Sequence record: MK327931.1
Reading direction: 5' to 3' (one strand)
Source: Escherichia phage vB_EcoM_G17
Length of the DNA: 64,000 nucleotides
Shown: positions 1 to 64,000 of the stretch, one piece after another
Position numbering within the stretch: position 1 is the first letter of the stretch
How the letters are laid out: each line of letters opens with the position of its first letter
Position numbers and translations under genes: made by a program
Notes under the pieces: model-generated
What the model was told of the DNA's origin: nothing
The model's database searches: none
Seen by the model: only the letters and a program-made list of their open reading frames with translations

Positions 1-292
1 ATACTATCAGTGTATGTGATTGTTTTTAGAAATGATTTTATATTTCTATTAAACCAATACCACTTTTTGTTTTTATTATAACAACTATACCATTTCTTCA
101 ATATATCAATTGCTTCAGAATTAATTTTTAAAGCAAATTCATCAATTAAAAACATATGATGGTAAAAAATATCACTTTGTTCTTCAGTTAAATTATATTG
201 CTGCATATTCACCTACCCTAGTAACAATGATTCCTTGGGTATTTAGCTCATATAGATCAAAATATGATCAATGGAAAATTGATATACAGCAA

Positions 293-322
293 TAAAAATA
301 GGAATCCCATGATAGGATTCCT
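293..322 (-). terminator. rho-independent terminator downstream of gene 333..779
   Basis: Inverted repeat AGGAATCC / GGATTCCT (300-307 / 315-322), 7-nt loop; T-run follows on minus strand (plus 293-299). Confidence 0.5.
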
Positions 323-332
323 TTTCACAATA

Positions 333-779
333 TTATTTTTGATATGGGGTGTACTGATATTTTTCACAATCAGAAACAGTTAGAACACCTTCATCATAAC
401 CATATTGAAGTACAAGGTCAAATGCTTTATCAACCATAGCAACAACATCTTTATAACGAACAATCTTATGAGATTGATTCTCAACTGCTTTCATAATCCC
501 CATTAGCAACCAGCGACCTTCATCGGTGTGTAATTTAGCAAAGCGTGGACGCTTTGTCGCTGCCATAATATCAGTCCATTCAGCTTTAAAAATGTGTGGA
601 CGTTTTGGAATATCATATAGTGTAGTAGGGAAAGTTACATTATTTTTCTTCATTGCTTCTGCTTGTGCTGCACGATAGCCCTGACGATATAATGGATGCT
701 GCATTTTTAGCTGTTCAGCACTTAGAACTACTTTTGCTTTGTATGCGTCATAACCATCTTTATATTGTGCATTGGACAT
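333..779 (-). CDS. hypothetical protein (148 aa)
   Basis: Uninterrupted minus-strand ORF, co-oriented and tightly packed with neighbours; no motif recognised. Confidence 0.55.
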   Translation of the reverse strand: MSNAQYKDGYDAYKAKVVLSAEQLKMQHPLYRQGYRAAQAEAMKKNNVTFPTTLYDIPKRPHIFKAEWTDIMAATKRPRFAKLHTDEGRWLLMGIMKAVENQSHKIVRYKDVVAMVDKAFDLVLQYGYDEGVLTVSDCEKYQYTPYQK

Positions 780-780
780 A

Positions 781-1098
781 TTATTCTTTTACCTCATCAG
801 TTTGAATGTATTTTTTGTCAGAGAATGTACCGTGTTCTTTACGCACAGCTTCTGCATGTTGAACCGCATCAACTGGATTAATGTTCTTTTTAATTAGTAC
901 TTCATTCATTAATTCAAGTACAATTGCAAAACCATTCAGCACACGCTCAGATTCATCTACATTTTTTAATTCAAGTGCTACTGCACTAATTTGATCGAAC
1001 GCAACATTAATAAAATCGGAATCTTCTAATACATTTGCTACTTCCGTATTATTACGTACTAGTACTTTCATATAATCTCCACAAAGATGATGCCCCAT
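781..1098 (-). CDS. hypothetical protein (105 aa)
   Basis: Minus-strand ORF ending 1 nt before the next gene start; no motif recognised. Confidence 0.5.
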   Translation of the reverse strand: MGHHLCGDYMKVLVRNNTEVANVLEDSDFINVAFDQISAVALELKNVDESERVLNGFAIVLELMNEVLIKKNINPVDAVQHAEAVRKEHGTFSDKKYIQTDEVKE

Positions 1099-1119
1099 AT
1101 TGAGGCATCAAAATCTATC

Positions 1120-1815
1120 TTACACCCACTCTTCTACACCACCGCGACGCTTAACTAAGTACTTGCCTTCTTCGTTACGTGGACCAAGAATAATACCATC
1201 AATGAAACCATGTTCACCATATTCAAGTGCTTCTTCTGCATTTAACCACAAATCGCGGTCAGCATCTTTTAGTAATTGTTCATGTGATACACCTACAGCT
1301 TCTGCAATTTCTTTGGTCAACAATGTATTCAGTGCATCAGAATGTTGTAGGGAAATCTTCTGGTCTGTAATTAGACCTTGTGTACCAGAACTTACTTGGT
1401 GACACATGAAGTATGAGCGTTTACCACCTAAACGGAAACCTTTAGTCCCAATAACAGATTGTGTATAGCAACCCATTGATGCTGCATAGCCCATTACTAC
1501 AGTGCGAATTGGCGAAATACAAGACTTAGCAACATCTGCAATACCCAAACCTGCGTGTACTGAACCACCCGGTGAACTAATGTAGAATGTAATAGGGGAA
1601 TCACCTTGTGAGTCTAACCATACCAATTGTTGTTTGATGATATGTGCCATTTGATCATTGAAATCAGTATCAAGGAAAATGATACGGTCTTGCATCATAC
1701 GAGATGCTAGATCATATGTACGTTCTGAACCATTAACTTTCTCAACTACGTAAGGAATAGAAATGTTACGTACTTCGCCATTAGCATAACCACCAAACAT
1801 GAATTGTTCAACCAT
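1120..1815 (-). CDS. clpP: ClpP-family serine protease homologue
   Basis: 231 aa; ClpP/S14-like core: 'ISSPGGSVHAGLGI' (GGS nucleophile region), 'MGYAASMGC', 'MCHQVSSG' (His region). Confidence 0.7.
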   Translation of the reverse strand: MVEQFMFGGYANGEVRNISIPYVVEKVNGSERTYDLASRMMQDRIIFLDTDFNDQMAHIIKQQLVWLDSQGDSPITFYISSPGGSVHAGLGIADVAKSCISPIRTVVMGYAASMGCYTQSVIGTKGFRLGGKRSYFMCHQVSSGTQGLITDQKISLQHSDALNTLLTKEIAEAVGVSHEQLLKDADRDLWLNAEEALEYGEHGFIDGIILGPRNEEGKYLVKRRGGVEEWV

Positions 1816-1879
1816 TATTAATTTCCTCTATTATTTCGTTGTTGTGAGTATTATATCACTAAGATTTAAAATGTCCAAA

Positions 1880-2320
1880 CTATTTTACTGGAATATTTGA
1901 AAAGAAATCAGTCATCCAATACGCCGTCTCTTTGTTGAATAATACTGGATCAAACTTAAGTAACTCAACATGACTTGTATCATACACGCTTGTATCGGTA
2001 ATGTCAAACAAAGTTTTAGTACTGAATAGTGGATTACTCACTAGAAAGTAGTAATCAGCAGTAGTGCTAATGTCATCATAAAACACACCGTCATACCATC
2101 CATCATCATATACATAAACAGAATCGTCATGAAGATAGTAAACTTCTATATGTAAACTCAAGTTCTTCATGGTTTCAATCATTTTTGCCGTATGAGGATT
2201 TAACTTATTGACATTTTCAAACACATAAGAGTGTTTTTTATTCATATCAACAAATGAAAATATTCGTACTGAACGTATATTCATATTACTCCAAATAAAC
2301 AAGTGAATTAATGAAATCAT
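1880..2320 (-). CDS. hypothetical protein (146 aa)
   Basis: Minus-strand ORF; no motif recognised. Confidence 0.5.
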   Translation of the reverse strand: MISLIHLFIWSNMNIRSVRIFSFVDMNKKHSYVFENVNKLNPHTAKMIETMKNLSLHIEVYYLHDDSVYVYDDGWYDGVFYDDISTTADYYFLVSNPLFSTKTLFDITDTSVYDTSHVELLKFDPVLFNKETAYWMTDFFSNIPVK

Positions 2321-2669
2321 ATTTCAATTTATCATCAACATAATTCAAATCAACTTTAATCATCGGAGCATGGGAACGTATAGACAGTGTTTCCATAAAG
2401 TACTGATTAAGTTTGTATGTATGGAAAAGATGAATATCTCGTTTCAATACCACCATTACTTCCCCGAACAGATCACAGAGTTCAACTTCAGTGTTAGTTG
2501 GGTCAAACCCATAACGATTCTTTAATGTACGTGGTTCTTTATTTCGATAATAATGCACAGCTTTATTACTATTCACTAACAAGTGATGATATGCATTACT
2601 ATAAACTGAGCAAATAACTCGGCTTGGATAATTGGTATATTCTGGCAGTTCAAAATAAATTAATGACAC
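2286..2669 (-). CDS. hypothetical protein (127 aa)
   Basis: Minus-strand ORF; overlaps the downstream gene by 35 nt, so start/stop context is uncertain. Confidence 0.45.
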   Translation of the reverse strand: MSLIYFELPEYTNYPSRVICSVYSNAYHHLLVNSNKAVHYYRNKEPRTLKNRYGFDPTNTEVELCDLFGEVMVVLKRDIHLFHTYKLNQYFMETLSIRSHAPMIKVDLNYVDDKLKYDFINSLVYLE

Positions 2670-2681
2670 AATATCCTCTCA

Positions 2682-3485
2682 TTAAATTTCAAATACAAAT
2701 TTAGGATTGTAATCAAAATTCTCACAAGCTCCACTGTATGATTCATAGCCTCGTGGATTACAAATGATACGTGTCTTACCAATGTGGTAGTCAAAACTAC
2801 TATGAACATGACCATGAATCCAAACATCAGCACCCAAATCTTCAATGTACTGATCCATATCGGAACAGTAACAACCATTCAGTGAATCATTTTTATATTT
2901 TGGTGAAACACTTTGATAACTTGGTGCGTGATGGGTAACCACGATGACCTTGAAATCATTATCATGCATAAAGCGAACTGTGTCAATAGAATTTTTGATA
3001 AATTGTTTATCTTTGTGATGCATAAACTCAGTATCATCTGGTGTCAGTTTCTTACGCCAAGGCTCTGATGTTGTTCCATGACGGATATGTTTGTAATCGT
3101 TCATCTTCAGACGAGCATCAAACTTCGTCAAAGAATTACCTTTATCGAAGTCTGTCCACAGAGTACTACCAACAAGCAGTACTCCGTCCAGCCATACAAA
3201 TTTGTTTTGCAAAAAGATGAAATTTGGAATCTCATCTTGCATATCGGACAGTACTTTATGCGTTTTGTGGATATTGGAACCATAATATTCATGATTGCCA
3301 GGAACCAGTACTACATTCTTAAACTGCTTACATAGTGATTCTATACCAGTACGGTAACGACTGCGTTTAACTTCATCGAAGTCCCCAGCAATAATCAGTA
3401 CTGTATCACTGTAATCACCACTATGGAGGTAATCAGTCCCACCGTGTACATCAGATGTTACAACAAATTTCATAATCACCTCCAA
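2682..3485 (-). CDS. calcineurin-like metallophosphoesterase
   Basis: Metallophosphatase motifs 'SDVHG', 'IAGDFDE', 'PGNHEYY', 'VVTHHAP', 'HGHVHSS'. Likely true start is the second Met (MKFVV, 3473). Confidence 0.7.
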   Translation of the reverse strand: MEVIMKFVVTSDVHGGTDYLHSGDYSDTVLIIAGDFDEVKRSRYRTGIESLCKQFKNVVLVPGNHEYYGSNIHKTHKVLSDMQDEIPNFIFLQNKFVWLDGVLLVGSTLWTDFDKGNSLTKFDARLKMNDYKHIRHGTTSEPWRKKLTPDDTEFMHHKDKQFIKNSIDTVRFMHDNDFKVIVVTHHAPSYQSVSPKYKNDSLNGCYCSDMDQYIEDLGADVWIHGHVHSSFDYHIGKTRIICNPRGYESYSGACENFDYNPKFVFEI

Positions 3486-3492
3486 TAAATGG

Positions 3493-4911
3493 TTAACCTA
3501 ATGCGTCAATAATACTGTTTGAGAACACTTCAACAGCACTCTCACGAATTTCTAAGATACGAGTATAATCATCACAAGTGTTTTTGTCAAATCTAAATTC
3601 AATAAACACTGGTAAGAACAGTGATGGCTCACCAGTACGCTTGTCGAATACAATGTCATTACACTCAACTGTAACCACTTTACCAATAAGTTCTTGCATT
3701 CTTTCCCAAATGGTTTTAAATGTCCATTCAGCATCTTTCTCTTTGATACCAGTACCCACATTAACTTTCAATGAACCACAAGCACTTTCCAGTTGTAAAG
3801 AACCTAGGCTTCCTTTACGTTTACCTTCACCTTCATTGAAACCAACAATACGTAAGTCCAGTTGCATTTTCAATTTCATTTTCAACTGCTTAGGTGAAGT
3901 ATGAGATTTCCAGATACCATCTTCACATTTCAGTACTGAACCCTCTTCACCTTCGTTCATTAGTTCACTATTGTACTCAAATGCTTCTTTGATGTTTAGA
4001 ACTTTACGGAATCCAACCATACGAACAAAATCACTATTGAGTTCGTTAATTGCATCTACTAAGATCTCGCGACGTTCTTTACGTTTTACATCCCATACAC
4101 CTTCACAAAATGCATCATATGGAACAACATCCCATAGAACGAATACAGTACGCATTGCTTCATTCTGACTGATGCTATCTTTACCAGCTTTCTGAATTAT
4201 ACCGTTGCCAGTAGTGCGTGGGAGAATGGTTTCTCCATCATTGTCCAGTACTACACCTTCCCCCATAAAGACTACACCACTACTAAAACGTTCATCTTTA
4301 CTTTGGATGATGTGAGCAAGACCTGCCATCTCACCATCACGACAACCCAGGAAGTCGTATAGTTTACCATTACGGGATGTAGAAGTTAATGAACCATTAA
4401 TGACAACGTGGTTTAAGTACTGACCATCCATTTTCACTTCTGATATAGCGTAACCATAATCTTTGAAGTTGATGTTCTTTGCAGTCTTTTTGTCAATCAA
4501 AGAACAACGCATATATGGTTCGTCTTTGATGAATCCTTTACCAAACACATCATTGCAGTTCTTCTCCTGAATACCACAATCAAGGTTCTTAGTGAGCATT
4601 CTACGTAGAACTTCCTGATCATCTTCAGATACAGAACCCAGTACTGAAGCAATGAAATCACGCCCCGCATTTCCTGTCACATCACGCTTGTAAATGCATT
4701 CTAGCTTATCAATTGCTTCATCTAACGTCATATGTTGATATACGTCATCAGCGGCAGGGAGCTTCTTATAGCCACTAACGATAGAAGGGTCTAGAGTATA
4801 TTTCAGTACTTTTTGTAAAGTTACATTATCTTTATTTTGTTCAAGAATAGCCTTTTTGCCCAGAGTACTGCTAGTATTTTTAATGCTTTCAAGAATTGCT
4901 AAAATGCTCAT
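3493..4911 (-). CDS. 30: ATP-dependent DNA ligase (T4 gp30-like)
   Basis: 472 aa; N-terminus 'ILAILESIKNTSSTLGKKAILEQNKDN' parallels T4 gp30 as recalled; adenylation motif 'KMDGQ'; 'EGVVLD'-type motif. Confidence 0.85.
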   Translation of the reverse strand: MSILAILESIKNTSSTLGKKAILEQNKDNVTLQKVLKYTLDPSIVSGYKKLPAADDVYQHMTLDEAIDKLECIYKRDVTGNAGRDFIASVLGSVSEDDQEVLRRMLTKNLDCGIQEKNCNDVFGKGFIKDEPYMRCSLIDKKTAKNINFKDYGYAISEVKMDGQYLNHVVINGSLTSTSRNGKLYDFLGCRDGEMAGLAHIIQSKDERFSSGVVFMGEGVVLDNDGETILPRTTGNGIIQKAGKDSISQNEAMRTVFVLWDVVPYDAFCEGVWDVKRKERREILVDAINELNSDFVRMVGFRKVLNIKEAFEYNSELMNEGEEGSVLKCEDGIWKSHTSPKQLKMKLKMQLDLRIVGFNEGEGKRKGSLGSLQLESACGSLKVNVGTGIKEKDAEWTFKTIWERMQELIGKVVTVECNDIVFDKRTGEPSLFLPVFIEFRFDKNTCDDYTRILEIRESAVEVFSNSIIDALG

Positions 4912-4922
4912 TGTATATTCCT

Positions 4923-6125
4923 TTATAGATAATACTTTCCAATATAAAGTGGATTACTAATTGATAGTTGAACGTGACATGGTTTGTCTTGGTAGTAACG
5001 AGTGCTTGATGTTTTGCGTTCATTTGGTGGGAAGAATGGGGAACGATAGCCATTCCATGTACTAAATGATGAGTGTTCATTAATATCAACATCCATTACC
5101 ATAATCCCATTATCATCAATTTGAACTGGATATGCACTAAAGCGTTCAAATTTATCATTATAATGGATATTATAATCTCCACTACGCCCATAATAACTAC
5201 GCGTTGTATTATTACTTACACCAAAAAATACGCGATATGTTTGTTCATTATCTTTAGTCATAAATGGTACGTTCTCGTTGAAACGTCCATTATTCATAAG
5301 ATCATCAACATTTATTTCTTCGTATTTAATTTTAAGGTCTTTTGCTTTAAATGATTTATTGTGTACCAGTACTGGAATGTTAGATTCACCTAATGGGTTA
5401 TGTCTGTTTGTTCTATAGCTTTGCCAAAATTCATTAGCAAGTTTAATTTCTTCATCTGCCGTAGTCTTCTTATTCAAGAGTGCACGAGGTTCAAGATTGT
5501 AATTATCCAAACGTTGATTCAATGCATAAGTTCCACGAGTACTGTTAAAAAGTAAATGATAAACTGAACTTTTGTCGGGATATGCAAATTCTTTAGTTTT
5601 CTTTATACAAATTGCATGTACTTTACCGCAGTAATAGTAATCTTCTTTAAGATAAGTGAAACCATCACCAACTTTAAGACCTGCTACAGTTTCTTTTTGT
5701 TGTTCTTTTTTATTTTCTTTTTCAACTAACTTAGCAAACGTTTTTGTTTTACCATTAATTAATTCTAAGTTATTGTTGAAAAACATTGGGTCTACAAAAA
5801 CACCTTTGATTATATCGTTATTGATAATTAAATCATTCATGTTTTTTGCACTAATCATAAATTCAAATCCTTCTGGGTGACGGATCGTGAAATATGTTTC
5901 TCGTGCATGAGTTGTTAATTTATCAACTACACAAAATCCCGTAGTTGGAACGTTGTCAATATATAACGATGGAAGATTGTTCTTCTTTGCCCAGTACTCT
6001 GCTCTCTCTTTCTTTGTTTCAAACGCTTTTGTATGTGATTTTGTTGCATCGATAATAAAACCATCAACTTGGTTGTGGTTTACATAGGAACGTGCAACAA
6101 ATAACTTCTCTGGAAAATCCATCAA
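4923..6125 (-). CDS. hypothetical protein (400 aa), immediately upstream of ligase
   Basis: Long minus-strand ORF; no catalytic motif recognised. Confidence 0.55.
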   Translation of the reverse strand: MMDFPEKLFVARSYVNHNQVDGFIIDATKSHTKAFETKKERAEYWAKKNNLPSLYIDNVPTTGFCVVDKLTTHARETYFTIRHPEGFEFMISAKNMNDLIINNDIIKGVFVDPMFFNNNLELINGKTKTFAKLVEKENKKEQQKETVAGLKVGDGFTYLKEDYYYCGKVHAICIKKTKEFAYPDKSSVYHLLFNSTRGTYALNQRLDNYNLEPRALLNKKTTADEEIKLANEFWQSYRTNRHNPLGESNIPVLVHNKSFKAKDLKIKYEEINVDDLMNNGRFNENVPFMTKDNEQTYRVFFGVSNNTTRSYYGRSGDYNIHYNDKFERFSAYPVQIDDNGIMVMDVDINEHSSFSTWNGYRSPFFPPNERKTSSTRYYQDKPCHVQLSISNPLYIGKYYL

Positions 6126-6541
6126 ATTGTCCTCATTGTGCTGATTGCTTTTAATGTGTCAAACAATGCACCATATTTTACTTGCATTAGTTGATCACCA
6201 GCAGGAAGATTCATACGCATAACAGCCATGTCTTCAATCATTTCAGACGTACACAGTACTGCTACACAGGTAATAGCATCATTCAATCCAGCTTCATTGA
6301 ATTTGGCAAACGGAACTTTTCCCTGTTTGCTAAGGTTGTTATAATAAGAATTTAACTTATCATGTCCACCAGCATTTAGTACTACAATAGTTTCGTGTTC
6401 ATAGTACCATTCATCAATAATAGTACTGAAAGCAGTACCTTCATATTCTTTAATTAGTTTAACACCAGCATGGAATGCTTGAATACCAGCTTGGACACCT
6501 TGGCAGTACATATTAGTTAAGCAATACAATTTCATTTCCAT
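6122..6541 (-). CDS. hypothetical protein; weak resemblance to Pth2-type peptidyl-tRNA hydrolase
   Basis: 139 aa; 'GVQAGIQAFHAGV' and 'ETIVVLN...EAGLNDAITCVAV' loosely recall Pth2 motifs. Tentative. Confidence 0.4.
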   Translation of the reverse strand: MEMKLYCLTNMYCQGVQAGIQAFHAGVKLIKEYEGTAFSTIIDEWYYEHETIVVLNAGGHDKLNSYYNNLSKQGKVPFAKFNEAGLNDAITCVAVLCTSEMIEDMAVMRMNLPAGDQLMQVKYGALFDTLKAISTMRTI

Positions 6542-6759
6542 ACCTCTTGTTTTTCTACGTAGCCTTTCCCATCACAGTGTGGACAAGCATAAAAGCTGCG
6601 GTAATCTTCTGACGGTACTTGTTGTGTTCCATTACATGTAGGACATACTTTACGTGCACCAGAAATAATACGTTCATGGTGTTCAGCTTGTTTAGCTGAA
6701 TCAAAAATACGACCATCTTCAGTTTGGTATTTTTCTACCATAACTTGAATTACTTTCAT
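6532..6759 (-). CDS. small Cys-rich (zinc-finger-like) protein
   Basis: 75 aa; two CxxC pairs 'CPTCNG...CPHCDGKG' (DnaJ-type CxxCxG spacing). Confidence 0.5.
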   Translation of the reverse strand: MKVIQVMVEKYQTEDGRIFDSAKQAEHHERIISGARKVCPTCNGTQQVPSEDYRSFYACPHCDGKGYVEKQEVWK

Positions 6760-6769
6760 TTCTATTTCC

Positions 6770-7039
6770 TTATAAAAATGTTAAATCTTCAGTACTTAAT
6801 TGTGATAATTTACCATCATATTCTATTTCAACATATACATCTTGGTCATAAACAGCAACTACACGTTTAATAACTCCAACCTTCACGACATTCTTTTTGT
6901 AGTTGAACTCAACTGAACAACCAATAAGTTTATTTGATAGAATCTCACGTATTTGATTTGCATGGTCTTTTAGGATAGAATTAATAGATTTTTTCATAAT
7001 ATATCTATCATTCAAATATTTTTTAACTACATCATGCAT
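6770..7039 (-). CDS. small hypothetical protein (KYxGKxV-like family)
   Basis: 89 aa; 'NKLIGCSVEF' fits the motif seen in several ~90-aa paralogues. Confidence 0.45.
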   Translation of the reverse strand: MHDVVKKYLNDRYIMKKSINSILKDHANQIREILSNKLIGCSVEFNYKKNVVKVGVIKRVVAVYDQDVYVEIEYDGKLSQLSTEDLTFL

Positions 7040-7044
7040 AATTA

Positions 7045-7803
7045 TTACCTTTTGAAACGATTGAATGAGTACTCATCTTTTTCTTTACGTAAGTATCTCA
7101 TCCCACCACTTTGTGGAGTAGCGAGAGTTAAGTCACCCGTCAAGAACTGACTATCAATCCAAATGCGATTACCGTAAATGAGTGGGTCTGTAACTGCTGT
7201 ATGTCCACTAAAGACACAATGCACTCCATCTAACTTAGGTGCATAATATGTATTATTAGTTCTACAATAATCGAATGTTTTTCTATCCCACAAGCACTTA
7301 TCAATTATATCAGCACTAAGTGATTTTGTCCCATTAACAAATCGTTCCCATGTTGTATATTCCAACGGAACTCCAGCATGAACTAACCCAATCTTCAATC
7401 CTCGGTGATTGATTTGGATAATCATAGGGAGATCCTTTAAGTACTGACGAAAGAATTGAATGCCTGTTCCTCCAACTTCATCAAGGAATTTATCACCACC
7501 ATTACTTATCCAACAATGATACCAATCTCGAAGTGTTTCCGAATCAACGCACATCATCTCATGATTACCCGCAATCATGTAACGATTTTCTCCGAACAAA
7601 AATTCAAAAAGGAGCTTTGAATTTTGTTCTCCACGGTCGATAATATCACCTACACTGAAAACATAATCATTGTGTGTAATACCAAATTCTTTCACTGTAG
7701 CATCCCATAGTTTACCATTACCATGCAAATCACCTACAATGTATAAATCTTTATCATCAGGTACAGTTACTTCTAAGAAGTGTTTCATTATTACTCCAAC
7801 CAT
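7045..7803 (-). CDS. PPP-family Ser/Thr phosphatase-like metallophosphoesterase
   Basis: Motifs 'GDLHGN', 'GDIIDRGEQ', 'GNHEMM' (GDxHG / GDxxDRG / GNHE). Confidence 0.75.
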   Translation of the reverse strand: MVGVIMKHFLEVTVPDDKDLYIVGDLHGNGKLWDATVKEFGITHNDYVFSVGDIIDRGEQNSKLLFEFLFGENRYMIAGNHEMMCVDSETLRDWYHCWISNGGDKFLDEVGGTGIQFFRQYLKDLPMIIQINHRGLKIGLVHAGVPLEYTTWERFVNGTKSLSADIIDKCLWDRKTFDYCRTNNTYYAPKLDGVHCVFSGHTAVTDPLIYGNRIWIDSQFLTGDLTLATPQSGGMRYLRKEKDEYSFNRFKR

Positions 7804-8042
7804 ATAATATTAGTGTGTTTAGTAACTTGTGTTCCAGCAAAAGAACCATCTTTAAGATAAGTATTAATTTTAAAACGCCATTCACCACCACTAATATACA
7901 TATCAGTAATAATATACTTTCCATACCCTCTGGAGTTTATTAATCGTACTTCTTGACCAATATATTTTGGCTTCAGATCATTTATAAAATCATCAGCCAA
8001 AGACATAAGATATCGCAAATGTGATAAGTCAGTGTTGAACAT
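7791..8042 (-). CDS. small hypothetical protein (KYxGKxV-like family)
   Basis: 83 aa; 'KPKYIGQEVRL'. Confidence 0.45.
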   Translation of the reverse strand: MFNTDLSHLRYLMSLADDFINDLKPKYIGQEVRLINSRGYGKYIITDMYISGGEWRFKINTYLKDGSFAGTQVTKHTNIIWLE

Positions 8043-8257
8043 TATTTCTTTCTCTTATATTTGTTAATAATATCTTGGGTAAGTGAAATAAAAATATATA
8101 CTAATGTTACAGGCCAAATAATAGCCATCAGTGCTGCTGTTTGGAGATTCATGATAATCATGATTTCATCTTTAAAACAACCCCAATTAAGTACTAGAAA
8201 GTTGGTTATAAATGTAACAAATGCTACAAAACCATATATTGCAAAAAATGTTATCAT
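8042..8257 (-). CDS. small membrane protein
   Basis: 71 aa; two hydrophobic helices. Confidence 0.45.
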   Translation of the reverse strand: MITFFAIYGFVAFVTFITNFLVLNWGCFKDEIMIIMNLQTAALMAIIWPVTLVYIFISLTQDIINKYKRKK

Positions 8258-8259
8258 AA

Positions 8260-8589
8260 TTATTCCTCATCATCCACTAAAACAAGATAATCCAAACTTA
8301 ACTCGGTATCTATGTAACAATCACAATTCAAGTACTCAATTTCAGCACCTATAGTTCTCCCATTCTTAAATATCTCAATGATTTTCATTCTAGTATTGGG
8401 ATTAATGTGTTCAATGTCGTATTCGTATTCAGGGTCAATATACTCACTTGTCATACGTTTGATGTATTGTTCCGAATATCGTACAGTTTTACCTATAAGA
8501 TCATTACTCAACGTCTGATAAAAATCATCTTGAATTTTGAATAATGACCTATAAAAAATATTATGTTGAATTAGTGGTTTCATTGACAT
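8260..8589 (-). CDS. small hypothetical protein (KYxGKxV-like family)
   Basis: 109 aa; 'NDLIGKTVRY'. Confidence 0.45.
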   Translation of the reverse strand: MSMKPLIQHNIFYRSLFKIQDDFYQTLSNDLIGKTVRYSEQYIKRMTSEYIDPEYEYDIEHINPNTRMKIIEIFKNGRTIGAEIEYLNCDCYIDTELSLDYLVLVDDEE

Positions 8590-9230
8590 TAATCACAACT
8601 TCCAGACGATGAACTTGAATCAGAACTAGAGCTATCATAGGAACAAGAATCAGAGGAAGAACTGCTGTGACGGCTATAATCACTGTAATCATCATTGTTG
8701 TAGATTGGTGATGTTACGATTGCTGCTGCGGTCGCTGCCGTTGCAATTTGTGCAGTATGGTCATGAACACCTAGTTGTGGTTCATCCTTAGATTTACCTT
8801 TGTTCTTACCTTTAGTGTAACGAGCTTTCTTTGCAGTTTTAGTATTTTTCTGTACTTTAGGAGCTTTTGGTTTCACATCTTCAACGACTGGAACTACATT
8901 CACTACAACTTTAGGATCAGTTTCTTCAAGTGTATTATACACTTTAACTTGCATTTGAACTTCAACTTCTTTAACTTCTTCTTTAACTTCTTCTTTAACT
9001 TCTGGAATAACTGTTTCTGGTGCTGGAGTGATTTTATCAAGTTCTTTAGTAATAAAGAAGCTTGTATTTTTCTCACCTAGCATAACAAGAAGACCAATGG
9101 CAATCACTGGACTTAGTACTGTACCAAGTACTACATAACCTAGAACACTTCGGTTATAGTTATATGCAAGCATACCAGAAATAATAATACCGATTACATA
9201 TGCACTGCTAAGAATAATTGGGGTTAACAT
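8589..9230 (-). CDS. membrane-anchored protein with EVKEEVK repeats and Ser/Asp-rich tail
   Basis: 213 aa; N-terminal TM segments, 'EVKEEVKEEVKEVE', basic patch, C-terminus 'SSSSSDSCSYDSSSSDSSSSSGSCD'. Confidence 0.55.
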   Translation of the reverse strand: MLTPIILSSAYVIGIIISGMLAYNYNRSVLGYVVLGTVLSPVIAIGLLVMLGEKNTSFFITKELDKITPAPETVIPEVKEEVKEEVKEVEVQMQVKVYNTLEETDPKVVVNVVPVVEDVKPKAPKVQKNTKTAKKARYTKGKNKGKSKDEPQLGVHDHTAQIATAATAAAIVTSPIYNNDDYSDYSRHSSSSSDSCSYDSSSSDSSSSSGSCD

Positions 9231-9534
9231 ATTCTACTCCTTTGTATATAAATTTACTAACTTCTTCGATGTATAAAGACAACCCTGAACGTTCATTTAG
9301 AACTAACCAAGCACCAAAACCACATCGAATCTCGGATATATGAAACTCTTCTACACTATAAATTGAATACGCGTTAAATGGACATATTTCATCAGATATA
9401 CTTACCACATAGTTATTATTAATTGAATCTAACACCTGGGTATTGTATAAATTATTAGTACTGAAAATCTGCATTAACGAGCTAGAAAGCATCTCGGTTG
9501 TCTTTTCTAATATTGTTAAAAACGAACCATTCAC
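9208..9534 (-). CDS. hypothetical protein (108 aa)
   Basis: Minus-strand ORF. Confidence 0.4.
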   Translation of the reverse strand: MNGSFLTILEKTTEMLSSSLMQIFSTNNLYNTQVLDSINNNYVVSISDEICPFNAYSIYSVEEFHISEIRCGFGAWLVLNERSGLSLYIEEVSKFIYKGVEYVNPNYS

Positions 9535-9591
9535 TTCAACTTCTCCCTATTGGTGATGTAATCAAATTATATCACCGAATTCTGATACGTC

Positions 9592-9897
9592 TCATGATAT
9601 TCGCATTTCATCTATATATAATGAACATGATTCAGAATTATCGTCTAAACTTAAACCTAAATCGACCATCAAACCGCAATGCGTTCCCCAGAATTTCTTT
9701 ATGTATAGTTTTTTGCTATTATTACCTAAATCATAAACATATTCATTTTTAAATATACTTTTTAATTCTTCACATATACATTTTATTATCTTCATTACTT
9801 GATTATGATATTCGTATGGTATTCCATCAAGTTCGTTAATTATTAATGCAAAACCATCATCATAGTACTTAAGTTTATTGAATGTTTGTATATCCAT
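9592..9897 (-). CDS. hypothetical protein (101 aa)
   Basis: Minus-strand ORF. Confidence 0.45.
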   Translation of the reverse strand: MDIQTFNKLKYYDDGFALIINELDGIPYEYHNQVMKIIKCICEELKSIFKNEYVYDLGNNSKKLYIKKFWGTHCGLMVDLGLSLDDNSESCSLYIDEMRIS

Positions 9898-10194
9898 TTA
9901 ATATATAATCTCACTAGCTTCTATTGTGTAGACACCATCATCAGTCATTAATCTAACTGCAACTTTAATATTATTAGACATTCGTGTAACTATCAATCCA
10001 ATAATTACACCATTCTTTAAAGTACCGTTATGGTATCTTACTTGTACTTTAGTTTTGTTATCAATTAGGTATCTTCGAATTTGATGAATTTCAGTTCTAA
10101 ACAGTTCTAAATAAACTTCACTATATTCCTTATCTGAACCGTCTGAACACCAGTACAATAAATTTACTTGTTCAAATAATTTTTTTATATTCAT
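9898..10194 (-). CDS. small hypothetical protein (98 aa)
   Basis: Minus-strand ORF abutting its neighbour. Confidence 0.45.
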   Translation of the reverse strand: MNIKKLFEQVNLLYWCSDGSDKEYSEVYLELFRTEIHQIRRYLIDNKTKVQVRYHNGTLKNGVIIGLIVTRMSNNIKVAVRLMTDDGVYTIEASEIIY

Positions 10195-10550
10195 AAAAAT
10201 CTCACAGATTTAATATTACTGGTTACATGATTTACCCAAGTGTTATCGAACTTGTAAACAATTGTATTAAGTGATTTATGAAAATTAACCTCGCACACTA
10301 ATGCCTTGGAACCATTGATTGTACAGACCGTGGATGGTAAGTTGTTTGCTAATATCTCTTTTTCATCTAAACATAGTGAACTAATACAATCATAATAGAG
10401 AGGTTCAAGAACTTTTTCAGTACTGAGAAATTCAAAAGAAAGATCATCTATTAGTTTTATGTAATCGAATAAATTATGATAATATTCATTCATTGCAGAT
10501 CCTTTTAAATTTAGCATTATTAGAATATGTATATGAATGACCGAAATCAT
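10191..10550 (-). CDS. hypothetical protein (119 aa)
   Basis: Minus-strand ORF; 4-nt overlap downstream. Confidence 0.4.
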   Translation of the reverse strand: MISVIHIHILIMLNLKGSAMNEYYHNLFDYIKLIDDLSFEFLSTEKVLEPLYYDCISSLCLDEKEILANNLPSTVCTINGSKALVCEVNFHKSLNTIVYKFDNTWVNHVTSNIKSVRFL

Positions 10551-10740
10551 TTACACCATGTACATTTAGTACACCGTCACTGAAATAAATTCGATCAATA
10601 GTGAGTTCACGTTTATAATCCCAATCATCATACCAGCACAGAACACGAATACCTTTGTACTTTGTAGTTAAATCATTTTCTAATATAGTCAAGTAATCAA
10701 TATGACTTTTGAATATCTCTAAGTCCTGCTCAAACATCAT
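10486..10740 (-). CDS. small hypothetical protein (KYxGKxV-like family)
   Basis: 84 aa; 'TKYKGIRVLCW'. Confidence 0.4.
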   Translation of the reverse strand: MMFEQDLEIFKSHIDYLTILENDLTTKYKGIRVLCWYDDWDYKRELTIDRIYFSDGVLNVHGVNDFGHSYTYSNNAKFKRICNE

Positions 10741-10997
10741 TGTTCCTCGTATAATTCTATATCATCAACACCAACTTGGCGAATTGCAGTACTTCTGTTG
10801 AATGTATTTTTTTCAAACAAACATACTGTTAAACGTATTTCACACTTCAATGCACTATAATAAATCATATCAATAACACCATATGTTTCATACATTTCTA
10901 CGTATACATTTCGACCTAAATACTTTTCTTCTAAATCAGTAATTAGACTATTGATAAGATTACCTATCTGTGTTATATCTGTGTGAAATTTATCCAT
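10737..10997 (-). CDS. small hypothetical protein (KYxGKxV-like family)
   Basis: 86 aa; 'EKYLGRNVYV'. Confidence 0.45.
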   Translation of the reverse strand: MDKFHTDITQIGNLINSLITDLEEKYLGRNVYVEMYETYGVIDMIYYSALKCEIRLTVCLFEKNTFNRSTAIRQVGVDDIELYEEQ

Positions 10998-11185
10998 TAT
11001 AATAAACCTCTCACATAAAACATTGATGAAAATAGATAATCATCAGTACTGGAATTTAGTAGTTTATCAAAACTATAATTTTTATGCTTATTTTCATACA
11101 AAGACAATCTATAGTATCGTTCTATATTTTCTAAGTAGTCTTTTTGTAATAACATCTGTGTTGTTACATTCACTATAATGTACCT

Positions 11186-11220
11186 TAAAAGAAAAAGGGA
11201 CCAATATATGATCCCTTTTG
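11186..11220 (-). terminator. rho-independent terminator downstream of polynucleotide kinase gene
   Basis: Stem AAGGGA / TCCCTT (11195-11200 / 11212-11217); T-run follows on minus strand (plus 11191-11196 A-run). Confidence 0.5.
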
Positions 11221-11222
11221 TA

Positions 11223-12155
11223 TTAGAAATTTCCTTCAGCCACTTGGAAAACTTTCAACCCAAGTAGCTTACGCCACATGAATACAACTTGATCGCGGTC
11301 ATCATATACCTTTTTAACATCGTAATGATCAACCACATTTTTCATGTACAGGTCGAATTTTACAACATCATCAGGACGTTTATCATCGATATCTCGCATA
11401 AACAATGCATCGTAAGGAACACCCCAATTCTTAAGCCACTGTTCGGTATCAGCACGACACCCTTCAGTACGCCCACTCATGACGATAATCTTGCGTTTAT
11501 GAAAAACTGCTTCAGCGATAATAGACAAAATAACTTCTTCATCAGGTGTATCCTGAAGAACAGTACTTTCATCGTAAGGATTACGACCCCATTTATGAGC
11601 AAGAGTTCCATCGATATCAACGATGATAGCAGCTTCGCGTGAATTACCATAGTAACCAATGTGTAATGCCTTACTATAATAGTACGTATCTGCCATTGTG
11701 TCAATGATATCATCTTGTACTGAACGCTCACGCTGGAGGTTATATTTCTTACAAAGTTTTACGAACTCTTTAATCTTAAAGAATTCATGAACATCTGCAC
11801 CACGGTCTTCATTAGGTACAAAATCATCATAGAAGTTCTTTTCTTTGTAATCATAACCATTATCTTTAGCCCATACTTTCCAGAGATTACGGAAATGTTG
11901 TTTAAGGTTTGTATCGGATATGATGATGTTCCAACCATTCTCTGCTGCTGAATTTGCTGCACTGAACTGTAAATTAGTTACGTACTGCTCATTAGCATCG
12001 TTGAATTTGTAAGCATCATGTGACCCAGCCATAGATTCACGAATATCATCACGGTTGATGTTGATAGTCTTGGATTTGGCATTTTTAATTTCTTGAACTG
12101 CCCATGTGGTTTTACCACACCCAGGTAATCCAACTGTTAGTGTAATAGTTGGCAT
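11223..12155 (-). CDS. pseT: polynucleotide 5'-kinase / 3'-phosphatase (T4 PseT-like)
   Basis: 310 aa; N-terminal P-loop 'GLPGCGKTT'; C-terminal HAD motif 'IVDIDGTLA'. Confidence 0.85.
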   Translation of the reverse strand: MPTITLTVGLPGCGKTTWAVQEIKNAKSKTININRDDIRESMAGSHDAYKFNDANEQYVTNLQFSAANSAAENGWNIIISDTNLKQHFRNLWKVWAKDNGYDYKEKNFYDDFVPNEDRGADVHEFFKIKEFVKLCKKYNLQRERSVQDDIIDTMADTYYYSKALHIGYYGNSREAAIIVDIDGTLAHKWGRNPYDESTVLQDTPDEEVILSIIAEAVFHKRKIIVMSGRTEGCRADTEQWLKNWGVPYDALFMRDIDDKRPDDVVKFDLYMKNVVDHYDVKKVYDDRDQVVFMWRKLLGLKVFQVAEGNF

Positions 12156-12167
12156 TATTACTCCTTG

Positions 12168-12482
12168 TTACTCAATGAATTCTACATCTTCGAGTTTGTG
12201 CCATCCTCTTGAAAGGTTTCTTGTTCCGTTATTGTATTCAGTGTATACAAAGCATTCACCATTTACTAAATTACCAATAGCAGTACGCGATACTTTAACA
12301 TCAAGAATTATAGTACTGAACCATTCTCTGATTGTATGATCCCAGCATTTAACTTTACATCCAATCAATGTTTTCTTAAAATCGAAAACGTAATCTTCGA
12401 CCATTGATTCGACAGATTCTATTAGTTCCTTTTCAATGTACTTTAACTTTTCGATCCTCTCAAATGCAAGTTCTTTATTCAT
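12168..12482 (-). CDS. small hypothetical protein (KYxGKxV-like family)
   Basis: 104 aa; 'KKTLIGCKVKCW'. Confidence 0.45.
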   Translation of the reverse strand: MNKELAFERIEKLKYIEKELIESVESMVEDYVFDFKKTLIGCKVKCWDHTIREWFSTIILDVKVSRTAIGNLVNGECFVYTEYNNGTRNLSRGWHKLEDVEFIE

Positions 12483-12488
12483 ATGTCC

Positions 12489-12743
12489 TCAATTATCTAG
12501 AACATCCACTATCAAACAAGCTTCAATAACGAAACAATCATCTAATTCAAAGAGTAATTGATAGTCATCAGAAAACTTCACTTTAGTAATGTAAGCACTT
12601 TCAATTCCACCACTATGATAAGAACTATATAAAATACATTTACCTGTATATTCCTTACGGATACGACTAAATTCTTCATATAAATGAGTAATAAACGTAT
12701 CCGCAGTTTTGTTGTAGTATTTTAGGTCACTTACTGTGCTCAT
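12489..12743 (-). CDS. small hypothetical protein (KYxGKxV-like family)
   Basis: 84 aa; 'KEYTGKCILY'. Confidence 0.45.
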   Translation of the reverse strand: MSTVSDLKYYNKTADTFITHLYEEFSRIRKEYTGKCILYSSYHSGGIESAYITKVKFSDDYQLLFELDDCFVIEACLIVDVLDN

Positions 12744-12957
12744 TAACTTTTCCTACTCCAAATCGTTTGGAGATTTTCACAAGTACAGATTCATCACAAC
12801 GAATACTAGCAGTATCATTGGATGAACTGTACTTTAATGGGGTCCACTGTAATTGAGATTCTTCTAGGAACTTGATACATCTGAAGTAATCTTTCAGAGA
12901 AAGAAATTTAACTACTGACATATCCTGAACAATACTATGCTGAACTTCAACTTTCAT
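12727..12957 (-). CDS. small hypothetical protein (76 aa)
   Basis: Minus-strand ORF. Confidence 0.4.
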   Translation of the reverse strand: MKVEVQHSIVQDMSVVKFLSLKDYFRCIKFLEESQLQWTPLKYSSSNDTASIRCDESVLVKISKRFGVGKVNEHSK

Positions 12958-12966
12958 ATGAACTCC

Positions 12967-13224
12967 TTATAGTGGATCAAATTTATTTTCACGTTTCGAT
13001 GTATAGCGAGTTACATCATGTATTCTCGGCTTAACACCTTTTGGTTTCCTTTTCTTCTTGTATTCAGTACTACTACATCCGAAGGTATTCTCGATTCGTT
13101 TCTTACTTATCTTCACACCTTTCATTGAGCGTTTGTGCTGTAATTCATCGATTTCTTCTTGTATTTTCCTGAACTCAGTCGGAGAAAGGGAACCGTCATT
13201 TTTATACTTAGGTTTAGCCATCAC
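12967..13224 (-). CDS. small highly basic protein (possible nucleic-acid binding)
   Basis: 85 aa, Lys/Arg-rich ('KKRKPKGVKPR'). Confidence 0.45.
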   Translation of the reverse strand: MMAKPKYKNDGSLSPTEFRKIQEEIDELQHKRSMKGVKISKKRIENTFGCSSTEYKKKRKPKGVKPRIHDVTRYTSKRENKFDPL

Positions 13225-13251
13225 TTCTCCTTGTGCTTAGGCTAGATAGTA

Positions 13252-14394
13252 CTAAAAATCCTTTAGTACAATTTTCATGTATTTTATAAGAGTCTCTTTG
13301 TAATCAACTTTCTTATTGTTATACATTGCAAAGGCCAAGCCCTGACGATTCAGTTCATTAGTTAAACACTCCTGAACCTTCATTGCGAATTCCTTTCGCT
13401 CCAAGTGCTTGTGTTCCTTGACGAAGCTTTCTACTTCATCTTGTAATGCATTATAGCACGAAAATACCAATTGTTCCATTCTTAATATCTTTTGCATAGC
13501 ATATTCATCAGTACTGAACAATTGTTTTAAATCATCACTTGAACCATTTAATACTGCTTCATATAAATGAGAATCAATAATAATACTATCTTTTGTAAGA
13601 TGTAATGAACTGTACCAGTCAGTCTTTATTTTACACATTGTCCCATTATTTAGGATGCACACAAAACCCTCAATATCAAGCATTTTATGAACTTCCTCCA
13701 CGCTTTCACGGAAGGTATTTCGTACCGGAAAAGTGTGATGAATATCTTTTCCAGTCATATTAGTACTGTACTGTGCAAGACATGGAAACTTATCACGTAG
13801 TGCTTTACCACATAGCAACTCACCACTCACACGATGACGAACGTTCAGTACAAACAGTTGTTCTACCTGATATGGTAATACAATTCGGTACTCTGGGCTT
13901 GTATACTCCATATTAACTGTGTAACCTAAACGTTCCGCTTCGTCGATGTACTGATACAAATTCTGGTTCTCGTTAATAAGTCGAGTACTGTTAATCGCAT
14001 GGTCAGAATACAATGCAGTATGTGATTTACAACGAATCTCACCATCATTATCACGGTAAGTACTGATAATCGAACCATCCAACTTAGGCATCACTACCGC
14101 AATGTCATCGCATGTGGTGTTAGCAGGGAACATTGTAGCAGGATTCTCGTAAGCATTGAAGAACTTTTTCATTGTACGTGCTGCACAACGTATCATTTCA
14201 CCTTCTTCATCAATTTCCCACATAGAGCCACGGGTTTCCAACGCATTTGGTTGCATGAAATCAGTGTATGATGCTAGACGATAACTGAATACACGATACG
14301 TGCCACCAGCAGGACTTTTATGATCCACATAAAAGAATGCATCGTTTGTATTACATAAGTGCATTAAATCTTCATATATTTGCAAAAGGGTCAT
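13252..14394 (-). CDS. rnlA: RNA ligase 1 (T4 RnlA-like)
   Basis: 380 aa; N-terminus 'FFYVDHKSPAGGTYRVFSYRLASYTDF...ALETRGSMWE' parallels T4 RnlA as recalled; 'KLDGS' adenylation motif; 'KIKTDWYSSLHLTK'. Confidence 0.85.
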   Translation of the reverse strand: MTLLQIYEDLMHLCNTNDAFFYVDHKSPAGGTYRVFSYRLASYTDFMQPNALETRGSMWEIDEEGEMIRCAARTMKKFFNAYENPATMFPANTTCDDIAVVMPKLDGSIISTYRDNDGEIRCKSHTALYSDHAINSTRLINENQNLYQYIDEAERLGYTVNMEYTSPEYRIVLPYQVEQLFVLNVRHRVSGELLCGKALRDKFPCLAQYSTNMTGKDIHHTFPVRNTFRESVEEVHKMLDIEGFVCILNNGTMCKIKTDWYSSLHLTKDSIIIDSHLYEAVLNGSSDDLKQLFSTDEYAMQKILRMEQLVFSCYNALQDEVESFVKEHKHLERKEFAMKVQECLTNELNRQGLAFAMYNNKKVDYKETLIKYMKIVLKDF

Positions 14395-14699
14395 TTTATT
14401 ACCTCTATATCTACATCAGTTCCATAATATGATATTAATCCATCATCAGATTCACACTGAATAGACAACTCAGATTCATAGTATGTTACTTTATTCACTG
14501 TTAGTACTTGTTCTTCAATTACTCCAGAAAAATAATTCATCTCACGTACACGAACTTTAGTTCCTTTAGGTAGTTCATCTGAGATTTTTCGAACAAGATC
14601 ATAAGCAGCCTGTTCAAGTGTGTACAGTAATTGTAATCTATCTTGAATATTCATATTATTTCCACCAACTGGTATCACGTCCATTAGACAAAGATTCAT
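14391..14699 (-). CDS. small hypothetical protein (KYxGKxV-like family)
   Basis: 102 aa; 'LPKGTKVRVREM'. Confidence 0.45.
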   Translation of the reverse strand: MNLCLMDVIPVGGNNMNIQDRLQLLYTLEQAAYDLVRKISDELPKGTKVRVREMNYFSGVIEEQVLTVNKVTYYESELSIQCESDDGLISYYGTDVDIEVIK

Positions 14700-15345
14700 T
14701 GTACTGATGCCTAAAATTAGTTTTTGGATTATTGTTCATAGTACTAATAAAATCAAATTTAACATTCTCTTGAATATATTTTTTAACACTATCTTTAAAT
14801 TTAATAGTACTGAAGTCTAAATCTAGATGTTCATACAATACCGGATGACAAAACTCATGTGTACGCAACGCTGGCATGGTATCCTTAATGTATTGCACAG
14901 TGTTAATCATTGCATTGTATTCCGGCATAGCACGCATCATCATTAGCTGAAAGTGTTCTTCCTCTGACATTGACTCATCCAAATCAATAACGACTTCATC
15001 ATTTTTAGAGTCATAAACTTTAATGGTACTCTTGGTTGGATCAAGCATAGCCCACTCTGGATACAGGCATGTTTTCCAAAAAGGATTATTGCACTGAAAC
15101 ATACTAATGAGATTTTGATCTTTATCAAAAATAGCAAATCCAAGATCCGAACTTGGTTGTACTTCACATACACAAATATCGTAAGACGAGTCTTCAGTAC
15201 TGAGTGAACCAACTACATTTGATATATGTGAATATGGAGTTTCTCTTGACTCCAACTGAAATGTACTTTCAATTCGATTGATTTGTGGATGTAATGTAAT
15301 TACACCCCTTAGTACATATAAAATTCTATCTAAATCTTTAATCAA
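14656..15345 (-). CDS. hypothetical protein; distant FQxS-family relative
   Basis: 229 aa; 'SEEEHFQLMMMR'. Confidence 0.45.
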   Translation of the reverse strand: MIKDLDRILYVLRGVITLHPQINRIESTFQLESRETPYSHISNVVGSLSTEDSSYDICVCEVQPSSDLGFAIFDKDQNLISMFQCNNPFWKTCLYPEWAMLDPTKSTIKVYDSKNDEVVIDLDESMSEEEHFQLMMMRAMPEYNAMINTVQYIKDTMPALRTHEFCHPVLYEHLDLDFSTIKFKDSVKKYIQENVKFDFISTMNNNPKTNFRHQYNESLSNGRDTSWWK

Positions 15346-15920
15346 AATTCTATCCCCGTATCAGTTAATTTCGTTCCGTCCATGTACTTAACAGTTATTT
15401 CAATGCGTCGATCAGTACTCAATTTTTGAAGATCATTGTAGTACAATTTAAATTCTTCAAAGAACTCAAGTGGTGGAATATCGTATAAAGTACTAATCTG
15501 GAAGTGCTCAGGTAATCCAAATTCCAATATATCAATCTTAGGCATAAGTCCATCGGCTGCTGCACCTTCTGGAGTACTGCTATCTGCTACATAAAACATA
15601 GAATTACCATGACGCTGGATAACGAATATGCAATCATCTTCACTTACATAAATCATATTTCCAAGGTATGGATCGTTATCACACCAATTATCATGGACGA
15701 GTTGTTCAACTTGAAGTAAATCTTTTATAATTCCCTGACCACTATCGTCAACTAGAATATGTAAACCAGAACAATCTTTGCTCAACCAGCGGTATCTTGC
15801 ATCACATCCTGATTCCATAAATGGATATTTTGAAAAATCCATATCAGTACCATTATAAAACCAATCGTACCACTCATTACGCATACTAATCAGCTTAGTA
15901 CTTAATTCTAATACATTCAT
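15342..15920 (-). CDS. hypothetical protein (192 aa)
   Basis: Minus-strand ORF with ATGA-type overlap to neighbour. Confidence 0.5.
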   Translation of the reverse strand: MNVLELSTKLISMRNEWYDWFYNGTDMDFSKYPFMESGCDARYRWLSKDCSGLHILVDDSGQGIIKDLLQVEQLVHDNWCDNDPYLGNMIYVSEDDCIFVIQRHGNSMFYVADSSTPEGAAADGLMPKIDILEFGLPEHFQISTLYDIPPLEFFEEFKLYYNDLQKLSTDRRIEITVKYMDGTKLTDTGIEF

Positions 15921-15927
15921 TTTAGTT

Positions 15928-16230
15928 TTATCCTCTTAATTTAATAGTACTGGCTGGATATTCTACAAAAGTATTATCTGGTAATCCTATACAGTAATAA
16001 GGTAAATACCCCATCTTTATATTAATACCAATTAAAATTCCTGTTTTATATGAAGTATTAATTCCATAGTAATCGTCTATATCAACAGCAAGTCCATATA
16101 ATGATATGTTACAATCCTTGATGTATCGGTCAAACATTTTATACATTGATGGATATAAAGTTCCATTGGATTGTCTCACCAAATCAGCCAACATTTTGAT
16201 AGTACTGTTAATTAAATCTATACTGAACAT
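15928..16230 (-). CDS. hypothetical protein (100 aa)
   Basis: Minus-strand ORF. Confidence 0.45.
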   Translation of the reverse strand: MFSIDLINSTIKMLADLVRQSNGTLYPSMYKMFDRYIKDCNISLYGLAVDIDDYYGINTSYKTGILIGINIKMGYLPYYCIGLPDNTFVEYPASTIKLRG

Positions 16231-16274
16231 CTTTGTACCTGCGAAAAAAGACCAGCAAACGCTGGCCTAAGAAT

Positions 16275-16556
16275 TTAAATTATTTCATAAAGACAATATA
16301 CACCATCAACGCCAGCATCAGGAAAATCAACATAGAAATTCACACTAACAGTGTCGTAATCTATATCAGTGATTCGTCCGGTTTTACCTACACTTTTTAC
16401 AAATATATCAGACCCAAGATACACAAACTCGAACTCGTCAGCATACTCTTTTATGATATCTGCGAACCTACAACCACACCTAGGTTCTGTGTTAATAATT
16501 TCAAGATATAATGTAATATATTGTTCGTATGTCCATGTGTGTAGATAAAAATCCAT
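16275..16556 (-). CDS. hypothetical protein (93 aa)
   Basis: Minus-strand ORF. Confidence 0.45.
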   Translation of the reverse strand: MDFYLHTWTYEQYITLYLEIINTEPRCGCRFADIIKEYADEFEFVYLGSDIFVKSVGKTGRITDIDYDTVSVNFYVDFPDAGVDGVYCLYEII

Positions 16557-16566
16557 AGAAGTTTCC

Positions 16567-17304
16567 TTAGAAATATATCATACCCATCAATTCAGAATCG
16601 GCGGGGCGAGTATAACCTTGCTTCTTAACTTTAAAATAGAATGATTCATGCTCTTCTAAATTATAACGTTTTTTCAAGCAACGAGTGTATGTCTGACAAT
16701 TTGGGTGAACCCATTCATAAATGTGAATGCCATTTTCGTCATAACCATTTATACTACAACGATTTCCTTCATGCTTCATGAAGTTTTTACTTTTTTCAGT
16801 AAATTCTTTCACTGTAGTTGTATATGGGGATTTGTATTCAAAAGGAACTTCAGTCATACGAAAATAATAGTATTCTTCGTCTTCATCATATCCCAAGAGC
16901 ACTGTGTTAGTTTCACGTACATTGTAATGATTCTTACTTTTTAATTCATTTTCGTATATATCTTTCAGTACTTCTGCAAAAACTTCCTCGCTTGATGCAT
17001 TAGGATTAGATACACCTGATACTCGGCGTTCAATAATAAAATCAGTGAATTTACGGTCTTCGGCAATATCTTCGTTCATATAAAGACTAACAAACTTATC
17101 CTTATATGTCTTTACACTATATTGCTTACTTTGCACTTCACTATAAACATCTGCTAACATATTCTCCTGACCACACTGCACACCACTTACAGAATAAGCA
17201 CATGCATGTTCAGCCATTACTGATGTTAACATTTGGAAATTTGCCATGTTTAATTCATTCGCCATCTCTGTAGCGAAACGGATACGGTCAAGCATTTCAC
17301 ACAC
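16567..17304 (-). CDS. hypothetical protein (245 aa)
   Basis: Minus-strand ORF; no motif recognised. Confidence 0.5.
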   Translation of the reverse strand: MCEMLDRIRFATEMANELNMANFQMLTSVMAEHACAYSVSGVQCGQENMLADVYSEVQSKQYSVKTYKDKFVSLYMNEDIAEDRKFTDFIIERRVSGVSNPNASSEEVFAEVLKDIYENELKSKNHYNVRETNTVLLGYDEDEEYYYFRMTEVPFEYKSPYTTTVKEFTEKSKNFMKHEGNRCSINGYDENGIHIYEWVHPNCQTYTRCLKKRYNLEEHESFYFKVKKQGYTRPADSELMGMIYF

Positions 17305-17353
17305 TCCTTGTGTTAATTATTGTTCCTTACCCATTATTATATCATGAATTAAA

Positions 17354-17650
17354 CTATTGTCCCTGTTTATAGCAATAAAGATTCTCTAATTTAAAATCTA
17401 CTAGATCACATTCAGAACGTACTCGATTCTTGTTCCAGAATAAAATACGAATCCTTTCATAATCACGATAAACACTAATAATGCTTCTGTGCTTGGATTT
17501 GTAGTAATCCTGTACTATCCCCAGATACACAGTCCTCAATAAAGACTTAGTTGGATAGGGCATATTCTGTGCTGACGTGATATCGTAAATCATCTTCATT
17601 GTTTCAGCAACAAGTACTTCATTTGTTCTCATTGTAATCCTTACATACAC
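17354..17650 (-). CDS. hypothetical protein
   Basis: Minus-strand ORF; true start may be the internal 'MRTNEV' Met at 17632. Confidence 0.4.
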   Translation of the reverse strand: MYVRITMRTNEVLVAETMKMIYDITSAQNMPYPTKSLLRTVYLGIVQDYYKSKHRSIISVYRDYERIRILFWNKNRVRSECDLVDFKLENLYCYKQGQ

Positions 17651-17795
17651 TATGTAAAGTAAATCCTAATCCAACACCGACAAATGGAAATAGTAAATTG
17701 ATATACCAAGTATTAATTGATGAAAGTAAACAAATCCCACATACTGTCAGTACTGCCAATGAAAAAAGACTCCAGATAAAAAATACTGCTCTCAT
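17619..17795 (-). CDS. small membrane protein (58 aa), below the 60-aa track cutoff
   Basis: My translation: 'MRAVFFIWSLFSLAVLTVCGICLLSSINTWYINLLFPFVGVGLGFTLHSVCKDYNENK'; two hydrophobic helices; ATGA overlap with upstream gene stop. Confidence 0.35.
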   Translation of the reverse strand: MRAVFFIWSLFSLAVLTVCGICLLSSINTWYINLLFPFVGVGLGFTLHSVCKDYNENK

Positions 17796-18082
17796 AAAAA
17801 TGTTACCTCATCAAATGAAAAGTTTAAGTACGTTGTTGAATCTTGGTCTAAAGTATGAATAGTAATATGACCATTGAAATAAAAAGAAACATCAACTATT
17901 TGAAGTTTTGGGTATTTTCTAGTACTGAAATACCTTCCTACTACTAAGTCAGAAAACATATTTCTGTATTCTTGTGTTACGTTTTTGTATAGGTTATGTA
18001 GAGCACTTTCTTGTGAATCGAAAGTAATGGAATAATCTTTCACCAATATAGCATATGTTTTCTGCATTAAAATGATATTCAT
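17792..18082 (-). CDS. small protein, IQFTYK-type family
   Basis: 96 aa; N-terminus 'MQKTYAILVKDY'. Confidence 0.45.
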   Translation of the reverse strand: MNIILMQKTYAILVKDYSITFDSQESALHNLYKNVTQEYRNMFSDLVVGRYFSTRKYPKLQIVDVSFYFNGHITIHTLDQDSTTYLNFSFDEVTFL

Positions 18083-18342
18083 AAATCTCCTAATATCTCA
18101 AAAATTATTGATATTGGGTATACTGGGTTATCAGATGAAGTAACACATACTATTAGTACGTTTTTTCCAGGTGCTACATCCTTTACCGTGAAATTAATAT
18201 TATTAAGAATCAGTGATTTACCAATATAATGCTCTTTCAATAATTCAACAAAATAATCCAGTACTGGATTATCTGCACTATATGATAACTCAGTACTTGA
18301 TATCATTTTATATGTATGAACTATTAGTTCAGCTTTAGTCAT
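18079..18342 (-). CDS. small hypothetical protein (KYxGKxV-like family)
   Basis: Track ORF runs to 18465; likely start is internal Met 'MTKAEL' at 18342, avoiding overlap with the zinc-ribbon gene. 'EHYIGKSLIL'. Confidence 0.4.
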   Translation of the reverse strand: MTKAELIVHTYKMISSTELSYSADNPVLDYFVELLKEHYIGKSLILNNINFTVKDVAPGKNVLIVCVTSSDNPVYPISIIFEILGDL

Positions 18343-18535
18343 GAACACGCTCACAATTAAGGCAATAAATGCACTCAATGTCAGGTCGCCATGATTTATC
18401 AAAATCTTTGTGTTGTTCTTCGGTGTATTCCGCATCATCATTAATAGGGAAGAAATCACCAGCACCAGTCGCCCAGTCTGAATCTAAACGGAAACGAGCT
18501 AATTGAGTACTGTTACAATATGGACATTTATTCAA
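18335..18535 (-). CDS. small zinc-ribbon protein
   Basis: 66 aa; 'CPYCNS ... CIYCLNC' (CxxC x2). Confidence 0.5.
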   Translation of the reverse strand: MNKCPYCNSTQLARFRLDSDWATGAGDFFPINDDAEYTEEQHKDFDKSWRPDIECIYCLNCERVHD

Positions 18536-18812
18536 AATTTATTCCTTCTAACTGATATACGTTTAATGAAAATGACCCACTATTATTATCGCATCTGAAA
18601 CACAGTGTTAAAGAACCATTAAAACTAACTACATCCGTACAGATACATTTTTCACCATTGGATATGATAGATTTTCCTATATATAAATCTCTTACTATAG
18701 TACGGTAATGTTGCCATAAAAAATAATACACACTTTCATAGTACTCATCTTTTACATATGATAAGTATAAGAATTTATAAAATACTTGTATTTCCTTTAA
18801 GTTGTTTTTCAT
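18528..18812 (-). CDS. small protein, IQFTYK-type family
   Basis: 94 aa; 'KEIQVFYKFLYLSY'. Confidence 0.5.
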   Translation of the reverse strand: MKNNLKEIQVFYKFLYLSYVKDEYYESVYYFLWQHYRTIVRDLYIGKSIISNGEKCICTDVVSFNGSLTLCFRCDNNSGSFSLNVYQLEGINFE

Positions 18813-19086
18813 TCTTCAATTCCAGTAAATTTACACCAATCCAATCAACATCACTATCAGTACTTAATTCCAATCGTAGCTTACCGCTATGACTAACAAT
18901 ATCGCGGAATTTGTATATTTTATTATCACGAACTATACACAAATCATGGTAATATTCATGTAATTCATCCAAAAACTTTATCCATACCGAACGATAGATT
19001 TCACTGTAGAGATATTCTCCAGCATCAACCGTAGCGTATTGGATATACAAAAATTTGTATGTGAATTGTATATCATTTAATAACAT
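18775..19086 (-). CDS. small protein, IQFTYK-type family
   Basis: 103 aa; 'LNDIQFTYKFLYIQY'. Confidence 0.5.
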   Translation of the reverse strand: MLLNDIQFTYKFLYIQYATVDAGEYLYSEIYRSVWIKFLDELHEYYHDLCIVRDNKIYKFRDIVSHSGKLRLELSTDSDVDWIGVNLLELKNEKQLKGNTSIL

Positions 19087-19096
19087 ATGTAACCTC

Positions 19097-19408
19097 TTAT
19101 AAATTCACCAACTTCACAACTTTAATCTCGATAAATCCCCTATCGGTTATTTCCTGAAATTGAACATGGATTATACCATTATATGATTGCACACCATAGA
19201 AATCGAATTTATCATTTCCATCGATAAAAGTACTGTAATTCTTTTTTATATATTCACCTACTGAATCTAAGTACTCAATATATAAATCAATAAATGGTTG
19301 TTCTTTGGATCGGTTATGTGAACCTATGTTGTTACTAACAAGGTATACATCATACAAATCATATAGGATCTTATAAGTGAATTGTATATCATTTAAATTT
19401 AATCCCAA
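19097..19408 (-). CDS. small protein, IQFTYK-type family
   Basis: 103 aa; 'LNDIQFTYKILYDLY'. Confidence 0.5.
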   Translation of the reverse strand: MGLNLNDIQFTYKILYDLYDVYLVSNNIGSHNRSKEQPFIDLYIEYLDSVGEYIKKNYSTFIDGNDKFDFYGVQSYNGIIHVQFQEITDRGFIEIKVVKLVNL

Positions 19409-19665
19409 GGGAATATCTCCAACGGAATACTGGTAAATCCAAAATCAGTGTAGTACTGAACCTCAACTTTACCATCACGTCTAATGATTATATCAGAAAA
19501 TTCTGCATGGTCATCACCAATAATAACAGTACTGAATTTTTTTTTAATCTTACCACGAATCGTATGAATCATTTCAGTGCATGTGTCTTCTAGACTAGGG
19601 CTATCATTGTCGTGTGCTAAATCTCGAATAATCTTGTATGTTAGTAGGAAATCTTTATAATTCAT
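19399..19665 (-). CDS. small protein, IQFTYK-type family
   Basis: 88 aa; 'KDFLLTYKIIRDL'. Confidence 0.5.
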   Translation of the reverse strand: MNYKDFLLTYKIIRDLAHDNDSPSLEDTCTEMIHTIRGKIKKKFSTVIIGDDHAEFSDIIIRRDGKVEVQYYTDFGFTSIPLEIFPWD

Positions 19666-19937
19666 ATGTCCACCAAATCTATACTATATCTTTCATTAGT
19701 ATTACTATCTATAAATGATAGTACTAATTTACCACCAAAACTATTAACTTGTTCTATCTTCTGTTTTTTACCACGAATGATTATCTCACTATTAACAAAA
19801 TATTCACGTATCATTATTAAGTGATTAATCCAGATAGTATGAGTGAATGTGTTTTCTCGTATTGTATTGAGATATCTTCCATTGTGATGTAAATCAAACA
19901 AAACACTGTATGTATATTGTAGAACTTTATAATTCAT
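19662..19937 (-). CDS. small protein, IQFTYK-type family
   Basis: 91 aa; 'KVLQYTYSVLFDL'. Confidence 0.5.
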   Translation of the reverse strand: MNYKVLQYTYSVLFDLHHNGRYLNTIRENTFTHTIWINHLIMIREYFVNSEIIIRGKKQKIEQVNSFGGKLVLSFIDSNTNERYSIDLVDI

Positions 19938-19949
19938 ATATCCCCTTAC

Positions 19950-19978
19950 AAAAATAGCCCGAACTTATGTCGGGCTAT
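19950..19978 (-). terminator. rho-independent terminator
   Basis: Stem AGCCCGA / TCGGGCT (19956-19962 / 19970-19976); T-run follows on minus strand (plus 19950-19955 A-run). Confidence 0.55.
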
Positions 19979-19983
19979 GTACA

Positions 19984-20670
19984 TTATTCATCGTCGTCAT
20001 CGTCATCTAGATCGATATAGATACTATCATCACCATCATCAAAGTACTCCACAATAACTCCTGGAATATTAAGGGCAGTAAACATTGCATCATATTTCTC
20101 ATCAGATGGAATCAAAACAAATTCGTCAATGTTTTGAACTTCTGGCATTTTATCTTCGGGGATACCCATATCAACAAGTGACTGAATAATCTTTTCTTTG
20201 AATTCTAAAAACTTCTCTTCAGATTCAAAATCCATAATAAGCTGTGCAACATATCCTTCATCGTTACCGAATGAAATTGACATTTGTGCATCAGTACCGA
20301 CATAGCACCAAACACGTTTACCTGTGTGCTGCTCAATAAAGTTTTGAATCTGTAACACAATGTCATGGCGAGAACTGTTAGCAATGTTGTTAAGATTTTC
20401 TACACCAGCATTAATTCCAGTACTGTCATTTGTTTCTTCAAATTCACCATAATCACCCAATACATACTGTACACCTTCATGATGTAATGCATATGCATAG
20501 TCAAGGTCAGCGAGTGAATCGCACTTTCCACGGATCGGACGTAGGGAAAGACCTAAGCGAAGATAACGGAAGTATGTATTAGTATTTGTATTTGTCAACG
20601 TAATGCTCCTTAACAATATAAAAGTAGTTGCTGTTATTGTCAAAAAAGATAACCATCCCTTTATAGACAT
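19984..20670 (-). CDS. hypothetical acidic protein
   Basis: ORF with poly-Asp/Glu C-terminus 'DLDDDDDDE'; start uncertain (overlaps upstream ORF, no early Met after the first). Confidence 0.45.
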   Translation of the reverse strand: MSIKGWLSFLTITATTFILLRSITLTNTNTNTYFRYLRLGLSLRPIRGKCDSLADLDYAYALHHEGVQYVLGDYGEFEETNDSTGINAGVENLNNIANSSRHDIVLQIQNFIEQHTGKRVWCYVGTDAQMSISFGNDEGYVAQLIMDFESEEKFLEFKEKIIQSLVDMGIPEDKMPEVQNIDEFVLIPSDEKYDAMFTALNIPGVIVEYFDDGDDSIYIDLDDDDDDE

Positions 20671-20878
20671 TTACACCAATTTTGATTTCACATATGTTAT
20701 TTGATTTACTCGCTTCAGTCAATAACATTTTGTGCTCTTTACTGAAAGTGTGGAACAGTGGTTTGACATGCCACATTTCGATACCATCCAGTACTGAAAA
20801 TTTTTCACTAAATTTAATCATTGATTCTTGTAAAAAATATCCTGTAAGATTTATTTCATCACACATGCAAGTTTCCAA
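20579..20878 (-). CDS. hypothetical protein (99 aa)
   Basis: Minus-strand ORF. Confidence 0.4.
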   Translation of the reverse strand: METCMCDEINLTGYFLQESMIKFSEKFSVLDGIEMWHVKPLFHTFSKEHKMLLTEASKSNNICEIKIGVNVYKGMVIFFDNNSNYFYIVKEHYVDKYKY

Positions 20879-21152
20879 GAAAATTAATCACATCTGCATG
20901 TGATAATGTATCATTACCTTCTAGTACATTAATGATAAACGGCACTTGACGATATAGTTCAGCCAGGAATTGTACCTCATCAGATGTGTAAGAATATCCC
21001 ATAGGAACAACCTGTGCAGTCCAGTTTCCTAGAGTTTTGTTAGCAATAATTGCAACTACAGTATTACCTTTGTATTCAACATGGATGGAACGAAATCCTG
21101 ATTGCTCATTTTGATCCCAAAGTACTGGATTGGTTTTGAACAGTACTGACAT
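20859..21152 (-). CDS. hypothetical protein (97 aa)
   Basis: Minus-strand ORF directly downstream of the NMNAT-like gene. Confidence 0.45.
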   Translation of the reverse strand: MSVLFKTNPVLWDQNEQSGFRSIHVEYKGNTVVAIIANKTLGNWTAQVVPMGYSYTSDEVQFLAELYRQVPFIINVLEGNDTLSHADVINFLGNLHV

Positions 21153-21154
21153 AA

Positions 21155-21688
21155 TTATTTCCTCATGTATTTTATAACGTCTTCAAATAATTGTATTTTT
21201 AAGTCCTCGTCATTTCCAGGTAAAAACTCACGAAAACTATCAAAATCTTCATTTTTTGCGAAGTTACGCATTTGTGTTGAGCTATATTGACTTACATTAC
21301 GGTCAATACCTGCCTGAATTGCTTTTATACTACAAAAATTATACAACTTACCATTGTACATGTCAAGAGTTTTTTGAAAAGAATCAATACGGTCAGAACC
21401 ACAAATGAAAAGAACATCTAAGTACTTTCCATCCAGTTCTCTCATTATATCAAATAGATTGTCTTCTGTGTAGATGTTCTCTTGCACTGAAGGATAGAAT
21501 CCCTCTGTATAATACATTTTTAGTTCAGGTGGGAGTGGGTTTTTTATATTGTCAGTACTGGTGCTTAGATATATTTTTAAATCAGCATTGTACTGTTCTT
21601 GTAATGTTTTGGCCTTTTCAAAAACTAAACCATGTCCACGATGTACAGGATTAATACGACCAAACGTTAATACACATGTTTCTTTCAT
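21155..21688 (-). CDS. NMN/NaMN adenylyltransferase-like nucleotidyltransferase
   Basis: 177 aa; 'GRINPVHRGH' matches the GRFxPxHxGH signature; 'SSTQMR' matches SxTxxR. Confidence 0.65.
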   Translation of the reverse strand: MKETCVLTFGRINPVHRGHGLVFEKAKTLQEQYNADLKIYLSTSTDNIKNPLPPELKMYYTEGFYPSVQENIYTEDNLFDIMRELDGKYLDVLFICGSDRIDSFQKTLDMYNGKLYNFCSIKAIQAGIDRNVSQYSSTQMRNFAKNEDFDSFREFLPGNDEDLKIQLFEDVIKYMRK

Positions 21689-22206
21689 AAATTCTTCATC
21701 ACCAATCCGAGAGATTTAAGATAATTAATTTTAGCAGTGGTTAAGTACTTATCCAGTACTATCAGACACGAAGGAAATGGTGCTGAATCTGTTTTCTTAT
21801 CGGGTTCTTCTGGTATACCAAATCGTAATCTTCCCTTAATAAAACAAATACAATCACATATTTTAGCAGCATAATCCTGAAAAGCAATTGTGTCGGTTCT
21901 TGAGGGTACAAGAATAACTACAGTTGCCCCGTTATTATATGCATCTACTGCTTTAGATAACCAAGTTTTCAAATCACTGTATGGTGGATTCAACCAAACT
22001 ATATTATTTCCCCAATCCTGTGATAGTGAATCATCTTCTGGAGTGAAAAAATTATCACACAATGCAGTCTCATCAACACAAGCAGCATCAAGTGTAAATC
22101 CCCATAACTCATCCAAATCTTCAAAGAAATCTTTGGGAGTTGTCCAGTTATCTTTTCCAGTACTGAAATGTACTGAATGTTTTTTCGAAGCATCCTTCTT
22201 CGACAT
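21685..22206 (-). CDS. DNA N6-adenine methyltransferase (small phage Dam-like, NPPY motif)
   Basis: 173 aa; catalytic 'NPPY' in 'IVWLNPPYSD'; 4-nt ATGA overlap with the NMNAT-like gene. Target sequence unknown. Confidence 0.65.
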   Translation of the reverse strand: MSKKDASKKHSVHFSTGKDNWTTPKDFFEDLDELWGFTLDAACVDETALCDNFFTPEDDSLSQDWGNNIVWLNPPYSDLKTWLSKAVDAYNNGATVVILVPSRTDTIAFQDYAAKICDCICFIKGRLRFGIPEEPDKKTDSAPFPSCLIVLDKYLTTAKINYLKSLGLVMKNL

Positions 22207-22222
22207 TATATAATTCCTTTTG

Positions 22223-22843
22223 TTAGAGACAGTTGTGTACTATCTTATCAAAAGTACTACTGTCAATGTTATATTCATATAAAAATTTAAAATGTGAACC
22301 GTAACGCATCATCAGATTAAACTCTTCTTCAGTATTGAACTTGTAATCATGAATAGTCTCAGGGGTACATTTTAAACCCAAGAACTCTATAATTTCAGAT
22401 GTTACATCATATCCTGAATTGAAGTATTTAACCCAAACACATTTTCCTTGTGGGTTGTATTTTCTATATTCTCCTTCTAGTTCTCCTTTAATAATATGAG
22501 CCTTAACACTTATTGAATTATTACTATATCTTTCTTCAAAATAATTACCATACTGGGCTTTTGATATTGTTGGTTTTTGAGTAGGAAGTAATTTAACTGA
22601 AGTTACTTCAATTCCATTTTGTAATTCCTTTATATAAGAAATGCATCCTTTTTCTTTAATAACCACATATCCAGTAAAGATATCTTCGTCTTGTGATTGA
22701 TTAATGCAATCATCAAAATTCAAAGTTTTATAAGTAACAGTTTTTTCTTTTCTAATAAATGCCATCATTATTCCTATGGAAACATCAATGAATATACGTG
22801 ACGTTGATTGCATCAACATCAGTAGAATTATCATGCTACGCAT
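22223..22843 (-). CDS. hypothetical protein (206 aa)
   Basis: Minus-strand ORF; no motif recognised. Confidence 0.45.
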   Translation of the reverse strand: MRSMIILLMLMQSTSRIFIDVSIGIMMAFIRKEKTVTYKTLNFDDCINQSQDEDIFTGYVVIKEKGCISYIKELQNGIEVTSVKLLPTQKPTISKAQYGNYFEERYSNNSISVKAHIIKGELEGEYRKYNPQGKCVWVKYFNSGYDVTSEIIEFLGLKCTPETIHDYKFNTEEEFNLMMRYGSHFKFLYEYNIDSSTFDKIVHNCL

Positions 22844-23448
22844 GTCTAATTCTACACAAGTACTATTTTCTTTTAATTAATATTGACGGGGTTTGCTTGA
22901 GCATATTTCATCCCCCCGCAGGGGAAAGAACAAAAAAATTTGACGCTGGTGGCCTTCACATAGTTCATATCACGAATTCTCTTACGAGACGAAAGCGGGT
23001 TGCTCTGTTTCTCTCTATCGCGGTTCTTGTAGCAACGGTCGTCGGTCTTAAACATCCCGACACATAATACAAATACCATATGACCAGTACTTGTATTTGA
23101 TTTCACAAAATTTGGACGCAACTATATTGTATAATTCCGACCGCATATTTCTTATGAAATCTCCCTTAGATAATTGGTAAGGTGCGATCCTTATATGTCT
23201 ATCGAGGAACTCTCTTTATCCTATTGGAGTTCTTTATACAGCCGCATTGCCGTGAGTGGTTCAAACTATGCCATCATCTAACGGGTTTCATCTGCTGTTC
23301 GTACTGAAAGGACTACTCATCTACCCTCTACATTTTCGAGTGGATTAGGCTTTTAATCATTTCCTTATGGGAACCTTTCAGGATTAAAAAAAGGTGACTA
23401 ACATATTATGTTGTCACCTTATATTATATCATTAACTTATCATTTGTC
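22844..23448. other. ~600-bp non-coding island with locally elevated G+C
   Basis: No convincing ORF; G/C-rich tracts ('CATCCCCCCGCAGGGG', 'GCGGGTTGCTCTG', 'CGGTCGTCGG') in an otherwise AT-rich genome; local hairpins. Confidence 0.4.
23384..23422 (-). terminator. rho-independent terminator downstream of gene 23449..24303
   Basis: Stem AAGGTGAC / GTCACCTT (23391-23398 / 23413-23420); T-run follows on minus strand (plus 23386-23392 A7). Confidence 0.6.
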
Positions 23449-24303
23449 TCAGTTATATTCGGTTTTTTCTGTGAAATTTGTTAGTATATCAACACTAAAA
23501 CTTCGAATAACCTCAATCCTGCTTGGCATGAAACGATGTTTATTTTTAATATACAACTCATCATCTTCAATAAAAGACGTAAAAATAAATGTCATATCTT
23601 CACGTGGAATTTGTAAAATATCACACATTTCATTTGCCGATGCTACTGGTGAATCGTTGTAGTACTGAGAGTATGCACTAGATTGGCGACCGATTATAAT
23701 AGAATTTCTGATTAGAAAATTACTACAGTACTGAAAATCTTTGTAGTACTTTTCAATAATGTAAGGCATAAGTGCTTCTTTCACGTCTTCATAACCATTA
23801 GTACTATCAATTGCTATACAGTAATCTTCACGTTCTTTTTTCTCATGATGGTAATCATAAACATACTCAAAGAATGAATTTTTATTTAATGAATCATTTA
23901 AACCAACTGACCCACTATAGTATGATTTTCTATCATTCATTCGATCATCTGGGCATGATGCATACATAGAAGTGTCATGTGATGATGTACCAATATAAAT
24001 TTTCTTAGTAATATGATTATACGCTATGTAATCATAATCTTGAACTCCAGTCAGCATTAACTGGAACATTAAATCATCAGGAACATCAATTAACGGGTAC
24101 TCAAACTTCGAATATCTACTGCGGCAGAAGTTCTTTTCAAATGCTCGGTATGCGATAAAATCTTTTAGATTTTTACAAGATTCATGTTCATGAGCACTAC
24201 TGCTACGTACATTGACATTAGTCGATGTGCAATATCCATCCGAATCTTCGGTGAAGTTACCAGCATAATCCTTATTGTAGTCAACGATTAGATAAAGTTT
24301 CAT
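23449..24303 (-). CDS. hypothetical protein (284 aa)
   Basis: Minus-strand ORF bounded by terminators on both sides. Confidence 0.55.
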   Translation of the reverse strand: MKLYLIVDYNKDYAGNFTEDSDGYCTSTNVNVRSSSAHEHESCKNLKDFIAYRAFEKNFCRSRYSKFEYPLIDVPDDLMFQLMLTGVQDYDYIAYNHITKKIYIGTSSHDTSMYASCPDDRMNDRKSYYSGSVGLNDSLNKNSFFEYVYDYHHEKKEREDYCIAIDSTNGYEDVKEALMPYIIEKYYKDFQYCSNFLIRNSIIIGRQSSAYSQYYNDSPVASANEMCDILQIPREDMTFIFTSFIEDDELYIKNKHRFMPSRIEVIRSFSVDILTNFTEKTEYN

Positions 24304-24313
24304 ACATCTCCAG

Positions 24314-24348
24314 ACAAAAAAAAGGACGAGATAACAAATCCCGTCCTT
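24314..24348 (-). terminator. rho-independent terminator
   Basis: Stem GGACG / CGTCC (24324-24328 / 24342-24346); T8 run follows on minus strand (plus 24316-24323 A8). Confidence 0.6.
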
Positions 24349-24355
24349 TGGTTTA

Positions 24356-24661
24356 TTAGTGACTTGCCCAGCAGTAAACAGGACGTAGATTTTCCATTGG
24401 ATTTACTTCAGGCTTCAGTACTGTTACACGTACTTCATATGGAGTTCCATCTGCGTGATGGAATGTTTCATAATGAATACTTTCAATAAATGTTTCGTAT
24501 TCTTCTTGTGAACGTGAACGTACTGATGATGAATATTTCTTTTTAGAATCTGCTTTAAGTGTAACACTAACTAGTTCTGATTCCTCACCTTCTTCAAGTT
24601 TGTTGAAATCGAACTCTGGTACACCTTCAAACATATCAAATTTCATTCCATTGTCTTCCAT
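24356..24661 (-). CDS. hypothetical protein (101 aa)
   Basis: Minus-strand ORF. Confidence 0.5.
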   Translation of the reverse strand: MEDNGMKFDMFEGVPEFDFNKLEEGEESELVSVTLKADSKKKYSSSVRSRSQEEYETFIESIHYETFHHADGTPYEVRVTVLKPEVNPMENLRPVYCWASH

Positions 24662-24710
24662 TTTTAAATTCCTTTTATATAATGTTAATTAGATATTTTT
24701 AATAAGCAGA

Positions 24711-25097
24711 TTAGATTGTGTCATACTGTAGTGTTCCGTGACGGAATTTTTCAAGTCGTGCTAGAACTTCTTTTCGTTCAACAATTTCTGGAACATCTTC
24801 TTGTAGTTGATCACAAACTTCAACAATGAAGTCCCAATCACTCTCACAACTTTGTCGTACCGCCTCAATTGTTTTCCAATCAGTACTGATATCACCATCA
24901 GCATTTTGATATACAGGCCAAACTTTTCCATAATCAGCAATGGATTTGTCATTTAGAATACGAATGGCATTGAAAATCTGACCAGTACTGAAGTGTTTTG
25001 TATTCTTCATATCTTCTAAACAGCATAGCTTTGGCTCACCTTTTACTTCAATGAGTAAAACACCACCAATTGCTTTTAGGACTGAACTTGTATTCAT
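24711..25097 (-). CDS. hypothetical protein (128 aa)
   Basis: Minus-strand ORF. Confidence 0.5.
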   Translation of the reverse strand: MNTSSVLKAIGGVLLIEVKGEPKLCCLEDMKNTKHFSTGQIFNAIRILNDKSIADYGKVWPVYQNADGDISTDWKTIEAVRQSCESDWDFIVEVCDQLQEDVPEIVERKEVLARLEKFRHGTLQYDTI

Positions 25098-25169
25098 CTA
25101 TATCTCCGTTATCAAAAAAAAGATGTGAACATTATATCACAAGAATCTAATATGTTCACATTATTTTCA

Positions 25170-25463
25170 TTAGATTTTAATAATATTGTACCAGTTATCA
25201 AAATCCTCAATTGCTAGAATGAACATATTTTCATCATTGAAATCTAAAATATGTTCATTGTATAGGTAACTAATGTACTTGTTTTTGCATAGTCTAGCAT
25301 TCATTAGTAACATTTCTACTGCACGTTCATAAGAACAAGGAACAAGGTATAACTTAGTACCATCTTGGTGAATAATTTCCTCAGCACCATGTGGTATAAA
25401 ACGTTCTGCTGTATGTGGAATATACGGCTTAGTTTTAAAAATAATTTTGAATTTAGTATCCAT
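25170..25463 (-). CDS. hypothetical protein (97 aa)
   Basis: Minus-strand ORF. Confidence 0.45.
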   Translation of the reverse strand: MDTKFKIIFKTKPYIPHTAERFIPHGAEEIIHQDGTKLYLVPCSYERAVEMLLMNARLCKNKYISYLYNEHILDFNDENMFILAIEDFDNWYNIIKI

Positions 25464-25479
25464 ACCAAATCCTCCAGAT

Positions 25480-26334
25480 TTATAATGTTTCTTTTATGTT
25501 ATGTAACATAGTATTAACTATGCACATCTTACCACCTAACTTGTAGTAATATTCTAACTTATTAATAATATTACTTTTTAATATATCAAATATTTGATAT
25601 TCATTTGGATCGAAACTAAGTTCGAATTGGAATGTATATAAATTGTTAAAGAGGTGAACTAATGATGCATCTGGTGATTCCATTGTAACTGTATATTTTT
25701 CACGATAACCAGTACTAATCACTACTTCGGATATATCACCTTTCATGTATATGTCAATATTGTACATCATTGGTCTGCCTGTGGCAATATCTTTCATGCG
25801 AAAGAATGCAGTACTACGATATACAATGCCTTCTGAAACCTGTTCTTGTATAGTGATATTTGAAACTTCACTCTCTTGGAATTTGGACTCGAATGAATGA
25901 GTGTAATTTGTTTTTTCATTATCCGTGTGCATAGTACATGTGTATTTTCCAAAATCATCTCTAGATGTATATGATTTATCACTGCTAGTTTTATAGAACG
26001 AAACACCATTAATATGTTGTTCTTTATACATCATCGTGTCATGGGATTTGTAGTATGAACAATTAGGTGTTGAAAGAGATTCAAACTTGTTCACGTCATG
26101 ACAGTAAGAAATAGAAGAATCGCTATACATTACTACATCACGAATTGCAACTTCTTTTGTAAAACCTTTTTTGACGGAAATTTGAAAGTCATTGTATGGG
26201 AAGATTGTATATCCATCGTATGCATCTGATGTACTGATACCAAATGGTGTAGTAGAATTCAGAAATTCGTTGATATGTTCAAGTACTGAATACTTTTTAA
26301 AATTAAGAAAATCTGAAATATCTAACATATACAA
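25480..26334 (-). CDS. hypothetical protein (284 aa)
   Basis: Minus-strand ORF. Confidence 0.5.
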   Translation of the reverse strand: MYMLDISDFLNFKKYSVLEHINEFLNSTTPFGISTSDAYDGYTIFPYNDFQISVKKGFTKEVAIRDVVMYSDSSISYCHDVNKFESLSTPNCSYYKSHDTMMYKEQHINGVSFYKTSSDKSYTSRDDFGKYTCTMHTDNEKTNYTHSFESKFQESEVSNITIQEQVSEGIVYRSTAFFRMKDIATGRPMMYNIDIYMKGDISEVVISTGYREKYTVTMESPDASLVHLFNNLYTFQFELSFDPNEYQIFDILKSNIINKLEYYYKLGGKMCIVNTMLHNIKETL

Positions 26335-26349
26335 TCCTCATAAATTTAG

Positions 26350-26381
26350 ACAAAAAATTAGTCGAGAATAAATCTCGACTT
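26350..26381 (-). terminator. rho-independent terminator
   Basis: Stem AGTCGAGA / TCTCGACT (26360-26367 / 26373-26380), 5-nt loop; T-run follows on minus strand (plus 26352-26357). Confidence 0.55.
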
Positions 26382-26491
26382 GTGTTTTACTTTACCATTT
26401 TTCATTTCTTTTTTACGATCCACATGTGTCTGAGGCTTGTTAAACTCATTCATGTGTTTCTGTACGAAATTGTTTACTTTCTTAGCCATAC

Positions 26492-26965
26492 TTACTCCAA
26501 ACTGGGATCTTTAACTGTTAGACTTTCTATGTCACTCGCATAAAGAACTACATTGGATTGATTTTCAGACACTTTAAAGTCGTGATAACTGTCTTTGACG
26601 ATAAAATTATCTAATATAAACCCTTTACTACAGCACATCATAATTTTATCATCTTTGATTGTGTAGGTGTTTTTCTTTTTACGTACTTCAGATTGTGGCG
26701 TAATACTATCGTTATTACGAATAACACAATCAATATATTGTTCATTTGTACTCATAGGCATACCCATGATAAACGAGTTTTCAGTACTGATTGTTAGTAT
26801 AAAAACGTTAGTATTTGGGTTGTGAAAAAAATCATGCATTGTCTTGCTACACAAAAATAGACATTGAATAATGTCCTTCACATTAAACATTATATCATGA
26901 ACTTTGAATGCGTCCAACTCTAAAATGTCATCAATTTTCCCATTTTCAACAGTTTTAATCTCCAT
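26492..26965 (-). CDS. hypothetical protein (157 aa)
   Basis: Minus-strand ORF. Confidence 0.5.
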   Translation of the reverse strand: MEIKTVENGKIDDILELDAFKVHDIMFNVKDIIQCLFLCSKTMHDFFHNPNTNVFILTISTENSFIMGMPMSTNEQYIDCVIRNNDSITPQSEVRKKKNTYTIKDDKIMMCCSKGFILDNFIVKDSYHDFKVSENQSNVVLYASDIESLTVKDPSLE

Positions 26966-27007
26966 GATCTATCCTTGATCTTCTAATGCACTCCATGTGC
27001 GTTTTTA

Positions 27008-27505
27008 TTAAGTCACTGCATTATACTTCTCTATAGCATTAGTAATATTTAATATAGCTTCAGGAACCATTTCTTTATTGTATTCACGTTTTAAATTTTC
27101 CATTTTCTTAATAATTTCCAAGAAAAATGGCAAAATACATGAAGTATCTGTAAAATTACATGAGTACAAAGTACTCATTTGAAATAATTCACCTGAATCA
27201 ATATTAAGAGATTTGTATTCCTTAACAATGTTTTCGTTTGTATTGAAAATATGAAATACTGTTCCCATGTGATGAAGATATACACCATTCTCATTTTGAA
27301 TATGGCATGGTGTGATTACAATAGCAGTGTTGTCAATATTATTTACTATTGATAAACGTAGACTATGTAAACCTAAAATAACAGTACAATCACTTGAACT
27401 GCTTTGAATTTGGTCAGCAGTTTGTGTAACACTTGTAATATTTTCCCCATCAAGACAACTCTTGATTTTATCAAATGAATTTTTCATTGATTTAGTTAGA
27501 TACAT
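27008..27505 (-). CDS. FQxS-family paralogue
   Basis: 165 aa; motif 'SGELFQMSTLY'. Confidence 0.55.
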   Translation of the reverse strand: MYLTKSMKNSFDKIKSCLDGENITSVTQTADQIQSSSSDCTVILGLHSLRLSIVNNIDNTAIVITPCHIQNENGVYLHHMGTVFHIFNTNENIVKEYKSLNIDSGELFQMSTLYSCNFTDTSCILPFFLEIIKKMENLKREYNKEMVPEAILNITNAIEKYNAVT

Positions 27506-27909
27506 TTATGAACACCTTCGAAATATTTGATTAATGATTTTATCATATCGCTACTAATGCCATGTAAGTCAACACCTAAACACTCGTATTGAAAAAAATC
27601 AATATCCTCCAGTGTGTTTAGATCAATTTCCACCTTATCATGACCCAACGAATTCATAATAACGTTTTTATCATTAATTGTCAAGAAAGTTTTTTTATCT
27701 GAACCTAAAAAGATTTTTACATGTTTTTTTGGCATTACATCATAAGATAAAGATTGTGAACCATAAATGTATATGCCTTCCATTGAACCAATATCTATAA
27801 AATATAGACGAATCCCTTTGTGGTATTTTGACTCCTTAGTGATCGCCTCTATTAGTTCATCTGTGGTTGTTAACCTTGTTTCTTTCTTCTCTAAATTGCT
27901 CAAATGCAT
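27496..27909 (-). CDS. hypothetical protein, possible divergent FQxS-family member
   Basis: 137 aa; 'DIDFFQYECLG'. Confidence 0.45.
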   Translation of the reverse strand: MHLSNLEKKETRLTTTDELIEAITKESKYHKGIRLYFIDIGSMEGIYIYGSQSLSYDVMPKKHVKIFLGSDKKTFLTINDKNVIMNSLGHDKVEIDLNTLEDIDFFQYECLGVDLHGISSDMIKSLIKYFEGVHKCI

Positions 27910-28330
27910 AAAATAATACCTTGATCATTTGTAATGTTTCTGACATTACATCAGCAGAAAATTGAACATCAGTGTATTTTACCATAGTACTTTGAGTAAA
28001 GAAAGTAGCTTCAATATCTTCAAGGTCAAATGGTTCATCAAATAAATTAGTACTGAACATATCAGTTTTTTTCTTATAAGTCAACATAAACTTAGCACTG
28101 TATCTCAATACAATTTCATCTTTACTTACTAAAATTCGTGCAATGTTCTGTCTACCCAGTGTTGTAATGTTAACATTAAACGTATTCTTTCGTGCCTCAA
28201 CAATATCAACGAAATAACCATCACCTTGGTAAACGTTATGACGAACTTCTAATCCTTGTTGAACTGTATTGAACAGTGCGTCCTGGATAAAATAATTTGC
28301 AGTATCGATGTTTCCTAAAATATCTAACAT
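27857..28330 (-). CDS. FQxS-family paralogue (divergent)
   Basis: 157 aa; 'EATFFTQSTMV'. Confidence 0.5.
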   Translation of the reverse strand: MLDILGNIDTANYFIQDALFNTVQQGLEVRHNVYQGDGYFVDIVEARKNTFNVNITTLGRQNIARILVSKDEIVLRYSAKFMLTYKKKTDMFSTNLFDEPFDLEDIEATFFTQSTMVKYTDVQFSADVMSETLQMIKVLFYAFEQFREERNKVNNHR

Positions 28331-28860
28331 AACTTCTCCTTTATAGCTGTCATATTTAGAAGAAATTCAGTAAGCAATTCCTCCGTAACATGCTCTGTAT
28401 ACCAGAATATCACAATATCTTTTGAAAGTCGTGTATTCATAAAAATATCTACTAACTCTTTGTAGAACTCTAGTGTTTCGAGATTTGTGAGAATTAACGA
28501 GTACTGAAAGAGTAATTCTTCCGTTAGATTAAATTCTGGATAAAGTAAATCATTGAACTCATGTGATGCAGTTTGAACTTTAATTTCTTTGAAGTTATTG
28601 GTTATACAACCGGAATAAATATTTCGGTGCAACTCTCTGTACAACGCAGCATAATCTATGAATTTTGCTTTAGGGTTAAAATCAAGAACACTTTCACCTT
28701 TATATGACAATCGGTGGAACGCCGAGAACATAGTCACTTCCCACGGTTGCTTAATATCTAGCTCAGTAATATCAATATTATTGGACAGAAGAACCGTAAA
28801 AATCTCACCAATCTTTAATAGTAACTTAGTACGTGCCAGTGCTACCATCGGGTCAGTCAT
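28324..28860 (-). CDS. FQxS-family paralogue
   Basis: 178 aa; 'EELLFQYSLIL'. Confidence 0.55.
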   Translation of the reverse strand: MTDPMVALARTKLLLKIGEIFTVLLSNNIDITELDIKQPWEVTMFSAFHRLSYKGESVLDFNPKAKFIDYAALYRELHRNIYSGCITNNFKEIKVQTASHEFNDLLYPEFNLTEELLFQYSLILTNLETLEFYKELVDIFMNTRLSKDIVIFWYTEHVTEELLTEFLLNMTAIKEKLC

Positions 28861-29273
28861 TATACACCTTCATATTCATCAAGAAAATCTTCGATAATCA
28901 TTTCAGCTTCATCCATATGCATAGCATCAACTTCAATGATGCGAACTTTAGATGCATCCCAAATCATAAAGCTAGGAACATTATCAGGCTCGTAGTCATT
29001 TTTGTACTGAACAGCATCATAACCTTGAGCAGTGCAATTCTCAATAAGTGAACGCCACTCATCATCACTGCCTAAATCTTCACACAGAAGCACGTTATCA
29101 ACATCAACTTCTAAGGTATGCAAGTATACTGTACATGCGTCTACTACGTTCAGTGGGCTTCTCAGCTTGCGTAATGCAGCTTCCAAAGCACTGTGTTTAC
29201 CTCCCATATGAAGACCACCATACGGGATATAAAAGTTATCAATTTTTACAGTACTCGCATGATACAGTTTCAT
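28860..29273 (-). CDS. hypothetical protein (137 aa), not a family member
   Basis: Minus-strand ORF starting 'MKLYHAST'; lacks the FQxS motif. Confidence 0.5.
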   Translation of the reverse strand: MKLYHASTVKIDNFYIPYGGLHMGGKHSALEAALRKLRSPLNVVDACTVYLHTLEVDVDNVLLCEDLGSDDEWRSLIENCTAQGYDAVQYKNDYEPDNVPSFMIWDASKVRIIEVDAMHMDEAEMIIEDFLDEYEGV

Positions 29274-29282
29274 ATTTCATTC

Positions 29283-29867
29283 CTATTTCAGTACTTTAGT
29301 CAATGCTTTCACAGCGGTTTCGAGTTGAGCATAGTCGTTAATTGTAAGGTAATGAATACCATGTGCCTTCATTTCAGCATCTATTTTACTATATAAATCA
29401 AACATGTCAAGGATATGATTGTATGCATATGAAGTATTTGAAACACACAATTCTTGGAACAAACGTTCTTCCAAGTCATTCACAACTTCTCCATGAATGT
29501 CAAGTACTACACCATCTTTGTAAGTGTAGTACTCTTCACTCCACTCTTCAGAAAGTCGGAACAGTAACGGATTCCCGCCGAACACTTCCATGTCATAGGA
29601 ATTTATCTCACTAAGTAGTGTTTCACCTGGTTCTGGTGTGAAGTCAAAATATGCGAGTGTTGTACCATCATAGTCCTTGAGTGATATACCAGTATGATTT
29701 AAGGTTACTTCACCATAATTATTATTCTTGAACTTGATTTTGATATTAATCTCAATGTATTTTATTGTCTCATCATCACTGAAATTGTAATCAACTTTAT
29801 ACTTTTTCCAAAGAAGTTTGATATCTTTGAAGTACTTTAATTTACTTTCAATTTCTTTAAAGTCCAT
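29283..29867 (-). CDS. hypothetical protein, possible FQxS-family member
   Basis: 194 aa; 'EERLFQELCVS'. Confidence 0.5.
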   Translation of the reverse strand: MDFKEIESKLKYFKDIKLLWKKYKVDYNFSDDETIKYIEINIKIKFKNNNYGEVTLNHTGISLKDYDGTTLAYFDFTPEPGETLLSEINSYDMEVFGGNPLLFRLSEEWSEEYYTYKDGVVLDIHGEVVNDLEERLFQELCVSNTSYAYNHILDMFDLYSKIDAEMKAHGIHYLTINDYAQLETAVKALTKVLK

Positions 29868-30459
29868 CTGGAACCACCATTTCTTGAATGTGCTTACATT
29901 TTATATTTGCCATATTGGTATGTAATATAATGCTGTGTTTACGCAATGATTTTACTTTGTAGCACTCATTGAGTACTGAAATAATTCCCCATAACTCTTC
30001 TACACTAATAGTGATAGGTTCACTTGTACTCAGTTGCATCAGTGCTGCTTGAACATCATCTTTGTTATTAATAGTGAACTGGATTCCTCTTTTGAGAATT
30101 TTAGTTTTTGGATTGTACTCAGCTAATACATCACCTTCTGGATAACCCTCATGAAGTAATAATGTTGTTTCAAAATCACCGCAGTTGAAGTTAATTTCAT
30201 CATAATCAGGTACACAAATGTTCCCTTCCCCGTACTCATTAGGTTCAGATTCTAGTGTTAAAATACGCTGAGTCTCATTGCTCAGGATGATAGAATCATT
30301 CCAGTACTGGGTAGTGAATGCTCTACGTTTCTTTTGAAAGCACATACTCGACATTGAACCATACTTCTTGTATATGGACTTCTTGAACTCAATAGCAGCA
30401 GGAGCCACCTTGATAACTTCACGAATTAAGTCAATAGCTTCTTGATAACTTTTTCTCAT
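29857..30459 (-). CDS. hypothetical protein (200 aa)
   Basis: Minus-strand ORF in the array; motif not evident. Confidence 0.5.
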   Translation of the reverse strand: MRKSYQEAIDLIREVIKVAPAAIEFKKSIYKKYGSMSSMCFQKKRRAFTTQYWNDSIILSNETQRILTLESEPNEYGEGNICVPDYDEINFNCGDFETTLLLHEGYPEGDVLAEYNPKTKILKRGIQFTINNKDDVQAALMQLSTSEPITISVEELWGIISVLNECYKVKSLRKHSIILHTNMANIKCKHIQEMVVPDGL

Positions 30460-31007
30460 TTATCGTATCCATATAAAATATGATCTAGTGTACTTTGTAC
30501 TTCTTCATGAAAGAATGAAGGGTAAACTTGTATCAATTTATCTTTAAGTTCAAGGGAATGGCATAGTTCTAATGTTTTGTAACAATCCTCGTACTGTGCC
30601 AGATCATGTAATGTACTTAACTGAAAATGTTGTTCTTCGGAGTACAATAAATCATAAACCATATTATCGGATAAAAGATTAGATTTGATTGAAGGATCAA
30701 GTACTGTCTGGTGGTGACCAACCCAAAAGATAGCTTTTGAGTTAATGTTATTACAACCCCATCCTTTCCCCATCTTTTGGTGAATAGCAAATACACAGGA
30801 ATCATACAAATTAATGCTCAGACGTTCTTCGTCTGCATGGATAGTTACACCATCAATAGATAGTGTATATTTGAAATCCATAGCCCCCTCACTTCGTGCA
30901 CGAGAACTAAAGACCAGATATCGATGAATTATGGTATTGATTTTATCTGTCCATCCATCAACACATTTGGATGCACATAATGTAAAAAGATCATGATTGT
31001 AGTTCAT
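30456..31007 (-). CDS. FQxS-family paralogue
   Basis: 183 aa; 'EEQHFQLSTLH'. Confidence 0.55.
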   Translation of the reverse strand: MNYNHDLFTLCASKCVDGWTDKINTIIHRYLVFSSRARSEGAMDFKYTLSIDGVTIHADEERLSINLYDSCVFAIHQKMGKGWGCNNINSKAIFWVGHHQTVLDPSIKSNLLSDNMVYDLLYSEEQHFQLSTLHDLAQYEDCYKTLELCHSLELKDKLIQVYPSFFHEEVQSTLDHILYGYDK

Positions 31008-31068
31008 AAAATTCTCCTTTAGGACAATGTATCATACAAAAATACCAGAGTCAACCCCTGGTACGAAT

Positions 31069-31650
31069 TTAATCCATCATAAGTGGGATAATTGCCCATA
31101 TCTTTTTCATAATCATATCTTCAGTAAAAACAAATGTTTTAGGAGCAGTATATGATATTGACACACCAAATGGAAGTTTGATTGCATCATCAATTATATT
31201 ATGAATATCAAACCATGTTTTAACATAATCATACGGTGGAAGTTCATGAATTGTACTTAACTGAAAGTAATTCTCTTCACCAAAATCACTATATTCAATT
31301 TCACAAATTTTAGTGAATTGATGATTCCATTTAGATATAATACTATTTTTATTATTGTACATAGTAGTTCTATGCATAAAACCATTTTTGCTAGTATGAT
31401 TTGATATTACGTTTTCTTCAATGTCAGTATCTATTTTAAAATTCATATCAAAGTTGTAGTACGGACTTGACGATTCTTTGAATTTTAAATGTAAATTGCG
31501 ATTGTTATTAATTTCAATTTCAATACAAAACACATCTGAATCAAAACGATTAAACTTGTAATCGTTATCTTCCGGTAGATTCTGTATTTTTTTCATAATA
31601 CTAAGCATAGGGTGTACTACACTTTTAATAAAATCATTTGTTATTTTCAT
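31069..31650 (-). CDS. FQxS-family paralogue
   Basis: 193 aa; 'EENYFQLSTIH'. Confidence 0.55.
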   Translation of the reverse strand: MKITNDFIKSVVHPMLSIMKKIQNLPEDNDYKFNRFDSDVFCIEIEINNNRNLHLKFKESSSPYYNFDMNFKIDTDIEENVISNHTSKNGFMHRTTMYNNKNSIISKWNHQFTKICEIEYSDFGEENYFQLSTIHELPPYDYVKTWFDIHNIIDDAIKLPFGVSISYTAPKTFVFTEDMIMKKIWAIIPLMMD

Positions 31651-32143
31651 AGTATTCCTTTAGAACTTTATATGATTCAACAATACTATCTTGTGTATAA
31701 TTTGAACTATATACAACAGCACTTGTTTTAGTTGACCATAGATATGACATAAAGGTTATAACACTACTACATGGACTTAATGTATTGTTTTGAAATTCAA
31801 TTTCTTCAATGTTATCAGTACTGGTATAGATGAATTGGAAAGTACCCATTGATTTATTGGACAGCGATACTATAGTAGAATCCGTACCAGGACTATACAT
31901 GAATGTCTCATTACTAATTGAACTATCATTAGTATATGATGGTTTGGGAATATAAATCAAACGCATGATATCGCGTTCAAGACCTGACTTATTACTTTCC
32001 ACCAAAGAAATCATATCTATATTTGATATATGTTCAACACTGACATGGAACTTTTTGTCGAGAATCACATCTCCATGAGAATTTTTATATGAAGACAAAA
32101 TCTCATACATCTCAACTAATTCGCGTGCATTTAATAAACTCAT
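31634..32143 (-). CDS. hypothetical protein, possible FQxS-family member
   Basis: 169 aa; 'EEIEFQNNTLS'. Confidence 0.45.
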   Translation of the reverse strand: MSLLNARELVEMYEILSSYKNSHGDVILDKKFHVSVEHISNIDMISLVESNKSGLERDIMRLIYIPKPSYTNDSSISNETFMYSPGTDSTIVSLSNKSMGTFQFIYTSTDNIEEIEFQNNTLSPCSSVITFMSYLWSTKTSAVVYSSNYTQDSIVESYKVLKEYYENNK

Positions 32144-32568
32144 GTTTTGTCTCTTAATGAAAGAATATCCTTAGTATAAACTGAAACAGAAATATGATTA
32201 TATTTCATCATTAATTTATACACATAAGAAGCTAGTACTAAATCGTAAATTAATTTAGTATTATACAGTACTTGGTATTGTAACGCAAGTGAATCAATAT
32301 CATCTTTACTTTCAATATCCAGAAATGTACCGAAAAATGTAGTACCGTAGAGATGAAAAGTGGAATTAATGCAATCAATGCATTCATTGTCCAATAGAGT
32401 AGATGCTGATGCCCTCGGTGAATCCCAAATAGTCACTGCGTGTATGCCCTCAACGAACAAATCTATCCATATTTTGTGTCGTTGTCTTTTTTTTGTTTTA
32501 TAATTTTCTGGATTTGAAAGTGTAGTTTCAATTATATCCCATATGTACAAACAATCATCTCTTGTCAT
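32140..32568 (-). CDS. hypothetical protein (142 aa)
   Basis: Minus-strand ORF in the array; motif weak ('LALQYQVLY'). Confidence 0.45.
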   Translation of the reverse strand: MTRDDCLYIWDIIETTLSNPENYKTKKRQRHKIWIDLFVEGIHAVTIWDSPRASASTLLDNECIDCINSTFHLYGTTFFGTFLDIESKDDIDSLALQYQVLYNTKLIYDLVLASYVYKLMMKYNHISVSVYTKDILSLRDKT

Positions 32569-33146
32569 TATATAACCTTATCCATTGCTGCATTTAATGC
32601 TTTTAAACGATCTACATTCAAATTATTGAAGATGTACGTTCCTAACATGTGGAAATCGAACTGGTTCTTTTTGTATTCATGATAAATTAAACTACAAAAA
32701 ATAATAGTACTAAGAACCTCTTCAGGTATAACAGTGCTCATCTGGAACAGTTCTTCTTCAACTGTACTTGAATCTGGATTGATAGATTTTAACACATACT
32801 CTTCATCACCGAATAGTACTTTAATATTATATAAAACACCAACAGTACTAATATGGAATGGGTGGTGTGAAAAACTTCCATCATCCTTAATTTGTATATC
32901 GGTTCTAATCTCACACTCTTCATTACTTTTACTTTTATTTTTTACAATACAAATATTTCTGGCCCCAGAAATAGTAAGAATACCGTGGTCGTAATATTCA
33001 TTTGACCAACATTTGGATGAAATTGATACATCACGGATGAGATATTGTTTTTCAATTTCTTTCGCACTACCAACAATTGATAGCATTTTTTTACTGATAT
33101 CATATAATAACTGATGGCGTTCTGTCATATAACTATAAGCGTTCAT
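32568..33146 (-). CDS. FQxS-family paralogue
   Basis: 192 aa; 'EEELFQMSTVI'. Confidence 0.55.
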   Translation of the reverse strand: MNAYSYMTERHQLLYDISKKMLSIVGSAKEIEKQYLIRDVSISSKCWSNEYYDHGILTISGARNICIVKNKSKSNEECEIRTDIQIKDDGSFSHHPFHISTVGVLYNIKVLFGDEEYVLKSINPDSSTVEEELFQMSTVIPEEVLSTIIFCSLIYHEYKKNQFDFHMLGTYIFNNLNVDRLKALNAAMDKVI

Positions 33147-33717
33147 ATTTTTCCTTAACAGATTCTATATTTTGAAGTAGTGTATTCAGAACATCAGTCT
33201 TGCAATTGATAAAATCATTGTACATAACTAGTTCACCACAATCAAGAATTTTTGCAGTATCGTAACAAAGCATTAAGTACTCGAATTCTTTGTAATTGTC
33301 CAACAAGGATTTCTGGAAAATGAATGCATCTCGAATATCTTCACTTTGGTCTAATTCTGGTGGAACATCCAACCCAATAAATCCATCATCTTCACTGAAA
33401 TTAGATTCTACAATTTTATTCATTTTTTCATGTAATGCATTCGCAAATACCATATTAGAAGAAATAGAACCAATACGTTCACGATTTCTGGATGTGCGAA
33501 TGTACATAGTAATCGTATCCCATGAACTTTTAATTTTTTTAGAAAATTCATAAGTTTTATATACATCCAACTGAACTGATCCAAAACGATGTTTGGATTT
33601 GTTTTCAATTTTCAGTCGATAATCATCAAATTCAACAATTTCTGTAATGTCATGAATCTCTGAAAGTTCTGCAATGTCATGCATGAGTCTCAAAATTTTA
33701 GTTCTGATATGGTTCAT
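33133..33717 (-). CDS. FQxS-family paralogue
   Basis: 194 aa; 'DAFIFQKSLLD'. Confidence 0.55.
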   Translation of the reverse strand: MNHIRTKILRLMHDIAELSEIHDITEIVEFDDYRLKIENKSKHRFGSVQLDVYKTYEFSKKIKSSWDTITMYIRTSRNRERIGSISSNMVFANALHEKMNKIVESNFSEDDGFIGLDVPPELDQSEDIRDAFIFQKSLLDNYKEFEYLMLCYDTAKILDCGELVMYNDFINCKTDVLNTLLQNIESVKEKYERL

Positions 33718-34292
33718 TGTGCATCCTCGAATTTAACAGGTACATGTTCATTAATGAAATTCTTAAGAGCCTGTACTAAATCCTCTAATTCTTTTGTACT
33801 GTATTTTAAAATAGTTTTAAAGTGAATCAAATCTTTTCTTTCCATGATCTTTGGAATTTTATATGCTAACTCTAAACAGCGTACAGTACTGGCATCATAC
33901 AAAAGGTTTGCGTTGAACATTAGAACATTGTATTCATCAGATGAAATTTTATAATTATATGTATCAATCACTTCATGTGTGTATAAATTCTTATACACAA
34001 TTTTATTCTCACTGAAGTTTGAGCAAACACACAGATGATCGTTGTAAAATGAAGAACGATAATCTTGTTTACGTTGTACATCTGCTATGATTTGTAATAC
34101 TGTATATTTTTCTTCAGAATCCAACTCAATGTTTGCATAACTGCTCGCAGTTTCAGATACAAGGATATTGATGTTATATTTCTCATTAACTTTAATGTAC
34201 TGGCGTGAGCCAGTATCAGGAATGAACTTAAAACAATGCTTCAGAAGTAATGTGACTTCTTTAATTAATTCAGTACTCATAGATTCCTCCAA
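33714..34292 (-). CDS. hypothetical protein, possible FQxS-family member
   Basis: 192 aa; 'YNVLMFNANLLYD'. Confidence 0.45.
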   Translation of the reverse strand: MEESMSTELIKEVTLLLKHCFKFIPDTGSRQYIKVNEKYNINILVSETASSYANIELDSEEKYTVLQIIADVQRKQDYRSSFYNDHLCVCSNFSENKIVYKNLYTHEVIDTYNYKISSDEYNVLMFNANLLYDASTVRCLELAYKIPKIMERKDLIHFKTILKYSTKELEDLVQALKNFINEHVPVKFEDAQ

Positions 34293-34344
34293 CTCTAGTT
34301 AAAATCAAGTATAACACACCTGAATGCTCTTGTAAAGCCATAAA

Positions 34345-34367
34345 CACAAAAAGACCCATACGGGTCT
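34345..34367 (-). terminator. rho-independent terminator immediately after the stop of gene 34368..34934
   Basis: Stem AGACCC / GGGTCT (34352-34357 / 34362-34367), 4-nt loop; U-rich run on both strands (possibly bidirectional). Confidence 0.55.
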
Positions 34368-34934
34368 TTATTTTGGTAAAACACTGTCGATGTACGCTAG
34401 AACCTCATCTCGAAGGTACGTTCCATCTATAGTTAGGTAATAGTTCATGGGAATATCACTCCCAACCTTCTCATAAATTTTCATACATGATATCACATCT
34501 TCATCACAAATGGTACTCAATTGAAAAATAACTTCATCGGTTAACGGTACGATATCATGTTTAGATAGGGGATTTGTATTTTCATTCAACACAATATTAA
34601 TCAAGTTAGGAGTATTCTTTGACGAAATATAACGATGCTTACTACGAATTACCATTCTCGATAGTGAAATACTGGAACTCCATCTTGGATCAACATCTTC
34701 ATATGATAACGATATTAACATCTCGTGAAAATCTTGAAATTTCATTGACGCATAATATGTTTTATCCTCACCGTACATACCAAATGATTTAAATTCAATA
34801 TCCCCCACTTTGTATGTATCGACATCATTATTTGAGAACTTTATTAAACTATTAATTAGTCTAATTAGAATATCATCTTTATCCATTCTTAAATAACTCC
34901 AAGTGCATGTCGTATAAATCTCTGAAGTCTTCAT
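34368..34934 (-). CDS. FQxS-family paralogue
   Basis: 188 aa; 'DEVIFQLSTIC'. Confidence 0.55.
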   Translation of the reverse strand: MKTSEIYTTCTWSYLRMDKDDILIRLINSLIKFSNNDVDTYKVGDIEFKSFGMYGEDKTYYASMKFQDFHEMLISLSYEDVDPRWSSSISLSRMVIRSKHRYISSKNTPNLINIVLNENTNPLSKHDIVPLTDEVIFQLSTICDEDVISCMKIYEKVGSDIPMNYYLTIDGTYLRDEVLAYIDSVLPK

Positions 34935-35442
34935 AGAAATCTTTTTCTTCGAGAATATTCTTTAAACTGGGAATCTCTTCCATAATTTCATCTATATCTG
35001 ATTCTATGAAAAATCCTGATGGATTATCGTAGTTTTGTAACAGATAACTGAAAGTAATAATGTAAAGAAGTTCATTAGGATTGTGAATTAAACTTAGCTG
35101 GAACATAGCTGATTCTAAATCTGATTCAGTACTAAGATCAACCCAACGTGAATTTCTATAATCAATTCGTACTTGACTTGTATTTGGATTCCATGTGAAG
35201 CAATGTGTACCAATATGACCTATACAACCAACCCTTGTACTGTCTCCGGTATCAACACTGATATCAACAAATAGTTCAATACCGATATCGGTTGATGTTA
35301 CACGACCTTTTTTCAGAAATAAATCATTATCCTTACGAAATTGTTTGGATGAAAGAGTGTCAATGATGCACATCAATGTTTTTGCAAATGCAACACAATG
35401 ACGAAATTCAAGCCTATGAAATTGGTAATCATTGATATTCAT
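34879..35442 (-). CDS. FQxS-family paralogue
   Basis: 187 aa; 'ESAMFQLSLIH'. Confidence 0.55.
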   Translation of the reverse strand: MNINDYQFHRLEFRHCVAFAKTLMCIIDTLSSKQFRKDNDLFLKKGRVTSTDIGIELFVDISVDTGDSTRVGCIGHIGTHCFTWNPNTSQVRIDYRNSRWVDLSTESDLESAMFQLSLIHNPNELLYIITFSYLLQNYDNPSGFFIESDIDEIMEEIPSLKNILEEKDFYEDFRDLYDMHLELFKNG

Positions 35443-35981
35443 AATTCAACCCTCAATATTTTATCAGCAATAGATATAACCTTATCATTGAATACATTAC
35501 CAATCTCAATCCTTATATACATAGCAGGTGGAATCTTTCCTTGTAGTGAATAATATGTTTGTATACCTAAGTACTCATTATCTGATAATGAAAATTTGAT
35601 TCTCTCCATATCAATGTCTGTTACTGGTAAATCTATCATTTCATAATGGTAGTCAACGTTTTCATTGTATATTTTATCGAAGTAATTTGAATAATCACTA
35701 CTAATGTAGATGCTATCATCACGAATAATTACTTTATAATCAGAAGGTTCAAATTTATCTTTACAGGAAAAGAATGCATCATCTATTTTCTCTTCTCTTA
35801 TGCCAAATAACATTCTACCATCATATTTTACATCAAGAATACTACCTAGTATATTAATGGTACAATGCTCATCAATATTATGATGTAATGAACGTTTTTT
35901 GTATTTTGGGTTAATGAAAATTTTCATTAATTTTATACAAATTTCAGTAATGCATTTTACATTCTCATTTTCTATGTACAT
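35439..35981 (-). CDS. hypothetical protein (180 aa)
   Basis: Minus-strand ORF in the array; motif weak. Confidence 0.45.
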   Translation of the reverse strand: MYIENENVKCITEICIKLMKIFINPKYKKRSLHHNIDEHCTINILGSILDVKYDGRMLFGIREEKIDDAFFSCKDKFEPSDYKVIIRDDSIYISSDYSNYFDKIYNENVDYHYEMIDLPVTDIDMERIKFSLSDNEYLGIQTYYSLQGKIPPAMYIRIEIGNVFNDKVISIADKILRVEL

Positions 35982-36468
35982 TAAAAGCCCTCTTTAATTC
36001 TTTTACATTTTTAATGAATACTTTCATTGCAGAAATCTCAAAAGATAATGTATTAAATTTGCAGTACTTTTTAAAGTACGACATAATATATAACATTTTG
36101 AGTTCTTTTTCTGTATAAATTAAACTGTTTTGAAAGTAACTTTCTTCGGAAATGTCCGTAAGAAAAGAATAAAATGTATTTTGCTTGTGCACAATTTTAA
36201 TACTATCAGACCAAGATTTGTATGAAACGTAATCAGTACGTGCAAAATCATATAGTGAATTAGATGTATCTGTGTATGTTTCCGAGAACACAATCTTATA
36301 TATCTTATCTTGAATTCGAGAACATATGTACCTATGGTCATCTGTCTCACTGATTGCAATGTATCTATGGAGTAAATCTTTATGAGCATTGATGAACTCA
36401 AACACTTCTAAACACTCCCTAGCGAACTTCATAGTTTCTCTGTACTTTCGGTTCATTAGTCTCTCCAA
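35965..36468 (-). CDS. FQxS-family paralogue
   Basis: 167 aa; 'EESYFQNSLIY'. Confidence 0.55.
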   Translation of the reverse strand: MERLMNRKYRETMKFARECLEVFEFINAHKDLLHRYIAISETDDHRYICSRIQDKIYKIVFSETYTDTSNSLYDFARTDYVSYKSWSDSIKIVHKQNTFYSFLTDISEESYFQNSLIYTEKELKMLYIMSYFKKYCKFNTLSFEISAMKVFIKNVKELKRAFNVHRK

Positions 36469-36869
36469 ACTTTACCAGGGAAGTGTTTCTCGTAGTACTC
36501 ATCATCACTTAACATATAATCAGGAGTTTCTACTTCTATGGTTTTGAAGATTGTTTCTGGAATGTGTGTGACTTTATTGGGTTGTACTTTATGTTCGCGT
36601 AAAACCTTCTGTATCGCTCCTAGACGTTGTAAATCGATACATGTAGGAAAGACTAAGCTGTACTGAAATAACTCATCAGGGGTCATTATAGACACATCTT
36701 TAGCTTGTTTGATTTGATAATTAGTACTAATGAATATATCAAATCCTTGTACAGCATTATAGCTTACATAGGTTGTTTTATTTTTGTCAATAGGAGCACT
36801 TAAACGATATCCATATATCCCGTGTTGGTCAACAACACAACGTTGCATAATTTTAATCATTTCTAACAT
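36456..36869 (-). CDS. FQxS-family paralogue
   Basis: 137 aa; 'PDELFQYSLVF'. Confidence 0.55.
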   Translation of the reverse strand: MLEMIKIMQRCVVDQHGIYGYRLSAPIDKNKTTYVSYNAVQGFDIFISTNYQIKQAKDVSIMTPDELFQYSLVFPTCIDLQRLGAIQKVLREHKVQPNKVTHIPETIFKTIEVETPDYMLSDDEYYEKHFPGKVWRD

Positions 36870-37215
36870 AATTTACCTCATATGTATTGTAACACCACGG
36901 TTTAACAATATCGATTTGTATATCATTTGCTTCATGAAAATGTTTAAGTACCTTCTGGTATTCCATTATTTCGTACACATCTTCAGTACTGATAGTGCTC
37001 TGCTGAAACAATTCCTCTTCTGATAAAGTACTATAATCAGGGATTTTTATTTCTGAATATATATCATTTATCTTTCCATTATATTGATAAATCTGGATAT
37101 AAAATTGATTGTATTCTGGAATATAGGTCACATAATGGTTGTGGTTGATTACATATCTTGAAACAAAGTATTCAGTACCATCAGTCATGTACTGAATTGT
37201 TGTCGTATTTTTCAT
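36853..37215 (-). CDS. FQxS-family paralogue
   Basis: 120 aa; 'LSEEELFQQSTIS'. Confidence 0.55.
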   Translation of the reverse strand: MKNTTTIQYMTDGTEYFVSRYVINHNHYVTYIPEYNQFYIQIYQYNGKINDIYSEIKIPDYSTLSEEELFQQSTISTEDVYEIMEYQKVLKHFHEANDIQIDIVKPWCYNTYEVNYVRND

Positions 37216-37675
37216 TCAAATAATCCACGCATTTATAGTATACTACTAAATCTAAAAAGAATCGTTGTTTGTATTTGTAATGATGAAGTAGTGCACCATA
37301 AAATAACATAGCATTAAGTACTTTTACATCATGAATACAAGAACCCTGAAAGTACATTTCCTCTGACATGAACACTAAATCATCATACTTAACAAATACT
37401 GCTTCTCTATAATTGTCAATATTAATCTTCAAATCAGACCCAGGGCAATATGAAATGTATCCGGCTTTGTAATGAAAGTCATTGTCATCAAAGTACTCGG
37501 CATAGATTTGATTACCTCTTTCATTAGTAAACGCAAGTCTTCCTTTGGATGAACTAAACTCATCGTATTCGAACATACCACCAAATGGGTCAGGACTTCT
37601 GAACTCCTTTGCAATGCGATAGATATTTTCTGCAAATTCTAAAACACCATCGTAATCATATTCTGTAGTAATCAT
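37181..37675 (-). CDS. FQxS-family paralogue
   Basis: 164 aa; 'EEMYFQGSCIH'. Confidence 0.55.
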   Translation of the reverse strand: MITTEYDYDGVLEFAENIYRIAKEFRSPDPFGGMFEYDEFSSSKGRLAFTNERGNQIYAEYFDDNDFHYKAGYISYCPGSDLKINIDNYREAVFVKYDDLVFMSEEMYFQGSCIHDVKVLNAMLFYGALLHHYKYKQRFFLDLVVYYKCVDYLNEKYDNNSVHD

Positions 37676-38148
37676 AAACCATTTTTCTCCAGGTACTCAA
37701 TAATACAATCGAGATTGTTCAGGTCCAAGTAGAAATGATCACTATCTGAATTTAGTTCATTTTTAAGGGCAGTGTAAATCACTGAACTGAAAACAATCCT
37801 CTCTGGATACACAGTACTGTACTGGAAGAACTCTTCTTCAGTGTTAATTTCAGCCGTATCAAATCCTTCATTTATAAGATGATGATTGTAGTATTTGAAA
37901 TTATCTGAACTTGGGAAATGGTATGAAATAAAATCACCACTTGGTACTTCATCAAGCACTCTAATACTACAAGTTGATTCATCTGAACTATAGAGTAACC
38001 CATCCATAAAGGAAAGGTATCCATTTCGTTTTTTGACTGTATGTTTGCCTACGGAAAAATCTTCAGTAACATTTGTAAGGAATTTATAAACCCTGATAAT
38101 GTCTTTTGCTATTTTTTGTGCATTGCTAAATGATAGGTCTTTGGACAT
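37672..38148 (-). CDS. FQxS-family paralogue
   Basis: 158 aa; 'EEEFFQYSTVY'. Confidence 0.55.
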   Translation of the reverse strand: MSKDLSFSNAQKIAKDIIRVYKFLTNVTEDFSVGKHTVKKRNGYLSFMDGLLYSSDESTCSIRVLDEVPSGDFISYHFPSSDNFKYYNHHLINEGFDTAEINTEEEFFQYSTVYPERIVFSSVIYTALKNELNSDSDHFYLDLNNLDCIIEYLEKNGL

Positions 38149-38207
38149 TGTGATATAACCCTTTACAATTAATATAAAGAGATTATATCACAAAGAATCG
38201 GAGGGTG

Positions 38208-38792
38208 TCAAGATGGGTTGCGAAGTTCTACCATTTCTTTCCAAACTAATTGGTAATCTTCTAAGTCCAGATAGAAGTCTTCATTCCAGTGCTCATGAAA
38301 GTACTTATACATGAATAGAACTCCTAAATCGTATGCAGGAAACAATAATGATAGTTGAAAGTAGTATTCCTGATTTAAAACTATATCAATAAACTCTAAT
38401 GTACGTATGCCACCTTTCGATGAACGTATCTCAATGTGTGAGGTATCCTTCATACTGTAACACATGAAACCACCTCTAAATTCTGGATCATATTCACATT
38501 CGAACTGCTCACTGTTGTTATAGAAATCTCTCCCACTTTCTTGATCTTTCGGTCTACGTACTGATACATGAATATTTTTATCACGGTACATTGAACGATT
38601 TAGTATTTTCAAACATTTGAACTTATCTTCTTTAATGAACTTGATAATATCAATTATATCTTGTGCTGTACTGATAGCTGATTCGAATGTATCCAACTTA
38701 AGATGATTATATTGGGTTCCAGAGTTCATTTTTTTATCTAACATATAAACCTCATAATTCATACATTTTTGATTTGAACTGCATATGACCAC
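38208..38792 (-). CDS. FQxS-family paralogue
   Basis: 194 aa; 'QEYYFQLSLLF'. Confidence 0.55.
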   Translation of the reverse strand: MVICSSNQKCMNYEVYMLDKKMNSGTQYNHLKLDTFESAISTAQDIIDIIKFIKEDKFKCLKILNRSMYRDKNIHVSVRRPKDQESGRDFYNNSEQFECEYDPEFRGGFMCYSMKDTSHIEIRSSKGGIRTLEFIDIVLNQEYYFQLSLLFPAYDLGVLFMYKYFHEHWNEDFYLDLEDYQLVWKEMVELRNPS

Positions 38793-39093
38793 CTATTTCA
38801 CATGGATAACAATTCATAATTTTGTTCAATAGAATCTGGTATTTTTTAATAACTTCTATATCAATTTTTATATTACTATTAAAAACTAATGATTCTTGAA
38901 ATAATTCCCCCTCGTCAAGTGAAGTAAAATCATTTATCTTCAAGGGTATATTGTTGCATCGCAAGGAGAATGTATTTTCATCACGAATTAAAGTATAGAA
39001 ATCATTATGTTTTTTATTATAATCAAATTTAACAAGTAGTAGTTTAATATGAGTAGCGTACATTACTTTAACTAATTCAGATTCACGTCGCAT
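38752..39093 (-). CDS. FQxS-family paralogue
   Basis: 113 aa; 'EGELFQESLVF'. Confidence 0.55.
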   Translation of the reverse strand: MRRESELVKVMYATHIKLLLVKFDYNKKHNDFYTLIRDENTFSLRCNNIPLKINDFTSLDEGELFQESLVFNSNIKIDIEVIKKYQILLNKIMNCYPCEIGGHMQFKSKMYEL

Positions 39094-39515
39094 ACAATAC
39101 CTCTCTTATGATGCAAACATTCTTGCATAATGTGTTGTATTTTTCGTAACAGAAACACATCCAGTTCATTAAAAACAGTACTGTACTGGAACATCTCTTC
39201 TTCCCCGTACTCAGTTAAATCATCAATTTCATCTCTAGAAACAGCTACAATATTAAAACCACGTGTACTACAATAACCCTTAGTAAGATAATATATGTAC
39301 TTGTACTCTCCGTTGATATCTAAGAGATCTTGTGTGATACAGAAGCTTTTGGGTGACAGTTTATCATCAGGAACCATATGCCTTGCTTGTACATAGCAAC
39401 GGATACCATCACCTATACTATATGTAATAACTTCAAATTCAATCTTCATAGGTGAATATAATCCTTTTATATTGCTCAGGTGCAGTACTGAAACGTTTGA
39501 TTGGATAATTATCAA
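39072..39515 (-). CDS. FQxS-family paralogue
   Basis: 147 aa; 'EEEMFQYSTVF'; start may be the internal Met (MKIEFE). Confidence 0.5.
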   Translation of the reverse strand: MIIIQSNVSVLHLSNIKGLYSPMKIEFEVITYSIGDGIRCYVQARHMVPDDKLSPKSFCITQDLLDINGEYKYIYYLTKGYCSTRGFNIVAVSRDEIDDLTEYGEEEMFQYSTVFNELDVFLLRKIQHIMQECLHHKRGIVCDVNLN

Positions 39516-39801
39516 AGATTCTTTTCATTTCTTTCTGGATTAAACATAAGAAATCAAAGTTACAATCGTACTTATTATCCCATACTAAACTTTCTTGGAA
39601 TAACTCATCCTCTTGCATTAGTGTAGTGTCAATTACATCTTCACGGACATAGCTATATACTTCATAGCTCTTGAAGCCATCTTCTGATAATTCTAATTCA
39701 TATGCAGCCATATCAAACATATCATCATGGTTTGTCTTCAAAGATATTAAACAAGTAACTAATTTTTTAGTTGTATAGTATGTAATACTTAATGTGTTCA
39801 T
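39439..39801 (-). CDS. FQxS-family paralogue
   Basis: 120 aa; 'EDELFQESLVW'. Confidence 0.55.
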   Translation of the reverse strand: MNTLSITYYTTKKLVTCLISLKTNHDDMFDMAAYELELSEDGFKSYEVYSYVREDVIDTTLMQEDELFQESLVWDNKYDCNFDFLCLIQKEMKRIFDNYPIKRFSTAPEQYKRIIFTYED

Positions 39802-39806
39802 TTGTT

Positions 39807-40409
39807 TTATACCTCAGTATATAGCTTACAATAGCTTTCATCGAAATTACAAACACTTCTCAAGTACTGACACAGGTCATTGAAAATATTTACATTTGAT
39901 ATATATACATTATCAAATTCTGTTCGTTGAAAGAATGTATACATAGAATTTGTAATATATCGCATTGCATCTTCACGTCCCATAGTTATATCATTTGTGA
40001 ACATTGCATCTTCATCAGTACTGATGTGTTCTATTTTAAATGATTTCATAAATGGAATACTCTTTCCTAGGGCATAACCATCACCATATGATGCTTCTAC
40101 TGCACCTTTAGAATAAAGGAATTGATATAAGTCCGAATCACGATTATAAAAAGTACGACATACGGAGGAACATAATTTATTATCTATATGAAATAAAAAT
40201 CTTTTAGCATTTTTGTCTAATACTATTCGCAATGCATCACTCTCTAGAAATATATCACCATCAAGCATAAATGAGAACTGTACTAATGCTTTTTCTAAAT
40301 CCGCTCGTTTGTGATAAATCATTTCCTGCATATATATAATATCATTTGCTAATTTCTTAAAAAACAAATGCACATCTGCACTACAACATTTATTTGCATT
40401 TATTGACAT
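39807..40409 (-). CDS. hypothetical protein (200 aa)
   Basis: Minus-strand ORF in the array; motif not evident. Confidence 0.5.
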   Translation of the reverse strand: MSINANKCCSADVHLFFKKLANDIIYMQEMIYHKRADLEKALVQFSFMLDGDIFLESDALRIVLDKNAKRFLFHIDNKLCSSVCRTFYNRDSDLYQFLYSKGAVEASYGDGYALGKSIPFMKSFKIEHISTDEDAMFTNDITMGREDAMRYITNSMYTFFQRTEFDNVYISNVNIFNDLCQYLRSVCNFDESYCKLYTEV

Positions 40410-40960
40410 AATAGTTCCTTATACATATGATGTACTTTACAAATCTCATTATAGTATTTCATATCAATGTCATTTGTATTAAAAACGGAAACAGACAATA
40501 CTGCTAACTTATCAATTAAGTAATTATTATCGGCGTACTGTTTTAACTTATTGAACATATAGATGCATTTTATACTTAATTCATCATGCAACACACTGTT
40601 CTGAAAAATATTCTCTTCAGTATTAGGAGATAAGTAATCTTCAATTATATACGATAAACTACTATCGCAATCTTTATAGATTGAAATTGATGGATGTAAT
40701 GTGTCATACATTACACTAAACAGATCACCGTCATATGTGGATATTAAACTATTATTGGAAACAGTAGGATGATAATATTTCAGTACTGAAAACTTTGAAC
40801 AATCAGTGCAGTAAAAATGATCCATCCCTCGACGACTTTCGTATGAGAATAGTTTACTTGTATATTCAATCCCTTTGGTGCGACGGATTGTTTCATGCAT
40901 TTCTGCACATTGCATTAAAATTACCATACGTTCAAACGCAAGATCTAAATCATCGTACAT
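40400..40960 (-). CDS. FQxS-family paralogue
   Basis: 186 aa; 'EENIFQNSVLH'. Confidence 0.55.
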   Translation of the reverse strand: MYDDLDLAFERMVILMQCAEMHETIRRTKGIEYTSKLFSYESRRGMDHFYCTDCSKFSVLKYYHPTVSNNSLISTYDGDLFSVMYDTLHPSISIYKDCDSSLSYIIEDYLSPNTEENIFQNSVLHDELSIKCIYMFNKLKQYADNNYLIDKLAVLSVSVFNTNDIDMKYYNEICKVHHMYKELLCQ

Positions 40961-41141
40961 AACGGATATCCTTCTTCAACGAATTAATATATTCCAAAAT
41001 AACTTGTTCCTGATATTGGGTTCCCAAGTACATCAGTACTTTCAACTCTTTGAATTCAGTACTATATGAGTCTGTTTGCATCATTCTAGTAGAATATATA
41101 TTGAATAGTTTAGCAATATCATCTTGGTCTATTATTTTCAT
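40950..41141 (-). CDS. LGTNYQE-family small protein (copy embedded in the FQxS array)
   Basis: 63 aa; 'MYLGTQYQEQ'. Confidence 0.5.
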   Translation of the reverse strand: MKIIDQDDIAKLFNIYSTRMMQTDSYSTEFKELKVLMYLGTQYQEQVILEYINSLKKDIRYVR

Positions 41142-41337
41142 TAACCCTCTTCTGTATTAGTTCCTGTAAGTGCTGAATATAACCCTTCATTGCAACATCC
41201 TGTTTGTTAGAGCCAACGAAGAACAAGAGCTTAAAGTCATGGTAATCCATTTTTGGTTTAGTAGTGAACCATATGTCCCACACTGCACTCACAGTTCTCA
41301 TGTATTCAATTCGATTAAATGTTTTTGAATACTTCAT
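41119..41337 (-). CDS. LGTNYQE-family small protein (divergent, embedded copy)
   Basis: 72 aa; 'FFVGSNKQDV'. Confidence 0.45.
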   Translation of the reverse strand: MKYSKTFNRIEYMRTVSAVWDIWFTTKPKMDYHDFKLLFFVGSNKQDVAMKGYIQHLQELIQKRVNENNRPR

Positions 41338-41851
41338 CGATGTTCATTGCCAATAAGTTAATATACAAATTACTGTTAAATGCTATCTGCAATTCCATAT
41401 AGAACTGAATGATTGCATAGTCAGGGTCAGTACACGATAGTTGAAAACACTGTTCGTCGAATGCATTGTAATTGTACTTAGGGATGTGAATTTCACGCTT
41501 CAAATCAGGTTGCCCCCACTTCATCGCGTACACACCAATGTTATTGTTCTTTTTCCTTTTCTTAAATGTTAATTGTTGAATATTTCCTGCGTTATCCAGG
41601 AAAATAGAATTATTCGACACAGGTGCACCAATAGAAAACAATGATGTATCAATTACGTGTTTCTCACGTACATCACACTTCTGAAATGCACCTGTACCCT
41701 GTAATACACGATGAAAATTGTACTTCTCATTAACAACAGTACTAGGATCAATTAAACCAGTACTGCATTTTTTGAGTACTGGTACGATGATACGAATCTT
41801 TTTTGATAAATCTTGTAATGCATCAAAGTCATTGATGTTAACTTTCATCAC
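41315..41851 (-). CDS. FQxS-family paralogue
   Basis: 178 aa; 'DEQCFQLSCTD'. Confidence 0.5.
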   Translation of the reverse strand: MMKVNINDFDALQDLSKKIRIIVPVLKKCSTGLIDPSTVVNEKYNFHRVLQGTGAFQKCDVREKHVIDTSLFSIGAPVSNNSIFLDNAGNIQQLTFKKRKKNNNIGVYAMKWGQPDLKREIHIPKYNYNAFDEQCFQLSCTDPDYAIIQFYMELQIAFNSNLYINLLAMNIDEVFKNI

Positions 41852-42297
41852 TCAAATGTGGCCTCTTCAGTAGTAACAAAATTGATTAGTGTATCCAGTT
41901 CAGCAGTGTCAAGATAAAATACATCCAGTACTGATTTCTGATATATTACACTGAATGTGCATAGATTGTCAAGCGTTCCTTGTTCATAAACAGTACTACC
42001 CTGGAAGTACCCTTCTTCAGTACTCAGGGATAAAATGTCTGAAATTTTAAAAGATTCTTCAGTCGCATGTCTTTCTATATTAACTAAATGTCCGTTTCGG
42101 TTCAATGAAATATAATCGTATGCTAACTCAATTAGACTATAATTATCCGCATTAGTGTCAAATAAAGCGACAATTTTTCGTCTCAATCTCTCATCGTGAT
42201 CATGGTTTTCATCAGCTAAGTATTCAGGATTTTCTTTGAAGAACTGAACAACTTTTAGAATATCATTTGCTTTCTTGATTGCACTTTCGTAACTCAT
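41848..42297 (-). CDS. FQxS-family paralogue
   Basis: 149 aa; 'EEGYFQGSTVY'. Confidence 0.55.
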   Translation of the reverse strand: MSYESAIKKANDILKVVQFFKENPEYLADENHDHDERLRRKIVALFDTNADNYSLIELAYDYISLNRNGHLVNIERHATEESFKISDILSLSTEEGYFQGSTVYEQGTLDNLCTFSVIYQKSVLDVFYLDTAELDTLINFVTTEEATFE

Positions 42298-42602
42298 AAT
42301 AATTCAACCACTCCATCTCTAAAGTACATATAACTACCACCATTGGATACCTTGAATTCTATTGTCCCCAATAATATATTATATTTTTTTATTTCACATG
42401 TAGTACTGGTAGTGTAAGGCTCACCATCTCCTAAGTACATTGACATATGACATAGAACTTTTCTACCTGCATATTTCTCTTCAAACGATTGTTCAAAACT
42501 ATGCATAATTTGATTTAAAGCTGAAATGTAATTAATAAAGTCAGGTATTTCTGTCAATGAATTATAAACCGTACAAAGTGAATCAAATTCATTTTTAGTC
42601 AT
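42294..42602 (-). CDS. small protein, KYxGKxV-like family (embedded in the FQxS array)
   Basis: 102 aa; 'EKYAGRKVLCH'. Confidence 0.45.
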   Translation of the reverse strand: MTKNEFDSLCTVYNSLTEIPDFINYISALNQIMHSFEQSFEEKYAGRKVLCHMSMYLGDGEPYTTSTTCEIKKYNILLGTIEFKVSNGGSYMYFRDGVVELL

Positions 42603-42916
42603 TATATTTCTATCTCAATGTAATCCTGTGTGATTAAGTAATCCCAATGATACTTCACCTGCTTTTGTAATTCAATTAACGTAAAGAAGTTGATCGATTT
42701 ATCCCATACGAGCGATTCCTGGAAAATAAATGATTCATGTTCATCGTAATAATCACACTCTAAAAAATCAGGTATATATTCACTATCGTGAATGTATTCA
42801 ACAAACGAACTAGCTTGGCATTTCTTTACTACTAGTAATAATGAATTATCATGATCAAACAGATACAATAAACTAATTTCACCAGGGACGTACTGAACAC
42901 TGAATAAGTTTTTCAT
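42602..42916 (-). CDS. FQxS-family paralogue
   Basis: 104 aa; 'ESFIFQESLVW'. Confidence 0.55.
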   Translation of the reverse strand: MKNLFSVQYVPGEISLLYLFDHDNSLLLVVKKCQASSFVEYIHDSEYIPDFLECDYYDEHESFIFQESLVWDKSINFFTLIELQKQVKYHWDYLITQDYIEIEI

Positions 42917-43365
42917 TCTATACCTTCTGGATCTTTACGAAGTTCTTCGAAATCCAAATAAAATCGAGGACAGTTAACACTCTTTAAGTACCACATAATA
43001 ACTAATGCTTCAAGTACTTCATCATCGTAAACAGTACTGTTTTGGAAGTAATACTCTTCACTATCCCACGGACCATCCAGTACTTCATAATTCAAAATTA
43101 ATGGTTTTTTGCGATTAATAAAACGAATGCTACCATTTTCAACATAACTAATAAATTCTGCATCTCTATTGTATTCAGAAAACGATATAGGACTATTGGA
43201 ATTCAACCCAAGAATAACCCTTACACCCACGGAGTTATTATACATTTCATCTTTGTAGTAGTTGCCGTTCTCGGCTTTGTACACTTCTTTGAACTTTCCT
43301 GCCTTTATATCGTCAAAGTATCCATGTAGTTCTTTTGCTTTTTCAAGAGCACTTTGTAATGACAT
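42913..43365 (-). CDS. FQxS-family paralogue (EEYYFQ subgroup)
   Basis: 150 aa; 'GPWDSEEYYFQNSTVYDDEVLEALVIMWYLKS'. Confidence 0.6.
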   Translation of the reverse strand: MSLQSALEKAKELHGYFDDIKAGKFKEVYKAENGNYYKDEMYNNSVGVRVILGLNSNSPISFSEYNRDAEFISYVENGSIRFINRKKPLILNYEVLDGPWDSEEYYFQNSTVYDDEVLEALVIMWYLKSVNCPRFYLDFEELRKDPEGIE

Positions 43366-43831
43366 TACCTTCTCCTACAGTATTCTCTACATATTCATAA
43401 TCAAAATAGAAACTACTGGAGTCAATACTTTTGAAATACCACATAATTACAATAACATCTAATTCTTCTTCATTGTACAACGTACTATTCTGGAAGTAAT
43501 ATTCTTCACTATCCCACGGTCCTTCCAGTACTGAATAAGGAATGATAGTGTCATCAGCATCACTATCTGTGTTGTAGATGGTAATATCTTCATTACGGCA
43601 ATAACTAATGTACTGATTGTACATATGATATTCACAGTTATCACTGTCACCAGTATCAGTGTGCAGTACTAATGTTTCTGCACATATCTCGGACTCGTCA
43701 TAATCGTCACGGTCTTTTACAAAAAATTCAGTATCAGATGTTTTATATACACCTGGTACTGAACCTTCCTGTACCATAATCATGTACTCATGAATCTTCT
43801 TTGCTTCTTTCAATGCACTTTGTAATGACAT
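43343..43831 (-). CDS. FQxS-family paralogue (EEYYFQ subgroup)
   Basis: 162 aa; 'GPWDSEEYYFQNSTLYNEEELDVIVIMWYFKS'. Confidence 0.6.
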   Translation of the reverse strand: MSLQSALKEAKKIHEYMIMVQEGSVPGVYKTSDTEFFVKDRDDYDESEICAETLVLHTDTGDSDNCEYHMYNQYISYCRNEDITIYNTDSDADDTIIPYSVLEGPWDSEEYYFQNSTLYNEEELDVIVIMWYFKSIDSSSFYFDYEYVENTVGEGNVITKCS

Positions 43832-44274
43832 TACAAATCCCCTGTACTTAAATATTCACATGCTCCCCAGTCAAGAAAGAATGGTTCAAAATTCAATTCC
43901 TTAAAGTACCACAACACAACCAAGGAATCAAGAATTTCTTGGTTAAAAATGAGACTCTGTTGGAAGTAATACTCTTCAGTACCCCACGGGCCATCAAGTA
44001 CCCCGAAGTCAACAGGTGTATTTGTTGTGTCAAAAGTAATCTTAGTACCTGGAATATATACAAAAAAATTAGTATATTGACTACATGAAGAGTACTGTAT
44101 AGTATTGTCTTTATCCTGTCCCATAAGTAAAATATCATCAGAGTATGTCTTTATACCTGATAGATAATACTCATCACCAAATGCACTTACTTTATCACCA
44201 TAGAACCCACTTTTTATGTTATCGTGGAAGTGATGTATTCTGTGTGCTAGTTCAAGTGCACTTGCTAAACTCAT
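43831..44274 (-). CDS. FQxS-family paralogue (EEYYFQ subgroup)
   Basis: 147 aa; 'GPWGTEEYYFQQSLIFNQEILDSLVVLWYFKE'. Confidence 0.6.
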   Translation of the reverse strand: MSLASALELAHRIHHFHDNIKSGFYGDKVSAFGDEYYLSGIKTYSDDILLMGQDKDNTIQYSSCSQYTNFFVYIPGTKITFDTTNTPVDFGVLDGPWGTEEYYFQQSLIFNQEILDSLVVLWYFKELNFEPFFLDWGACEYLSTGDL

Positions 44275-44741
44275 ATATCCTCTTTAATAACTCGTAGTAG
44301 ATCCAAGTCCAAATAGAAGCTAGGACAATCTGTATTATTAAAGTACCACAGAATGACAAGCTTGTCAAGTACATCTTCCTCGTAGATAGTATTCTGCTGG
44401 AAGTAGTACTCTTCACTTCCCCAGTCATTATCCAGTACTGAATACGGAAGATGTTTCTCTGCTGCACCAGATATAATGTCAGAATCTTGTATTAAAATAT
44501 CAGCATCACGACAGAAGTACATGTAATTATCTTCCAAATTAACATCACACCCATTGAGTGTTGTTTCAGAAGAATCTAAGTTTTCTTCATACATGTGAAT
44601 GTACTCACTACTGTCATCGTATCTCATTCGACAATATGATTTACCTTCCTTGAATAGATATCCATTAAGACAATTTGCTACAATTTCTTTGCTGCATAAA
44701 TCAATTAACTTCGCAATCTCTAATGCTCTTTCTAAACTCAT
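44271..44741 (-). CDS. FQxS-family paralogue (EEYYFQ subgroup)
   Basis: 156 aa; 'NDWGSEEYYFQQNTIYEEDVLDKLVILWYFNN'. Confidence 0.6.
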   Translation of the reverse strand: MSLERALEIAKLIDLCSKEIVANCLNGYLFKEGKSYCRMRYDDSSEYIHMYEENLDSSETTLNGCDVNLEDNYMYFCRDADILIQDSDIISGAAEKHLPYSVLDNDWGSEEYYFQQNTIYEEDVLDKLVILWYFNNTDCPSFYLDLDLLRVIKEDI

Positions 44742-44742
44742 T

Positions 44743-45234
44743 TCAACCCCTGTTAATACCGTTATCTACAGTTTTCTTTACGTATTTGTAATCGAAATAG
44801 AAGTTCCCAGAACCAATACTTTTAAAGTACCACATAATTATAATAACATCAAGTACTTCATTATCATATACAGTACTTTGTTGGAAGTAATACTCTTCAC
44901 TATCCCACGGACCTTCCAGTACTTCACTCGGAATTATAATGTCATTGGAATCGCTGTCAGTACTGTTGATGGTATCTGTATCATTAATATAGACCATGTA
45001 CTCATTATGCATATTAATGAAGCATTCATAATCATTAGGGTCGGTATCTAGTATGCACGTTTCTGTATCCAGTACGCACGTTTCTGTATCTGAGCAGTCA
45101 TTATAAAGGAGGTTATCCGGTACATAATATTGAGTACTTGTGTCTTTGAAAACACCGTAAACTGAACCTTCTTTTGCCATATTCATGTACTCATGAATCT
45201 TCTTTGCTTTTTCCAATGAACTCTGTAATGTCAT
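44743..45234 (-). CDS. FQxS-family paralogue (EEYYFQ subgroup)
   Basis: 163 aa; 'GPWDSEEYYFQQSTVYDNEVLDVIIIMWYFKS'. Confidence 0.6.
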   Translation of the reverse strand: MTLQSSLEKAKKIHEYMNMAKEGSVYGVFKDTSTQYYVPDNLLYNDCSDTETCVLDTETCILDTDPNDYECFINMHNEYMVYINDTDTINSTDSDSNDIIIPSEVLEGPWDSEEYYFQQSTVYDNEVLDVIIIMWYFKSIGSGNFYFDYKYVKKTVDNGINRG

Positions 45235-45243
45235 TTTATAATC

Positions 45244-45603
45244 TCATATATTGAAATAATAATTATTCGTTCTTGATGGGGATGGATTAAATACGTTTTC
45301 TTTTTCAAATCTCTTCATTTCATTTTGCAAAGAAACCATTTCTTCAAATGTACAGGAGTACTTATTCTTATCAAACACTAATGCAGCCTGAAATAGTTCC
45401 CCATCGTCCAGTACTGTATAATCTATAAGACTCTCAGATTCATAGTCATAGTCGTCATGTGATACATGAATAAATTTAAAACAAGAATCTTTGTAATGCA
45501 TATATAAACTCAACTCATGTTCCGAGTCGCCCTTAATAAGATTACAGCACAAGTCCCATCCTTTAGGTAACTTATAATAGTACATAGAATAATCATATGT
45601 CAT
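45244..45603 (-). CDS. FQxS-family paralogue (short subgroup)
   Basis: 119 aa; 'YTVLDDGELFQAALVFDKNKYSCTFEEMVSLQNEMK'. Confidence 0.6.
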   Translation of the reverse strand: MTYDYSMYYYKLPKGWDLCCNLIKGDSEHELSLYMHYKDSCFKFIHVSHDDYDYESESLIDYTVLDDGELFQAALVFDKNKYSCTFEEMVSLQNEMKRFEKENVFNPSPSRTNNYYFNI

Positions 45604-45956
45604 TCTTGAATTCCTAAATTGAATTTGTATTCTTGATTAATACTTGCATTGGGTTTATGCAAAGCAGCATACTCTTTCATTTCATTTTGTATTGCAATAA
45701 CTTCTTCAAATGTACACAAGTACTTCTTATCAAATACTAATGATTCTTGGAATAGTTCTGCGGTATCCATTAATGTATAGTCCGGCATATCTTGGTGTGG
45801 ATACTGTAATGAACTGTAATCAATGAATGTAAATTTACCCTGAGTGTAATGAATATACTCATTTGCACTGTGCATTAAATCACCTTTGTTTAAATTACAA
45901 AAGTACTGATAACTGTGCTTGAAAGTATGTACTGATATTAAAAAATCAAATTCCAT
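45600..45956 (-). CDS. FQxS-family paralogue (short subgroup)
   Basis: 118 aa; 'DTAELFQESLVFDKKYLCTFEEVIAIQNEMK'. Confidence 0.6.
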   Translation of the reverse strand: MEFDFLISVHTFKHSYQYFCNLNKGDLMHSANEYIHYTQGKFTFIDYSSLQYPHQDMPDYTLMDTAELFQESLVFDKKYLCTFEEVIAIQNEMKEYAALHKPNASINQEYKFNLGIQE

Positions 45957-45959
45957 CAG
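45878..45959. repeat. 82-bp direct repeat, copy 1 (covers the 5' end of gene 45600..45956)
   Basis: Matches 46406..46487 with 2 mismatches by eye ('AAATCACCTTTGTTTAAATTACAAAAGTACTGATAACTGTGCTT...AAAAAATCAAATTCCATCA'). Confidence 0.7.
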
Positions 45960-46327
45960 TACTCAACCTCTACATAAATAGATTCAGGAAACTTAGTCAT
46001 ATAATCTTCTGGATAGTTCTGCATTACTTTGATCATTTCTGCCTGTGTAGCACGGACGTATTCAATTGGTGCTCCTGGTAAATTCCAGACAGTACTTTCC
46101 TGAAAGAATTCCTCTTCTGACAGTACTGTCAGATTTACAAAATCATTACGGTAATTTTTTGAATCATCATATGTGAAGATTTTAAAAGACCCATTTTCAT
46201 ATAGTACAAGAACAAAATGGGAGAATTTTTGTAATGCACCACCAAGGCTTTCCACGACCGCATGATTCAGTGTACAGATGACCTCTTTTTTCCTCATACC
46301 GAATTGAATTCTAATTTCTTTTTTCAT
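45956..46327 (-). CDS. FQxS-family paralogue
   Basis: 123 aa; 'LSEEEFFQESTVW'. Confidence 0.55.
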   Translation of the reverse strand: MKKEIRIQFGMRKKEVICTLNHAVVESLGGALQKFSHFVLVLYENGSFKIFTYDDSKNYRNDFVNLTVLSEEEFFQESTVWNLPGAPIEYVRATQAEMIKVMQNYPEDYMTKFPESIYVEVEY

Positions 46328-46329
46328 AA

Positions 46330-46490
46330 AATCTCCTTCAGATTAGTACTGAATTTGTACAGAATATTAGAACTGTATACAGCCTCTGTATCTGTATCCA
46401 TAATCAAATCACCTTTGTTTAAATTACAAAAGTACTGATAACTGTGCTTAAAAGAATGTACTGATATTAAAAAATCAAATTCCATCACAC
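46330..46490 (-). pseudogene. truncated duplicate of the 5' end of gene 45600..45956 (~53 codons)
   Basis: My translation: 'MEFDFLISVHSFKHSYQYFCNLNKGDL...' then diverges and stops; reproduces the N-terminus of the downstream paralogue; contains direct-repeat copy 2. Confidence 0.45.
46406..46487. repeat. 82-bp direct repeat, copy 2
   Basis: Near-identical to 45878..45959 (2 mismatches by eye), 528 bp apart. Confidence 0.7.
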
Positions 46491-46862
46491 TTCCCCTAGA
46501 TTGAAATGATTACAAAAATCATCTTCACCAGTACTGCACCAGATATCTATACATTCCCTGTGAATACATTTAATTCTACGCTGTAATTCAATCATCTCTT
46601 CTAATGTACAGATGTACTTCTTATCAAATACTAATGCCGCCTGAAACAGTGCAGCATCATCAAGTACTGTATAGTCCAACATCTCGGTTGCTTTACCCCT
46701 AAACCCAGTACTAAAATCCATCAAATAAAAGTCAGCATTCCAGTACTTTAAAATCTTGTCCCTAGCGTAGTTTAAATCACCCTTGTATAAGTTAGAGTGC
46801 GTAACTAACTCACCAGTGTACATCCATGTCCTTGCACAAAATTCATTATATTTTATTTCCAT
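46485..46862 (-). CDS. FQxS-family paralogue (short subgroup)
   Basis: Track ORF extends to 47048 through a low-complexity leader; probable start is Met 'MEIKYNEF' at 46862. 'LDDAALFQAALVFDKKYICTLEEMIELQ'. Confidence 0.55.
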   Translation of the reverse strand: MEIKYNEFCARTWMYTGELVTHSNLYKGDLNYARDKILKYWNADFYLMDFSTGFRGKATEMLDYTVLDDAALFQAALVFDKKYICTLEEMIELQRRIKCIHRECIDIWCSTGEDDFCNHFNLGEV

Positions 46863-47060
46863 CTTAATCTCTACTATAATTAATAAGGTAAACTCCAATA
46901 TAAGGAGAACGTTCGGCGGCGGGGTATTTTTTGTTTCAAGAAACATGAACTGTACTCTGAAAAACACAATATAAAACTTTATATTAAACATATACCTTAG
47001 CATGTTTTTCAGCGGAAATTTTTTTGACCCCCCCCTGCGGCCTGTCAAAATGAAACGTCT
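46863..47060. other. ~200-bp non-coding island with G/C-rich tracts
   Basis: 'GAACGTTCGGCGGCGGGG' and 'TTGACCCCCCCCTGCGGCC' in an AT-rich context; no credible ORF. Confidence 0.35.
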
Positions 47061-47285
47061 CTATTTATTCAGCCTAGAAACCTTGATTTCTTCAATCCTT
47101 TTCATTGCACAAAGCCTTCGACTCGTCCTCTCGTATATATTCAATACTCGCTGTAATGCATTATCTGTATTATCTGCAACTGCAATCTGAACCAAATATG
47201 TATCCTTCAAAATAGAATCCATCATGAATTCAAAACCTTTCACACTAAAGCAATATGCCACTTCCGGCTCTTCAAACGTAATCAT
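47061..47285 (-). CDS. small hypothetical protein (74 aa)
   Basis: Minus-strand ORF; 'DNALQRV' resembles the unlisted small ORF at 47465..47641. Confidence 0.45.
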   Translation of the reverse strand: MITFEEPEVAYCFSVKGFEFMMDSILKDTYLVQIAVADNTDNALQRVLNIYERTSRRLCAMKRIEEIKVSRLNK

Positions 47286-47502
47286 AATTCCAATCCCCTA
47301 TTCCCTCTAACCTTCTAAGATATCTTGCGTAAATTATTTCGAAATATCTGTGCAACGAAATTACGGATTGCTCATAATCATCATTCCTGTACATTGTGCA
47401 TGTCAGAAAATCATTTAACCCAAAATCTAAACTGCACTTGAACTTCTCCTTTGCAATATCACTATTACTTGCACTTTTCATAATAAACCCTTTGTACCGC
47501 AT
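47272..47502 (-). CDS. small hypothetical protein (76 aa)
   Basis: Minus-strand ORF; start uncertain. Confidence 0.4.
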   Translation of the reverse strand: MRYKGFIMKSASNSDIAKEKFKCSLDFGLNDFLTCTMYRNDDYEQSVISLHRYFEIIYARYLRRLEGIGDWNYDYV

Positions 47503-47663
47503 TGGTGTACTGTGAACTCAGCACCACTAATAGGTAATCTATATTGTAAGCACGATTTCCTCGTTGACTAGCACGGCTGGAATAAAGAATATTATCCACA
47601 TATGTATTGAACTGATCTTCAAATAACTCTTTCATCAGCATTATACCATCACATAATCATACA

Positions 47664-48287
47664 TCATACATTAACAACTTTATCGATGTAATCTTCTAAC
47701 ATATCAATATATCTGGTATTGGTTCTAACTAAAAGGTATGCAAATCCAGAAAACTCCTGTGTATAATGCTTTACAGCGTACATACAACGAAGCTTATCAT
47801 TGTCATACATTGTACTGTACTGAAACAAACTCTCGTCTGATAGCTCTAATAACGCTTGGGCTTCACTTCTCGTGAACTTCATAGGGTCATGTACTGCATC
47901 ACAAAAACAAACCTGTGTCTCGCTATTGAAACCCTGTGATAGATATATACCTTCACACTCTGAACGCACCGATACTGCATTATAACTATGTGTTGCCCCC
48001 ATCATATCTGAACTCAAAACTAAAATCAACCCATTTTTATTTTTAATCAACAAATCTGACTTAAGGGATTTGATCTCCGTATGGGAAATATCACCAAATC
48101 TTCCTGGGACTTCAAACTTATCAACGTTGTATACAATCTTTTGTACTTGCTCTTTTAAACGCTTAATTGCACTTCTGTCTTTTTCTAATGTATCTAATAA
48201 ACTCATTGAACTCATTGTACTTTCCTTACATATTTGTACCGAACAAAACGGAACTTTGAATGCCATTAATCGACACTTCATGTACAT
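47664..48287 (-). CDS. FQxS-family paralogue
   Basis: 207 aa; 'LSDESLFQYSTMY'. Confidence 0.55.
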   Translation of the reverse strand: MYMKCRLMAFKVPFCSVQICKESTMSSMSLLDTLEKDRSAIKRLKEQVQKIVYNVDKFEVPGRFGDISHTEIKSLKSDLLIKNKNGLILVLSSDMMGATHSYNAVSVRSECEGIYLSQGFNSETQVCFCDAVHDPMKFTRSEAQALLELSDESLFQYSTMYDNDKLRCMYAVKHYTQEFSGFAYLLVRTNTRYIDMLEDYIDKVVNV

Positions 48288-48570
48288 ATATATTTTGTCT
48301 GAACAAAGGAACTAATTGAACTAAACTCGTTTGCATAATAATATGCATATGTACATTGTCATATGCCGTTTCGTATTGGAATCGTGCAGCTTCATCTTCT
48401 ATGAAATTCGGAACTTGGACTGGATTCTCAAAATTTGTCCTTGTACTGAACTGTACATCATTGTCCTGTACCTTAATACCATATGAATTATCATTGTTAT
48501 CAACTACATCAAATTCAATTAAACTACCATCTTTACTGACGTTTACTATATAAACCGAAAATCGACTCAT
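48226..48570 (-). CDS. FQxS-family paralogue (divergent)
   Basis: 114 aa; 'EAARFQYETAY'. Confidence 0.5.
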   Translation of the reverse strand: MSRFSVYIVNVSKDGSLIEFDVVDNNDNSYGIKVQDNDVQFSTRTNFENPVQVPNFIEDEAARFQYETAYDNVHMHIIMQTSLVQLVPLFRQNIYVHEVSINGIQSSVLFGTNM

Positions 48571-49082
48571 AAACCTATTTCCTCTAAATCTTTGACAAAT
48601 GTATCATAATCCGATAATGACAAAAATATGTCTGTACTGATGTTTTGACGTAATGTATTAAACAAATTATGTACCTGTAATAAATCAGGTGCATAAATCA
48701 GGGATTGCTGGAAATACGATTCTTCTGTATCTAATATATCCCTGCACTCAATTTCACGAACTCGTTGGTATATTGAATTTAATAATACATTTTCATCTTT
48801 GAGCATTGGAAGGTATCGGATGTACATGTGCTCCATCAACTCATCCTGGATTGAACCCCTGAACTGCAACACGTATTCAAAACACATCACTACATCTTGT
48901 AGGTAATTGGCACTGTAATTATTGCTGTAAACAATCTTATGACTTCTGAACTCATCATCATTTCTGAACCAATTGTCACCTACTTTGGTGTACTTATGAC
49001 TAAGCTTCCCATCCTCCAACGCTCGAATGAACTTCATAATGTTAATTGCAAAATCATATGAATGATGCTTGTGTTGATGCAT
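48567..49082 (-). CDS. FQxS-family paralogue
   Basis: 171 aa; 'DTEESYFQQSLIY'. Confidence 0.55.
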   Translation of the reverse strand: MHQHKHHSYDFAINIMKFIRALEDGKLSHKYTKVGDNWFRNDDEFRSHKIVYSNNYSANYLQDVVMCFEYVLQFRGSIQDELMEHMYIRYLPMLKDENVLLNSIYQRVREIECRDILDTEESYFQQSLIYAPDLLQVHNLFNTLRQNISTDIFLSLSDYDTFVKDLEEIGL

Positions 49083-49090
49083 TTTTTACC

Positions 49091-49285
49091 TCAATTCTGT
49101 CCGAAAAAATAACCAAAATGTTTAAAGCAAGAAAGCATTACTATGTTCATCACTCTATCATCAAATTCATCTTGTGTTTCTGCACATAATGTTTCACAGA
49201 TATTCAAATGTAATAATTCAAGCTGGAAACTGTCGGTGAACCAATCAAACTTACGGTATTTTTGTTTAACATCAACTGTAAGCAT
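49091..49285 (-). CDS. small hypothetical protein (64 aa)
   Basis: Minus-strand ORF filling the gap between two paralogues. Confidence 0.4.
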   Translation of the reverse strand: MLTVDVKQKYRKFDWFTDSFQLELLHLNICETLCAETQDEFDDRVMNIVMLSCFKHFGYFFGQN

Positions 49286-49286
49286 A

Positions 49287-49910
49287 CTATATATCCAACC
49301 CTTTTACAACATCTACGAAATGTTCAAACACTTCTTTTGAAAAATAACCACCTTCACAAAAAAGCATACTAAACGGTGGCAGCATGTCCGATAACTCTTT
49401 AGCTAAATTGATTTCTGCTCTTAACTCTTGAACATCAATGATATCATGTACTAAAGATAATTGAAACATGAATGCATCTACATCTTCATTCATTTCTGAA
49501 TTGTAATATAACTCTTCAGGGAATTTGTCGGTTTCGTAATAATAAAAAACTTTATTGTTGAACACACCACTAATAGGAACATCATTTTCATCTTTCTTTG
49601 AAATGTTTGTTTCCCATGACTCTATATTATTAGGAACAAAAAAATCATAGGCTGATTTTGAACCCTGTACTGAATCCAACTTTATTCCATAATATTCCGT
49701 ATCCATGTATTTCTGCTGTAATGTAATACCACGTGTACTGACATTCACTTGGAATATATCATCTTTATCTGGAACACTAAATGGAATACATAACACTGAA
49801 TTCTCAGGGTATTTGGCAATGAATGCATCCAGCACTTTATTAAGCACCGGAATGGCAATTTTACTGTACTGCATCAAATCATACATTTTAATTCTGGTCA
49901 TATCATTCAC
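49287..49910 (-). CDS. FQxS-family paralogue
   Basis: 207 aa; 'VDAFMFQLSLVHD'. Confidence 0.55.
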   Translation of the reverse strand: MNDMTRIKMYDLMQYSKIAIPVLNKVLDAFIAKYPENSVLCIPFSVPDKDDIFQVNVSTRGITLQQKYMDTEYYGIKLDSVQGSKSAYDFFVPNNIESWETNISKKDENDVPISGVFNNKVFYYYETDKFPEELYYNSEMNEDVDAFMFQLSLVHDIIDVQELRAEINLAKELSDMLPPFSMLFCEGGYFSKEVFEHFVDVVKGLDI

Positions 49911-50442
49911 CTGTGTATGTTTTCACCCTTAGCGATTCAAAATCCCATACATCACTGATTGTACCATTGTGCCTGTAATCATAATATTCTACTAATACAT
50001 TATACAATAACTTCAACGATACAAATTCATGATTCCACGGAGCTTTATTGTCATGAACACATTTGGTGATATAAGGTATAATATATAAACTAAACAACAC
50101 TAATGGTGAATGTATACATTGCATTTGAAAATATTCTTCTTCTTGCATACAATGTTCAGGAATAATTAGATCATAATGTGTCTCAAATAAATGTAAACCT
50201 ATTGTGGTTTTTTTCGTATCACATGCGTACCATATTGTACTATCCGAAATAAATGGAATGATACCATTATTGTTTGCAATGTACATCATATGGTAAGAGC
50301 GATTTGTCTTGTTAAATATCTCGATACTTTCGATATTACTACAAATCATGTATTCAAGGCAATCAATGATCTTATCTTTAAATGTACCAATTTCATTGAA
50401 TGACATTGCTTTCTGTACTTTTGATACTGTTGTACTGCTCAT
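49903..50442 (-). CDS. FQxS-family paralogue
   Basis: 179 aa; 'QEEEYFQMQCIH'. Confidence 0.5.
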   Translation of the reverse strand: MSSTTVSKVQKAMSFNEIGTFKDKIIDCLEYMICSNIESIEIFNKTNRSYHMMYIANNNGIIPFISDSTIWYACDTKKTTIGLHLFETHYDLIIPEHCMQEEEYFQMQCIHSPLVLFSLYIIPYITKCVHDNKAPWNHEFVSLKLLYNVLVEYYDYRHNGTISDVWDFESLRVKTYTGE

Positions 50443-50981
50443 ATGTTCTCCTTAAAAAAATCCAAATACTCTTCATTGAAAGCATATGTATCATCTTTTA
50501 TGTTATGCACCACATAATCATAAAGAGCTATGAATGCAGGGATTATGATCTTACATGATTTATTATTGTATTTGTACTGCTCCAAATCAACGGTGTTCAA
50601 TTTAGCAATAAGCATAGCAGCAAAGATATCTTCATGGCGGTGTACTGTGCTGTACTGAAAATACTCATCCTCTCCAATATCGGGATGATATAACGGTATA
50701 ACCAAATTATTACGAATTGACATTTTATATTTTTGTAATGCAGCTAAATGCATGAACCACAATCTATCTTCATGGAAAGATGGAAAAATAATTTTGTCTG
50801 TGCTAATAAAAATTTCTTCATTTCGATTATTTGTCACAAGAGGTGCATACATTTTAATTTTTGCAGATTTAATAATTAAATTAAAAATATAATGAATCTT
50901 ATGAACTGCACTTGATGCATCTTCGTATGTACTTGGGATTATGAAACTCACTATATGTTCTCCTTTAAAATGAATACACAT
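50439..50981 (-). CDS. FQxS-family paralogue
   Basis: 180 aa; 'GEDEYFQYSTVH'. Confidence 0.55.
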   Translation of the reverse strand: MCIHFKGEHIVSFIIPSTYEDASSAVHKIHYIFNLIIKSAKIKMYAPLVTNNRNEEIFISTDKIIFPSFHEDRLWFMHLAALQKYKMSIRNNLVIPLYHPDIGEDEYFQYSTVHRHEDIFAAMLIAKLNTVDLEQYKYNNKSCKIIIPAFIALYDYVVHNIKDDTYAFNEEYLDFFKENI

Positions 50982-51011
50982 GATAACAGCTTTGGTCTTC
51001 TATGTCAATAC

Positions 51012-51056
51012 CAAAACGAAAAAAGCCCATATCTTACGATACAGGCGTTATGGGCA
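51012..51056 (-). terminator. rho-independent terminator overlapping the stop of gene 51034..51540
   Basis: Stem GCCCATA / TATGGGC (51025-51031 / 51049-51055), long loop; T-run follows on minus strand (plus 51017-51024). Confidence 0.45.
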
Positions 51057-51540
51057 TGTTGATTTGAATTTCATTGTACAAATCATCAATATATAGACAT
51101 GAAAAAAACACACTATCTTGTACTATATTGTTGTGATAAAGCATTTTAAATACTACATAAAAAAATAAATCAATATCATCGTGGACTAAATTCTGCTGGA
51201 ACCACCACTCGTCTGTTAAATCTTGTGCATTAAAATCATCAGGAACTTCAATGAACGACATATCACAATCTTCTTTGTACTCAAACCACATGTCGTCATT
51301 CGGATAACGTTCATGCTTCTCTGGGTAACAATTGCTGGGATTAAATGTTAAAATATTAAACCCCGTAGAGCAACGTTCTTTATTTAAAAATGTATTATTC
51401 CATACCTGATATTTTTCACCAACATCAAGCTCTTCTGTTACTGATTTTATTGCACATAATGTACTGTATATTGTTTCTATCTTGTGAACATATTTAAATG
51501 CAGCATCTAAGCTGAACTCTAAATCATACATGTACTGCAT
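51034..51540 (-). CDS. FQxS-family paralogue
   Basis: 168 aa; 'TDEWWFQQNLVHD'. Confidence 0.55.
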   Translation of the reverse strand: MQYMYDLEFSLDAAFKYVHKIETIYSTLCAIKSVTEELDVGEKYQVWNNTFLNKERCSTGFNILTFNPSNCYPEKHERYPNDDMWFEYKEDCDMSFIEVPDDFNAQDLTDEWWFQQNLVHDDIDLFFYVVFKMLYHNNIVQDSVFFSCLYIDDLYNEIQINMPITPVS

Positions 51541-51860
51541 AAAATTACCTCAACTAAAGCAAGAACTGTATTAAATTCAACTATACTTGTAATTCCTTGA
51601 AGGTACATGTACTTTGCTACTACATATTTCTGTACTAAATTATAATTATTAAATTCCTCAAAATTGTAATTTAGAACAAAATCTGTACTCAAAAATATCT
51701 TATGCATCTCTAATGCACTTTGATAATACGCGTACAACTCACGGATATCAATACTGGTTAAATTATATTGTTCATATCTATGATACGGGATGGCTTCAAT
51801 TTCAATACTATAAAACCATTCTCTTAACTTATTAATATCAAATGTATTATTCAGCTTCAT
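51519..51860 (-). CDS. hypothetical protein (113 aa)
   Basis: Minus-strand ORF in the array; motif not evident. Confidence 0.45.
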   Translation of the reverse strand: MKLNNTFDINKLREWFYSIEIEAIPYHRYEQYNLTSIDIRELYAYYQSALEMHKIFLSTDFVLNYNFEEFNNYNLVQKYVVAKYMYLQGITSIVEFNTVLALVEVILCSTCMI

Positions 51861-52413
51861 AACTCAATACCTCCATTAAACACTCATACACACCATCAAT
51901 CGCATAAGCACAAAAATTGAAATTAATTTTGTGATTCTTGTGTAATGGACTATTGTGTACTGTACTCATTATGACATTATAAAATAACAAACGCACTGGT
52001 ACAAGCATTGAACCTTGGAAAAATTCTTCCTCTGATTTATATGTATTGTACTCTATTGTTTTGTTCGTTTCTTTATCATATGTTACCATTACTAATGGGG
52101 AATTTTTATTATACCATGCGTACTCTAAATCATTCTTTCCAATAACAGCACCAGGTGCGAAATCCAAAAGACCAATAACACTACGGGCATTTGGTATATC
52201 TGGTGTATTGAATCGTTTATCAAAATGACTCGTGCACGCAATATATGTATTGTACTTCGATGGAATAATACCAATACATTTGTGGAAATGACGCTTGTGA
52301 TATTTCTGGGCATTATATAAGGATGCAACAATACAAGCTAACTTTTGTCCCATAAGGATTGCATTAGCGTAGGTGTACTGAATTTCATTGCTGGTACGGT
52401 ACTTCGAGGTCAT
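51847..52413 (-). CDS. FQxS-family paralogue
   Basis: 188 aa; 'SEEEFFQGSMLV'. Confidence 0.55.
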   Translation of the reverse strand: MTSKYRTSNEIQYTYANAILMGQKLACIVASLYNAQKYHKRHFHKCIGIIPSKYNTYIACTSHFDKRFNTPDIPNARSVIGLLDFAPGAVIGKNDLEYAWYNKNSPLVMVTYDKETNKTIEYNTYKSEEEFFQGSMLVPVRLLFYNVIMSTVHNSPLHKNHKINFNFCAYAIDGVYECLMEVLSYEAE

Positions 52414-52696
52414 AATATTTCCTTTGCCATATCATGGGCTTAAAATCAATAACAGCTTTCTGTATCTTTTTTAATAATAAGACATCATAACCACCCGTGT
52501 CAATCACTAATTGCTGTTGGAACAATTCTTCATCGGATAATGTATTGAAATCTACAAAATAATCTGTAACTATCGAATCATTTAAATGTGCCATGTACCA
52601 ACCTGAACTTCTTGAATAAATCAAATTCCACCCATCGTCATCATCTTCTAATTCAACATAAATCATATCTGGGGTATACATCATTTTATACTTCAT
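52385..52696 (-). CDS. FQxS-family paralogue
   Basis: 103 aa; 'LSDEELFQQQLVID'. Confidence 0.55.
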   Translation of the reverse strand: MKYKMMYTPDMIYVELEDDDDGWNLIYSRSSGWYMAHLNDSIVTDYFVDFNTLSDEELFQQQLVIDTGGYDVLLLKKIQKAVIDFKPMIWQRKYYDLEVPYQQ

Positions 52697-53234
52697 AACT
52701 ATATCCTTGCATTAATAAATCATAAACTACATGGACTAAATTTAATTGAATATAAAATTTTAAACCTTTAATTAATGAATTCAAATGCATTGTACTGAAT
52801 AACATTAGATACATCATCTCATGCGGTTTTGTGATTAATGATTTTTGAAATACGCCAGCTTCATCATAAGGGTCTATGAACTGAAATTTGTCTTCATCAT
52901 AATTTGTATTGGAATGCTGATATATAAAATAATCATCATTGGTATTGTACCACAAATATCCTTCGAATCCTGTACTAACATCTTTGGTCAATGGGGATGC
53001 TGATACTGGATTTGAACTGATTAATGCACCTACATCAACAATCCCCGTTGTATCATATTCGATTTCAACATCAATATCAATGTATTTCCTTGCGATATCT
53101 GCGTTTATGGACAAATATAAACTACCACCTGTCCTCTGACTCAGGATTCCATCTATATGCGATATAGGATGGTTGTTATTGAGGATAAGCATTATTGTAC
53201 TTATCTTGTGTGCTAATAACTCTATCTCATTCAT
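52686..53234 (-). CDS. FQxS-family paralogue
   Basis: 182 aa; 'DEAGVFQKSLIT'. Confidence 0.5.
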   Translation of the reverse strand: MNEIELLAHKISTIMLILNNNHPISHIDGILSQRTGGSLYLSINADIARKYIDIDVEIEYDTTGIVDVGALISSNPVSASPLTKDVSTGFEGYLWYNTNDDYFIYQHSNTNYDEDKFQFIDPYDEAGVFQKSLITKPHEMMYLMLFSTMHLNSLIKGLKFYIQLNLVHVVYDLLMQGYSYEV

Positions 53235-53434
53235 AATTTACCTATCGATGGATACCTAGGATTTGTAGGATGTAAAATCCTGTCCTGTACTGAAAGGTGC
53301 TCAAATGTAATTAAACTCAAATAATAATCGTAATTATCAATACCACCCTTCAAATGTATATTGTAATACATCTTAATACTATCTAATAATGAATCCTGTA
53401 ATGCATTTAATGTTATCGTATTAATCTTTTGCAT
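53231..53434 (-). CDS. small hypothetical protein (67 aa)
   Basis: Minus-strand ORF. Confidence 0.4.
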   Translation of the reverse strand: MQKINTITLNALQDSLLDSIKMYYNIHLKGGIDNYDYYLSLITFEHLSVQDRILHPTNPRYPSIGKL

Positions 53435-53582
53435 TAATGTTCTTCTCTTAAAAATCGTTTGATAGCATAATCTAAATAAAATTCATAACACATGCTATCT
53501 CTGTTCTTTATCCATATTTTGTAATCGGATTTTATATTACGCAACAAATAATTTGTATTAATTGTGTAATAATCTAATCGCC

Positions 53583-53975
53583 CTAATCTTTCCATTTAAT
53601 AGGATACTCCTTTCCTTGTACTATATATGACAAAATCCATCCGTAATGAATAGGATGATTTTTGTCTGAATCAGGAATAAAATATAAAGCTGTACTTGGA
53701 TTATGACTGAATAAATCTTTATTGTCAAATGTAAAATGTGATAATATAATTTTCCTTGCACTTGGACGAATAACATTCTTAACACTGAACTCTGAACCTT
53801 TGTATTTCTCCGATAATTCAAATAATGCATCTGTAATTAAATCACTGATCTCTTGGATTACAAAATTCTGATAAAATGCATTAATCTCTTTTAACTCTGT
53901 ATACAATTCACTTCTGGTATTCAAAAGAAATATTACTTTTTTAAGATCCTGAACTATTTCTGGATTCATATTCAT
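53583..53975 (-). CDS. hypothetical protein (130 aa)
   Basis: Minus-strand ORF. Confidence 0.45.
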   Translation of the reverse strand: MNMNPEIVQDLKKVIFLLNTRSELYTELKEINAFYQNFVIQEISDLITDALFELSEKYKGSEFSVKNVIRPSARKIILSHFTFDNKDLFSHNPSTALYFIPDSDKNHPIHYGWILSYIVQGKEYPIKWKD

Positions 53976-54207
53976 TTATCTCATTCTGTAACTTAAGCAT
54001 CAAAATTTGCATATTAATTTTTTGTAAAAGGTGCTTGATAAATTTCTGTGCCATTTCTTCTTGTTCTTTTGTACCAAGATAAAATAACAGATTAAATTCT
54101 GATAATCGCAAAGAAAAATCTTCATCACCACCCTTTAAACAAAAATCCCTGTACTTTGTAGCGTACAAATATTGGTTTACCTTTTTATAATACCCTGTGT
54201 TTTGCAT
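53941..54207 (-). CDS. LGTNYQE-family small protein
   Basis: 88 aa; 'FYLGTKEQEE'. Confidence 0.5.
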   Translation of the reverse strand: MQNTGYYKKVNQYLYATKYRDFCLKGGDEDFSLRLSEFNLLFYLGTKEQEEMAQKFIKHLLQKINMQILMLKLQNEINEYESRNSSGS

Positions 54208-54395
54208 ACTATCTCCGTTCGCAACGAATTTATATAATAATGAACAAATTGTTCTTGTGAACGTGTTCCAAGAAAAATAAACATATCAAACTCTGTTGTT
54301 TTTAAATTCAATGCATCTTTTGTAAAATTCCTGTTGAATTCCCTGTACTTTTGGGTCTTCCATTCTTGATTAATTGTCTTGTATATCGATTTCAA
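54177..54395 (-). CDS. LGTNYQE-family small protein
   Basis: 72 aa; 'IFLGTRSQEQ'. Confidence 0.5.
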   Translation of the reverse strand: MKSIYKTINQEWKTQKYREFNRNFTKDALNLKTTEFDMFIFLGTRSQEQFVHYYINSLRTEIVCKTQGIIKR

Positions 54396-54696
54396 TGATT
54401 CTCCCTGATGTACCTTGTATTAGCTTATCATACATATCGAGCATCACTTTTTGAATACTAATTAGTACTGGCATCGTGCAAATATCAATGTCGTATACTA
54501 AGCTGTACTGGAATAATTCATCTTCCTGCATTTGTACTAAATTAGGTAAAGGATAATTGTCTGCCTCTTCATCCTGGTACTTGAAATGCATAACACCATC
54601 CTTTTTGTACAAAAGAATGTCAATATCACCTAACTCATCAGCATAACCAAAAATACATATACTCGATGTTTTTGCTATATTAAATTTCATCTCCAC
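54370..54696 (-). CDS. FQxS-family paralogue
   Basis: 108 aa; 'MQEDELFQYSLVYD'. Confidence 0.55.
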   Translation of the reverse strand: MEMKFNIAKTSSICIFGYADELGDIDILLYKKDGVMHFKYQDEEADNYPLPNLVQMQEDELFQYSLVYDIDICTMPVLISIQKVMLDMYDKLIQGTSGRIIEIDIQDN

Positions 54697-54932
54697 CTCT
54701 CTCCGTCAGCACAAGAGTACTGGTACGTTGTCGTTAGGGTAGGGACCATGTTTGTAATGGGCATATTATTAACAATAACGGTAACAGGCATAAGAATCGT
54801 CTCTACTCTACTCTGTCCTGTCCTTGTACAATTCATCTTCTGCATTTCATCTGAATCCATGAAATACAATACAAATGGTGCAATCCCAAGAACAATACAC
54901 AAGACGATAAGGAAATTTAAAAAATTTAACAT
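54687..54932 (-). CDS. small membrane protein
   Basis: 81 aa; N-terminal hydrophobic helix 'FLNFLIVLCIVLGIAPFVLYF'. Confidence 0.45.
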   Translation of the reverse strand: MLNFLNFLIVLCIVLGIAPFVLYFMDSDEMQKMNCTRTGQSRVETILMPVTVIVNNMPITNMVPTLTTTYQYSCADGERWR

Positions 54933-54991
54933 AATTTTTACCCTATGATTAACGTTAGTGTACTATATCAGTAATGAAAAGTACTGTCAAG

Positions 54992-55396
54992 CTAGTATTG
55001 CACTGTTCTAATGAAAGTACCTTTACTCATGGATTTAAGCTTATGAACCTCTTCCTGCATACCCTTAATTAACCCTAAAGGTATAGGTAAATCATGTACT
55101 AAGCTGTACTGAAAGTATTCTTCTTCAGATAAAGTACTAACATCTGGAACGCCAATTTTAGTTATATAATCTTGATGTGTTGACCAATAAATTATATCTT
55201 CAGTACTATTGTACTCCCCATATACTGAACAATATTGATGAATATCTTTCCTGTACCCTTGAGCAATAAAGAACTTATCTAATGCATTACCAGCATTAAT
55301 AGAATTTACTTCGATTGTCACAGTACTTGAGCTTGTATAACTCTTAATATTATCAGTACTCTTAATACTCAACGATGTGTTCTTCATAATCACCAT
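54992..55396 (-). CDS. FQxS-family paralogue
   Basis: 134 aa; 'LSEEEYFQYSLVHD'. Confidence 0.55.
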   Translation of the reverse strand: MVIMKNTSLSIKSTDNIKSYTSSSTVTIEVNSINAGNALDKFFIAQGYRKDIHQYCSVYGEYNSTEDIIYWSTHQDYITKIGVPDVSTLSEEEYFQYSLVHDLPIPLGLIKGMQEEVHKLKSMSKGTFIRTVQY

Positions 55397-55706
55397 TAGG
55401 CTCCTGTTTAGATTCTTTCATTAGTACTATCATCTTATGTACTAATGGCATAGGGAACTCTAAATCCCATACTAATGATTCCTGGAAGTATTCCTCTGGT
55501 GATAAAGTACTTAAATCTTTAATATCAACGTGCTTGTATATTTTATTTTCGTAATTAACAAATGATATATATAAATCACTAACATAAGAATCATAGGTAA
55601 TTGTGAATGGCTTACCCTTGTAATCCATTACATCTCTACATAGACTACTTTTGATATATGTATGTTCAAATGATTTATATACCTTGAGTTGTATATTAGT
55701 TTTCAT
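55362..55706 (-). CDS. FQxS-family paralogue
   Basis: 114 aa; 'LSPEEYFQESLVWD'. Confidence 0.55.
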   Translation of the reverse strand: MKTNIQLKVYKSFEHTYIKSSLCRDVMDYKGKPFTITYDSYVSDLYISFVNYENKIYKHVDIKDLSTLSPEEYFQESLVWDLEFPMPLVHKMIVLMKESKQEPNGDYEEHIVEY

Positions 55707-55971
55707 ATTTCTCTTTATTAGCTTGTTTGGTTTTATAGTGAATTAAATCTATTAATGTAATCAAGTACAACGTCAAATAGTACTCTTGTTGATCTGTACC
55801 TAATGATACAAAGAACTTGTGCTCATAGATTAAAACCTGTTTCTCTTCAAATGGACATTTAATCCTCTGTATAGGCTTAAGTAAATGATAGTACTTATTA
55901 AATCTATGATACATTTCTAGTTCTGTCAGTACTTTCATATTAAACACATACTCCATTAGCTGTAGCATCAC
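55696..55971 (-). CDS. LGTNYQE-family small protein
   Basis: 91 aa; 'FVSLGTDQQEY'. Confidence 0.5.
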   Translation of the reverse strand: MMLQLMEYVFNMKVLTELEMYHRFNKYYHLLKPIQRIKCPFEEKQVLIYEHKFFVSLGTDQQEYYLTLYLITLIDLIHYKTKQANKEKYEN

Positions 55972-56161
55972 GTAAAGCTGTCAAATACTTCTGTACGGCT
56001 TGCTCTTGCTTATTTGTACCTAAAAGTATATACATCCATAATTCACTGTAATGTACATCTTGTGTATAAGGGTCATTGTAACTTTTTGATAATATAGCAT
56101 CAAATTCAGATGCATGAACCCTTGTGAACTTAAGAATATCTTGTTGTGTTATGATTCTCAT
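55940..56161 (-). CDS. LGTNYQE-family small protein
   Basis: 73 aa; 'ILLGTNKQEQ'. Confidence 0.55.
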   Translation of the reverse strand: MRIITQQDILKFTRVHASEFDAILSKSYNDPYTQDVHYSELWMYILLGTNKQEQAVQKYLTALRDATANGVCV

Positions 56162-56373
56162 ATCTTTTCCTGTACAATCTGTATAAGAATACCTATGTGT
56201 GAATTAACAGTTCTCTCTTGATGCTGTGTTCCTAAGAGTGTCAGTACTATCATATCTGAACGCAAAAGATTTTTTTCAAGTTCACTTATATCAGTTCTTG
56301 AATCAAGTGCCATATATTTGTGATTATTCTTCCTGAATAGTGCCAAGTACTCTTGGTTTGATATTATCTTCAT
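56158..56373 (-). CDS. LGTNYQE-family small protein
   Basis: 71 aa; 'TLLGTQHQER'. Confidence 0.55.
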   Translation of the reverse strand: MKIISNQEYLALFRKNNHKYMALDSRTDISELEKNLLRSDMIVLTLLGTQHQERTVNSHIGILIQIVQEKI

Positions 56374-56585
56374 AGTTTACTTTTAATTTCCATTAAAAGT
56401 GCTCTAATATGCTCATTGACAAATCGCTCTTGGGAATCTGTGTCTAGGGTGAGAAGCATTCTTAAATCGGAACCTCTGATGGTATATTCTAAATCATTCT
56501 TTGATTCTCGCATAAGTTTCTGAAAGGATGAGAAGTGTAATCCCATGAGTTCAATGTATTCTGCTGTTCCTAGTGGTTTTGGCAT
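56370..56585 (-). CDS. LGTNYQE-family small protein
   Basis: 71 aa; 'LTLDTDSQER'. Confidence 0.5.
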   Translation of the reverse strand: MPKPLGTAEYIELMGLHFSSFQKLMRESKNDLEYTIRGSDLRMLLTLDTDSQERFVNEHIRALLMEIKSKL

Positions 56586-56803
56586 TTTAGTTCAATAGCT
56601 CGTTTAAGTGTATTAATATAATCTTTAATGTCGTGTTCTTGATAGTTCGTTCCAAGGGTAGCTAGAACATAGACTTCATTTCTCTTAATAATTTTATCCA
56701 TATCTGGTATATCTGATGTGTTAATGACGAAGAGCTTCAAAAACAGTCCATTTATGATTGTTAGGTATTCTACATCGGTAATGATTTTCATTTGCATTTG
56801 CAT
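56570..56803 (-). CDS. LGTNYQE-family small protein
   Basis: 77 aa; 'ATLGTNYQEH'. Confidence 0.55.
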   Translation of the reverse strand: MQMQMKIITDVEYLTIINGLFLKLFVINTSDIPDMDKIIKRNEVYVLATLGTNYQEHDIKDYINTLKRAIELKCQNH

Positions 56804-57009
56804 TTTCTCAGTACTGATTCTTTAAGTTCATTGATGTAGCACTCTACATATTCTTCTTGTAGGTTTGTTCCGATATGTAACAGTACTCTTAAATCTGCTC
56901 TCAGTACTTCTTTGTCATCTTCATCTATATCAGACAGTGTTATGTTTAAGAATTTACTTGAACTCTCTATAAGTAATATTACTGAATCACCTTTGCTTAA
57001 AATTTTCAT
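56788..57009 (-). CDS. LGTNYQE-family small protein
   Basis: 73 aa; 'LHIGTNLQEE'. Confidence 0.55.
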   Translation of the reverse strand: MKILSKGDSVILLIESSSKFLNITLSDIDEDDKEVLRADLRVLLHIGTNLQEEYVECYINELKESVLRKCKCK

Positions 57010-57217
57010 AATCTCTTTTTGCTTTCCTCGCCAAAAGGTACATATACGATTCTTCGTATTGTGCTTGGTAGTTTGTGTTTAAGAGTCGAAACAACTTCTG
57101 TTCTGCTAGAACTAGTTGCTTATCTTCATAACAACGGTAGCGTATCAACTTTTTGTATTCGATGTTGATTACATCCATTACTATAAGCCCATGTTCATCA
57201 TCTGTCAAGTGTTTCAT
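56987..57217 (-). CDS. LGTNYQE-family small protein
   Basis: 76 aa; 'RLLNTNYQAQ'. Confidence 0.5.
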   Translation of the reverse strand: MKHLTDDEHGLIVMDVINIEYKKLIRYRCYEDKQLVLAEQKLFRLLNTNYQAQYEESYMYLLARKAKRDYENFKQR

Positions 57218-57456
57218 GCATTTTTTCTTTTTCTTATATGTTTAGTTAAAAGGTATATTAGTTTTCTGATGTATTCTTCTTGATAGTTTGTTCCTAAGAG
57301 TGCAAGAAGTTTTGCTTCAACTAAAGCTAGTTGTCGTTCTTCGAATGTGTGTTCCAGTATGTACTTGGGGTTTGATTTTTTAGCGTAAGCACTATTAGTC
57401 TTCATTACAATCTTATGATATTCATTAGCTGTTAGGATTTTTAAATACTTGATCAT
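57214..57456 (-). CDS. LGTNYQE-family small protein
   Basis: 80 aa; 'ALLGTNYQEE'. Confidence 0.55.
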   Translation of the reverse strand: MIKYLKILTANEYHKIVMKTNSAYAKKSNPKYILEHTFEERQLALVEAKLLALLGTNYQEEYIRKLIYLLTKHIRKRKNA

Positions 57457-57676
57457 GTATCTTTTCCTTTATAGAGAATTTAAGATATCGAAGCATACTT
57501 TCAATGTAATACTCTTGTCTGTCAGTGCCAAGAAAGTACATGAGTTGAATGTATAAAACTTCTGCACTCCTTTCCGCTGGAGACTTGTTTGTGTCGTTTG
57601 GAAGTTGATTTGTATGTTTTCTTGATTTAATTAGTCGTTCTTTTAACTCATCGTCTGTTAAGTATTTCATTTTCAT
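57425..57676 (-). CDS. LGTNYQE-family small protein
   Basis: 83 aa; 'PAERSAEVLYIQLMYFLGTDRQEYY'. Confidence 0.55.
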   Translation of the reverse strand: MKMKYLTDDELKERLIKSRKHTNQLPNDTNKSPAERSAEVLYIQLMYFLGTDRQEYYIESMLRYLKFSIKEKIHDQVFKNPNS

Positions 57677-57902
57677 TTACTTTTTCCTTAATAGTGATTT
57701 TAAGATATCTAATCATACGTGCAACATATTCCTCTTGTCTATCAGTTCCCAGAAGATATGGTAGTGATTGGAATAATACTTCTGCACTCCTTTCTGCTGG
57801 GGTTTGGTTTAGGTCAATTGGACGTTTATTGGTATATCTCTTGGCACGAACTAATCTCTCGACGTATTCATTATAGGTTAAGTATATCATTTCATTTTGC
57901 AT
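57648..57902 (-). CDS. LGTNYQE-family small protein
   Basis: 84 aa; 'PAERSAEVLFQSLPYLLGTDRQEEY' (close to the preceding copy). Confidence 0.55.
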   Translation of the reverse strand: MQNEMIYLTYNEYVERLVRAKRYTNKRPIDLNQTPAERSAEVLFQSLPYLLGTDRQEEYVARMIRYLKITIKEKVNENEILNRR

Positions 57903-58122
57903 TTACTTTTTCCTTAATACTCATTATAAGATGTTCAATCATATTTTGAACCATAAATTCTTGTTTATCAGTTCCAAGAACGTATGGTAGCTTCTGAAAC
58001 AATACATTTGCAGATACTTCAGATATTGATTGATTTGGAACGAACTTAAGAGTAATGTTTTTGGTTTTTAACATCTTCTCTTGAAATTCTTCATTCGTTA
58101 AGTATATCATTTCATTTTGCAT
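57892..58122 (-). CDS. LGTNYQE-family small protein
   Basis: 76 aa; 'YVLGTDKQEF'. Confidence 0.55.
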   Translation of the reverse strand: MQNEMIYLTNEEFQEKMLKTKNITLKFVPNQSISEVSANVLFQKLPYVLGTDKQEFMVQNMIEHLIMSIKEKVNAK

Positions 58123-58338
58123 TTACATTCTCTCATATATATTTTGGGTTAAAAGGTCAATCCAGATTTCCACATATCGTTGTTGGTGTTGCGTCCCTAA
58201 CAGTACACCCAACTTAGCTTCACACTCTAATAACAATCTGGTTTTGTATGGTAGACTTTGGAATCCTATAGTAGCATCTAATTTGGTAATTGCATAGTTG
58301 ATTCGGATGAATCTTTCTTGCAATGTGATGTTGTTCAT
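58123..58338 (-). CDS. LGTNYQE-family small protein
   Basis: 71 aa; 'VLLGTQHQQR'. Confidence 0.55.
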   Translation of the reverse strand: MNNITLQERFIRINYAITKLDATIGFQSLPYKTRLLLECEAKLGVLLGTQHQQRYVEIWIDLLTQNIYERM

Positions 58339-58625
58339 TTCTTAGTACACCTCAGTGGTTGGGTCATTTGATAAAAGTACAGCTTACCTTTGATTTCCAG
58401 TAGTAACTCCGCGATTAAGCGATTTACTTCTGTATCTTGATAGTTTGTTCCTAAGAATACACCCATCTTTAACTCACGCATCATAATCATTTTCTTACTG
58501 TGTTGAATTTCTGGGTTGTGATAGATTGTATTACGTTTGTGCGTAATTTTTGTCATACGCTCGGTATATTCATCTTTACTTAAATTGATCATTTGCATGT
58601 TCATCAACCTCACATTTATTTTCAA
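58335..58625 (-). CDS. LGTNYQE-family small protein
   Basis: 96 aa; 'VFLGTNYQDT'. Confidence 0.55.
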   Translation of the reverse strand: MKINVRLMNMQMINLSKDEYTERMTKITHKRNTIYHNPEIQHSKKMIMMRELKMGVFLGTNYQDTEVNRLIAELLLEIKGKLYFYQMTQPLRCTKK

Positions 58626-58627
58626 TA

Positions 58628-58894
58628 CTATTCTTTAGTTTGTAGATATAGTTTTCTTCCAATGTATCTCTTAAGTGCGATTATGTATTCATCTACATAA
58701 TACTCCTGATAGTTTGTTCCTATGAATGCACCCACCTTTAACTCAAGTTTCATAATCATCTTATTTCCGTGTTTAATGACTTCTCCGTGATGGATTTCAT
58801 TAAGTCCAGGTGCAATTTTCACCAGGCGTTCTTTATATTTTGCTTGAGATAATTTAATCATTTTCATGTTAATTACCCTTACATTTATTTTCAA
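58628..58894 (-). CDS. LGTNYQE-family small protein
   Basis: 88 aa; 'AFIGTNYQEY'. Confidence 0.55.
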   Translation of the reverse strand: MKINVRVINMKMIKLSQAKYKERLVKIAPGLNEIHHGEVIKHGNKMIMKLELKVGAFIGTNYQEYYVDEYIIALKRYIGRKLYLQTKE

Positions 58895-59099
58895 TACTAT
58901 TCATGAGTTCTATAAGATAGTTTTCTACCTTACCTTCCTGATAGTTAGTCCCTAGGAAGTTGCACAACACGGCTTCTATGATTTTGATTTTCCTGATATC
59001 AGGCTTCAATCTTTTGTTATTGAATATTTGAATCCTTATATCTCTGGATGCATTTAAACGTTTTTGATATTCATGGTAAGTTAAATGAATCATTTTCAT
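58869..59099 (-). CDS. LGTNYQE-family small protein
   Basis: 76 aa; 'NFLGTNYQEG'. Confidence 0.55.
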   Translation of the reverse strand: MKMIHLTYHEYQKRLNASRDIRIQIFNNKRLKPDIRKIKIIEAVLCNFLGTNYQEGKVENYLIELMNSIENKCKGN

Positions 59100-59314
59100 T
59101 TACGTTTAACCTCTCGCTGGAGGGCATCAATTAACATCAGTACAGCATTCTCTTGATAGTTTGTTCCTAAGACTGAAAGCATCTTTATCTCATTTACTAA
59201 AATCAACTTCTTTGAGGGTTCAATAATGTGACTATCATAAACGGCCTTACGTGCTGGATAAGTTTTCGCCAGTATAACATAAAATTCGTCTTTACTTAAA
59301 TTAATCATTTGCAT
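59096..59314 (-). CDS. LGTNYQE-family small protein
   Basis: 72 aa; 'SVLGTNYQEN'. Confidence 0.55.
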   Translation of the reverse strand: MQMINLSKDEFYVILAKTYPARKAVYDSHIIEPSKKLILVNEIKMLSVLGTNYQENAVLMLIDALQREVKRK

Positions 59315-59523
59315 TTACTTTTAACCTCTTTCTGTAGAGCGTCAATCCATAGATCTACATACATTTGTTGATAGTTTGTGCCTAAGAGTGCACCTACATA
59401 GAGTTCAGTTACTAGTGCGTGCTTAAGGTTAGCTTGGATGCTCTTATCGCTTGATATCATTCTCCTTCTGCTTCCACATGTTTTCAGGAGTCTGATGTAT
59501 TCAAAGCCTTGTAAATTTCTCAT
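59305..59523 (-). CDS. LGTNYQE-family small protein
   Basis: 72 aa; 'ALLGTNYQQM'. Confidence 0.55.
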   Translation of the reverse strand: MRNLQGFEYIRLLKTCGSRRRMISSDKSIQANLKHALVTELYVGALLGTNYQQMYVDLWIDALQKEVKSKCK

Positions 59524-59735
59524 ATTTTGGATACCACCTTGTTACGTAAGGAACTTAATAATACGTCAGTGTAGATGTTTTGATAGTTTGTCCCTACGAA
59601 TACACCCAACTTCATTTCAGCTATTATAACACATTTGTCCTCTTGTGCAATAGATTTGTTTAACACAATACTATACACTTTTGATTTGATAGTTTGTAAC
59701 CTCCAATGATACTGATACTCATTAAGGATTATCAT
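59520..59735 (-). CDS. LGTNYQE-family small protein
   Basis: 71 aa; 'VFVGTNYQNI'. Confidence 0.55.
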   Translation of the reverse strand: MIILNEYQYHWRLQTIKSKVYSIVLNKSIAQEDKCVIIAEMKLGVFVGTNYQNIYTDVLLSSLRNKVVSKI

Positions 59736-59982
59736 TCTCTTTCCTCCAGATTTCGGTTCTCATGTGTTGGCAGTGTGCATCAATATATTGCTCTATCGAT
59801 CTGGCGATTGCTGTTTTATCAGTGCCTGTCATCAGTACAAGCATCTCGGCCTCACAGTGAAGTAAACGCATGATATCATAGGGTAATATTTCAGATACCG
59901 TGTCATAGTGTTTCTGTGCCAGTGTCTGCAATAGTTTACAATACATTTTGTGATTTAGTCTTTGTCGCATTGTTTCTTCCAT
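59722..59982 (-). CDS. small protein, divergent LGTNYQE-family member
   Basis: 86 aa; 'LVLMTGTDKTAI' in the equivalent position. Confidence 0.45.
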   Translation of the reverse strand: MEETMRQRLNHKMYCKLLQTLAQKHYDTVSEILPYDIMRLLHCEAEMLVLMTGTDKTAIARSIEQYIDAHCQHMRTEIWRKENDNP

Positions 59983-60227
59983 TCTCTTCTGGCTTGGCGG
60001 GTTTTATCTGATATTTCGTTTCTCAATGCAGAGATATATCGTAGAGTGAACAGTTCTTGATAGTTAGTCCCTATGAATTTATTAAGATATACATCAGCGT
60101 TGACGATATCAGCTTCACGGGAATTATAAAGTTTATTGTTAGTGCGAAGGGTGTTTAGAAGAGAGAAGAGGGCAGTCTGATACTCAGTGCTTGATAAAGT
60201 TTTCATATTTTTCCACAATTCGTTCAT
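59955..60227 (-). CDS. LGTNYQE-family small protein
   Basis: 90 aa; 'KFIGTNYQEL'. Confidence 0.55.
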   Translation of the reverse strand: MNELWKNMKTLSSTEYQTALFSLLNTLRTNNKLYNSREADIVNADVYLNKFIGTNYQELFTLRYISALRNEISDKTRQARREWKKQCDKD

Positions 60228-60441
60228 TTAGTTTTATCTGTATAAGATCCATTAGTTGTTCAAGATAATCGGTACAATATTTCTCTTGATATTGGGTTCC
60301 CACAAAGTACAGCAACCATAGCTCATGAACTTTAACTTTCATCTCGTTCCATGAAAGTGCATCGTCATCGTAGATTACTCTTGCTTCTGGGGTGAGCTTT
60401 CGAATTCTAAGTGAATATTCATCGTCCGTCAAGTGTTTCAT
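60184..60441 (-). CDS. LGTNYQE-family small protein
   Basis: 85 aa; 'YFVGTQYQEK'. Confidence 0.55.
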   Translation of the reverse strand: MKHLTDDEYSLRIRKLTPEARVIYDDDALSWNEMKVKVHELWLLYFVGTQYQEKYCTDYLEQLMDLIQIKLNERIVEKYENFIKH

Positions 60442-60596
60442 TTACATTTATCCCTTATTAGATTTGTGAGTGCAACTATGTGTTCATGGATATAAAAATT
60501 TTGATGAGAAGTTCCAAGAAAGTACAGCATCCATCCCTCACTCTGCTCGACTTCTAGTTTAGTATCGAGTTGGTCAGATATGTTAATGAAAACCAT
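60438..60596 (-). CDS. LGTNYQE-family small protein (52 aa, below track cutoff)
   Basis: My translation: 'MVFINISDQLDTKLEVEQSEGWMLYFLGTSHQNFYIHEHIVALTNLIRDKCK'; fills the 60.44-60.60 kb gap; ATGA / TAATG overlaps with neighbours. Confidence 0.4.
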   Translation of the reverse strand: MVFINISDQLDTKLEVEQSEGWMLYFLGTSHQNFYIHEHIVALTNLIRDKCK

Positions 60597-60853
60597 TAGT
60601 TCTTTTCCTTTCTTTCTATTTGTTTCATAAGAACATCGATATACTCACCCGCAAACCTATTCTGATACTGCGTCCCCATGAATTCCAACATCCATACTTC
60701 AGCAACCTTTTCTTCAATTTCAGTCCATTGTAAGTACATCATAGTGAAGTAAATGGTGTTCTCTTTTTTTCTGGCACTCTTAGCACGGGCCTCGTATTCA
60801 AAGTTATTAATGATGTTCATTACATTTGTCCATAATGTAATTCTTGAGTGCAA
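60596..60853 (-). CDS. LGTNYQE-family small protein
   Basis: 85 aa; 'EFMGTQYQNR'; start may be internal. Confidence 0.5.
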   Translation of the reverse strand: MHSRITLWTNVMNIINNFEYEARAKSARKKENTIYFTMMYLQWTEIEEKVAEVWMLEFMGTQYQNRFAGEYIDVLMKQIERKEKN

Positions 60854-61034
60854 CTATGTGTGCAATAACATACTCTTCCTGGAAGTTCGTCCCCAGTACA
60901 GCCAACATGCGTACATCGGTGGTGTTTATCTTGTGTTCCAATCGAGTTAAACCTTTTATTTGTAAAAGGGTATCGTATTTGTTTAATGCATCAATGATAA
61001 TTCTCATCTTCTCAATATTACTTAAATGTTTCAT
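60807..61034 (-). CDS. LGTNYQE-family small protein
   Basis: 75 aa; 'AVLGTNFQEE'. Confidence 0.55.
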   Translation of the reverse strand: MKHLSNIEKMRIIIDALNKYDTLLQIKGLTRLEHKINTTDVRMLAVLGTNFQEEYVIAHIVALKNYIMDKCNEHH

Positions 61035-61243
61035 AGTTTACTCTTAATGTAGTTCTGAAGTTCAATTAAGTATTTCCCTACATAATACTCCTGAAAGTCT
61101 GTATCCAAAAATGCACCCAAAAGTAAATCCTTCTCCATTGCCCTTGATAAGTTAAGGTCTGCATTTGAAAGGTATATAAGTAATATTTCAGTCTGGACAG
61201 AATTAAAACGTTTCTTATATTCTTCAGGTGTTAATATAATCAT
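61031..61243 (-). CDS. LGTNYQE-family small protein
   Basis: 70 aa; 'LNLSRAMEKDLLLGAFLDTDFQEYY'. Confidence 0.55.
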   Translation of the reverse strand: MIILTPEEYKKRFNSVQTEILLIYLSNADLNLSRAMEKDLLLGAFLDTDFQEYYVGKYLIELQNYIKSKL

Positions 61244-61455
61244 AATTTGCTCCTGATGTATTTCTCAAGAGATGACAAATACTTTTCCTCATAATACTCC
61301 TGATAGTCTGTTCCCAAGAATGCACCCATAAGTATTTCATTTTCCAATACCTCGGCTAAGTTTAAATCAGACGTCTCTTCGTATATTATGAGGATTTCAA
61401 GTTGTCTGGCAGCGATGCGTTCAGTATATTGATATGAGTTTTCTATAATAATCAT
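61240..61455 (-). CDS. LGTNYQE-family small protein
   Basis: 71 aa; 'LNLAEVLENEILMGAFLGTDYQEYY' (close to the preceding copy). Confidence 0.55.
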   Translation of the reverse strand: MIIIENSYQYTERIAARQLEILIIYEETSDLNLAEVLENEILMGAFLGTDYQEYYEEKYLSSLEKYIRSKL

Positions 61456-61661
61456 ATTTTACTCTTAATATCTTCTATTAAAAATCGAATCCATTCTTCA
61501 ACATAATCTTCCTGATGGTTTGTGTTCAGTACAGCCAACATGCGGATCTCTGCTCTTGCAACTTCAATTTCAGTTTTAGGCAGGTCTTTGCTGATATCCA
61601 CCATTAAGTCCATGTATTTCAAGATAAGACCGTATGATTGGGTTCGTGTTATAGTTTTCAT
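61452..61661 (-). CDS. LGTNYQE-family small protein
   Basis: 69 aa; 'AVLNTNHQED'. Confidence 0.55.
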   Translation of the reverse strand: MKTITRTQSYGLILKYMDLMVDISKDLPKTEIEVARAEIRMLAVLNTNHQEDYVEEWIRFLIEDIKSKI

Positions 61662-61858
61662 TGTTTCCTCGTGGACAATATTTTATTTTTCAATGTATCC
61701 ATATATTGCCACACCCATCTACCCTGATAGTTTGTTCCCAATGTAATCAAAAGGTATAACTCCATTCGTTCTACGTGTGTGTCTGTGTTGTAAATCTTTA
61801 CGTAGTTTTTACGTAACAGTGATTGATATTCTTCTTTATTTAAAATACGCATTTTCAT
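61658..61858 (-). CDS. LGTNYQE-family small protein
   Basis: 66 aa; 'ITLGTNYQGR'. Confidence 0.55.
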   Translation of the reverse strand: MKMRILNKEEYQSLLRKNYVKIYNTDTHVERMELYLLITLGTNYQGRWVWQYMDTLKNKILSTRKQ

Positions 61859-62082
61859 AGTTTACTCGTTATATCTTCAATTAAATACCAAATCCAATCG
61901 TTGACATACCTTTCCTGAAAGTTAGTTCCAATGAATAGTGCCATAATTAATTCACGCTTATAGGCAATACCACGGTCATGGGACTTATACATTATCATAG
62001 CCATGTTATTGATAAGTCTTTCGTGGTGCTGTTCTTTAGTTAAAATACGCATAGGGACTCCCTTAAAATTAATATCAATCAT
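61855..62082 (-). CDS. LGTNYQE-family small protein, first gene of the array
   Basis: 'LFIGTNFQER'; probable start is Met 'MRILTKEQ' at 62052, preceded by RBS AAGGGAG. Confidence 0.5.
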   Translation of the reverse strand: MIDINFKGVPMRILTKEQHHERLINNMAMIMYKSHDRGIAYKRELIMALFIGTNFQERYVNDWIWYLIEDITSKL

Positions 62083-62110
62083 ATTTTATACGATTCATAT
62101 AAAAAGTCAA
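62083..62110 (-). promoter_or_regulatory. candidate sigma70-type promoter heading the LGTNYQE-family array
   Basis: Minus strand: TTGACT (plus 62105-62110) - 16 nt - TAAAAT (plus 62083-62088), ~25 nt upstream of RBS/ATG at 62052. Confidence 0.4.
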
Positions 62111-62203
62111 TAACATTTTATTCGTAATACCCCTTTATCGAAGTCGCTAAGGTTACCCGCCCTTTAGCCCCCTACGCATTTTGCCATAGTCCAATCCCTT
62201 TTA

Positions 62204-62268
62204 TTTCAAAAAAGTCAAGGGATTACCTATGCATTTTTTTAACGCATAATTTTAAAAACGCCTTGACT
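62204..62268. repeat. 13-bp perfect inverted repeat flanking a 38-bp A/T-rich core
   Basis: AAAAAAGTCAAGG (62204-62216) and CCTTGACTTTTTT (62256-62268); nearby triple 'ACGCATT' motif. Possible operator upstream of the array promoter. Confidence 0.4.
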
Positions 62269-62301
62269 TTTTTCTGAATCAGTACTAGATCCCTTTACGC
62301 A

Positions 62302-62511
62302 TTAATCCTTCGTTACGCTAACGATTATCTGTGTATCCCCGTAGTCCTGCCATACTTCCACGCCATCGGTCGCCCTGGTTAGTCGTGCTGTCATCTGCTT
62401 AATGGTCTTAGGCTTTAGTGGAACCTGTTGCAGTACTGTACGCATAGCATCATTGACGTTATCATGTACGCCTGCAATAGTACCTAGAACGCTGTATACT
62501 GTATAGAACAT
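62302..62511 (-). CDS. small hypothetical protein (69 aa)
   Basis: Minus-strand ORF in a locally G+C-richer segment. Confidence 0.45.
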   Translation of the reverse strand: MFYTVYSVLGTIAGVHDNVNDAMRTVLQQVPLKPKTIKQMTARLTRATDGVEVWQDYGDTQIIVSVTKD

Positions 62512-62579
62512 ATGTATGCCCTCCTGATATAGTTAAGGCCGCTACAAGGCGGCCTATGATGTTTGGTGATGTGTAACGC

Positions 62580-62981
62580 TTACAGTCCTAAGATAGTGCG
62601 TGCTTCGTTACGTTCCGTACACAGCTGCATGATGTGAGCAAGTAAGTCCTTGCTAATGTATCCGGTGTTCATAGCTTCACGAATAGATACATCATACGCA
62701 CCGAACCCCGTGCGAACGATACGCACATCATTCAGGTTAGTATTATAGATACCGCCGAGATCAACGGCTTCGAATACTACATCAACAGAATATTCATTGT
62801 TGCCATCGTGGAAGTTTTCCAGTGCAATAGTATTGGATACCGCCCAACGTTTGCAGTTTCCAATGATGCGGCACTGTTCCGGTTGGATAGTACCATTACT
62901 TACAGCGTACTCCAGTGCATCTTTACCAAAAGTCCGAGCCAGTACTAAAACGTCAGCGAAGGAATTGATTGAGAAGGTCAT
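62580..62981 (-). CDS. hypothetical protein (133 aa)
   Basis: Track ORF extends to 63014; RBS AAGGAG sits 8 nt upstream of the internal Met 'MTFSINS' (62981), so that is the likely start. Confidence 0.55.
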   Translation of the reverse strand: MTFSINSFADVLVLARTFGKDALEYAVSNGTIQPEQCRIIGNCKRWAVSNTIALENFHDGNNEYSVDVVFEAVDLGGIYNTNLNDVRIVRTGFGAYDVSIREAMNTGYISKDLLAHIMQLCTERNEARTILGL

Positions 62982-63000
62982 GATAAAACTCCTTAATTTA

Positions 63001-63063
63001 GGAGGGAGAACCATTTCCCCCTCTCTATGTAAAACATTATACTTGATTCTAAGTACTATGCAA
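63001..63063 (-). promoter_or_regulatory. sigma70-type promoter plus conserved leader hairpin (copy 1)
   Basis: Minus strand: TTGCAT (plus 63058-63063) - 16 nt - TATAAT (plus 63036-63041), then conserved 'GTTTTACATAGAG', then hairpin AGGGGG/CUCCCU (plus 63003-63022), then RBS and ATG at 62981. Confidence 0.55.
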
Positions 63064-63070
63064 GTACTTT

Positions 63071-63403
63071 TTACATTTTAATACCTGGATTCAGGTAGCG
63101 GTGAGATCCATATTCTGGATCGGTTTCGGTCCAGTACTGTAAATCGATAGTACCTTTCGCGTTAATCTTGTCTACCAGCTTATTCATCTTAGTGTATACT
63201 ACGTCAGCATCGATGCGTTTAAAGCCAGTAGCTTTAGTGAAGTAGTAGTGATTTGCTTCACTATCATTAAGGATATACCGAGCACCGTTTGCAGTCTGTG
63301 CGATAATGATTGAGTATTCTACTTCCCGATCCAGACCGTCGATGAATACAGATGAAACATTGGTACGGATGAAAGCTTTAACGATAGCGATTGAAGTACT
63401 CAT
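63071..63403 (-). CDS. hypothetical protein (110 aa)
   Basis: Minus-strand ORF; higher local G+C than the paralogue arrays. Confidence 0.55.
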   Translation of the reverse strand: MSTSIAIVKAFIRTNVSSVFIDGLDREVEYSIIIAQTANGARYILNDSEANHYYFTKATGFKRIDADVVYTKMNKLVDKINAKGTIDLQYWTETDPEYGSHRYLNPGIKM

Positions 63404-63649
63404 TTTGAATCTCCTAACTTTGTGGGCCGTCGCACCATTGCCGCCCTACGAGATACATTATTGCAGTACTGATATACTTTGTCAATACTTTTTTTATTAA
63501 TAGTTTTCACCCCACCAGCAGATAGTTACTCACCGTTATTAACTATATATTTTAGATACACTCCTGCACCCAGTGGGCTAGTTTTTGTCTATGCGTATAT
63601 AATAGCAAAGGGACTGACCGGAGTCAATCCCTTTTTTTATTCTTTTTTG

Positions 63650-63850
63650 TTAGATGATTCTCCAATCTTCTACGATCATGGTAAGATAACGGACCATCGA
63701 TTCAAGTGATTCGAATTCCCGATAGTCTGCCGCTCCACCAGCGGTACAAGTACAGCCGATTAAACCATTTTGTAATTCCTTAATCTGTACATCGATAAGG
63801 TTGGCTTTAGCTTCTTTCAGTACTTCAACCAGGGCGATAGCGATAGACAT
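63650..63850 (-). CDS. small hypothetical protein (66 aa)
   Basis: Minus-strand ORF immediately downstream of promoter/leader copy 2. Confidence 0.5.
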   Translation of the reverse strand: MSIAIALVEVLKEAKANLIDVQIKELQNGLIGCTCTAGGAADYREFESLESMVRYLTMIVEDWRII

Positions 63851-63871
63851 AATGTTTTACTCCAAACTATT

Positions 63872-63933
63872 GACGGGAGAACTATTCCCCCGCTCTATGT
63901 AAAACATTATACATTACTGGTTAGTACTGTCAA
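63872..63933 (-). promoter_or_regulatory. sigma70-type promoter plus conserved leader hairpin (copy 2)
   Basis: Minus strand: TTGACA (plus 63928-63933) - 16 nt - TATAAT (plus 63906-63911), same 20-nt 'GTATAATGTTTTACATAGAG' block, hairpin CGGGGG/CUCCCG (plus 63874-63892) with compensatory closing pair versus copy 1. Confidence 0.6.
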
Positions 63934-64000
63934 ATAGTTTTATGAAATATCTTCGATGTAGTCGGCCCATTTCATTTTTTCAGTACTGTCAATGGCTACC

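Follow-up and report, generated by a model that had tools for sequence, protein, structure and literature searches.

Gene layout and probable transcription unit of the locus

The region under study lies within a window of 64,000 nt, the whole stretch of DNA that was analysed, which showed 100% identity to the Asteriusvirus Escherichia phage Sharanji. Sharanji is a Rak2-like jumbo phage with a genome of ~350 kb that infects E. coli. An earlier note on this DNA had described a kinase and a ligase separated by four small open reading frames (ORFs), and indeed all six ORFs were confirmed, each of them on the minus strand. The locus comprises the following features:

13252..14394, minus strand: RnlA, predicted RNA ligase 1, 380 aa (Sharanji gp521)
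12967..13224, minus strand: o85, small protein of 85 aa (Sharanji gp520; the start annotated in the record is at window position 13221)
12727..12957, minus strand: o76, small protein of 76 aa (Sharanji gp519)
12489..12743, minus strand: o84, acidic small protein of 84 aa (Sharanji gp518)
12168..12482, minus strand: o104, small protein of 104 aa (Sharanji gp517)
11223..12155, minus strand: Pnkp, predicted polynucleotide kinase/phosphatase, 310 aa (Sharanji gp516)
11193..11219, minus strand: terminator-like hairpin with a T-run (11-pair stem followed by TCTTTT), 4 nt past the Pnkp stop

Since the six genes are co-directional, with neighbours that overlap or sit at most 27 nt apart, and are followed by a hairpin with a T-run, we infer that they are probably co-transcribed. 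A terminator is annotated in the UE-S1 record at the site equivalent to this hairpin, which probably marks the end of the transcription unit. A scan for sigma-70 promoters was uninformative, yielding 16 sites versus 20.3 expected from shuffles.

The two enzymes and their T4 counterparts

The ORF at 11223..12155 had been read as a PseT-like kinase/phosphatase on the basis of the P-loop motif GLPGCGKTT and the HAD motif DIDGT, and this assignment was confirmed by matches in Pfam, PHROG and the PDB that, as for the ligase, lay well outside the range of chance. The N-terminal kinase domain matched Pfam AAA_33 (3.6e-13), the protein matched phrog_505 (9.8e-96), and the alignment to the solved structure of T4 Pnk (PDB 1ltq; 2.7e-40) extended over the full length, from residue 2 to 310. 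A missing phosphatase domain, which the earlier note had named as evidence against its own reading, was not what we observed: the HAD domain is complete, with positions 2-143 of the 143 in the Pfam HAD_PNKP profile covered (8.6e-44). The Walker A motif GLPGCGKTT occupies aa 9-17, where K15 and T16 align to K15 and S16 of T4, and the DIDGT motif occupies aa 180-184. Residues matching catalytic residues of the T4 enzyme are K15, T16, D36, R39, D180, D182, T184, R191, S227, R229, D262, K266, D285 and D286; among these, D180, D182, R191, R229, D262, D285 and D286 correspond to the T4 phosphatase residues D165, D167, R176, R213, D254, D277 and D278. In the kinase domain of T4 Pnkp, residues D35, R38 and R126 are reportedly essential, as judged by mutagenesis in the Shuman laboratory. 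The first two are conserved as D36 and R39. T4 R126 aligns to Q141. All four jumbo-phage sequences have an Arg one column further on (R142), and a one-residue shift in the alignment is plausible here. By family membership, the product is a full-length T4-type polynucleotide 5'-kinase/3'-phosphatase with the corresponding predicted activity. In the Sharanji record, gp516 is labelled 'zeta toxin', in contrast to the annotations of its relatives, which read RNA ligase and polynucleotide kinase for the two genes. The 'zeta toxin' label is wrong and should read polynucleotide kinase/phosphatase.

The product of 13252..14394 was likewise identified as the RnlA-like ligase that its KLDGS motif had suggested. 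It matched Pfam RNA_lig_T4_1 (1e-15), phrog_562 (3.5e-109) and PDB 2c5u (1.1e-56), and with 293.2 bits it passed the equivalog cutoff of 242.25 bits of NCBIfam TIGR02308. The protein consists of a nucleotidyltransferase domain and the C-terminal tRNA-specificity domain of Rnl1 (Pfam T4_Rnl1_C, 6.6e-17, aa 268-379). Grouping with DNA ligases, which had been named as the outcome that would speak against this assignment, was not found, as the protein is a TIGR02308 equivalog and the ATP-dependent DNA ligase of the phage is a separate ORF at 3493..4911. The KLDGS motif spans aa 104-108, with K104 equivalent to K99 of T4, and E163, E242-G243, K255 and K257 align to E159, E227-G228, K240 and K242. 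The conserved residues thus include K104, D106, G107, S108, R55, K77, F79, E163, E242, G243, K255 and K257. Four residues of T4 Rnl1, namely R54, K75, F77 and K119, are said from the 2003 work of Wang, Ho and Shuman to be essential and specific to Rnl1 enzymes. The first three are conserved as R55, K77 and F79, whereas the position of K119 is taken by H125, which is also His in the Yersinia phage fHe-Yen9-04 and in RaK2 but Lys in the Xanthomonas phage XaC1, as in T4. By its matches, the protein is a T4 RnlA-family RNA ligase 1, an Rnl1 equivalog with predicted ligase activity.

Both enzymes thus share their domain architectures with T4 Pnkp (PseT) and Rnl1 (RnlA, gp63), the tRNA repair pair with which T4 counters the PrrC anticodon nuclease; they can be aligned from end to end with the solved T4 structures and retain nearly all catalytic residues. 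As in T4, rnlA is upstream of pseT on the same strand and separated from it by a few small genes, and this order was also found in fHe-Yen9-04, RaK2 and XaC1. They differ from the T4 system in that the enzymes are only 34-40% identical to those of T4, the kinase domain of the jumbo-phage Pnkp carries an insertion of ~20-35 aa, K119 of Rnl1 is replaced by His, and the genome is that of a 350-kb Rak2-like jumbo phage rather than of a member of the Tevenvirinae. In T4, the slot between rnlA and pseT holds four genes (alc, two spanins and pseT.1) that are functionally unrelated to repair, and the position and linkage of rnlA and pseT alone are therefore weak evidence. BLASTP of the intervening ORFs against T4 alc, pseT.3, pseT.2 and pseT.1 returned nothing below E = 1, so that the shared count of four reflects coincidence or conservation of the slot rather than orthology. 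Among Rak2-like phages, orthologous genes occupy an orthologous locus with 45-99% identity. Annotated examples are rnlA and pseT of RaK2, gp438 and gp443 of 121Q, gp129 and gp125 of PBECO4, and the genes of phAPEC6 and CBB (CBB_83).

Conserved and variable genes between ligase and kinase

The earlier note had proposed all four intervening genes as candidates for accessory repair factors. To compare them, we used the genomes of PBECO4, fHe-Yen9-04, RaK2 and XaC1, so that the lineages examined comprised four genera of jumbo phages plus a Xanthomonas phage that is unclassified. Of the four genes, only o85 and o76 are kept with the module across genera, and each of the five lineages has them between the ligase and the kinase; o84 and o104 are specific to Asteriusvirus and replaceable.

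Directly downstream of RnlA, o85 is retained in Rak2-like jumbo phages, and its orthologues follow RnlA in each of the four compared genomes. The description of o85 as very basic was borne out by a pI of 10.1 and 24 Lys and Arg residues. It matches phrog_15306, is 57, 36 and 49% identical to its orthologues, and was detected by tblastn in 61 phage records, all of them Rak2-like; in a database of 5.8 billion proteins, it appeared in only five clusters. For o76, the identities (69, 66 and 56%) exceeded those of RnlA (59, 64 and 49%) and Pnkp (59, 65 and 45%). When the window was compared with 50-kb syntenic regions from fHe-Yen9-04 and XaC1, o76 was the most conserved protein in the 32-kb neighbourhood (window 0-32 kb), with 69% identity in the Yersinia phage and 61% in the Xanthomonas phage. 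Within window 6.5-20 kb, o76 and o85 were the only ORFs of less than 130 aa with homologues in these two regions, and for the ~30 surrounding small ORFs no homologues were detectable there. In fHe-Yen9-04 and XaC1, the start of Pnkp overlaps the stop of o76. The co-occurrence of o85 and o76, and their adjacency to the repair enzymes, therefore exceed the background synteny. All relatives of o76 retrieved by a word-indexed search were at least 62% identical, and when 1.84 billion representatives were searched in full with an HMM profile, three true clusters came back, along with five long repetitive proteins that we judged spurious. The topology of o76 is beta-beta-alpha-beta-beta-alpha, for which fold searches gave a generic ACT-like match only. 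Taken across the Rak2-like jumbo phages, these comparisons identify RnlA-o85-o76-Pnkp as the conserved unit, and o76 and o85 as strongly constrained proteins.

The bacterial Pnkp/Hen1 RNA repair system is likewise a multi-gene cassette and includes one protein beyond those that heal and seal. The present locus resembles that system in concept only: its enzymes are of the T4 type rather than the bacterial Pnkp type, and neither a Hen1-like methyltransferase nor any other Pfam or NCBIfam domain was found in the four intervening ORFs.

The other two genes showed a different distribution. Without a PHROG or Pfam match, o84 turned up in no more than 12 phage records, each from an Escherichia Asteriusvirus, and in PBECO4 the sequence corresponding to window 12156-12739 is replaced, with o84 missing. 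For o104, which matches phrog_31355, there were 12 records at high identity and 19 with a variant of 34-38% identity, such as PBECO4 gp126. Hence o84 can be regarded as a lineage-specific insert and o104 as a variable slot. Pairwise BLAST revealed no paralogues for o85, o76, o84 or o104. With hhalign, o104 aligned to a family of small proteins scattered through the window (7791..8042, 10486..10740, 10737..10997 and 42294..42602) with a probability of 66% (E 5.5e-5, 28 columns), compared with 0.2% for o76, which served as the negative control, and the family HMM joined it weakly, at 13.2 bits versus 12.0 for the best decoy. We conclude that o104 probably belongs to this paralogous family; o84 was rejected as a member (hhalign 2%).

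The probable RNA repair pathway and alternative readings

We consider it likely, with a probability of about 0.8, that the region is a cassette for RNA repair of the T4 'heal and seal' type, a figure that applies to the explanation as a whole, including the placement of the module among the arrayed early genes of Sharanji. If the cassette works as in T4, a tRNA would first be cut in its anticodon loop by an anticodon nuclease of the host, for instance PrrC, which leaves a 2',3'-cyclic phosphate on one end and a 5'-OH on the other. The Pnkp HAD domain, with D180 as the nucleophile, would then take off the cyclic or 3' phosphate, and its P-loop domain (K15, D36, R39) would phosphorylate the 5'-OH. 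Rnl1, adenylylated on K104, would pass the AMP to the 5'-phosphate and seal the break, with its C-terminal domain giving the preference for tRNA. The earlier note had taken the pair of enzymes to imply an encounter with a PrrC-type defence, which is a reasonable supposition. For close relatives, the phAPEC6 and CBB papers already suggest a function in tRNA repair or against Prr. On clinical isolates of E. coli, conditional importance of a PseT orthologue has been reported for a T4-like phage (bioRxiv 10.1101/2025.11.20.689424). Counting against the 'heal and seal' explanation are the His in place of K119, the inexact alignment at R126 and the window itself, within which we found no tRNA genes that might serve as repair substrates or decoys.

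T4 RnlA also acts in tail-fibre attachment, and its N-terminal domain is essential on K-12, so that something other than repair may account for the retention of the ligase. It could be retained mainly for tail-fibre attachment, as in T4 gp63, with Pnkp serving general end processing and the adjacency of the two representing inherited synteny rather than a unit directed against a host nuclease. The PHROG and RefSeq family name, 'RNA ligase and tail fiber protein attachment catalyst', is in line with such a role, and the linkage of rnlA and pseT is common to T4 and therefore ancient. In addition, T4 on E. coli K-12 tolerated no insertions in the N-terminal domain of rnlA but could dispense with the C-terminal one, and no anticodon nuclease is named in connection with this requirement (bioRxiv 10.1101/2025.11.20.689424). 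However, the C-terminal tRNA-specificity domain is still recognisable in the phage ligase, nearly every catalytic residue checked is kept, the exceptions being those at K119 and R126, and the linkage of the two enzymes survived where almost every other small gene turned over. We regard a mainly non-repair function as unlikely. A further reading extends the 'heal and seal' explanation without excluding it. The ACT-like o76 and the basic, possibly RNA-binding o85 might be dedicated partners of Rnl1 and Pnkp in a four-component repair system, in which they might link the enzymes to each other, regulate them or keep the tRNA halves together. Their position between the enzymes in every lineage examined, an identity of o76 above that of both enzymes and highest in 32 kb amid small ORFs lacking homologues, the overlap of its stop with the Pnkp start and the pI of o85 all favour this reading, which we put forward as tentative. 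That the Rak2-like jumbo phages use an RnlA-o85-o76-Pnkp cassette in which o76 and o85 are obligatory partners of the enzymes is a doubtful proposition; as partners, they could possibly couple healing to sealing, recognise one particular damaged tRNA or shield repaired tRNA from re-cleavage.

The earlier note had also pointed to a possible Pth2-like protein at 6122..6541 as an accessory repair factor. Its relation to Pth2 stood, whereas its tie to the module did not. The score against Pfam PTH2 was just above threshold (25.2 versus 23 bits) and that against the NCBIfam Pth2 equivalog was below the cutoff (20.5 versus 126 bits). No Pth2 match was found in the PDB with the single sequence or a profile; only fold comparison revealed the relationship, in the form of the Pth2 alpha/beta fold. 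Compared with the archaeal and eukaryotic peptidyl-tRNA hydrolase Pth2, the protein is 18% identical, lacks the PPGT loop and carries two extra C-terminal helices instead of the TGxLKLL tail. The catalytic residues of Sulfolobus solfataricus Pth2 are reportedly K18, D86 and T90 (work of Fromant et al. in 2005). At the aligned positions, the phage protein has Q17, E83 and N87, respectively, which are invariant in its family of seven phage sequences. A role as a tRNA-repair or recycling factor of the module is very improbable, given these substitutions and the equivalog score, the distance of 4.7 kb from the module with ~15 ORFs in between, the occurrence across several phage groups (269 records), and the missing homologue in the XaC1 syntenic region that keeps RnlA-o85-o76-Pnkp. 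The 6122..6541 protein is thus not tied to the repair module. Having a Pth2 fold with altered active-site residues and being widespread among large myoviruses, it makes a candidate of its own for an activity directed at tRNA.

The core finding, comprising both enzymes and the repair reading, is already known, because the genes are annotated in relatives and the phAPEC6 and CBB papers suggest their function. The enzymes themselves therefore add nothing new, and a practical output is the corrected annotation of gp516 in the Sharanji record. They do confirm that Asteriusvirus jumbo phages carry the classic countermeasure against abortive infection by anticodon nucleases. As these phages are under development for E. 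coli therapy, the countermeasure bears on the prediction of host range. The one new lead is the conservation of o85 and o76, a pair that is not mentioned in the UE-S1, phAPEC6 and CBB papers. Strongly constrained amid ORFs with a fast turnover, o76 and o85 provide a short, testable list of candidates for new RNA-repair cofactors. If they were indeed obligatory partners of the two enzymes, the cassette would represent a modified form of the T4 pathway, some of whose components T4 lacks.

The two enzymes

An ORF check located all six ORFs of the proposed T4-type tRNA-repair module where the earlier note had placed them, with the motifs it had quoted (the small ORFs are named by their lengths in aa; gp numbers are those of Escherichia phage Sharanji):

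13252..14394, minus strand, RnlA (RNA ligase 1, Rnl1), 380 aa, gp521
12967..13224, minus strand, o85
12727..12957, minus strand, o76
12489..12743, minus strand, o84
12168..12482, minus strand, o104
11223..12155, minus strand, Pnkp (kinase/phosphatase), 310 aa, gp516

The claim of a PseT-like kinase/phosphatase was borne out. Pnkp covered the entire 143-position Pfam profile HAD_PNKP (8.6e-44, 149.6 bits), so this kinase does not lack the phosphatase domain. Furthermore, its P-loop kinase domain matched AAA_33 (3.6e-13), the protein matched PHROG 505 'polynucleotide kinase' (9.8e-96), and the solved T4 polynucleotide kinase 1ltq aligned with residues 2-310 (2.7e-40). Pnkp and RnlA were then aligned with the T4 proteins translated from NC_000866; the list of residues essential in both enzymes reportedly goes back to mutational work of the Shuman laboratory. 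The kinase residues K15, T16 (Ser in T4), D36 and R39 were retained, as were the phosphatase residues D180, D182, T184, R191, S227, R229, D262, K266, D285 and D286. T4 R126 fell in the column of Pnkp Q141, which is plausibly due to a one-residue shift of the alignment, since the adjacent column holds Arg in all four jumbo-phage sequences. The kinase domain of the jumbo-phage enzymes carries a lineage-specific insertion of ~20-35 residues. The Sharanji GenBank record names this protein (WNN14797.1) 'zeta toxin', a label that needs correction and probably stems from weak similarity in the P-loop; with Pfam Zeta_toxin the protein scored 20.2 bits, under the cutoff of 22.3.

RnlA likewise proved to be the RnlA-like ligase that had been claimed. 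It matched Pfam RNA_lig_T4_1 together with the Rnl1-specific C-terminal domain T4_Rnl1_C, PHROG 562 (3.5e-109) and the structures of T4 RNA ligase 1 (1e-56), and it scored 293.2 bits against the NCBI equivalog TIGR02308 'T4 RnlA family RNA ligase' (cutoff 242.25). A grouping with DNA ligases is thereby contradicted, and an ATP-dependent DNA ligase is encoded separately at 3493..4911. In the T4 alignment, R55, K77, F79, K104-x-D-G-S, E163, E242-G243, K255 and K257 were all kept. The sole exception was T4 K119, which is His here, in Yersinia phage fHe-Yen9-04 and in Klebsiella phage RaK2, and Lys in Xanthomonas phage XaC1.

The six genes are co-directional and are either spaced by 6-27 nt or overlap by 17 nt, and 4 nt past the Pnkp stop codon lies a hairpin of 11 pairs with a T-run behind it (11219..11193). 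This arrangement fits a single predicted transcription unit ending after Pnkp; the record of phage UE-S1 annotates a terminator at the equivalent site. In a T4-type mechanism, the HAD domain of Pnkp would remove the 2',3'-cyclic or 3' phosphate and its P-loop domain would phosphorylate the 5'-OH. Rnl1 would become adenylylated at K104, activate the 5'-phosphate and seal the nick, its C-terminal domain supplying the preference for tRNA. The enzyme families and catalytic residues are established at the level of sequence; activity, substrate and a counter-defence role we infer by analogy with T4.

The small genes between ligase and kinase

In T4, the order on one strand is rnlA, alc, pseT.3, pseT.2, pseT.1, pseT, so that exactly four small genes separate ligase and kinase, as in the window. 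The four in T4 comprise a transcription inhibitor, two spanins and one gene of unknown role, and we know of no role in RNA repair for any of them. None of the window's four ORFs matched them by BLASTP below E = 1. Since T4 has the same order with unrelated small genes, the linkage of ligase and kinase is old and the slot between them accepts unrelated genes; position in this slot is, on its own, weak evidence of function.

The earlier note had proposed all four small genes as accessory repair factors, which was right in part, as they are of two kinds by sequence comparison. The pair o104/o84 is variable: o84 and, at high identity, o104 were each found in 12 phage records, all Escherichia Asteriusvirus, and in PBECO4, with flanks 98-99% identical, one ORF takes the place of window 12156-12739 (o104 and o84), namely gp126, a relative of o104 (32-34% identity). 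A weak similarity of o104 to small ORFs elsewhere in the window was also seen (hhalign probability 66%, E 5.5e-5, 28 columns; HMM 13.2 bits, best decoy 12.0). The pair o85/o76, by contrast, is conserved with the module, located between the two enzyme genes in each lineage examined: PBECO4 (gp128/gp127), fHe-Yen9-04 (g061/g063), RaK2 (ORF465/ORF466) and XaC1 (genes 130/132).

The genomes are broadly collinear, and shared ancestry could therefore explain this conserved position. For this reason, tblastn was run with all 64 window genes in 0-32 kb against the 50-kb syntenic stretches of fHe-Yen9-04 and XaC1. Gene order was collinear with both. Among ~30 ORFs of <130 aa in window 6.5-20 kb, none except o76 and o85 had a detectable homologue (E <1e-3) in either phage, and o76 showed the top identity among all genes of the 0-32 kb region.

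Identity to the window protein (%): fHe-Yen9-04; RaK2; XaC1
RnlA: 59; 64; 49 (tblastn: 59; -; 49)
o85: 57; 36; 49
o76: 69; 66; 56 (tblastn: 69; -; 61)
Pnkp: 59; 65; 45 (tblastn: 58; -; 43)
DNA ligase (tblastn): 63; -; 51
Clp-type protease (tblastn): 66; -; 45
ORF 16567..17304 (tblastn): 66; -; 59

Conservation like that of o85/o76 was not found in the immediate flanks of the cassette. Because the pair stands out from the background and the flanks do not, the sequence comparison identifies RnlA-o85-o76-Pnkp as the conserved unit, with variable inserts on one or the other side of o76, towards o85 or towards Pnkp. The stop codon of o76 and the start codon of Pnkp overlap in fHe-Yen9-04 and XaC1. 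The strongly conserved o85/o76 pair is a modest new lead. Also among the region's best-conserved genes is 16567..17304, ~2 kb upstream of RnlA, which encodes a 245-aa protein without a Pfam match.

Genomic surroundings and the Pth2-like gene

Window 11000-14700 is 100% identical to Sharanji (OR545507.1), an Asteriusvirus jumbo phage of 350,079 bp isolated on E. coli K-12, and 97-99.8% identical to 121Q, slurp01, E9.1 and others. Sharanji record positions equal window position x + 303,630. Window ~45874..64000 corresponds to record 1-17,628 (100% identity); since the sequence continues from the last position of the linear record to position 1, the window was taken from a record treated as circular. 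GC content is 30-35%. With 151 of 153 ORFs on the minus strand (simple gene call) and negative GC skew throughout, the cassette is part of a long run of co-directional, mostly small genes. More than a third of the window ORFs belong to one of two paralogous families. One comprises 31 mutually similar, BLAST-connected ORFs of 52-90 aa (53941..62082, plus 40950..41337), arranged at 53941..62082 as a nearly back-to-back minus-strand tandem array; AT skew falls to about -0.22 across 56-60 kb. The other has 28 members of 53-193 aa on the same strand over ~25 kb (31069..55706). A 213-aa protein without a Pfam match (8589..9230) has predicted N-terminal hydrophobic segments, the repeat KEEVKEEVKEVE and a Ser/Asp/Cys-rich tail (SSSSSDSCSYDSSSSDSSSSSGSCD).

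The Pth2-like ORF at 6122..6541, which had also been put forward as an accessory factor, was rejected as a module member, and that proposal is probably wrong: the gene is 4.7 kb away from Pnkp, 269 phage records contain a homologue (Rak2-like phages, large Vibrio and Aeromonas myoviruses, and ~140-150 kb Salmonella, Proteus and Escherichia phages), and XaC1 lacks it in the region where the RnlA-o85-o76-Pnkp block is kept. A Pth2 relationship is favoured by a marginal match to Pfam PTH2 (25.2 versus 23 bits), with no match in PDB sequence searches. An active Pth2 is opposed by the NCBIfam equivalog score (20.5 bits, far under the cutoff of 126) and by changes at the catalytic residues, which we take to be K18, D86 and T90 in Sulfolobus; aligned with three solved Pth2 sequences, Q17, E83 and N87 occupy these positions and are invariant within the phage family. 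The protein also has a shorter PPGT loop and, in place of the C-terminal tail, two additional helices. Overlapping the start of this gene, 6532..6759 encodes a protein of 75 aa that has two CxxC pairs and resembles the DnaJ CXXCXGXG and Anti-TRAP zinc-binding motif, with scores under the Pfam cutoffs; 121Q annotates its counterpart as 'chaperone protein'. Between the DNA ligase and Pth2-like genes, 4923..6125 encodes a 400-aa protein (phrog_14061; 26-29% in fHe-Yen9-04 and XaC1), and the matching place in XaC1 holds four consecutive genes of ~350-385 aa each, possibly paralogues.

Relation to published phages

In fHe-Yen9-04, the annotation ~20 kb downstream of the cassette lists another short 'RNA ligase' (149 aa) together with Sir2, a Nudix hydrolase and a nicotinamide phosphoribosyltransferase (stretch L008, 46619..49448, g102-g106, and 43716..45194, g098). 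From this NAD-linked set, which falls outside the window and has been discussed in connection with phage RNA repair (PMC9503650), the nicotinamide phosphoribosyltransferase alone is listed in the XaC1 stretch (XaC1_162, L009 43048..44532).

The RaK2 orthologues are annotated rnlA and pseT, and those of 121Q, PBECO4, UE-S1 and others RNA ligase and polynucleotide kinase. The interpretation of the two enzymes is right and, like the core finding, was already in the literature for near-identical genomes (PMC7247149). T4 on K-12 needs the N-terminal domain of rnlA but not the C-terminal one, so part of the reason for keeping the ligase may be a role outside repair. In a T4-like phage on clinical isolates, the PseT orthologue was conditionally important (bioRxiv 10.1101/2025.11.20.689424), which fits a host-specific role in countering defence.

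What the first reader, a model, noticed from the sequence alone, without database searches (positions are those of the whole stretch)
17792..19937. Third small tandem family with a conserved N-terminal 'IQFTYK(F/I)LY' helix
Six consecutive 88-103 aa genes begin with closely related N-termini (MLLNDIQFTYKFLYIQY, MGLNLNDIQFTYKILYDLY, MNYKDFLLTYKIIRDL, MNYKVLQYTYSVLFDL, KEIQVFYKFLYLSY, MQKTYAILVKDY) and then diverge. A terminator follows the last copy. This is another locally amplified, diversifying family.
Basis: seen in the sequence. Interest (0 to 1): 0.45.

Follow-up and report, generated by a model that had tools for sequence, protein, structure and literature searches.

The report
Fast-evolving small-protein family, jumbo phage
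A giant E. coli phage carries a row of at least seven, probably eight or nine, small related genes for a roughly 90-residue protein of unknown function; the family is real and changes much faster than its neighbours, but such gene arrays are ordinary in large phages.

Summary
The window matches Escherichia phage Sharanji (Asteriusvirus, 121Q/PBECO4 group) at 100% identity over 17000-21000. All genes here are on the minus strand. The six quoted N-termini exist. Five of the genes (g1-g5, 18528-19937) are consecutive and form a solid family: leave-one-out HMM E = 2e-10 to 2.5e-14, with g2 at 1.5e-3.

The similarity is full-length, not only N-terminal. AlphaFold gives two helices followed by a four-stranded sheet, with no full-fold match among solved structures.

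The sixth gene (g7) is separated from g5 by a conserved 66-aa zinc-ribbon gene and by an overlooked member, g6. A further gene, g9 (16275-16556), is a probable member, and g8 is a possible one.

The "terminator after the last copy" in fact lies upstream of the first copy. A second conserved terminator follows g9.

The family is confined to the same syntenic locus in Asteriusvirus and RaK2-like phages. Copy number differs between lineages but is fixed within the 121Q group.

Members evolve faster than their neighbours: 32-76% against 86-99% protein identity, and dN/dS 0.2-0.6 against 0.02-0.14. No gene-wide positive selection was seen. They are absent from the phAPEC6 virion proteome.

The most likely role is as non-structural accessory proteins that bind host or phage targets. 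That role is inferred, not shown.

The parts
19954..19978 (-). Terminator-like hairpin with a T-run, between the upstream acidic 204-aa gene and g1. It marks the upstream boundary of the unit.
   Evidence: 9-bp stem with 5 GC pairs, then TTTTTG; conserved with stem and loop variants in L002-L004, L014, L012 and L017; absent in the L008/L011 lineage and in RaK2.
19662..19937 (-). g1, core family member (91 aa; Sharanji gp537; phrog_32291)
   Evidence: Leave-one-out E = 2e-10.
19399..19665 (-). g2, core family member (88 aa; gp536; phrog_35943). It is the most divergent of the five.
   Evidence: Leave-one-out E = 1.5e-3. hhalign of the g2 ortholog group against a core profile that already contains g2 sequences gives P = 1.9e-31, so this figure is not an independent test.
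19097..19408 (-). g3, core family member (103 aa, TTG start; gp535; phrog_21004)
   Evidence: Leave-one-out E = 8.4e-9.
18775..19086 (-). g4, core family member (103 aa; gp534; phrog_21004). Its last ~12 residues are encoded by DNA that overlaps the start of g5 in another frame.
   Evidence: AlphaFold pLDDT 85, pTM 0.73, order helix-helix-strand-strand-strand-strand, with the tail 99-103 below pLDDT 50. Leave-one-out E = 2.5e-14.
18528..18812 (-). g5, core family member (94 aa; gp533)
   Evidence: Leave-one-out E = 2.2e-10.
18335..18535 (-). 66-aa Cys4 zinc-ribbon gene embedded in the array (gp532; phrog_22354). It is NOT a family member and is highly conserved.
   Evidence: hhalign against the core P = 0.39-0.98. 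97-100% identical within Asteriusvirus with dN/dS 0.02-0.05. 71% identical in RaK2.
   Evidence: HMM E = 6e-3. hhalign P = 1.6e-3, with 0 of 120 shuffles reaching it. An AlphaFold model built only from its own orthologues (pLDDT 72) has the same helix-helix-four-strand order. Four of its five best BFVD matches appear to be g1, g5, g4 orthologues (only g5 identity checked).
17792..18082 (-). g7, family member (96 aa; gp530; phrog_28826)
   Evidence: Core+orthologue HMM E = 7.7e-5, the best non-core ORF of 308. hhalign P = 1.7e-4 over 75 columns, with 0 of 120 shuffles reaching it, z = 7.1.
17619..17795 (-). 58-aa membrane protein gene (gp529), not a family member
   Evidence: Hydrophobic sequence, GRAVY +0.98. 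hhalign P = 0.22-0.8.
17354..17632 (-). g8, a possible family member (92 aa; gp528; phrog_32563)
   Evidence: HMM E = 0.03-0.4. hhalign P = 7.9e-3 local and 2.7e-3 global. 2 of 120 shuffles reach it.
16567..17295 (-). Conserved 242-aa gene of unknown function inside the unit (gp527; phrog_16105), not a member
   Evidence: 92% identity and dN/dS 0.07 between clades.
16275..16556 (-). g9, a probable distant family member (93 aa; gp526; phrog_32812). Motif ..LHTWTYEQYITLY..
   Evidence: hhalign against the core P = 5.3e-4 local (85 columns) and 2.6e-4 global (91 columns). 0 of 120 shuffles reach it, z = 5.1.
16249..16268 (-). Intrinsic-terminator-like hairpin with a T-run directly after g9. It marks the downstream boundary of the unit.
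   Evidence: Conserved with loop and stem variants in L002, L003, L014, L012 and L011.

Best explanation
Shown:
- The region holds one tightly packed, co-oriented gene unit at 19978-16249 on the minus strand, bracketed by two conserved terminator-like hairpins. It belongs to an Asteriusvirus jumbo phage.
- The unit carries a paralogous family of small soluble proteins of about 90 residues. Five are core members (g1-g5), g6 and g7 are diverged members, g9 is probable and g8 is possible.
- The members are interleaved with three unrelated conserved genes: a zinc ribbon, a small membrane protein and a 242-aa protein.
- All members tested share one predicted fold, an N-terminal helical hairpin packed on a four-stranded antiparallel sheet.
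- The conserved sequence landmarks are the helix-1 motif (D/E)(I/L)QFTYKxLY, an aromatic-rich second helix, and an S(Y/F)xG turn with an invariant Gly.
- The family grew by tandem duplication at this one locus. It evolves by birth and death of copies and by exchange of alleles between related phages.
- Its members change several-fold faster than their neighbours but remain under purifying selection.
- They are not virion components.

Inferred (about 0.3 on its own):
- The proteins are early or middle non-structural accessory factors that act by binding other proteins.
- The constrained helix 1 and hydrophobic core would supply a common scaffold, or a common docking or oligomerisation surface.
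- The fast-changing helix 2 and sheet surfaces would give each paralogue a different host or defence-system target.
- On this reading the array works like the host-takeover and anti-defence gene clusters of other large phages.
For: Family and extent:
- Pairwise blastp, leave-one-out HMMs and the core+orthologue HMM. In that HMM search the three best non-core ORFs of 308 are exactly the next three genes of similar size, g7, g6 and g8.
- hhalign with shuffle controls.

Fold:
- g4 model pLDDT 85, pTM 0.73.
- An independent g6 model has the same order of elements and finds presumed g1, g5, g4 orthologues among its five best BFVD hits.
- A RaK2 89-aa protein, H6X4R2, matches the g4 model at TM 0.59-0.66.

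Restricted distribution and synteny:
- HMMER against 1.84 billion proteins gave 19 hits, of which 18 are genuine. All five that were looked up lie in the same locus, Dam - cytidylyltransferase - ... - array - 242-aa gene - RNA ligase.
- RaK2 has HMM-positive copies on both sides of the zinc-ribbon gene.

Copy-number differences and lineage-specific duplicates.

Rates:
- Family members are 32-76% identical between clades with dN/dS 0.2-0.6. Neighbours are 86-99% identical with dN/dS 0.02-0.14.
- Helix 1 has dN/dS 0.12-0.19, the rest 0.29-0.39.

Allele exchange:
- g4 and g5 of Ecwhy_1 differ from the window by dS 0.04-0.08, while the flanks differ by dS 0.8-1.5.
- Two g4 alleles are distributed independently of the genome backbone.

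Genes are real:
- Intact orthologues exist in 35 phage records.
- Shine-Dalgarno-like sequences and overlapping stop/start codons are visible in the sequence.

Non-structural: phAPEC6 gp383c-gp389c are absent from the 62-protein virion proteome (Table 1 of PMC7247149).

Unit boundaries.
Against: - There is no functional evidence of any kind. Pfam, NCBIfam and PDB sequence searches are empty, and every PHROG involved is 'unknown function'.
- Gene-wide dN/dS is below 1 everywhere, so relaxed constraint explains the rates as well as an arms race does.
- g9 evolves slowly between the two main clades (91% identity, dN/dS 0.08).
- Expression timing is unknown. The promoter scan is uninformative: 36 sites found against 36.7 expected.
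- The upstream hairpin leaves only 17 nt before the g1 start codon, so the array must be read through it or from further upstream.
- The g6 model has only moderate confidence, and g8 is borderline.
Confidence: 0.55

Rival explanations
1. The paralogues are interchangeable subunits or adaptors of a phage-encoded complex built around the conserved genes of the same unit (the zinc-ribbon protein, the 242-aa protein, the small membrane protein). The conserved helix 1 would be the docking element. Their role would then be phage-internal, for example regulation of transcription or nucleic-acid transactions, rather than host-directed.
For: - The zinc-ribbon gene lies inside the array in every Asteriusvirus and RaK2-type locus examined, and is far more conserved than the family: 97-100% within the genus and 71% in RaK2.
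- The unit is bracketed by conserved terminators, which suggests co-expression.
- Helix 1 is the most constrained segment.
Against: - A more distant zinc-ribbon homologue (41% identity, L021) has no family member within 5 kb.
- The number of paralogues varies from about 4 to about 9 between lineages, which is unusual for stoichiometric partners.
- No interaction was tested.
Confidence: 0.2
2. The copies are functionally redundant or decaying duplicates drifting under relaxed selection. The fast divergence would reflect weak constraint, not diversification of function.
For: - dN/dS is raised (0.2-0.6) but always below 1.
- g6 alleles are only 32% identical between clades.
- Copies are gained and lost between lineages.
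Against: - Every copy is an intact ORF of unchanged length in more than 30 genomes.
- dN/dS stays clearly below 1.
- The helix-1 motif and the S-x-x-G turn are kept across paralogues and across genera.
- AlphaFold folds g4 confidently.
- Translational coupling (overlapping stop/start codons) is preserved.
Confidence: 0.15
3. The N-terminal resemblance is a nucleotide-level effect rather than protein-level conservation. It could come from gene conversion between neighbouring 5' ends, or from a shared regulatory or translation-initiation element.
For: Direct DNA repeats join the 5' ends of neighbouring genes: g3/g4 share 26 nt at 92%, and g1/g2 share 54 nt at 70% including the ribosome-binding region.
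Against: - The motif is kept with synonymous differences. The T-Y-K codons are ACA TAC AAG, ACT TAT AAG and ACA TAC AAA in g2, g3 and g4.
- The motif recurs in distant lineages and in RaK2-type members.
- Similarity extends over the whole protein.
- Helix 1 has the lowest dN/dS while its dS is not lowered.
Confidence: 0.05
4. Chance similarity of AT-rich small ORFs, with no real family.
For: The N-terminal motif alone is only marginal for g1, g2 and g5, and fails for g7.
Against: - Full-length leave-one-out E-values of 2e-10 to 2.5e-14.
- Shuffle controls.
- Independent structure predictions with the same topology.
- PHROG cross-hits.
Confidence: 0.01

Closest known systems
PHROG families phrog_21004 (g3, g4), phrog_32291 (g1), phrog_35943 (g2), phrog_33961 (g6), phrog_28826 (g7), phrog_32563 (g8) and phrog_32812 (g9); all 'unknown function'
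   Same: The window proteins match these profiles end to end at E = 1e-44 to 1e-63. They are the same proteins, already deposited as 'hypothetical protein' in 121Q, PBECO4, Sharanji and others.
   Different: PHROGs splits them into at least seven unrelated-looking families, and g5 has no family of its own. Here they are joined into one family by profile, shuffle-control and fold evidence. Cross-hits such as g1 to phrog_21004 (3.5e-5) and g5 to phrog_21004 (1.6e-4) already hinted at this.
Hyperplastic (plastic) regions of T4-superfamily and other large phages: runs of small, co-oriented, poorly conserved early genes (own knowledge: Comeau et al. 2007, Virology, 'Modular architecture of the T4 phage superfamily')
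   Same: - Small tightly packed ORFs on one strand.
- Content that varies between relatives.
- Fast evolution and no virion association.
- Location among nucleotide and nucleic-acid metabolism genes (Dam, cytidylyltransferase-like, RNA ligase).
   Different: Here most ORFs of the block are paralogues of one fold, not unrelated ORFans. The block is delimited by two conserved terminators and contains three strongly conserved non-family genes.
Multigene families and 'gene accordions' of large DNA viruses (own knowledge: ASFV MGF families; poxvirus K3L amplification, Elde et al. 2012, Cell)
   Same: Tandem paralogues at one locus, lineage-specific gain and loss, and the presumption of host-interaction roles.
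   Different: There is no recent amplification. The paralogues are 15-30% identical, and copy number is fixed across more than 30 close genomes.
Phage anti-defence gene clusters, such as anti-CRISPR loci with a conserved marker gene (own knowledge)
   Same: A cluster of small, fast-evolving proteins of unknown fold around a conserved small gene (here the zinc ribbon), with mosaic exchange between related phages.
   Different: - No homology or fold match to any solved anti-defence protein.
- The conserved gene is a zinc ribbon, not a helix-turn-helix Aca-type regulator.
- No functional test exists. The resemblance is in organisation only.

Membership tests
One paralogous family comprising g1-g5 | Each member is recovered by a profile built without it, above all unrelated ORFs of the window | tested here: met
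   rank 1 with E = 2e-10 to 2.5e-14 for g1, g3, g4 and g5; g2 at rank 2 with E = 1.5e-3. The best unrelated ORF has E >= 0.004.
Extended family (g6, g7, g9, g8) | Profile-profile score against the core above a column-shuffle null and above neighbouring small genes | tested here: met
   0 of 120 shuffles reach g7, g6 or g9 (z = 7.1, 5.5, 5.1). g8 is reached by 2 of 120 and is inconclusive on its own. Ten other small neighbours have P > 0.06.
Extended family (g6) | Same predicted fold from an alignment that contains no core member | tested here: met
   H3-15, H26-39, E43-46, E49-59, E62-69, E76-82. for g4: H3-19, H25-45, E50-53, E56-66, E69-75, E82-86. Four of the five best BFVD hits of the g6 model are taken to be g1, g5, g4 orthologues; only the g5 entry was checked. 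Confidence is moderate (pLDDT 72).
phrog_21004 | Full-length match to the PHROG profile | tested here: met
   g3 at 2.4e-50 and g4 at 5.3e-44, both full length. g1 3.5e-5, g5 1.6e-4 and g2 0.011 are cross-hits. g6 and g7 give no hit.
Any Pfam, NCBIfam or PDB-sequence family | Match at or above the curated threshold | tested here: not met
   Nothing above threshold; the best PDB sequence E-value is 0.21.
Recent tandem amplification ('gene accordion') | Near-identical copies, with copy number polymorphic among close isolates | tested here: not met
   The paralogues are 15-39% identical by segment. The longest DNA repeat is 54 nt at 70%. The same gene order is found in all records at >= 80% nucleotide identity.
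Birth-and-death multigene family at a fixed locus | Different copy numbers and lineage-specific duplicates at the syntenic locus in diverged relatives | tested here: met
   Before the zinc-ribbon gene there are 5, 5, 3, 1 and 2 copies in Sharanji, L014, Turkey5, L009 and RaK2. L014 p1-p3 are all g1-like, and L009 q90 and q96 are mutual near-neighbours.
Positively selected (arms-race) genes | dN/dS above 1 gene-wide or at specific sites | tested here: inconclusive
   Gene-wide Nei-Gojobori dN/dS is 0.15-0.66, raised relative to neighbours (0.02-0.14) but below 1. Site models were not run.
Diversity-generating retroelement target | Template and variable repeat pair plus a reverse transcriptase | tested here: not met
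   No long near-identical repeat in 17300-20000. A reverse transcriptase was not searched for window-wide.
Virion or structural protein | Detection in purified particles | tested here: not met
   phAPEC6 gp383c-gp389c are absent from the 62 virion proteins in Table 1 of PMC7247149.

The most novel reading that the evidence does not exclude
The array is an arsenal of a previously unrecognised two-helix, four-strand fold. Each paralogue would neutralise a different host defence or host-takeover target. The near-invariant helix-1 motif (Q7, T-Y-K) would be a shared docking or oligomerisation element. Birth-and-death of copies, hyperdivergent alleles (g6: 32% identity between clades with flanks at 55-98%) and allele swapping (g4 and g5) would be the footprint of an arms race in RaK2-like jumbo phages.
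Probability: 0.2. Interest if true: 0.55.

Novelty: new member of a known kind. Interest (0 to 1): 0.3.

Why it matters
About 83% of the roughly 550-590 genes of these jumbo coliphages have no known function (PMC7247149). This work collapses at least seven 'unrelated' hypothetical-protein families into one fold family with a defined locus, defined boundaries and a measured evolutionary behaviour. That gives a compact target of seven to nine genes in 3.7 kb for deletion and host-range experiments. It also flags the constrained helix-1 motif and the variable surfaces as the places to mutate. If the proteins do counter host defences, the locus would be relevant to the therapeutic use of Asteriusvirus phages. 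If they do not, it remains an ordinary example of a plastic accessory region.

Tried and rejected
- Pfam, NCBIfam and PDB-sequence profile searches gave nothing.
- Foldseek against AFDB50 was not available.
- The sigma-70 promoter scan gave no more sites than shuffled sequence.
- The iterated HMM did not recruit g6, g8 or g9 at E < 1e-3. hhalign with shuffle controls was needed.
- The weak cluster of HMM hits at 8260-10550 (E = 0.004-0.45) was not pursued and is not claimed.
- The deletions in Salmonella phages SD-1, SD-2, SD-6 and SD-15 were considered as evidence that the genes are dispensable. This was rejected, because the same records also have small deletions in conserved neighbours such as Dam and the cytidylyltransferase-like gene. 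They look like assembly artefacts.
- P0044 (589 aa, Cys-rich repeats) from the large HMMER search is a false positive.
- The zinc-ribbon gene was used as an anchor in IMG/VR. It added only one new locus (L021), which has no family members.
- The literature search found no description of this family.
- The neighbour-joining tree failed to root. Nearest-neighbour identities were used instead.
- The identity of BFVD entry A0A1C3S6P8 (slurp01, 96 aa, TM 0.70-0.74 to g4) as the g7 orthologue could not be verified and is not used as evidence.
Full report
**Where the window comes from.** Positions 17000-21000 are 100% identical to Escherichia phage Sharanji (OR545507.1, 320630-324630). They are 97-99.7% identical to 121Q, PBECO4, phAPEC6, SP27 and other Asteriusvirus jumbo phages. 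A second clade (Ecwhy_1, ph0011, WPEC5, CMSTMSU and others) is about 83% identical. G+C is 30-35%, and all genes in this part are on the minus strand.

**What is in the sequence.** In order of transcription, from high to low coordinates, the genes are:

| Gene | Coordinates | Size | Note |
|---|---|---|---|
| g1 | 19662-19937 | 91 aa | core member |
| g2 | 19399-19665 | 88 aa | core member |
| g3 | 19097-19408 | 103 aa | core member, TTG start |
| g4 | 18775-19086 | 103 aa | core member |
| g5 | 18528-18812 | 94 aa | core member |
| zinc ribbon | 18335-18535 | 66 aa | Cys4, not a member |
| g6 | 18079-18342 | 87 aa | diverged member |
| g7 | 17792-18082 | 96 aa | member |
| membrane protein | 17619-17795 | 58 aa | not a member |
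| g8 | 17354-17632 | 92 aa | possible member |
| 242-aa protein | 16567-17295 | 242 aa | not a member |
| g9 | 16275-16556 | 93 aa | probable member |

- These are Sharanji gp537 to gp526.
- Most adjacent genes overlap by 4-38 nt or are separated by only 10 nt, and they have Shine-Dalgarno-like sequences.

**Statistics for the core.**
- Pairwise blastp links g1-g5, g3-g4, g4-g5 and g2-g3 over 70-98 residues at 24-30% identity. In an all-against-all search of the window they form an isolated component of exactly five.
- Leave-one-out HMMs built from four window paralogues recover the fifth among 308 window ORFs with E = 2e-10 (g1), 8.4e-9 (g3), 2.5e-14 (g4) and 2.2e-10 (g5), and 1.5e-3 for g2.
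- With the N-terminal helix alone the values are only 0.01 (g1), 0.016 (g2) and 0.056 (g5). They are strong only for the g3/g4 pair, and g7 is not detected at all.
The N-terminal motif on its own is marginal, but the family survives formal statistics because the similarity is full-length.
- Helix 1 is indeed the best conserved part: 39% identity among g1-g5, against 15% for the loop plus helix 2 and 21% for the sheet.

**Extension of the family.**
- An HMM of g1-g5 plus diverged orthologues ranks g7 (7.7e-5), g6 (6e-3) and g8 (0.03) as the three best non-core ORFs of 308.
- hhalign of ortholog-group profiles against the core gives the P values below.
- Ten other small genes of the neighbourhood, the zinc ribbon and the membrane protein give P = 0.065-0.66.
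- In the column-shuffle test, two control neighbours are reached by 21 and 22 of 120 shuffles.
- I count g6, g7 and g9 as members and g8 as possible.

| Gene | hhalign P against the core | Column shuffles reaching the observed score |
|---|---|---|
| g7 | 1.7e-4 (75 columns) | 0 of 120 |
| g9 | 5.3e-4 local, 2.6e-4 global (85-91 columns) | 0 of 120 |
| g6 | 1.6e-3 | 0 of 120 |
| g8 | 7.9e-3 local, 2.7e-3 global | 2 of 120 |

**Fold.**
- AlphaFold2 on g4 with a 24-sequence family alignment gives pLDDT 85 and pTM 0.73. It predicts helices 3-19 and 25-45, followed by strands 50-53, 56-66, 69-75 and 82-86.
- g6 was modelled with only its own four orthologues, so independently of the core. It gives pLDDT 72 and the same order of elements.
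- Four of its five best matches in the whole BFVD library are:
  - an 89-aa entry whose accession series and length fit the Ecwhy_1 g1 orthologue;
  - 121Q gp426, which is g5 (identity confirmed);
  - a fragment from phage UB that is 98% identical to g4;
  - one RaK2 protein.
- The g4 model also matches a RaK2 89-aa protein, H6X4R2, at TM 0.59-0.66. By accession order this is ORF455, the first gene after the RaK2 zinc ribbon. That mapping is inferred.
- Profile searches of PDB sequences, Pfam and NCBIfam are empty.

**Distribution.**
- A word-indexed search of 5.8 billion proteins found 33 hits, all orthologues of g1-g5 in Asteriusvirus-like phages.
- An exhaustive HMMER search of 1.84 billion cluster representatives found 19 hits at E <= 1e-3. 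One is a false positive, a Cys-rich repeat protein.
- The five new representatives that I traced all lie in the same syntenic locus: Dam methylase, cytidylyltransferase-like gene, two small genes, an acidic ~200-aa gene, the array, the 242-aa gene and then RNA ligase.
- tblastn of g4 finds 35 phage records, all from Escherichia or Salmonella phages.
- The zinc-ribbon gene is also present at 71% identity in Klebsiella RaK2-like phages. There, HMM-positive copies flank it on both sides: ORF453 at 1.8e-5, ORF456 at 1e-4 to 5e-4, and ORF455 and ORF452 at 1.6e-3 and 7.8e-3 with the iterated profile.
- A more distant zinc-ribbon homologue (41% identity, IMG/VR contig L021) has no family member nearby.

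**Copy number and history.**
- Within Asteriusvirus genomes at 80% nucleotide identity or more, gene order and number are the same.
- Deeper lineages differ:
  - L014 (phage A4 type) has five copies before the zinc-ribbon position.
  - Turkey5/L012 has three.
  - L008/L009/L011 has one before and about six after, one of which scores 7.6e-13.
  - RaK2 has two before and two after.
- Nearest-neighbour identities suggest lineage-specific duplications. All three first copies of L014 are closest to g1, L009 q90 and q96 pair with each other, and Sharanji g2 and g3 are each other's closest paralogues.
- Short DNA repeats still join the 5' ends of g3/g4 (26 nt, 92%) and g1/g2 (54 nt, 70%).
- This is birth-and-death evolution at one locus, not a recent amplification.

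**Rates.** The comparison is between the window and the Ecwhy_1, ph0011 and WPEC5 clade.

| Gene | Protein identity | dN/dS |
|---|---|---|
| Neighbouring genes | 86-99% | 0.02-0.14 |
| Zinc ribbon | 97-98% | 0.02-0.05 |
| g1 | 56-61% | 0.20-0.23 |
| g2 | 76% | 0.19-0.41 |
| g3 | 65-68% | 0.17-0.29 |
| g4 | 60-97% | about 0.5 |
| g5 | 60-100% | 0.6 |
| g6 | 32% | 0.38 |
| g7 | 55-57% | about 0.2 |
| g8 | 71-83% | 0.15-0.27 |
| g9 | 91% | 0.08 |

- g9 is the exception and evolves slowly.
- Pooled over members, helix 1 has dN/dS 0.12-0.19, and helix 2 and the sheet have 0.29-0.39.
- No gene-wide value exceeds 1.
- The locus is mosaic. g4 and g5 of Ecwhy_1 differ from the window by dS 0.04-0.08, while the flanks differ by 0.8-1.5. 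In L014, g5-g7 are 87-96% identical while g1-g4 are 32-43% identical.
- Two g4 alleles, at about 97% and about 60% identity to the window, occur within the same backbone clade.

**Transcription signals.**
It follows the acidic 204-aa gene and ends 17 nt before the g1 start codon, so it precedes the first copy.
- It is conserved with stem and loop variants in most Asteriusvirus-like lineages.
- A second terminator-like hairpin at 16268-16249 directly follows g9 and is likewise conserved.
- The family therefore sits in a unit bracketed by two terminators.
- How the unit is transcribed, by read-through or from an upstream promoter, is not known. The promoter scan is no better than shuffled sequence.

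**What it most likely does.**
- Shown:
  - The proteins are small and soluble, with pI 4.1-9.3 (mostly mildly acidic) and no signal peptide or membrane segment.
  - They are encoded near Dam, a cytidylyltransferase-like gene and RNA ligase.
  - They are absent from the phAPEC6 virion proteome.
- Inferred: a constrained scaffold combined with fast-changing surfaces, gain and loss of copies, and allele exchange is the usual signature of phage accessory proteins that bind host or defence components. I give this mechanism about 0.3.
- The main rival, at about 0.2, is a phage-internal complex with the conserved zinc-ribbon, 242-aa or membrane proteins.
- Drift of redundant copies gets about 0.15.
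- Nucleotide-level explanations and chance are essentially excluded.

**Novelty and verdict.**
- The proteins are already in GenBank and PHROGs as unrelated 'hypothetical' families.
- New here are:
  - their union into one family of seven to nine members;
  - the predicted fold, which has no solved counterpart;
  - the defined unit boundaries;
  - the evolutionary description.
- The phenomenon itself, a plastic array of small fast-evolving paralogues in a large phage, is well known.
- No paper found describes this family.
- Interest is modest, at 0.3.

Noticed in passing
window 55696-62082, 53941-54395, 40950-41337; and 30456-55706: There are two very large paralogue networks elsewhere in the window. 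One is 33 ORFs of ~65-95 aa in an almost unbroken tandem run. The other is 35 ORFs of ~105-205 aa (blastp E < 0.01). Both are separate from the family studied here. Sharanji has a 20.7-kb direct terminal repeat (PMC11895373). If that repeat occupies the end of the record, much of these runs lies in or next to it. This placement is an inference.
   Followed up: no
window 18079-18342 (g6) versus L002 2586-2849, L003 4176-4439: The g6 alleles of the two Asteriusvirus clades have the same length (87 aa) and the same first 8-9 residues (MTKAELIV). They are otherwise only 32% identical, while the adjacent zinc-ribbon gene is 97-98% identical and g7 is 55-57% identical. This is either a hyperdivergent allele or a replacement by a different paralogue.
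   Followed up: partly
window 18528-19086 (g4, g5): g4 and g5 are nearly identical (dS 0.04-0.08) to those of Ecwhy_1-clade phages whose flanks differ by dS 0.5-1.5. ph0011 carries ~60% alleles of both g4 and g5, and WPEC5 carries the ~60% allele of g4 only; its g5 is identical to the window. This points to recent exchange of a two-gene cassette between clades.
   Followed up: partly
window 18775-18812: The last ~12 residues of g4 (NEKQLKGNTSIL, pLDDT < 50) are encoded by a 38-nt overlap with the start of g5 in another frame. The ph0011 orthologue stops earlier, at 96 aa.
   Followed up: no
window 18335-18535: The 66-aa Cys4 zinc-ribbon protein is far more conserved than anything around it: 97-100% in Asteriusvirus, 71% in RaK2 and K64-1 (annotated there as 'transcription factor IIS-like'), and 41% in IMG/VR contig L021. 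It is left unannotated in Ecwhy_1 and WPEC5 although the ORF is present there.
   Followed up: partly
window 19984-20598: The gene just upstream of the array encodes a very acidic 204-aa protein (pI 4.1, net charge about -30) that ends in DLDDDDDDE. It is conserved from Asteriusvirus to RaK2 and has no known function.
   Followed up: no
L005, L006 (Salmonella phages SD-6_S16, SD-1_S14) and H19, H20: These 310-326-kb records show many small deletions across the locus, including in the Dam and cytidylyltransferase-like genes. One is a chimeric g2/g3 ORF (P0025). They look like assembly artefacts rather than natural deletions.
   Followed up: partly
L003 1910-3394 (phage ph0011): A 1485-nt gene (494 aa) is inserted between the 242-aa gene and g8 in ph0011 only.
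   Followed up: no
window 8260-10550: A cluster of adjacent ~100-aa ORFs (8260-8589, 9208-9534, 9592-9897, 9898-10194, 10191-10550) gives weak hits to the iterated family HMM (E = 0.004-0.45). They may be a distant branch of the same fold or just noise.
   Followed up: no
L009 3907-4511, L011 6824-7428: In the L009/L011 metagenomic lineage, further HMM-positive copies (103 aa at E = 7e-5; 98 aa at 7e-3) lie downstream of the 232-aa gene. In that lineage the family spreads beyond the position of g9.
   Followed up: no

What the first reader, a model, noticed from the sequence alone, without database searches (positions are those of the whole stretch)
22844..23448. G+C-rich non-coding island between the methyltransferase operon and the next gene
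About 600 bp with no convincing ORF and visibly higher G+C than surrounding coding DNA, containing G/C-rich tracts and several local hairpins, bounded downstream by a strong terminator. I could not fold a tRNA cloverleaf here. It may encode a structured small RNA, be a remnant of horizontally acquired DNA, or hold a regulatory or replication element. A smaller look-alike lies at 46863..47060.
Basis: seen in the sequence. Interest (0 to 1): 0.4.

Follow-up and report, generated by a model that had tools for sequence, protein, structure and literature searches.

The report
New large structured phage RNA gene
The "G+C-rich island" is an unannotated gene for a roughly 0.5-kb, intricately folded non-coding RNA on the minus strand, one of 4-5 ancient copies kept in every Rak2-like jumbo phage and also found in enterobacterial integrative islands; it matches no known RNA family and its function is unknown.

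Summary
The window is from an Asteriusvirus jumbo coliphage (100% identical to phage Sharanji here). The 605-bp gap is real and holds no conserved ORF. Its G+C excess is modest (38% against 33%, z = 1.7).

The gap is not junk. About 480 nt is conserved at roughly 70% identity across several genera of Rak2-like jumbo phages, while the flanking genes no longer align. Each genome carries 4-5 dispersed paralogs in five ancient clades. Complete copies also sit beside integrase and CI genes in Enterobacteriaceae islands.

On 43 copies, a 17-helix fold with two pseudoknots is 96.9% paired, against about 40% when partners are slid. Seventy of 91 pairs show compensatory changes. Twenty-two further copies keep the fold.

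G·U far outnumbers A·C, which puts the RNA on the minus strand. Every copy has its own sigma-70-type promoter with an extended -10, and many have an intrinsic terminator.

Rfam 15 and ARAGORN find nothing, GenBank and RefSeq leave the element unannotated, and five literature searches found no description.

Best reading: a free-standing "RNA moron" encoding a trans-acting structured RNA. Function is unknown; scaffold, decoy or ribozyme are possible. The look-alike at 46863-47060 is unrelated.

The parts
23445..23451 (-). -35-like box TGAGACA of the RNA's own promoter. The family consensus is TG(A/G)(A/G)AC, with TGAAACG in GAP32- and CBB-like phages.
   Evidence: The TG is invariant in the 43-copy alignment. 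The scan lists this promoter site. It is the same motif as the 'divergent RpoD-like promoter' described for CBB and GAP32 (PMC5259590).
23423..23430 (-). Extended -10 box, TGATATAAT (TGnTATAAT).
   Evidence: T-TATAAT is invariant in all 43 copies. Promoter scan, 10 of 12 matches with TG. Coordinates.
23381..23420 (-). Hairpin AAGGUGAC..GUCACCUU followed by U7. It is the intrinsic terminator of the preceding gene and lies just after the -10 box. The RNA's predicted start (about 23414-23418) falls in its 5' arm.
   Evidence: Sequence. The same promoter-then-hairpin order is found in all type A and type E copies. The start site is inferred, not measured.
22880..23416 (-). Predicted RNA gene of about 537 nt. 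The 3' end is uncertain: either the U-run at 22930-22936 or after the conserved tail ending near 22880.
   Evidence: nhmmer family profile hits 22875-23359, E = 4e-119. blastn conservation spans 22873-23353. Covariation on alignment A1.
23304..23381 (-). 5' domain. P1 pairs 23375-23381 with 23304-23310 and encloses hairpin P1a (23361-23373) and hairpin P2 (23321-23348).
   Evidence: helices 1-3: 95.6%, 94.3% and 90.5% paired, and 18 of 20 pairs show changes on both sides. Coordinates.
23238..23298 (-). P3 (ACAGC 23294-23298 with GCUGU 23238-23242) and P3a (CCGU 23281-23284 with ACGG 23250-23253). They enclose an exchangeable insert and the invariant block CACGGCAAUGCGGC.
   Evidence: helices 4 and 5 are 100% paired. 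In P3 three pairs flip, for example AU:32 / UA:11. Independent set: 110/110 and 88/88 pairs kept.
23207..23232 (-). Hairpin P4 (GAACUC...GAGUUC).
   Evidence: helix 6: all 6 pairs show compensatory changes, 97.3% paired.
23178..23193 (-). Hairpin P5 (UAAGG..CCUUA), preceded by the invariant GAUAGACAUAUA.
   Evidence: helix 7. Invariant columns listed.
23161..23168 (-). Single-stranded block UAAGGGAG, which resembles a Shine-Dalgarno sequence; the AAGGGA core is invariant.
   Evidence: AAGGGA is invariant in 43 of 43 copies.
23105..23136 (-). 28-nt hairpin module with the conserved loop UACAAUAUAG. In the window copy its stem is partly degenerate.
   Evidence: The module lies here in types A-C, in the P11 loop in types D and E, and at both places in 121Q-D and the bacterial copies.
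23067..23096 (-). Hairpin P7. Its loop GUCAUAU (23078-23084) forms pseudoknot PK1 with AUAUGAA (22964-22970).
   Evidence: helix 9: 10 of 11 pairs compensatory. Helix 10 (PK1): 96.8% paired, 5 of 7 pairs compensatory. Independent set: 153/154.
23040..23062 (-). Hairpin P8.
   Evidence: helix 11: 96.3% paired, 3 of 4 pairs compensatory.
22971..23036 (-). Core pseudoknotted domain. PK2 pairs GUUGC (23032-23036) with GCAAC (22999-23003), which lies in the loop of P10 (22991-23015). P9 pairs 23018-23022 with 22971-22975. P11 is 22979-22988. The domain holds the near-invariant block AGAGAGAAACAGAGCAACCCGCUUUCG.
   Evidence: helices 12-15 are all 100% paired, with 14 of 18 pairs compensatory. Independent set: PK2 110/110, P9 110/110.
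22927..22960 (-). First AUCNNCGUCAR repeat (CCAGCGUCAAA), then the U7 run. In types B and D and in the E. coli island copy a covarying hairpin before the U-run makes a canonical intrinsic terminator here; the window copy (type A) lacks that hairpin.
   Evidence: helix 16: all 5 pairs compensatory in the 22 copies that have it..
22880..22924 (-). 3' conserved tail. P12 hairpin CCCC-UGC-GGGG(GG)AUGA is followed by the second repeat CAAACCCCGUCAA.
   Evidence: helix 17: 99.4% paired, and variation is only C-G to U-G, which is a wobble on this strand. Invariant G-run and GUCA.

Best explanation
The island is a gene for a large structured non-coding RNA of about 490-540 nt, transcribed from the minus strand as its own unit. 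It has a sigma-70-type promoter (TGAGACA, 17 nt, TGATATAAT). The RNA body follows. In most family members, though not in this type A copy, an intrinsic terminator comes next.

The RNA folds into at least 17 helices with two pseudoknots around blocks of invariant unpaired nucleotides. It is one of four paralogs in this phage (types A-D; the window holds type A). The types already existed in the common ancestor of several genera of Rak2-like jumbo phages. The same cassette is also carried, usually as a single copy, beside the integrase and CI-like repressor genes of integrative islands or prophages in Enterobacteriaceae.

Shown: conservation, the fold, the strand, the promoter motif, copy number and distribution.

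Inferred: it behaves like a 'moron' made of RNA, a free-standing cassette dropped between unrelated genes. Its product acts in trans as a folded RNA (scaffold, decoy or catalyst). The most likely partner is something common to enterobacterial hosts rather than a neighbouring gene product, because no protein gene travels with it. The invariant single-stranded blocks and the conserved hairpin loop UACAAUAUAG are the candidate contact or active surfaces. Expression by host RNA polymerase early in infection, and in lysogens, is inferred from the promoter type.
For: Identity and conservation:
- The window is 100% identical to phage Sharanji, an Asteriusvirus.
- The core 22873-23353 is 66-76% identical in 61 phage records from phages of Escherichia, Salmonella, Klebsiella, Cronobacter, Erwinia, Pectobacterium, Serratia, Yersinia and Xanthomonas. 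The flanks do not align.
- There are four co-oriented paralogs, about 70-74% identical, at 18, 128, 208 and 261 kb of a 99.5%-identical genome.
- Two independent motif scans of IMG/VR return family members only from contigs of about 350-378 kb or from shorter contigs that may be fragments of such genomes.
- A neighbour-joining tree gives five paralog clades, each spanning several phages.

Structure:
- RNAalifold predicts 75 pairs, 51 of them with compensatory double changes.
- The curated 91-pair structure is 96.9% paired, against 37-44% for slid partners and 76.6% for shuffles.
- 70 pairs and 699 cells show double changes. The covariation score is 0.507, against 0.06-0.085 for slid partners; 0 of 500 shuffles reach it.
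- 22 further copies, each at most 95% identical to any member of the first alignment, keep every core helix.

Strand:
- In helices defined by Watson-Crick pairs only, G·U outnumbers A·C on the minus strand 40:9, and 92:33 in the larger set.
- In the curated structure the ratio is 212:19.

Transcription signals:
- TG(A/G)(A/G)AC, 17 nt, TGnTATAAT is present in all 43 copies.
- This is the promoter class reported for CBB and GAP32 (PMC5259590).
- A covarying hairpin with a U-run acts as terminator in types B and D.

Not coding and not known:
- No conserved ORF.
- Rfam 15 gives no hit at gathering thresholds in the window. At E <= 10 (window region) and E <= 1 (13 other loci) no match falls on the conserved RNA core; the few weak, sub-threshold hits lie on the flanking terminator hairpin, in neighbouring sequence or outside the elements. 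No tRNA or tmRNA.

Independence from neighbours:
- Flanking genes of the four copies are unrelated, and copy B lies at a convergent junction with no downstream gene.
- No protein is shared between islands and jumbo phage next to the RNA.

Bacterial copies.
Against: - There is no expression data for any member. The start site, 3' end and stability are all inferred.
- Single-sequence folding is not unusually stable: z = -1.2 on the RNA strand and -0.4 on the other.
- In the window copy (type A) the promoter lies upstream of a terminator-like hairpin, and no terminator separates the RNA from the downstream gp543-dam genes. This particular copy could therefore be attenuated or act as a long leader.
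- The conserved tail beyond the terminator in types B and D is odd for a simple terminated RNA.
- Trans action and a host partner are inferred only from the absence of a conserved neighbour.
- The alignment is MAFFT-based and the curated structure partly derives from RNAalifold on the same strand. This inflates the 212:19 ratio; the strand-neutral counts do not share that bias.
Confidence: 0.62

Rival explanations
1. It is a large ribozyme: self-cleaving, self-ligating, or acting on another nucleic acid. The pseudoknotted core with invariant unpaired nucleotides would be an active site. This is a special case of the structured-RNA reading.
For: - Its size (about 0.5 kb), two covariation-supported pseudoknots and long invariant unpaired blocks such as GAUAGACAUAUA, CACGGCAAUGCGGC and AGAAACAGAGCAACCCGCUUUCG.
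- From general knowledge: most bacterial RNAs this large and this structured whose function is known are ribozymes or ribonucleoprotein cores.
Against: - No match to any ribozyme model in Rfam 15 (group I, group II, RNase P or the small self-cleavers), even at permissive E-values.
- It is not inserted in a gene, so it is not an intron.
- Nothing in the sequence identifies a cleavage site. No biochemical data exist.
Confidence: 0.12
2. It is a cis-acting leader or riboregulator. The RNA is the 5' untranslated region of the genes downstream (here gp543 and the Dam methyltransferase operon) and controls them by attenuation or by sensing a ligand or protein.
For: - Type A and C copies, including the window copy, lack the internal terminator, so transcription from the RNA promoter should run into the downstream genes.
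- The type A copy keeps its place next to the Dam operon in both 121Q-like phages and GAP32.
- A C-rich strand could pair alternatively with G6 or with UAAGGGAG (sequence).
Against: - Copy B has no downstream gene on its strand.
- Downstream genes of the four copies and of the bacterial copies are unrelated.
- Types B and D and the E. coli island copy carry a canonical terminator before any gene.
- About 0.5 kb with 17 helices is far larger than known leaders.
Confidence: 0.1
3. It marks replication origins. Its transcript would form a persistent R-loop that primes DNA synthesis, as at T4 oriF/oriG or with ColE1 RNA II, and several origins would be spread around the 350-kb genome.
For: - Four to five copies, all in one orientation, are spaced 53-110 kb apart.
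- The promoter class is the one found mostly upstream of DNA-synthesis genes in CBB (PMC5259590).
- There is a G6 / C-rich segment near the 3' end. From general knowledge, ColE1 RNA II is a structured primer precursor of about 550 nt.
Against: - Cumulative GC skew shows no inflection at three of the four copies. The fourth coincides with a switch in gene orientation.
- In bacterial islands the element sits between integrase and CI, not in a replication module.
- An R-loop primer does not need 17 covarying helices and two pseudoknots.
- No AT-rich unwinding element is conserved next to it.
Confidence: 0.08
4. It is a selfish mobile element (a MITE-like or intron-like repeat), or inert horizontally acquired DNA, or a decayed protein gene, with no function for the phage.
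For: It is multi-copy, has higher G+C than its surroundings, and is present in unrelated mobile elements, namely jumbo phages and islands with either tyrosine or serine integrases.
Against: - Each paralog type is orthologous and syntenic across genera, so copies are ancient and retained rather than recently spread.
- Purifying selection on base pairs is strong.
- There are no terminal repeats or target duplications in the sequences read.
- There is no conserved ORF.
Confidence: 0.03

Closest known systems
ROOL (RF03087) and GOLLD (RF01998): large ornate RNAs of phages and prophages that form RNA-only cages (PMC5737381; PMC12286853)
   Same: They are several hundred nucleotides long, with many covarying helices and pseudoknots. 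They are carried by phages and prophages, are free-standing genes with no obligatory protein partner, and their function is unknown.
   Different: There is no sequence or structure match to either covariance model. The hosts here are Enterobacterales and the carriers are Rak2-like jumbo myoviruses, not Firmicutes, rumen or lake organisms. The element is not next to tRNA genes; the nearest tRNA is 13 kb from copy C. It is kept as 4-5 diverged paralogs per genome. Oligomerisation is untested.
Phage 'morons' (promoter-gene-terminator cassettes inserted between unrelated phage genes)
   Same: It has its own sigma-70-type promoter, often its own terminator, and sits between unrelated genes. In temperate elements it occupies the int/cI end where accessory cargo accumulates.
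   Different: The cargo is a structured RNA, not a protein. It is also found in strictly lytic jumbo phages and in several copies.
ncRNA001-004 of jumbo phage PA5oct, a distant relative of the Rak2 group, defined by RNA-seq (PMC7318152)
   Same: They are long (236-619 nt) intergenic non-coding transcripts in a related jumbo phage. Two are highly expressed throughout infection.
   Different: ncRNA001 and ncRNA002 show no sequence similarity to this family (nhmmer --max, E <= 10: no hit). No structure or paralogy has been reported for them.
ColE1 RNA II and T4 oriF/oriG origin transcripts
   Same: A promoter-driven structured RNA of about 0.5 kb (RNA II). T4-like genomes have several origins that depend on a transcript.
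   Different: There is no GC-skew signal, no conserved unwinding element, the fold is far more elaborate, and the element occurs at non-replicative positions in islands.
Group I introns and other large ribozymes of T4-like phages
   Same: Similar size, a pseudoknotted core, and presence in T4-related phages.
   Different: It is not within a gene. There is no hit to Intron_gpI or any other ribozyme model. It has its own promoter.

Membership tests
tRNA / tmRNA | Cloverleaf or tmRNA fold recognised by ARAGORN | tested here: not met
   0 genes in the whole window. In the full related genome the only tRNAs are at 31-35 kb.
Any Rfam 15 family (including group I/II introns, RNase P, 6S, riboswitches, ROOL, GOLLD, OLE, HEARO, small ribozymes) | Covariance-model score at or above the family's gathering threshold | tested here: not met
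   0 matches at gathering thresholds in 64 kb. At E <= 10 in 22600-23700 there are only chance-level hits, all far below gathering scores; most lie on the terminator hairpin or in flanking coding sequence, and one (sn2417, 15.3 bits) lies in the RNA's 5' region. At E <= 1 in 13 other loci that hold copies, there is no hit inside the element.
Large ornate phage-borne RNAs (a descriptive group: ROOL, GOLLD) | More than 400 nt, with many covariation-supported helices and pseudoknots | tested here: met
   About 490-540 nt, 17 helices, 2 pseudoknots, 70 of 91 pairs compensatory.
Large ornate phage-borne RNAs (a descriptive group: ROOL, GOLLD) | Located in phages or prophages, typically beside tRNA genes | tested here: inconclusive
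   The phage and prophage location is met. tRNA adjacency is not met.
Large ornate phage-borne RNAs (a descriptive group: ROOL, GOLLD) | Homo-oligomeric RNA-only assembly | not testable with these tools
   This needs native gels, SEC-MALS or cryo-EM of in vitro transcripts.
Phage moron (independent transcription cassette) | Own promoter and terminator, inserted between unrelated genes | tested here: met
   The promoter is in 43 of 43 copies. A terminator is present in types B and D but not in A or C. Neighbours are unrelated. Activity of these signals was not measured.
R-loop replication origin (T4 oriF/oriG type) | A promoter followed by an AT-rich DNA-unwinding element, with replication starting there | tested here: inconclusive
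   A promoter is present. No conserved AT-rich unwinding element is seen, and there is no skew inflection at 3 of 4 copies. Initiation itself cannot be tested here.
Protein-coding gene | A conserved open reading frame | tested here: not met
   The longest ORFs are 26-85 aa and differ in strand and position among 26 homologues. Indels are not multiples of three.

The most novel reading that the evidence does not exclude
This is a previously undescribed class of large, pseudoknotted RNA with a biochemical activity of its own: catalysis, self-assembly into a multi-subunit particle from the 4-5 paralogs, or high-affinity capture of a conserved enterobacterial factor. Jumbo phages would keep it as a small gene family, and integrative islands would also carry it, as a weapon or shield in phage-host or phage-phage conflict.
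Probability: 0.45. Interest if true: 0.9.

Novelty: categorically new. Interest (0 to 1): 0.8.

Why it matters
Bacterial and phage RNAs this large and this intricately folded are rare. Those whose function has been worked out are ribozymes, ribonucleoprotein cores or self-assembling RNA cages.

This family is unannotated in about 60 published jumbo-phage genomes and in RefSeq E. coli chromosomes. It lives in easily cultured coliphages (121Q, PBECO4, phAPEC6, Sharanji) and in E. coli itself, so it is directly testable by genetics, RNA-seq and cryo-EM.

Three features point to an important, non-redundant role in infection or in conflicts between mobile elements:
- 4-5 diverged paralogs have been retained since before the genera split.
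- The same cassette occurs in lytic jumbo phages and in integrase/CI islands, one of which also carries candidate defence systems.
- No partner gene travels with it.

Practically, these loci should be annotated as an ncRNA gene, and an Rfam family could be built from the alignment.

Tried and rejected
- Known RNAs. Rfam was searched at gathering and at permissive E-values on the window and on 13 other loci, and ARAGORN was run. Nothing was found.
- Thermodynamics. Single-sequence folding z-scores (-1.2 and -0.4) and a comparison of folding energy on the two strands in 34 sequences (18 favour the plus strand, 16 the minus) were uninformative.
- A first helix finder that tolerated both G·T and A·C produced mostly false helices and was dropped.
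- The first RNAalifold run was on an alignment contaminated by 9 chance pattern matches (L014, L023, L025, L026, L030, L034, L035, L039, L042) and was messy. These loci were removed after nhmmer.
- MAFFT Q-INS-i and X-INS-i structural alignment is not installed. No covariance model was built, because the RNA exceeds the 400-column limit and nhmmer plus MAFFT sufficed.
- No paralogs lie within the window or within 20 kb either side in GAP32. They were found only after fetching a whole genome.
- The look-alike at 46863-47060 is not a family member.
- PA5oct ncRNA001 and ncRNA002 are not homologous.
- tRNA adjacency is absent.
- GC skew gives no origin signal.
- A search for a protein shared by the islands and the jumbo phage found only a DUF4326 domain, 13 kb from any copy.
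- Five literature searches found no description of the family and no transcriptome of an Asteriusvirus. One 2026 preprint on mining non-coding elements could not be opened.
Full report
**What the window is.** Bases 22700-23600 are 100% identical to Escherichia phage Sharanji (OR545507.1), an Asteriusvirus. This is a 350-kb 'Rak2-like' jumbo myovirus related to 121Q, PBECO4 and phAPEC6. All genes around the finding lie on the minus strand. The window runs across the end of the Sharanji record: window 46373 equals record position 1.

**Checking the observation.** 22844-23448 is an unannotated 605-bp gap between gp543 (22223-22843) and gp544 (23449-24303).
- ORFs inside it are at most 89 aa, and none is conserved among homologues.
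- The G+C excess is real but modest: 38.2% against a window mean of 33.0% (sd 3.05% for 605-nt windows), z = 1.7. In all, 5.6% of 605-nt windows, mostly coding, reach the same value.
- The 'strong terminator' is a hairpin plus U7 on the minus strand (23420-23381). It therefore lies at the upstream end of the gap in the direction of transcription and ends gp544.
- The 'look-alike' at 46863-47060 shares nothing detectable with the island.

**Conservation and copy number.**
- A distant blastn of the island against 50,697 phage records hits 61 records, all jumbo phages of this clade. They are phages of Escherichia, Salmonella, Klebsiella, Cronobacter (GAP32), Pectobacterium (CBB), Serratia (BF), Erwinia, Yersinia and Xanthomonas.
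- Outside Asteriusvirus the match is 66-76% identical and confined to query positions about 30-510, that is window 22873-23353. Almost all the records leave the stretch unannotated. The flanking coding DNA does not align at all, so the non-coding stretch is the best-conserved DNA in the neighbourhood.
- Each record showed 4-5 'places'. I fetched a whole unannotated genome that is 99.5% identical (OR844650.1). It has four co-oriented copies at 18.3, 128.3, 208.1 and 261.5 kb, 70-74% identical to one another.
- Three copies lie between minus-strand genes. One lies at a convergent junction with no gene downstream. The flanking proteins of the four copies are unrelated.

**Family membership.**
- Two independent conserved motifs were scanned against IMG/VR. 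After an nhmmer check, true members were found only in contigs of about 350-378 kb or in shorter contigs that may be fragments of such genomes.
- A neighbour-joining tree of 42 distinct copies gives five clades, A to E. 121Q, GAP32, CBB and Yersinia phage fHe-Yen9-04 each contribute copies to clades A-D; GAP32's fourth copy, truncated at a locus end, was not in the tree. The duplications therefore predate the split of these genera, and every paralog has been retained.
- The type A copy keeps its position beside the Dam methyltransferase operon in GAP32.

**It is a structured RNA.**
- Alignments show blocks of near-invariant sequence separated by hairpins whose two arms change together.
- On the 43-sequence alignment A1, in RNA orientation, RNAalifold predicts 75 pairs, 51 of them with compensatory double changes.
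- I curated a 91-pair, 17-helix structure that adds two pseudoknots found by a strand-neutral search using Watson-Crick pairs only. PK1 joins the loop of hairpin P7 to a distal strand. PK2 joins GUUGC to GCAAC in the loop of P10.
- Counted on A1, 96.9% of 3651 cells form standard pairs. The figure is 36.7-43.9% when partners are slid by 1-3 columns and 76.6% in shuffles.
- 70 pairs and 699 cells have changes on both sides. The covariation score is 0.507, against 0.064-0.085 for slid partners and 0.169 for shuffles; 0 of 500 shuffles reach any observed value.
- P3, P3a, PK2, P9, P10 and P11 are 100% paired.
- As an independent test I added 22 further copies from metagenomes and bacterial genomes, each at most 95% identical to any A1 member. 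They keep P3 110/110, P3a 88/88, PK1 153/154, PK2 110/110 and P9 110/110.
- Single-sequence thermodynamics are unremarkable. The evidence is comparative.

**Strand and transcription signals.**
- In helices defined without allowing wobble pairs, the exceptions are mostly A·C when read on the plus strand, which is G·U on the minus strand: 40 against 9 in the first set and 92 against 33 in A1. In the curated structure the ratio is 212 against 19.
- On that strand every one of the 43 copies has TG(A/G)(A/G)AC, about 17 nt, then TGnTATAAT, roughly 55-105 nt upstream of the conserved core. In the window this is TGAGACA at 23451-23445 and TGATATAAT at 23431-23423.
- This is the 'divergent RpoD-like' promoter (-35 TGAAACG) described for CBB and GAP32 (PMC5259590). 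The bacterial copies have it too, so it is most simply a host sigma-70 promoter with an extended -10 box.
- Types B and D and the E. coli island copy carry a covarying hairpin plus U6-7, a canonical terminator, after the first CGUCAR repeat. Types A (the window copy) and C do not.
- Beyond the terminator, a CCCC/GGGG hairpin and a second CGUCAR repeat remain conserved. That hairpin varies only by C-G to U-G, so RNA-level selection on the same strand continues there.

**Not a known RNA and not coding.** Rfam 15 (4227 families) gives nothing at gathering thresholds in 64 kb. At permissive E-values no match falls on the conserved RNA core in the window or inside the element in 13 other loci. ARAGORN finds nothing. 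There is no conserved ORF. Five full-text searches found no description of the element and no transcriptome of these phages. PA5oct, a distant relative, has RNA-seq-defined long ncRNAs (PMC7318152), but its ncRNA001 and ncRNA002 are not homologous.

**Beyond jumbo phages.** The second motif also hits 'bacterial' assemblies.
- Six are true, full-length members (nhmmer E about 1e-76 to 1e-86): Enterobacter chinensis, Silvania hatchlandensis, Enterobacteriaceae RIT714, a Buttiauxella MAG, an Enterobacteriaceae MAG and a mis-binned 2.8-kb contig. Local G+C is 33-51%, and 39-51% in the five larger contigs.
- In E. chinensis the RNA lies between a CI-like repressor (HTH_3 plus Peptidase_S24, with a divergent Cro-like gene) and a large serine recombinase.
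- In RIT714 it lies just downstream of a tyrosine integrase next to chromosomal corC. In the Enterobacteriaceae MAG it lies beside a CI-like repressor next to thiM/thiD.
- Between RIT714 and E. chinensis only the 715-bp RNA cassette (96.5% identical) and one other short stretch are shared, while the integrase modules differ.
- Two of 5426 complete E. coli genomes carry a full copy (nhmmer E = 3e-130), unannotated by PGAP. It sits in an integrase-bearing island at ffs that also holds the candidate defence systems PDC-M45 (DuOB, DUF488, mSLOG/DUF4326) and PDC-S16.
- No protein next to the RNA is shared between the islands and the jumbo phage.
- The metagenome scan adds 60 loci, 58 of them true members.

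**How it most likely works.**
- Shown: an ancient, strongly constrained, pseudoknotted fold of about 0.5 kb on the minus strand; a promoter motif on every copy; 4-5 retained paralogs; and occurrence as a portable cassette in unrelated mobile elements.
- Inferred: it is a free-standing RNA gene, an 'RNA moron', whose product acts in trans as a folded molecule. No protein gene co-travels with it, and the carriers share only their enterobacterial hosts. The partner is therefore more likely a conserved host component, or the RNA itself through assembly or catalysis, than a neighbouring gene product.
- Candidate functional surfaces are the invariant unpaired blocks (GAUGAG, GAAACCCGU, CACGGCAAUGCGGC, GAUAGACAUAUA, UAAGGGAG, AGAAACAGAGCAACCCGCUUUCG), the conserved loop UACAAUAUAG of a movable hairpin module, and the duplicated CGUCAR repeat.
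- I cannot say which activity it has.
- Rivals. A cis leader is contradicted by copy B, by the unrelated downstream genes and by the terminators. A transcript-primed replication origin gets no support from GC skew, and the island position beside int/cI argues against it. A selfish repeat is contradicted by the ancient syntenic paralogs.

**Comparison with what is known.** The nearest analogues are ROOL and GOLLD, which are also large, ornate, phage- or prophage-borne, free-standing and of unknown function. This RNA fails their covariance models, is not next to tRNA genes, occurs in Enterobacterales and their jumbo phages, and is kept as a small paralogous family. It therefore resembles that descriptive group but is not a member of any described family.

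**Caveats.**
- There is no expression evidence for any member, and both ends are predicted.
- The alignment is MAFFT-based, and no R-scape or Infernal statistics were run.
- Sequences are phylogenetically related, so cell counts overstate the number of independent events. The slid-partner control and the independent test set address this.
- In the window's own type A copy, the promoter precedes a terminator-like hairpin and nothing terminates transcription before gp543. This copy may behave differently from types B and D.

Noticed in passing
L077:2422-3165, L075:6177-6920, L071:6318-7094, L074:3478-4191, L070:2715-3457, L138:8900-9560: Full-length copies of the same RNA cassette occur in Enterobacteriaceae chromosomes, beside integrase and CI-like repressor genes of prophage-like islands. 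The E. coli LR-29-1 island at ffs also carries the candidate defence systems PDC-M45 and PDC-S16. PGAP leaves the RNA unannotated.
   Followed up: partly
window 22939-22950 and 22883-22894 (A1 columns about 686-697 and 776-787): The two CGUCAR repeats change together by lineage. They read CGUCAA at both sites in all Asteriusvirus paralogs and in the bacterial copies, and CGUCAG at both sites in all paralogs of GAP32-, CBB-, BF- and Yen9-04-like phages. This suggests either a common trans-acting reader or gene conversion.
   Followed up: no
window 23381-23451: In paralog types A and E the RNA promoter sits upstream of, and partly inside, the terminator hairpin of the preceding gene. The stop codon of gp544 overlaps the -35 box. 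In types B-D the order is terminator, then promoter.
   Followed up: partly
It holds a C8 tract, an A/T-rich palindrome and a TGAAACG motif on the plus strand. It was not characterised further.
   Followed up: partly
window 46373: The window runs across the end and start of the linear Sharanji GenBank record. The window therefore comes from a differently permuted or circularised assembly of the same or a near-identical phage.
   Followed up: partly
window 22766-22843: The annotated start of gp543 (ATG at 22843) is probably too far upstream. An ATG at about 22772 is preceded by AGGAA, and the GAP32 orthologue is 174 aa against 206 aa. The non-coding gap may therefore be about 70 bp longer than annotated.
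   Followed up: no
window about 54400-62100 (Sharanji gp020-gp051): There is a long run of about 30 consecutive small minus-strand ORFs of roughly 65-90 aa, all annotated 'hypothetical protein'. It may be a tandem family of small early genes.
   Followed up: no
Sharanji record 34817-40817 (locus L003; outside the window): About 6 kb is almost free of annotated genes. It lies just before a strand switch and a run of seven or more roughly 380-aa plus-strand paralog-like ORFs. It contains no copy of this RNA.
   Followed up: no
A1 columns 265-324 (window 23254-23280): The insert inside helix P3 exists in a short form (loop CAUAGUUUGUA) and a long form of about 45 nt. The two forms are distributed across paralog types rather than by type, which implies exchange between copies.
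   Followed up: no
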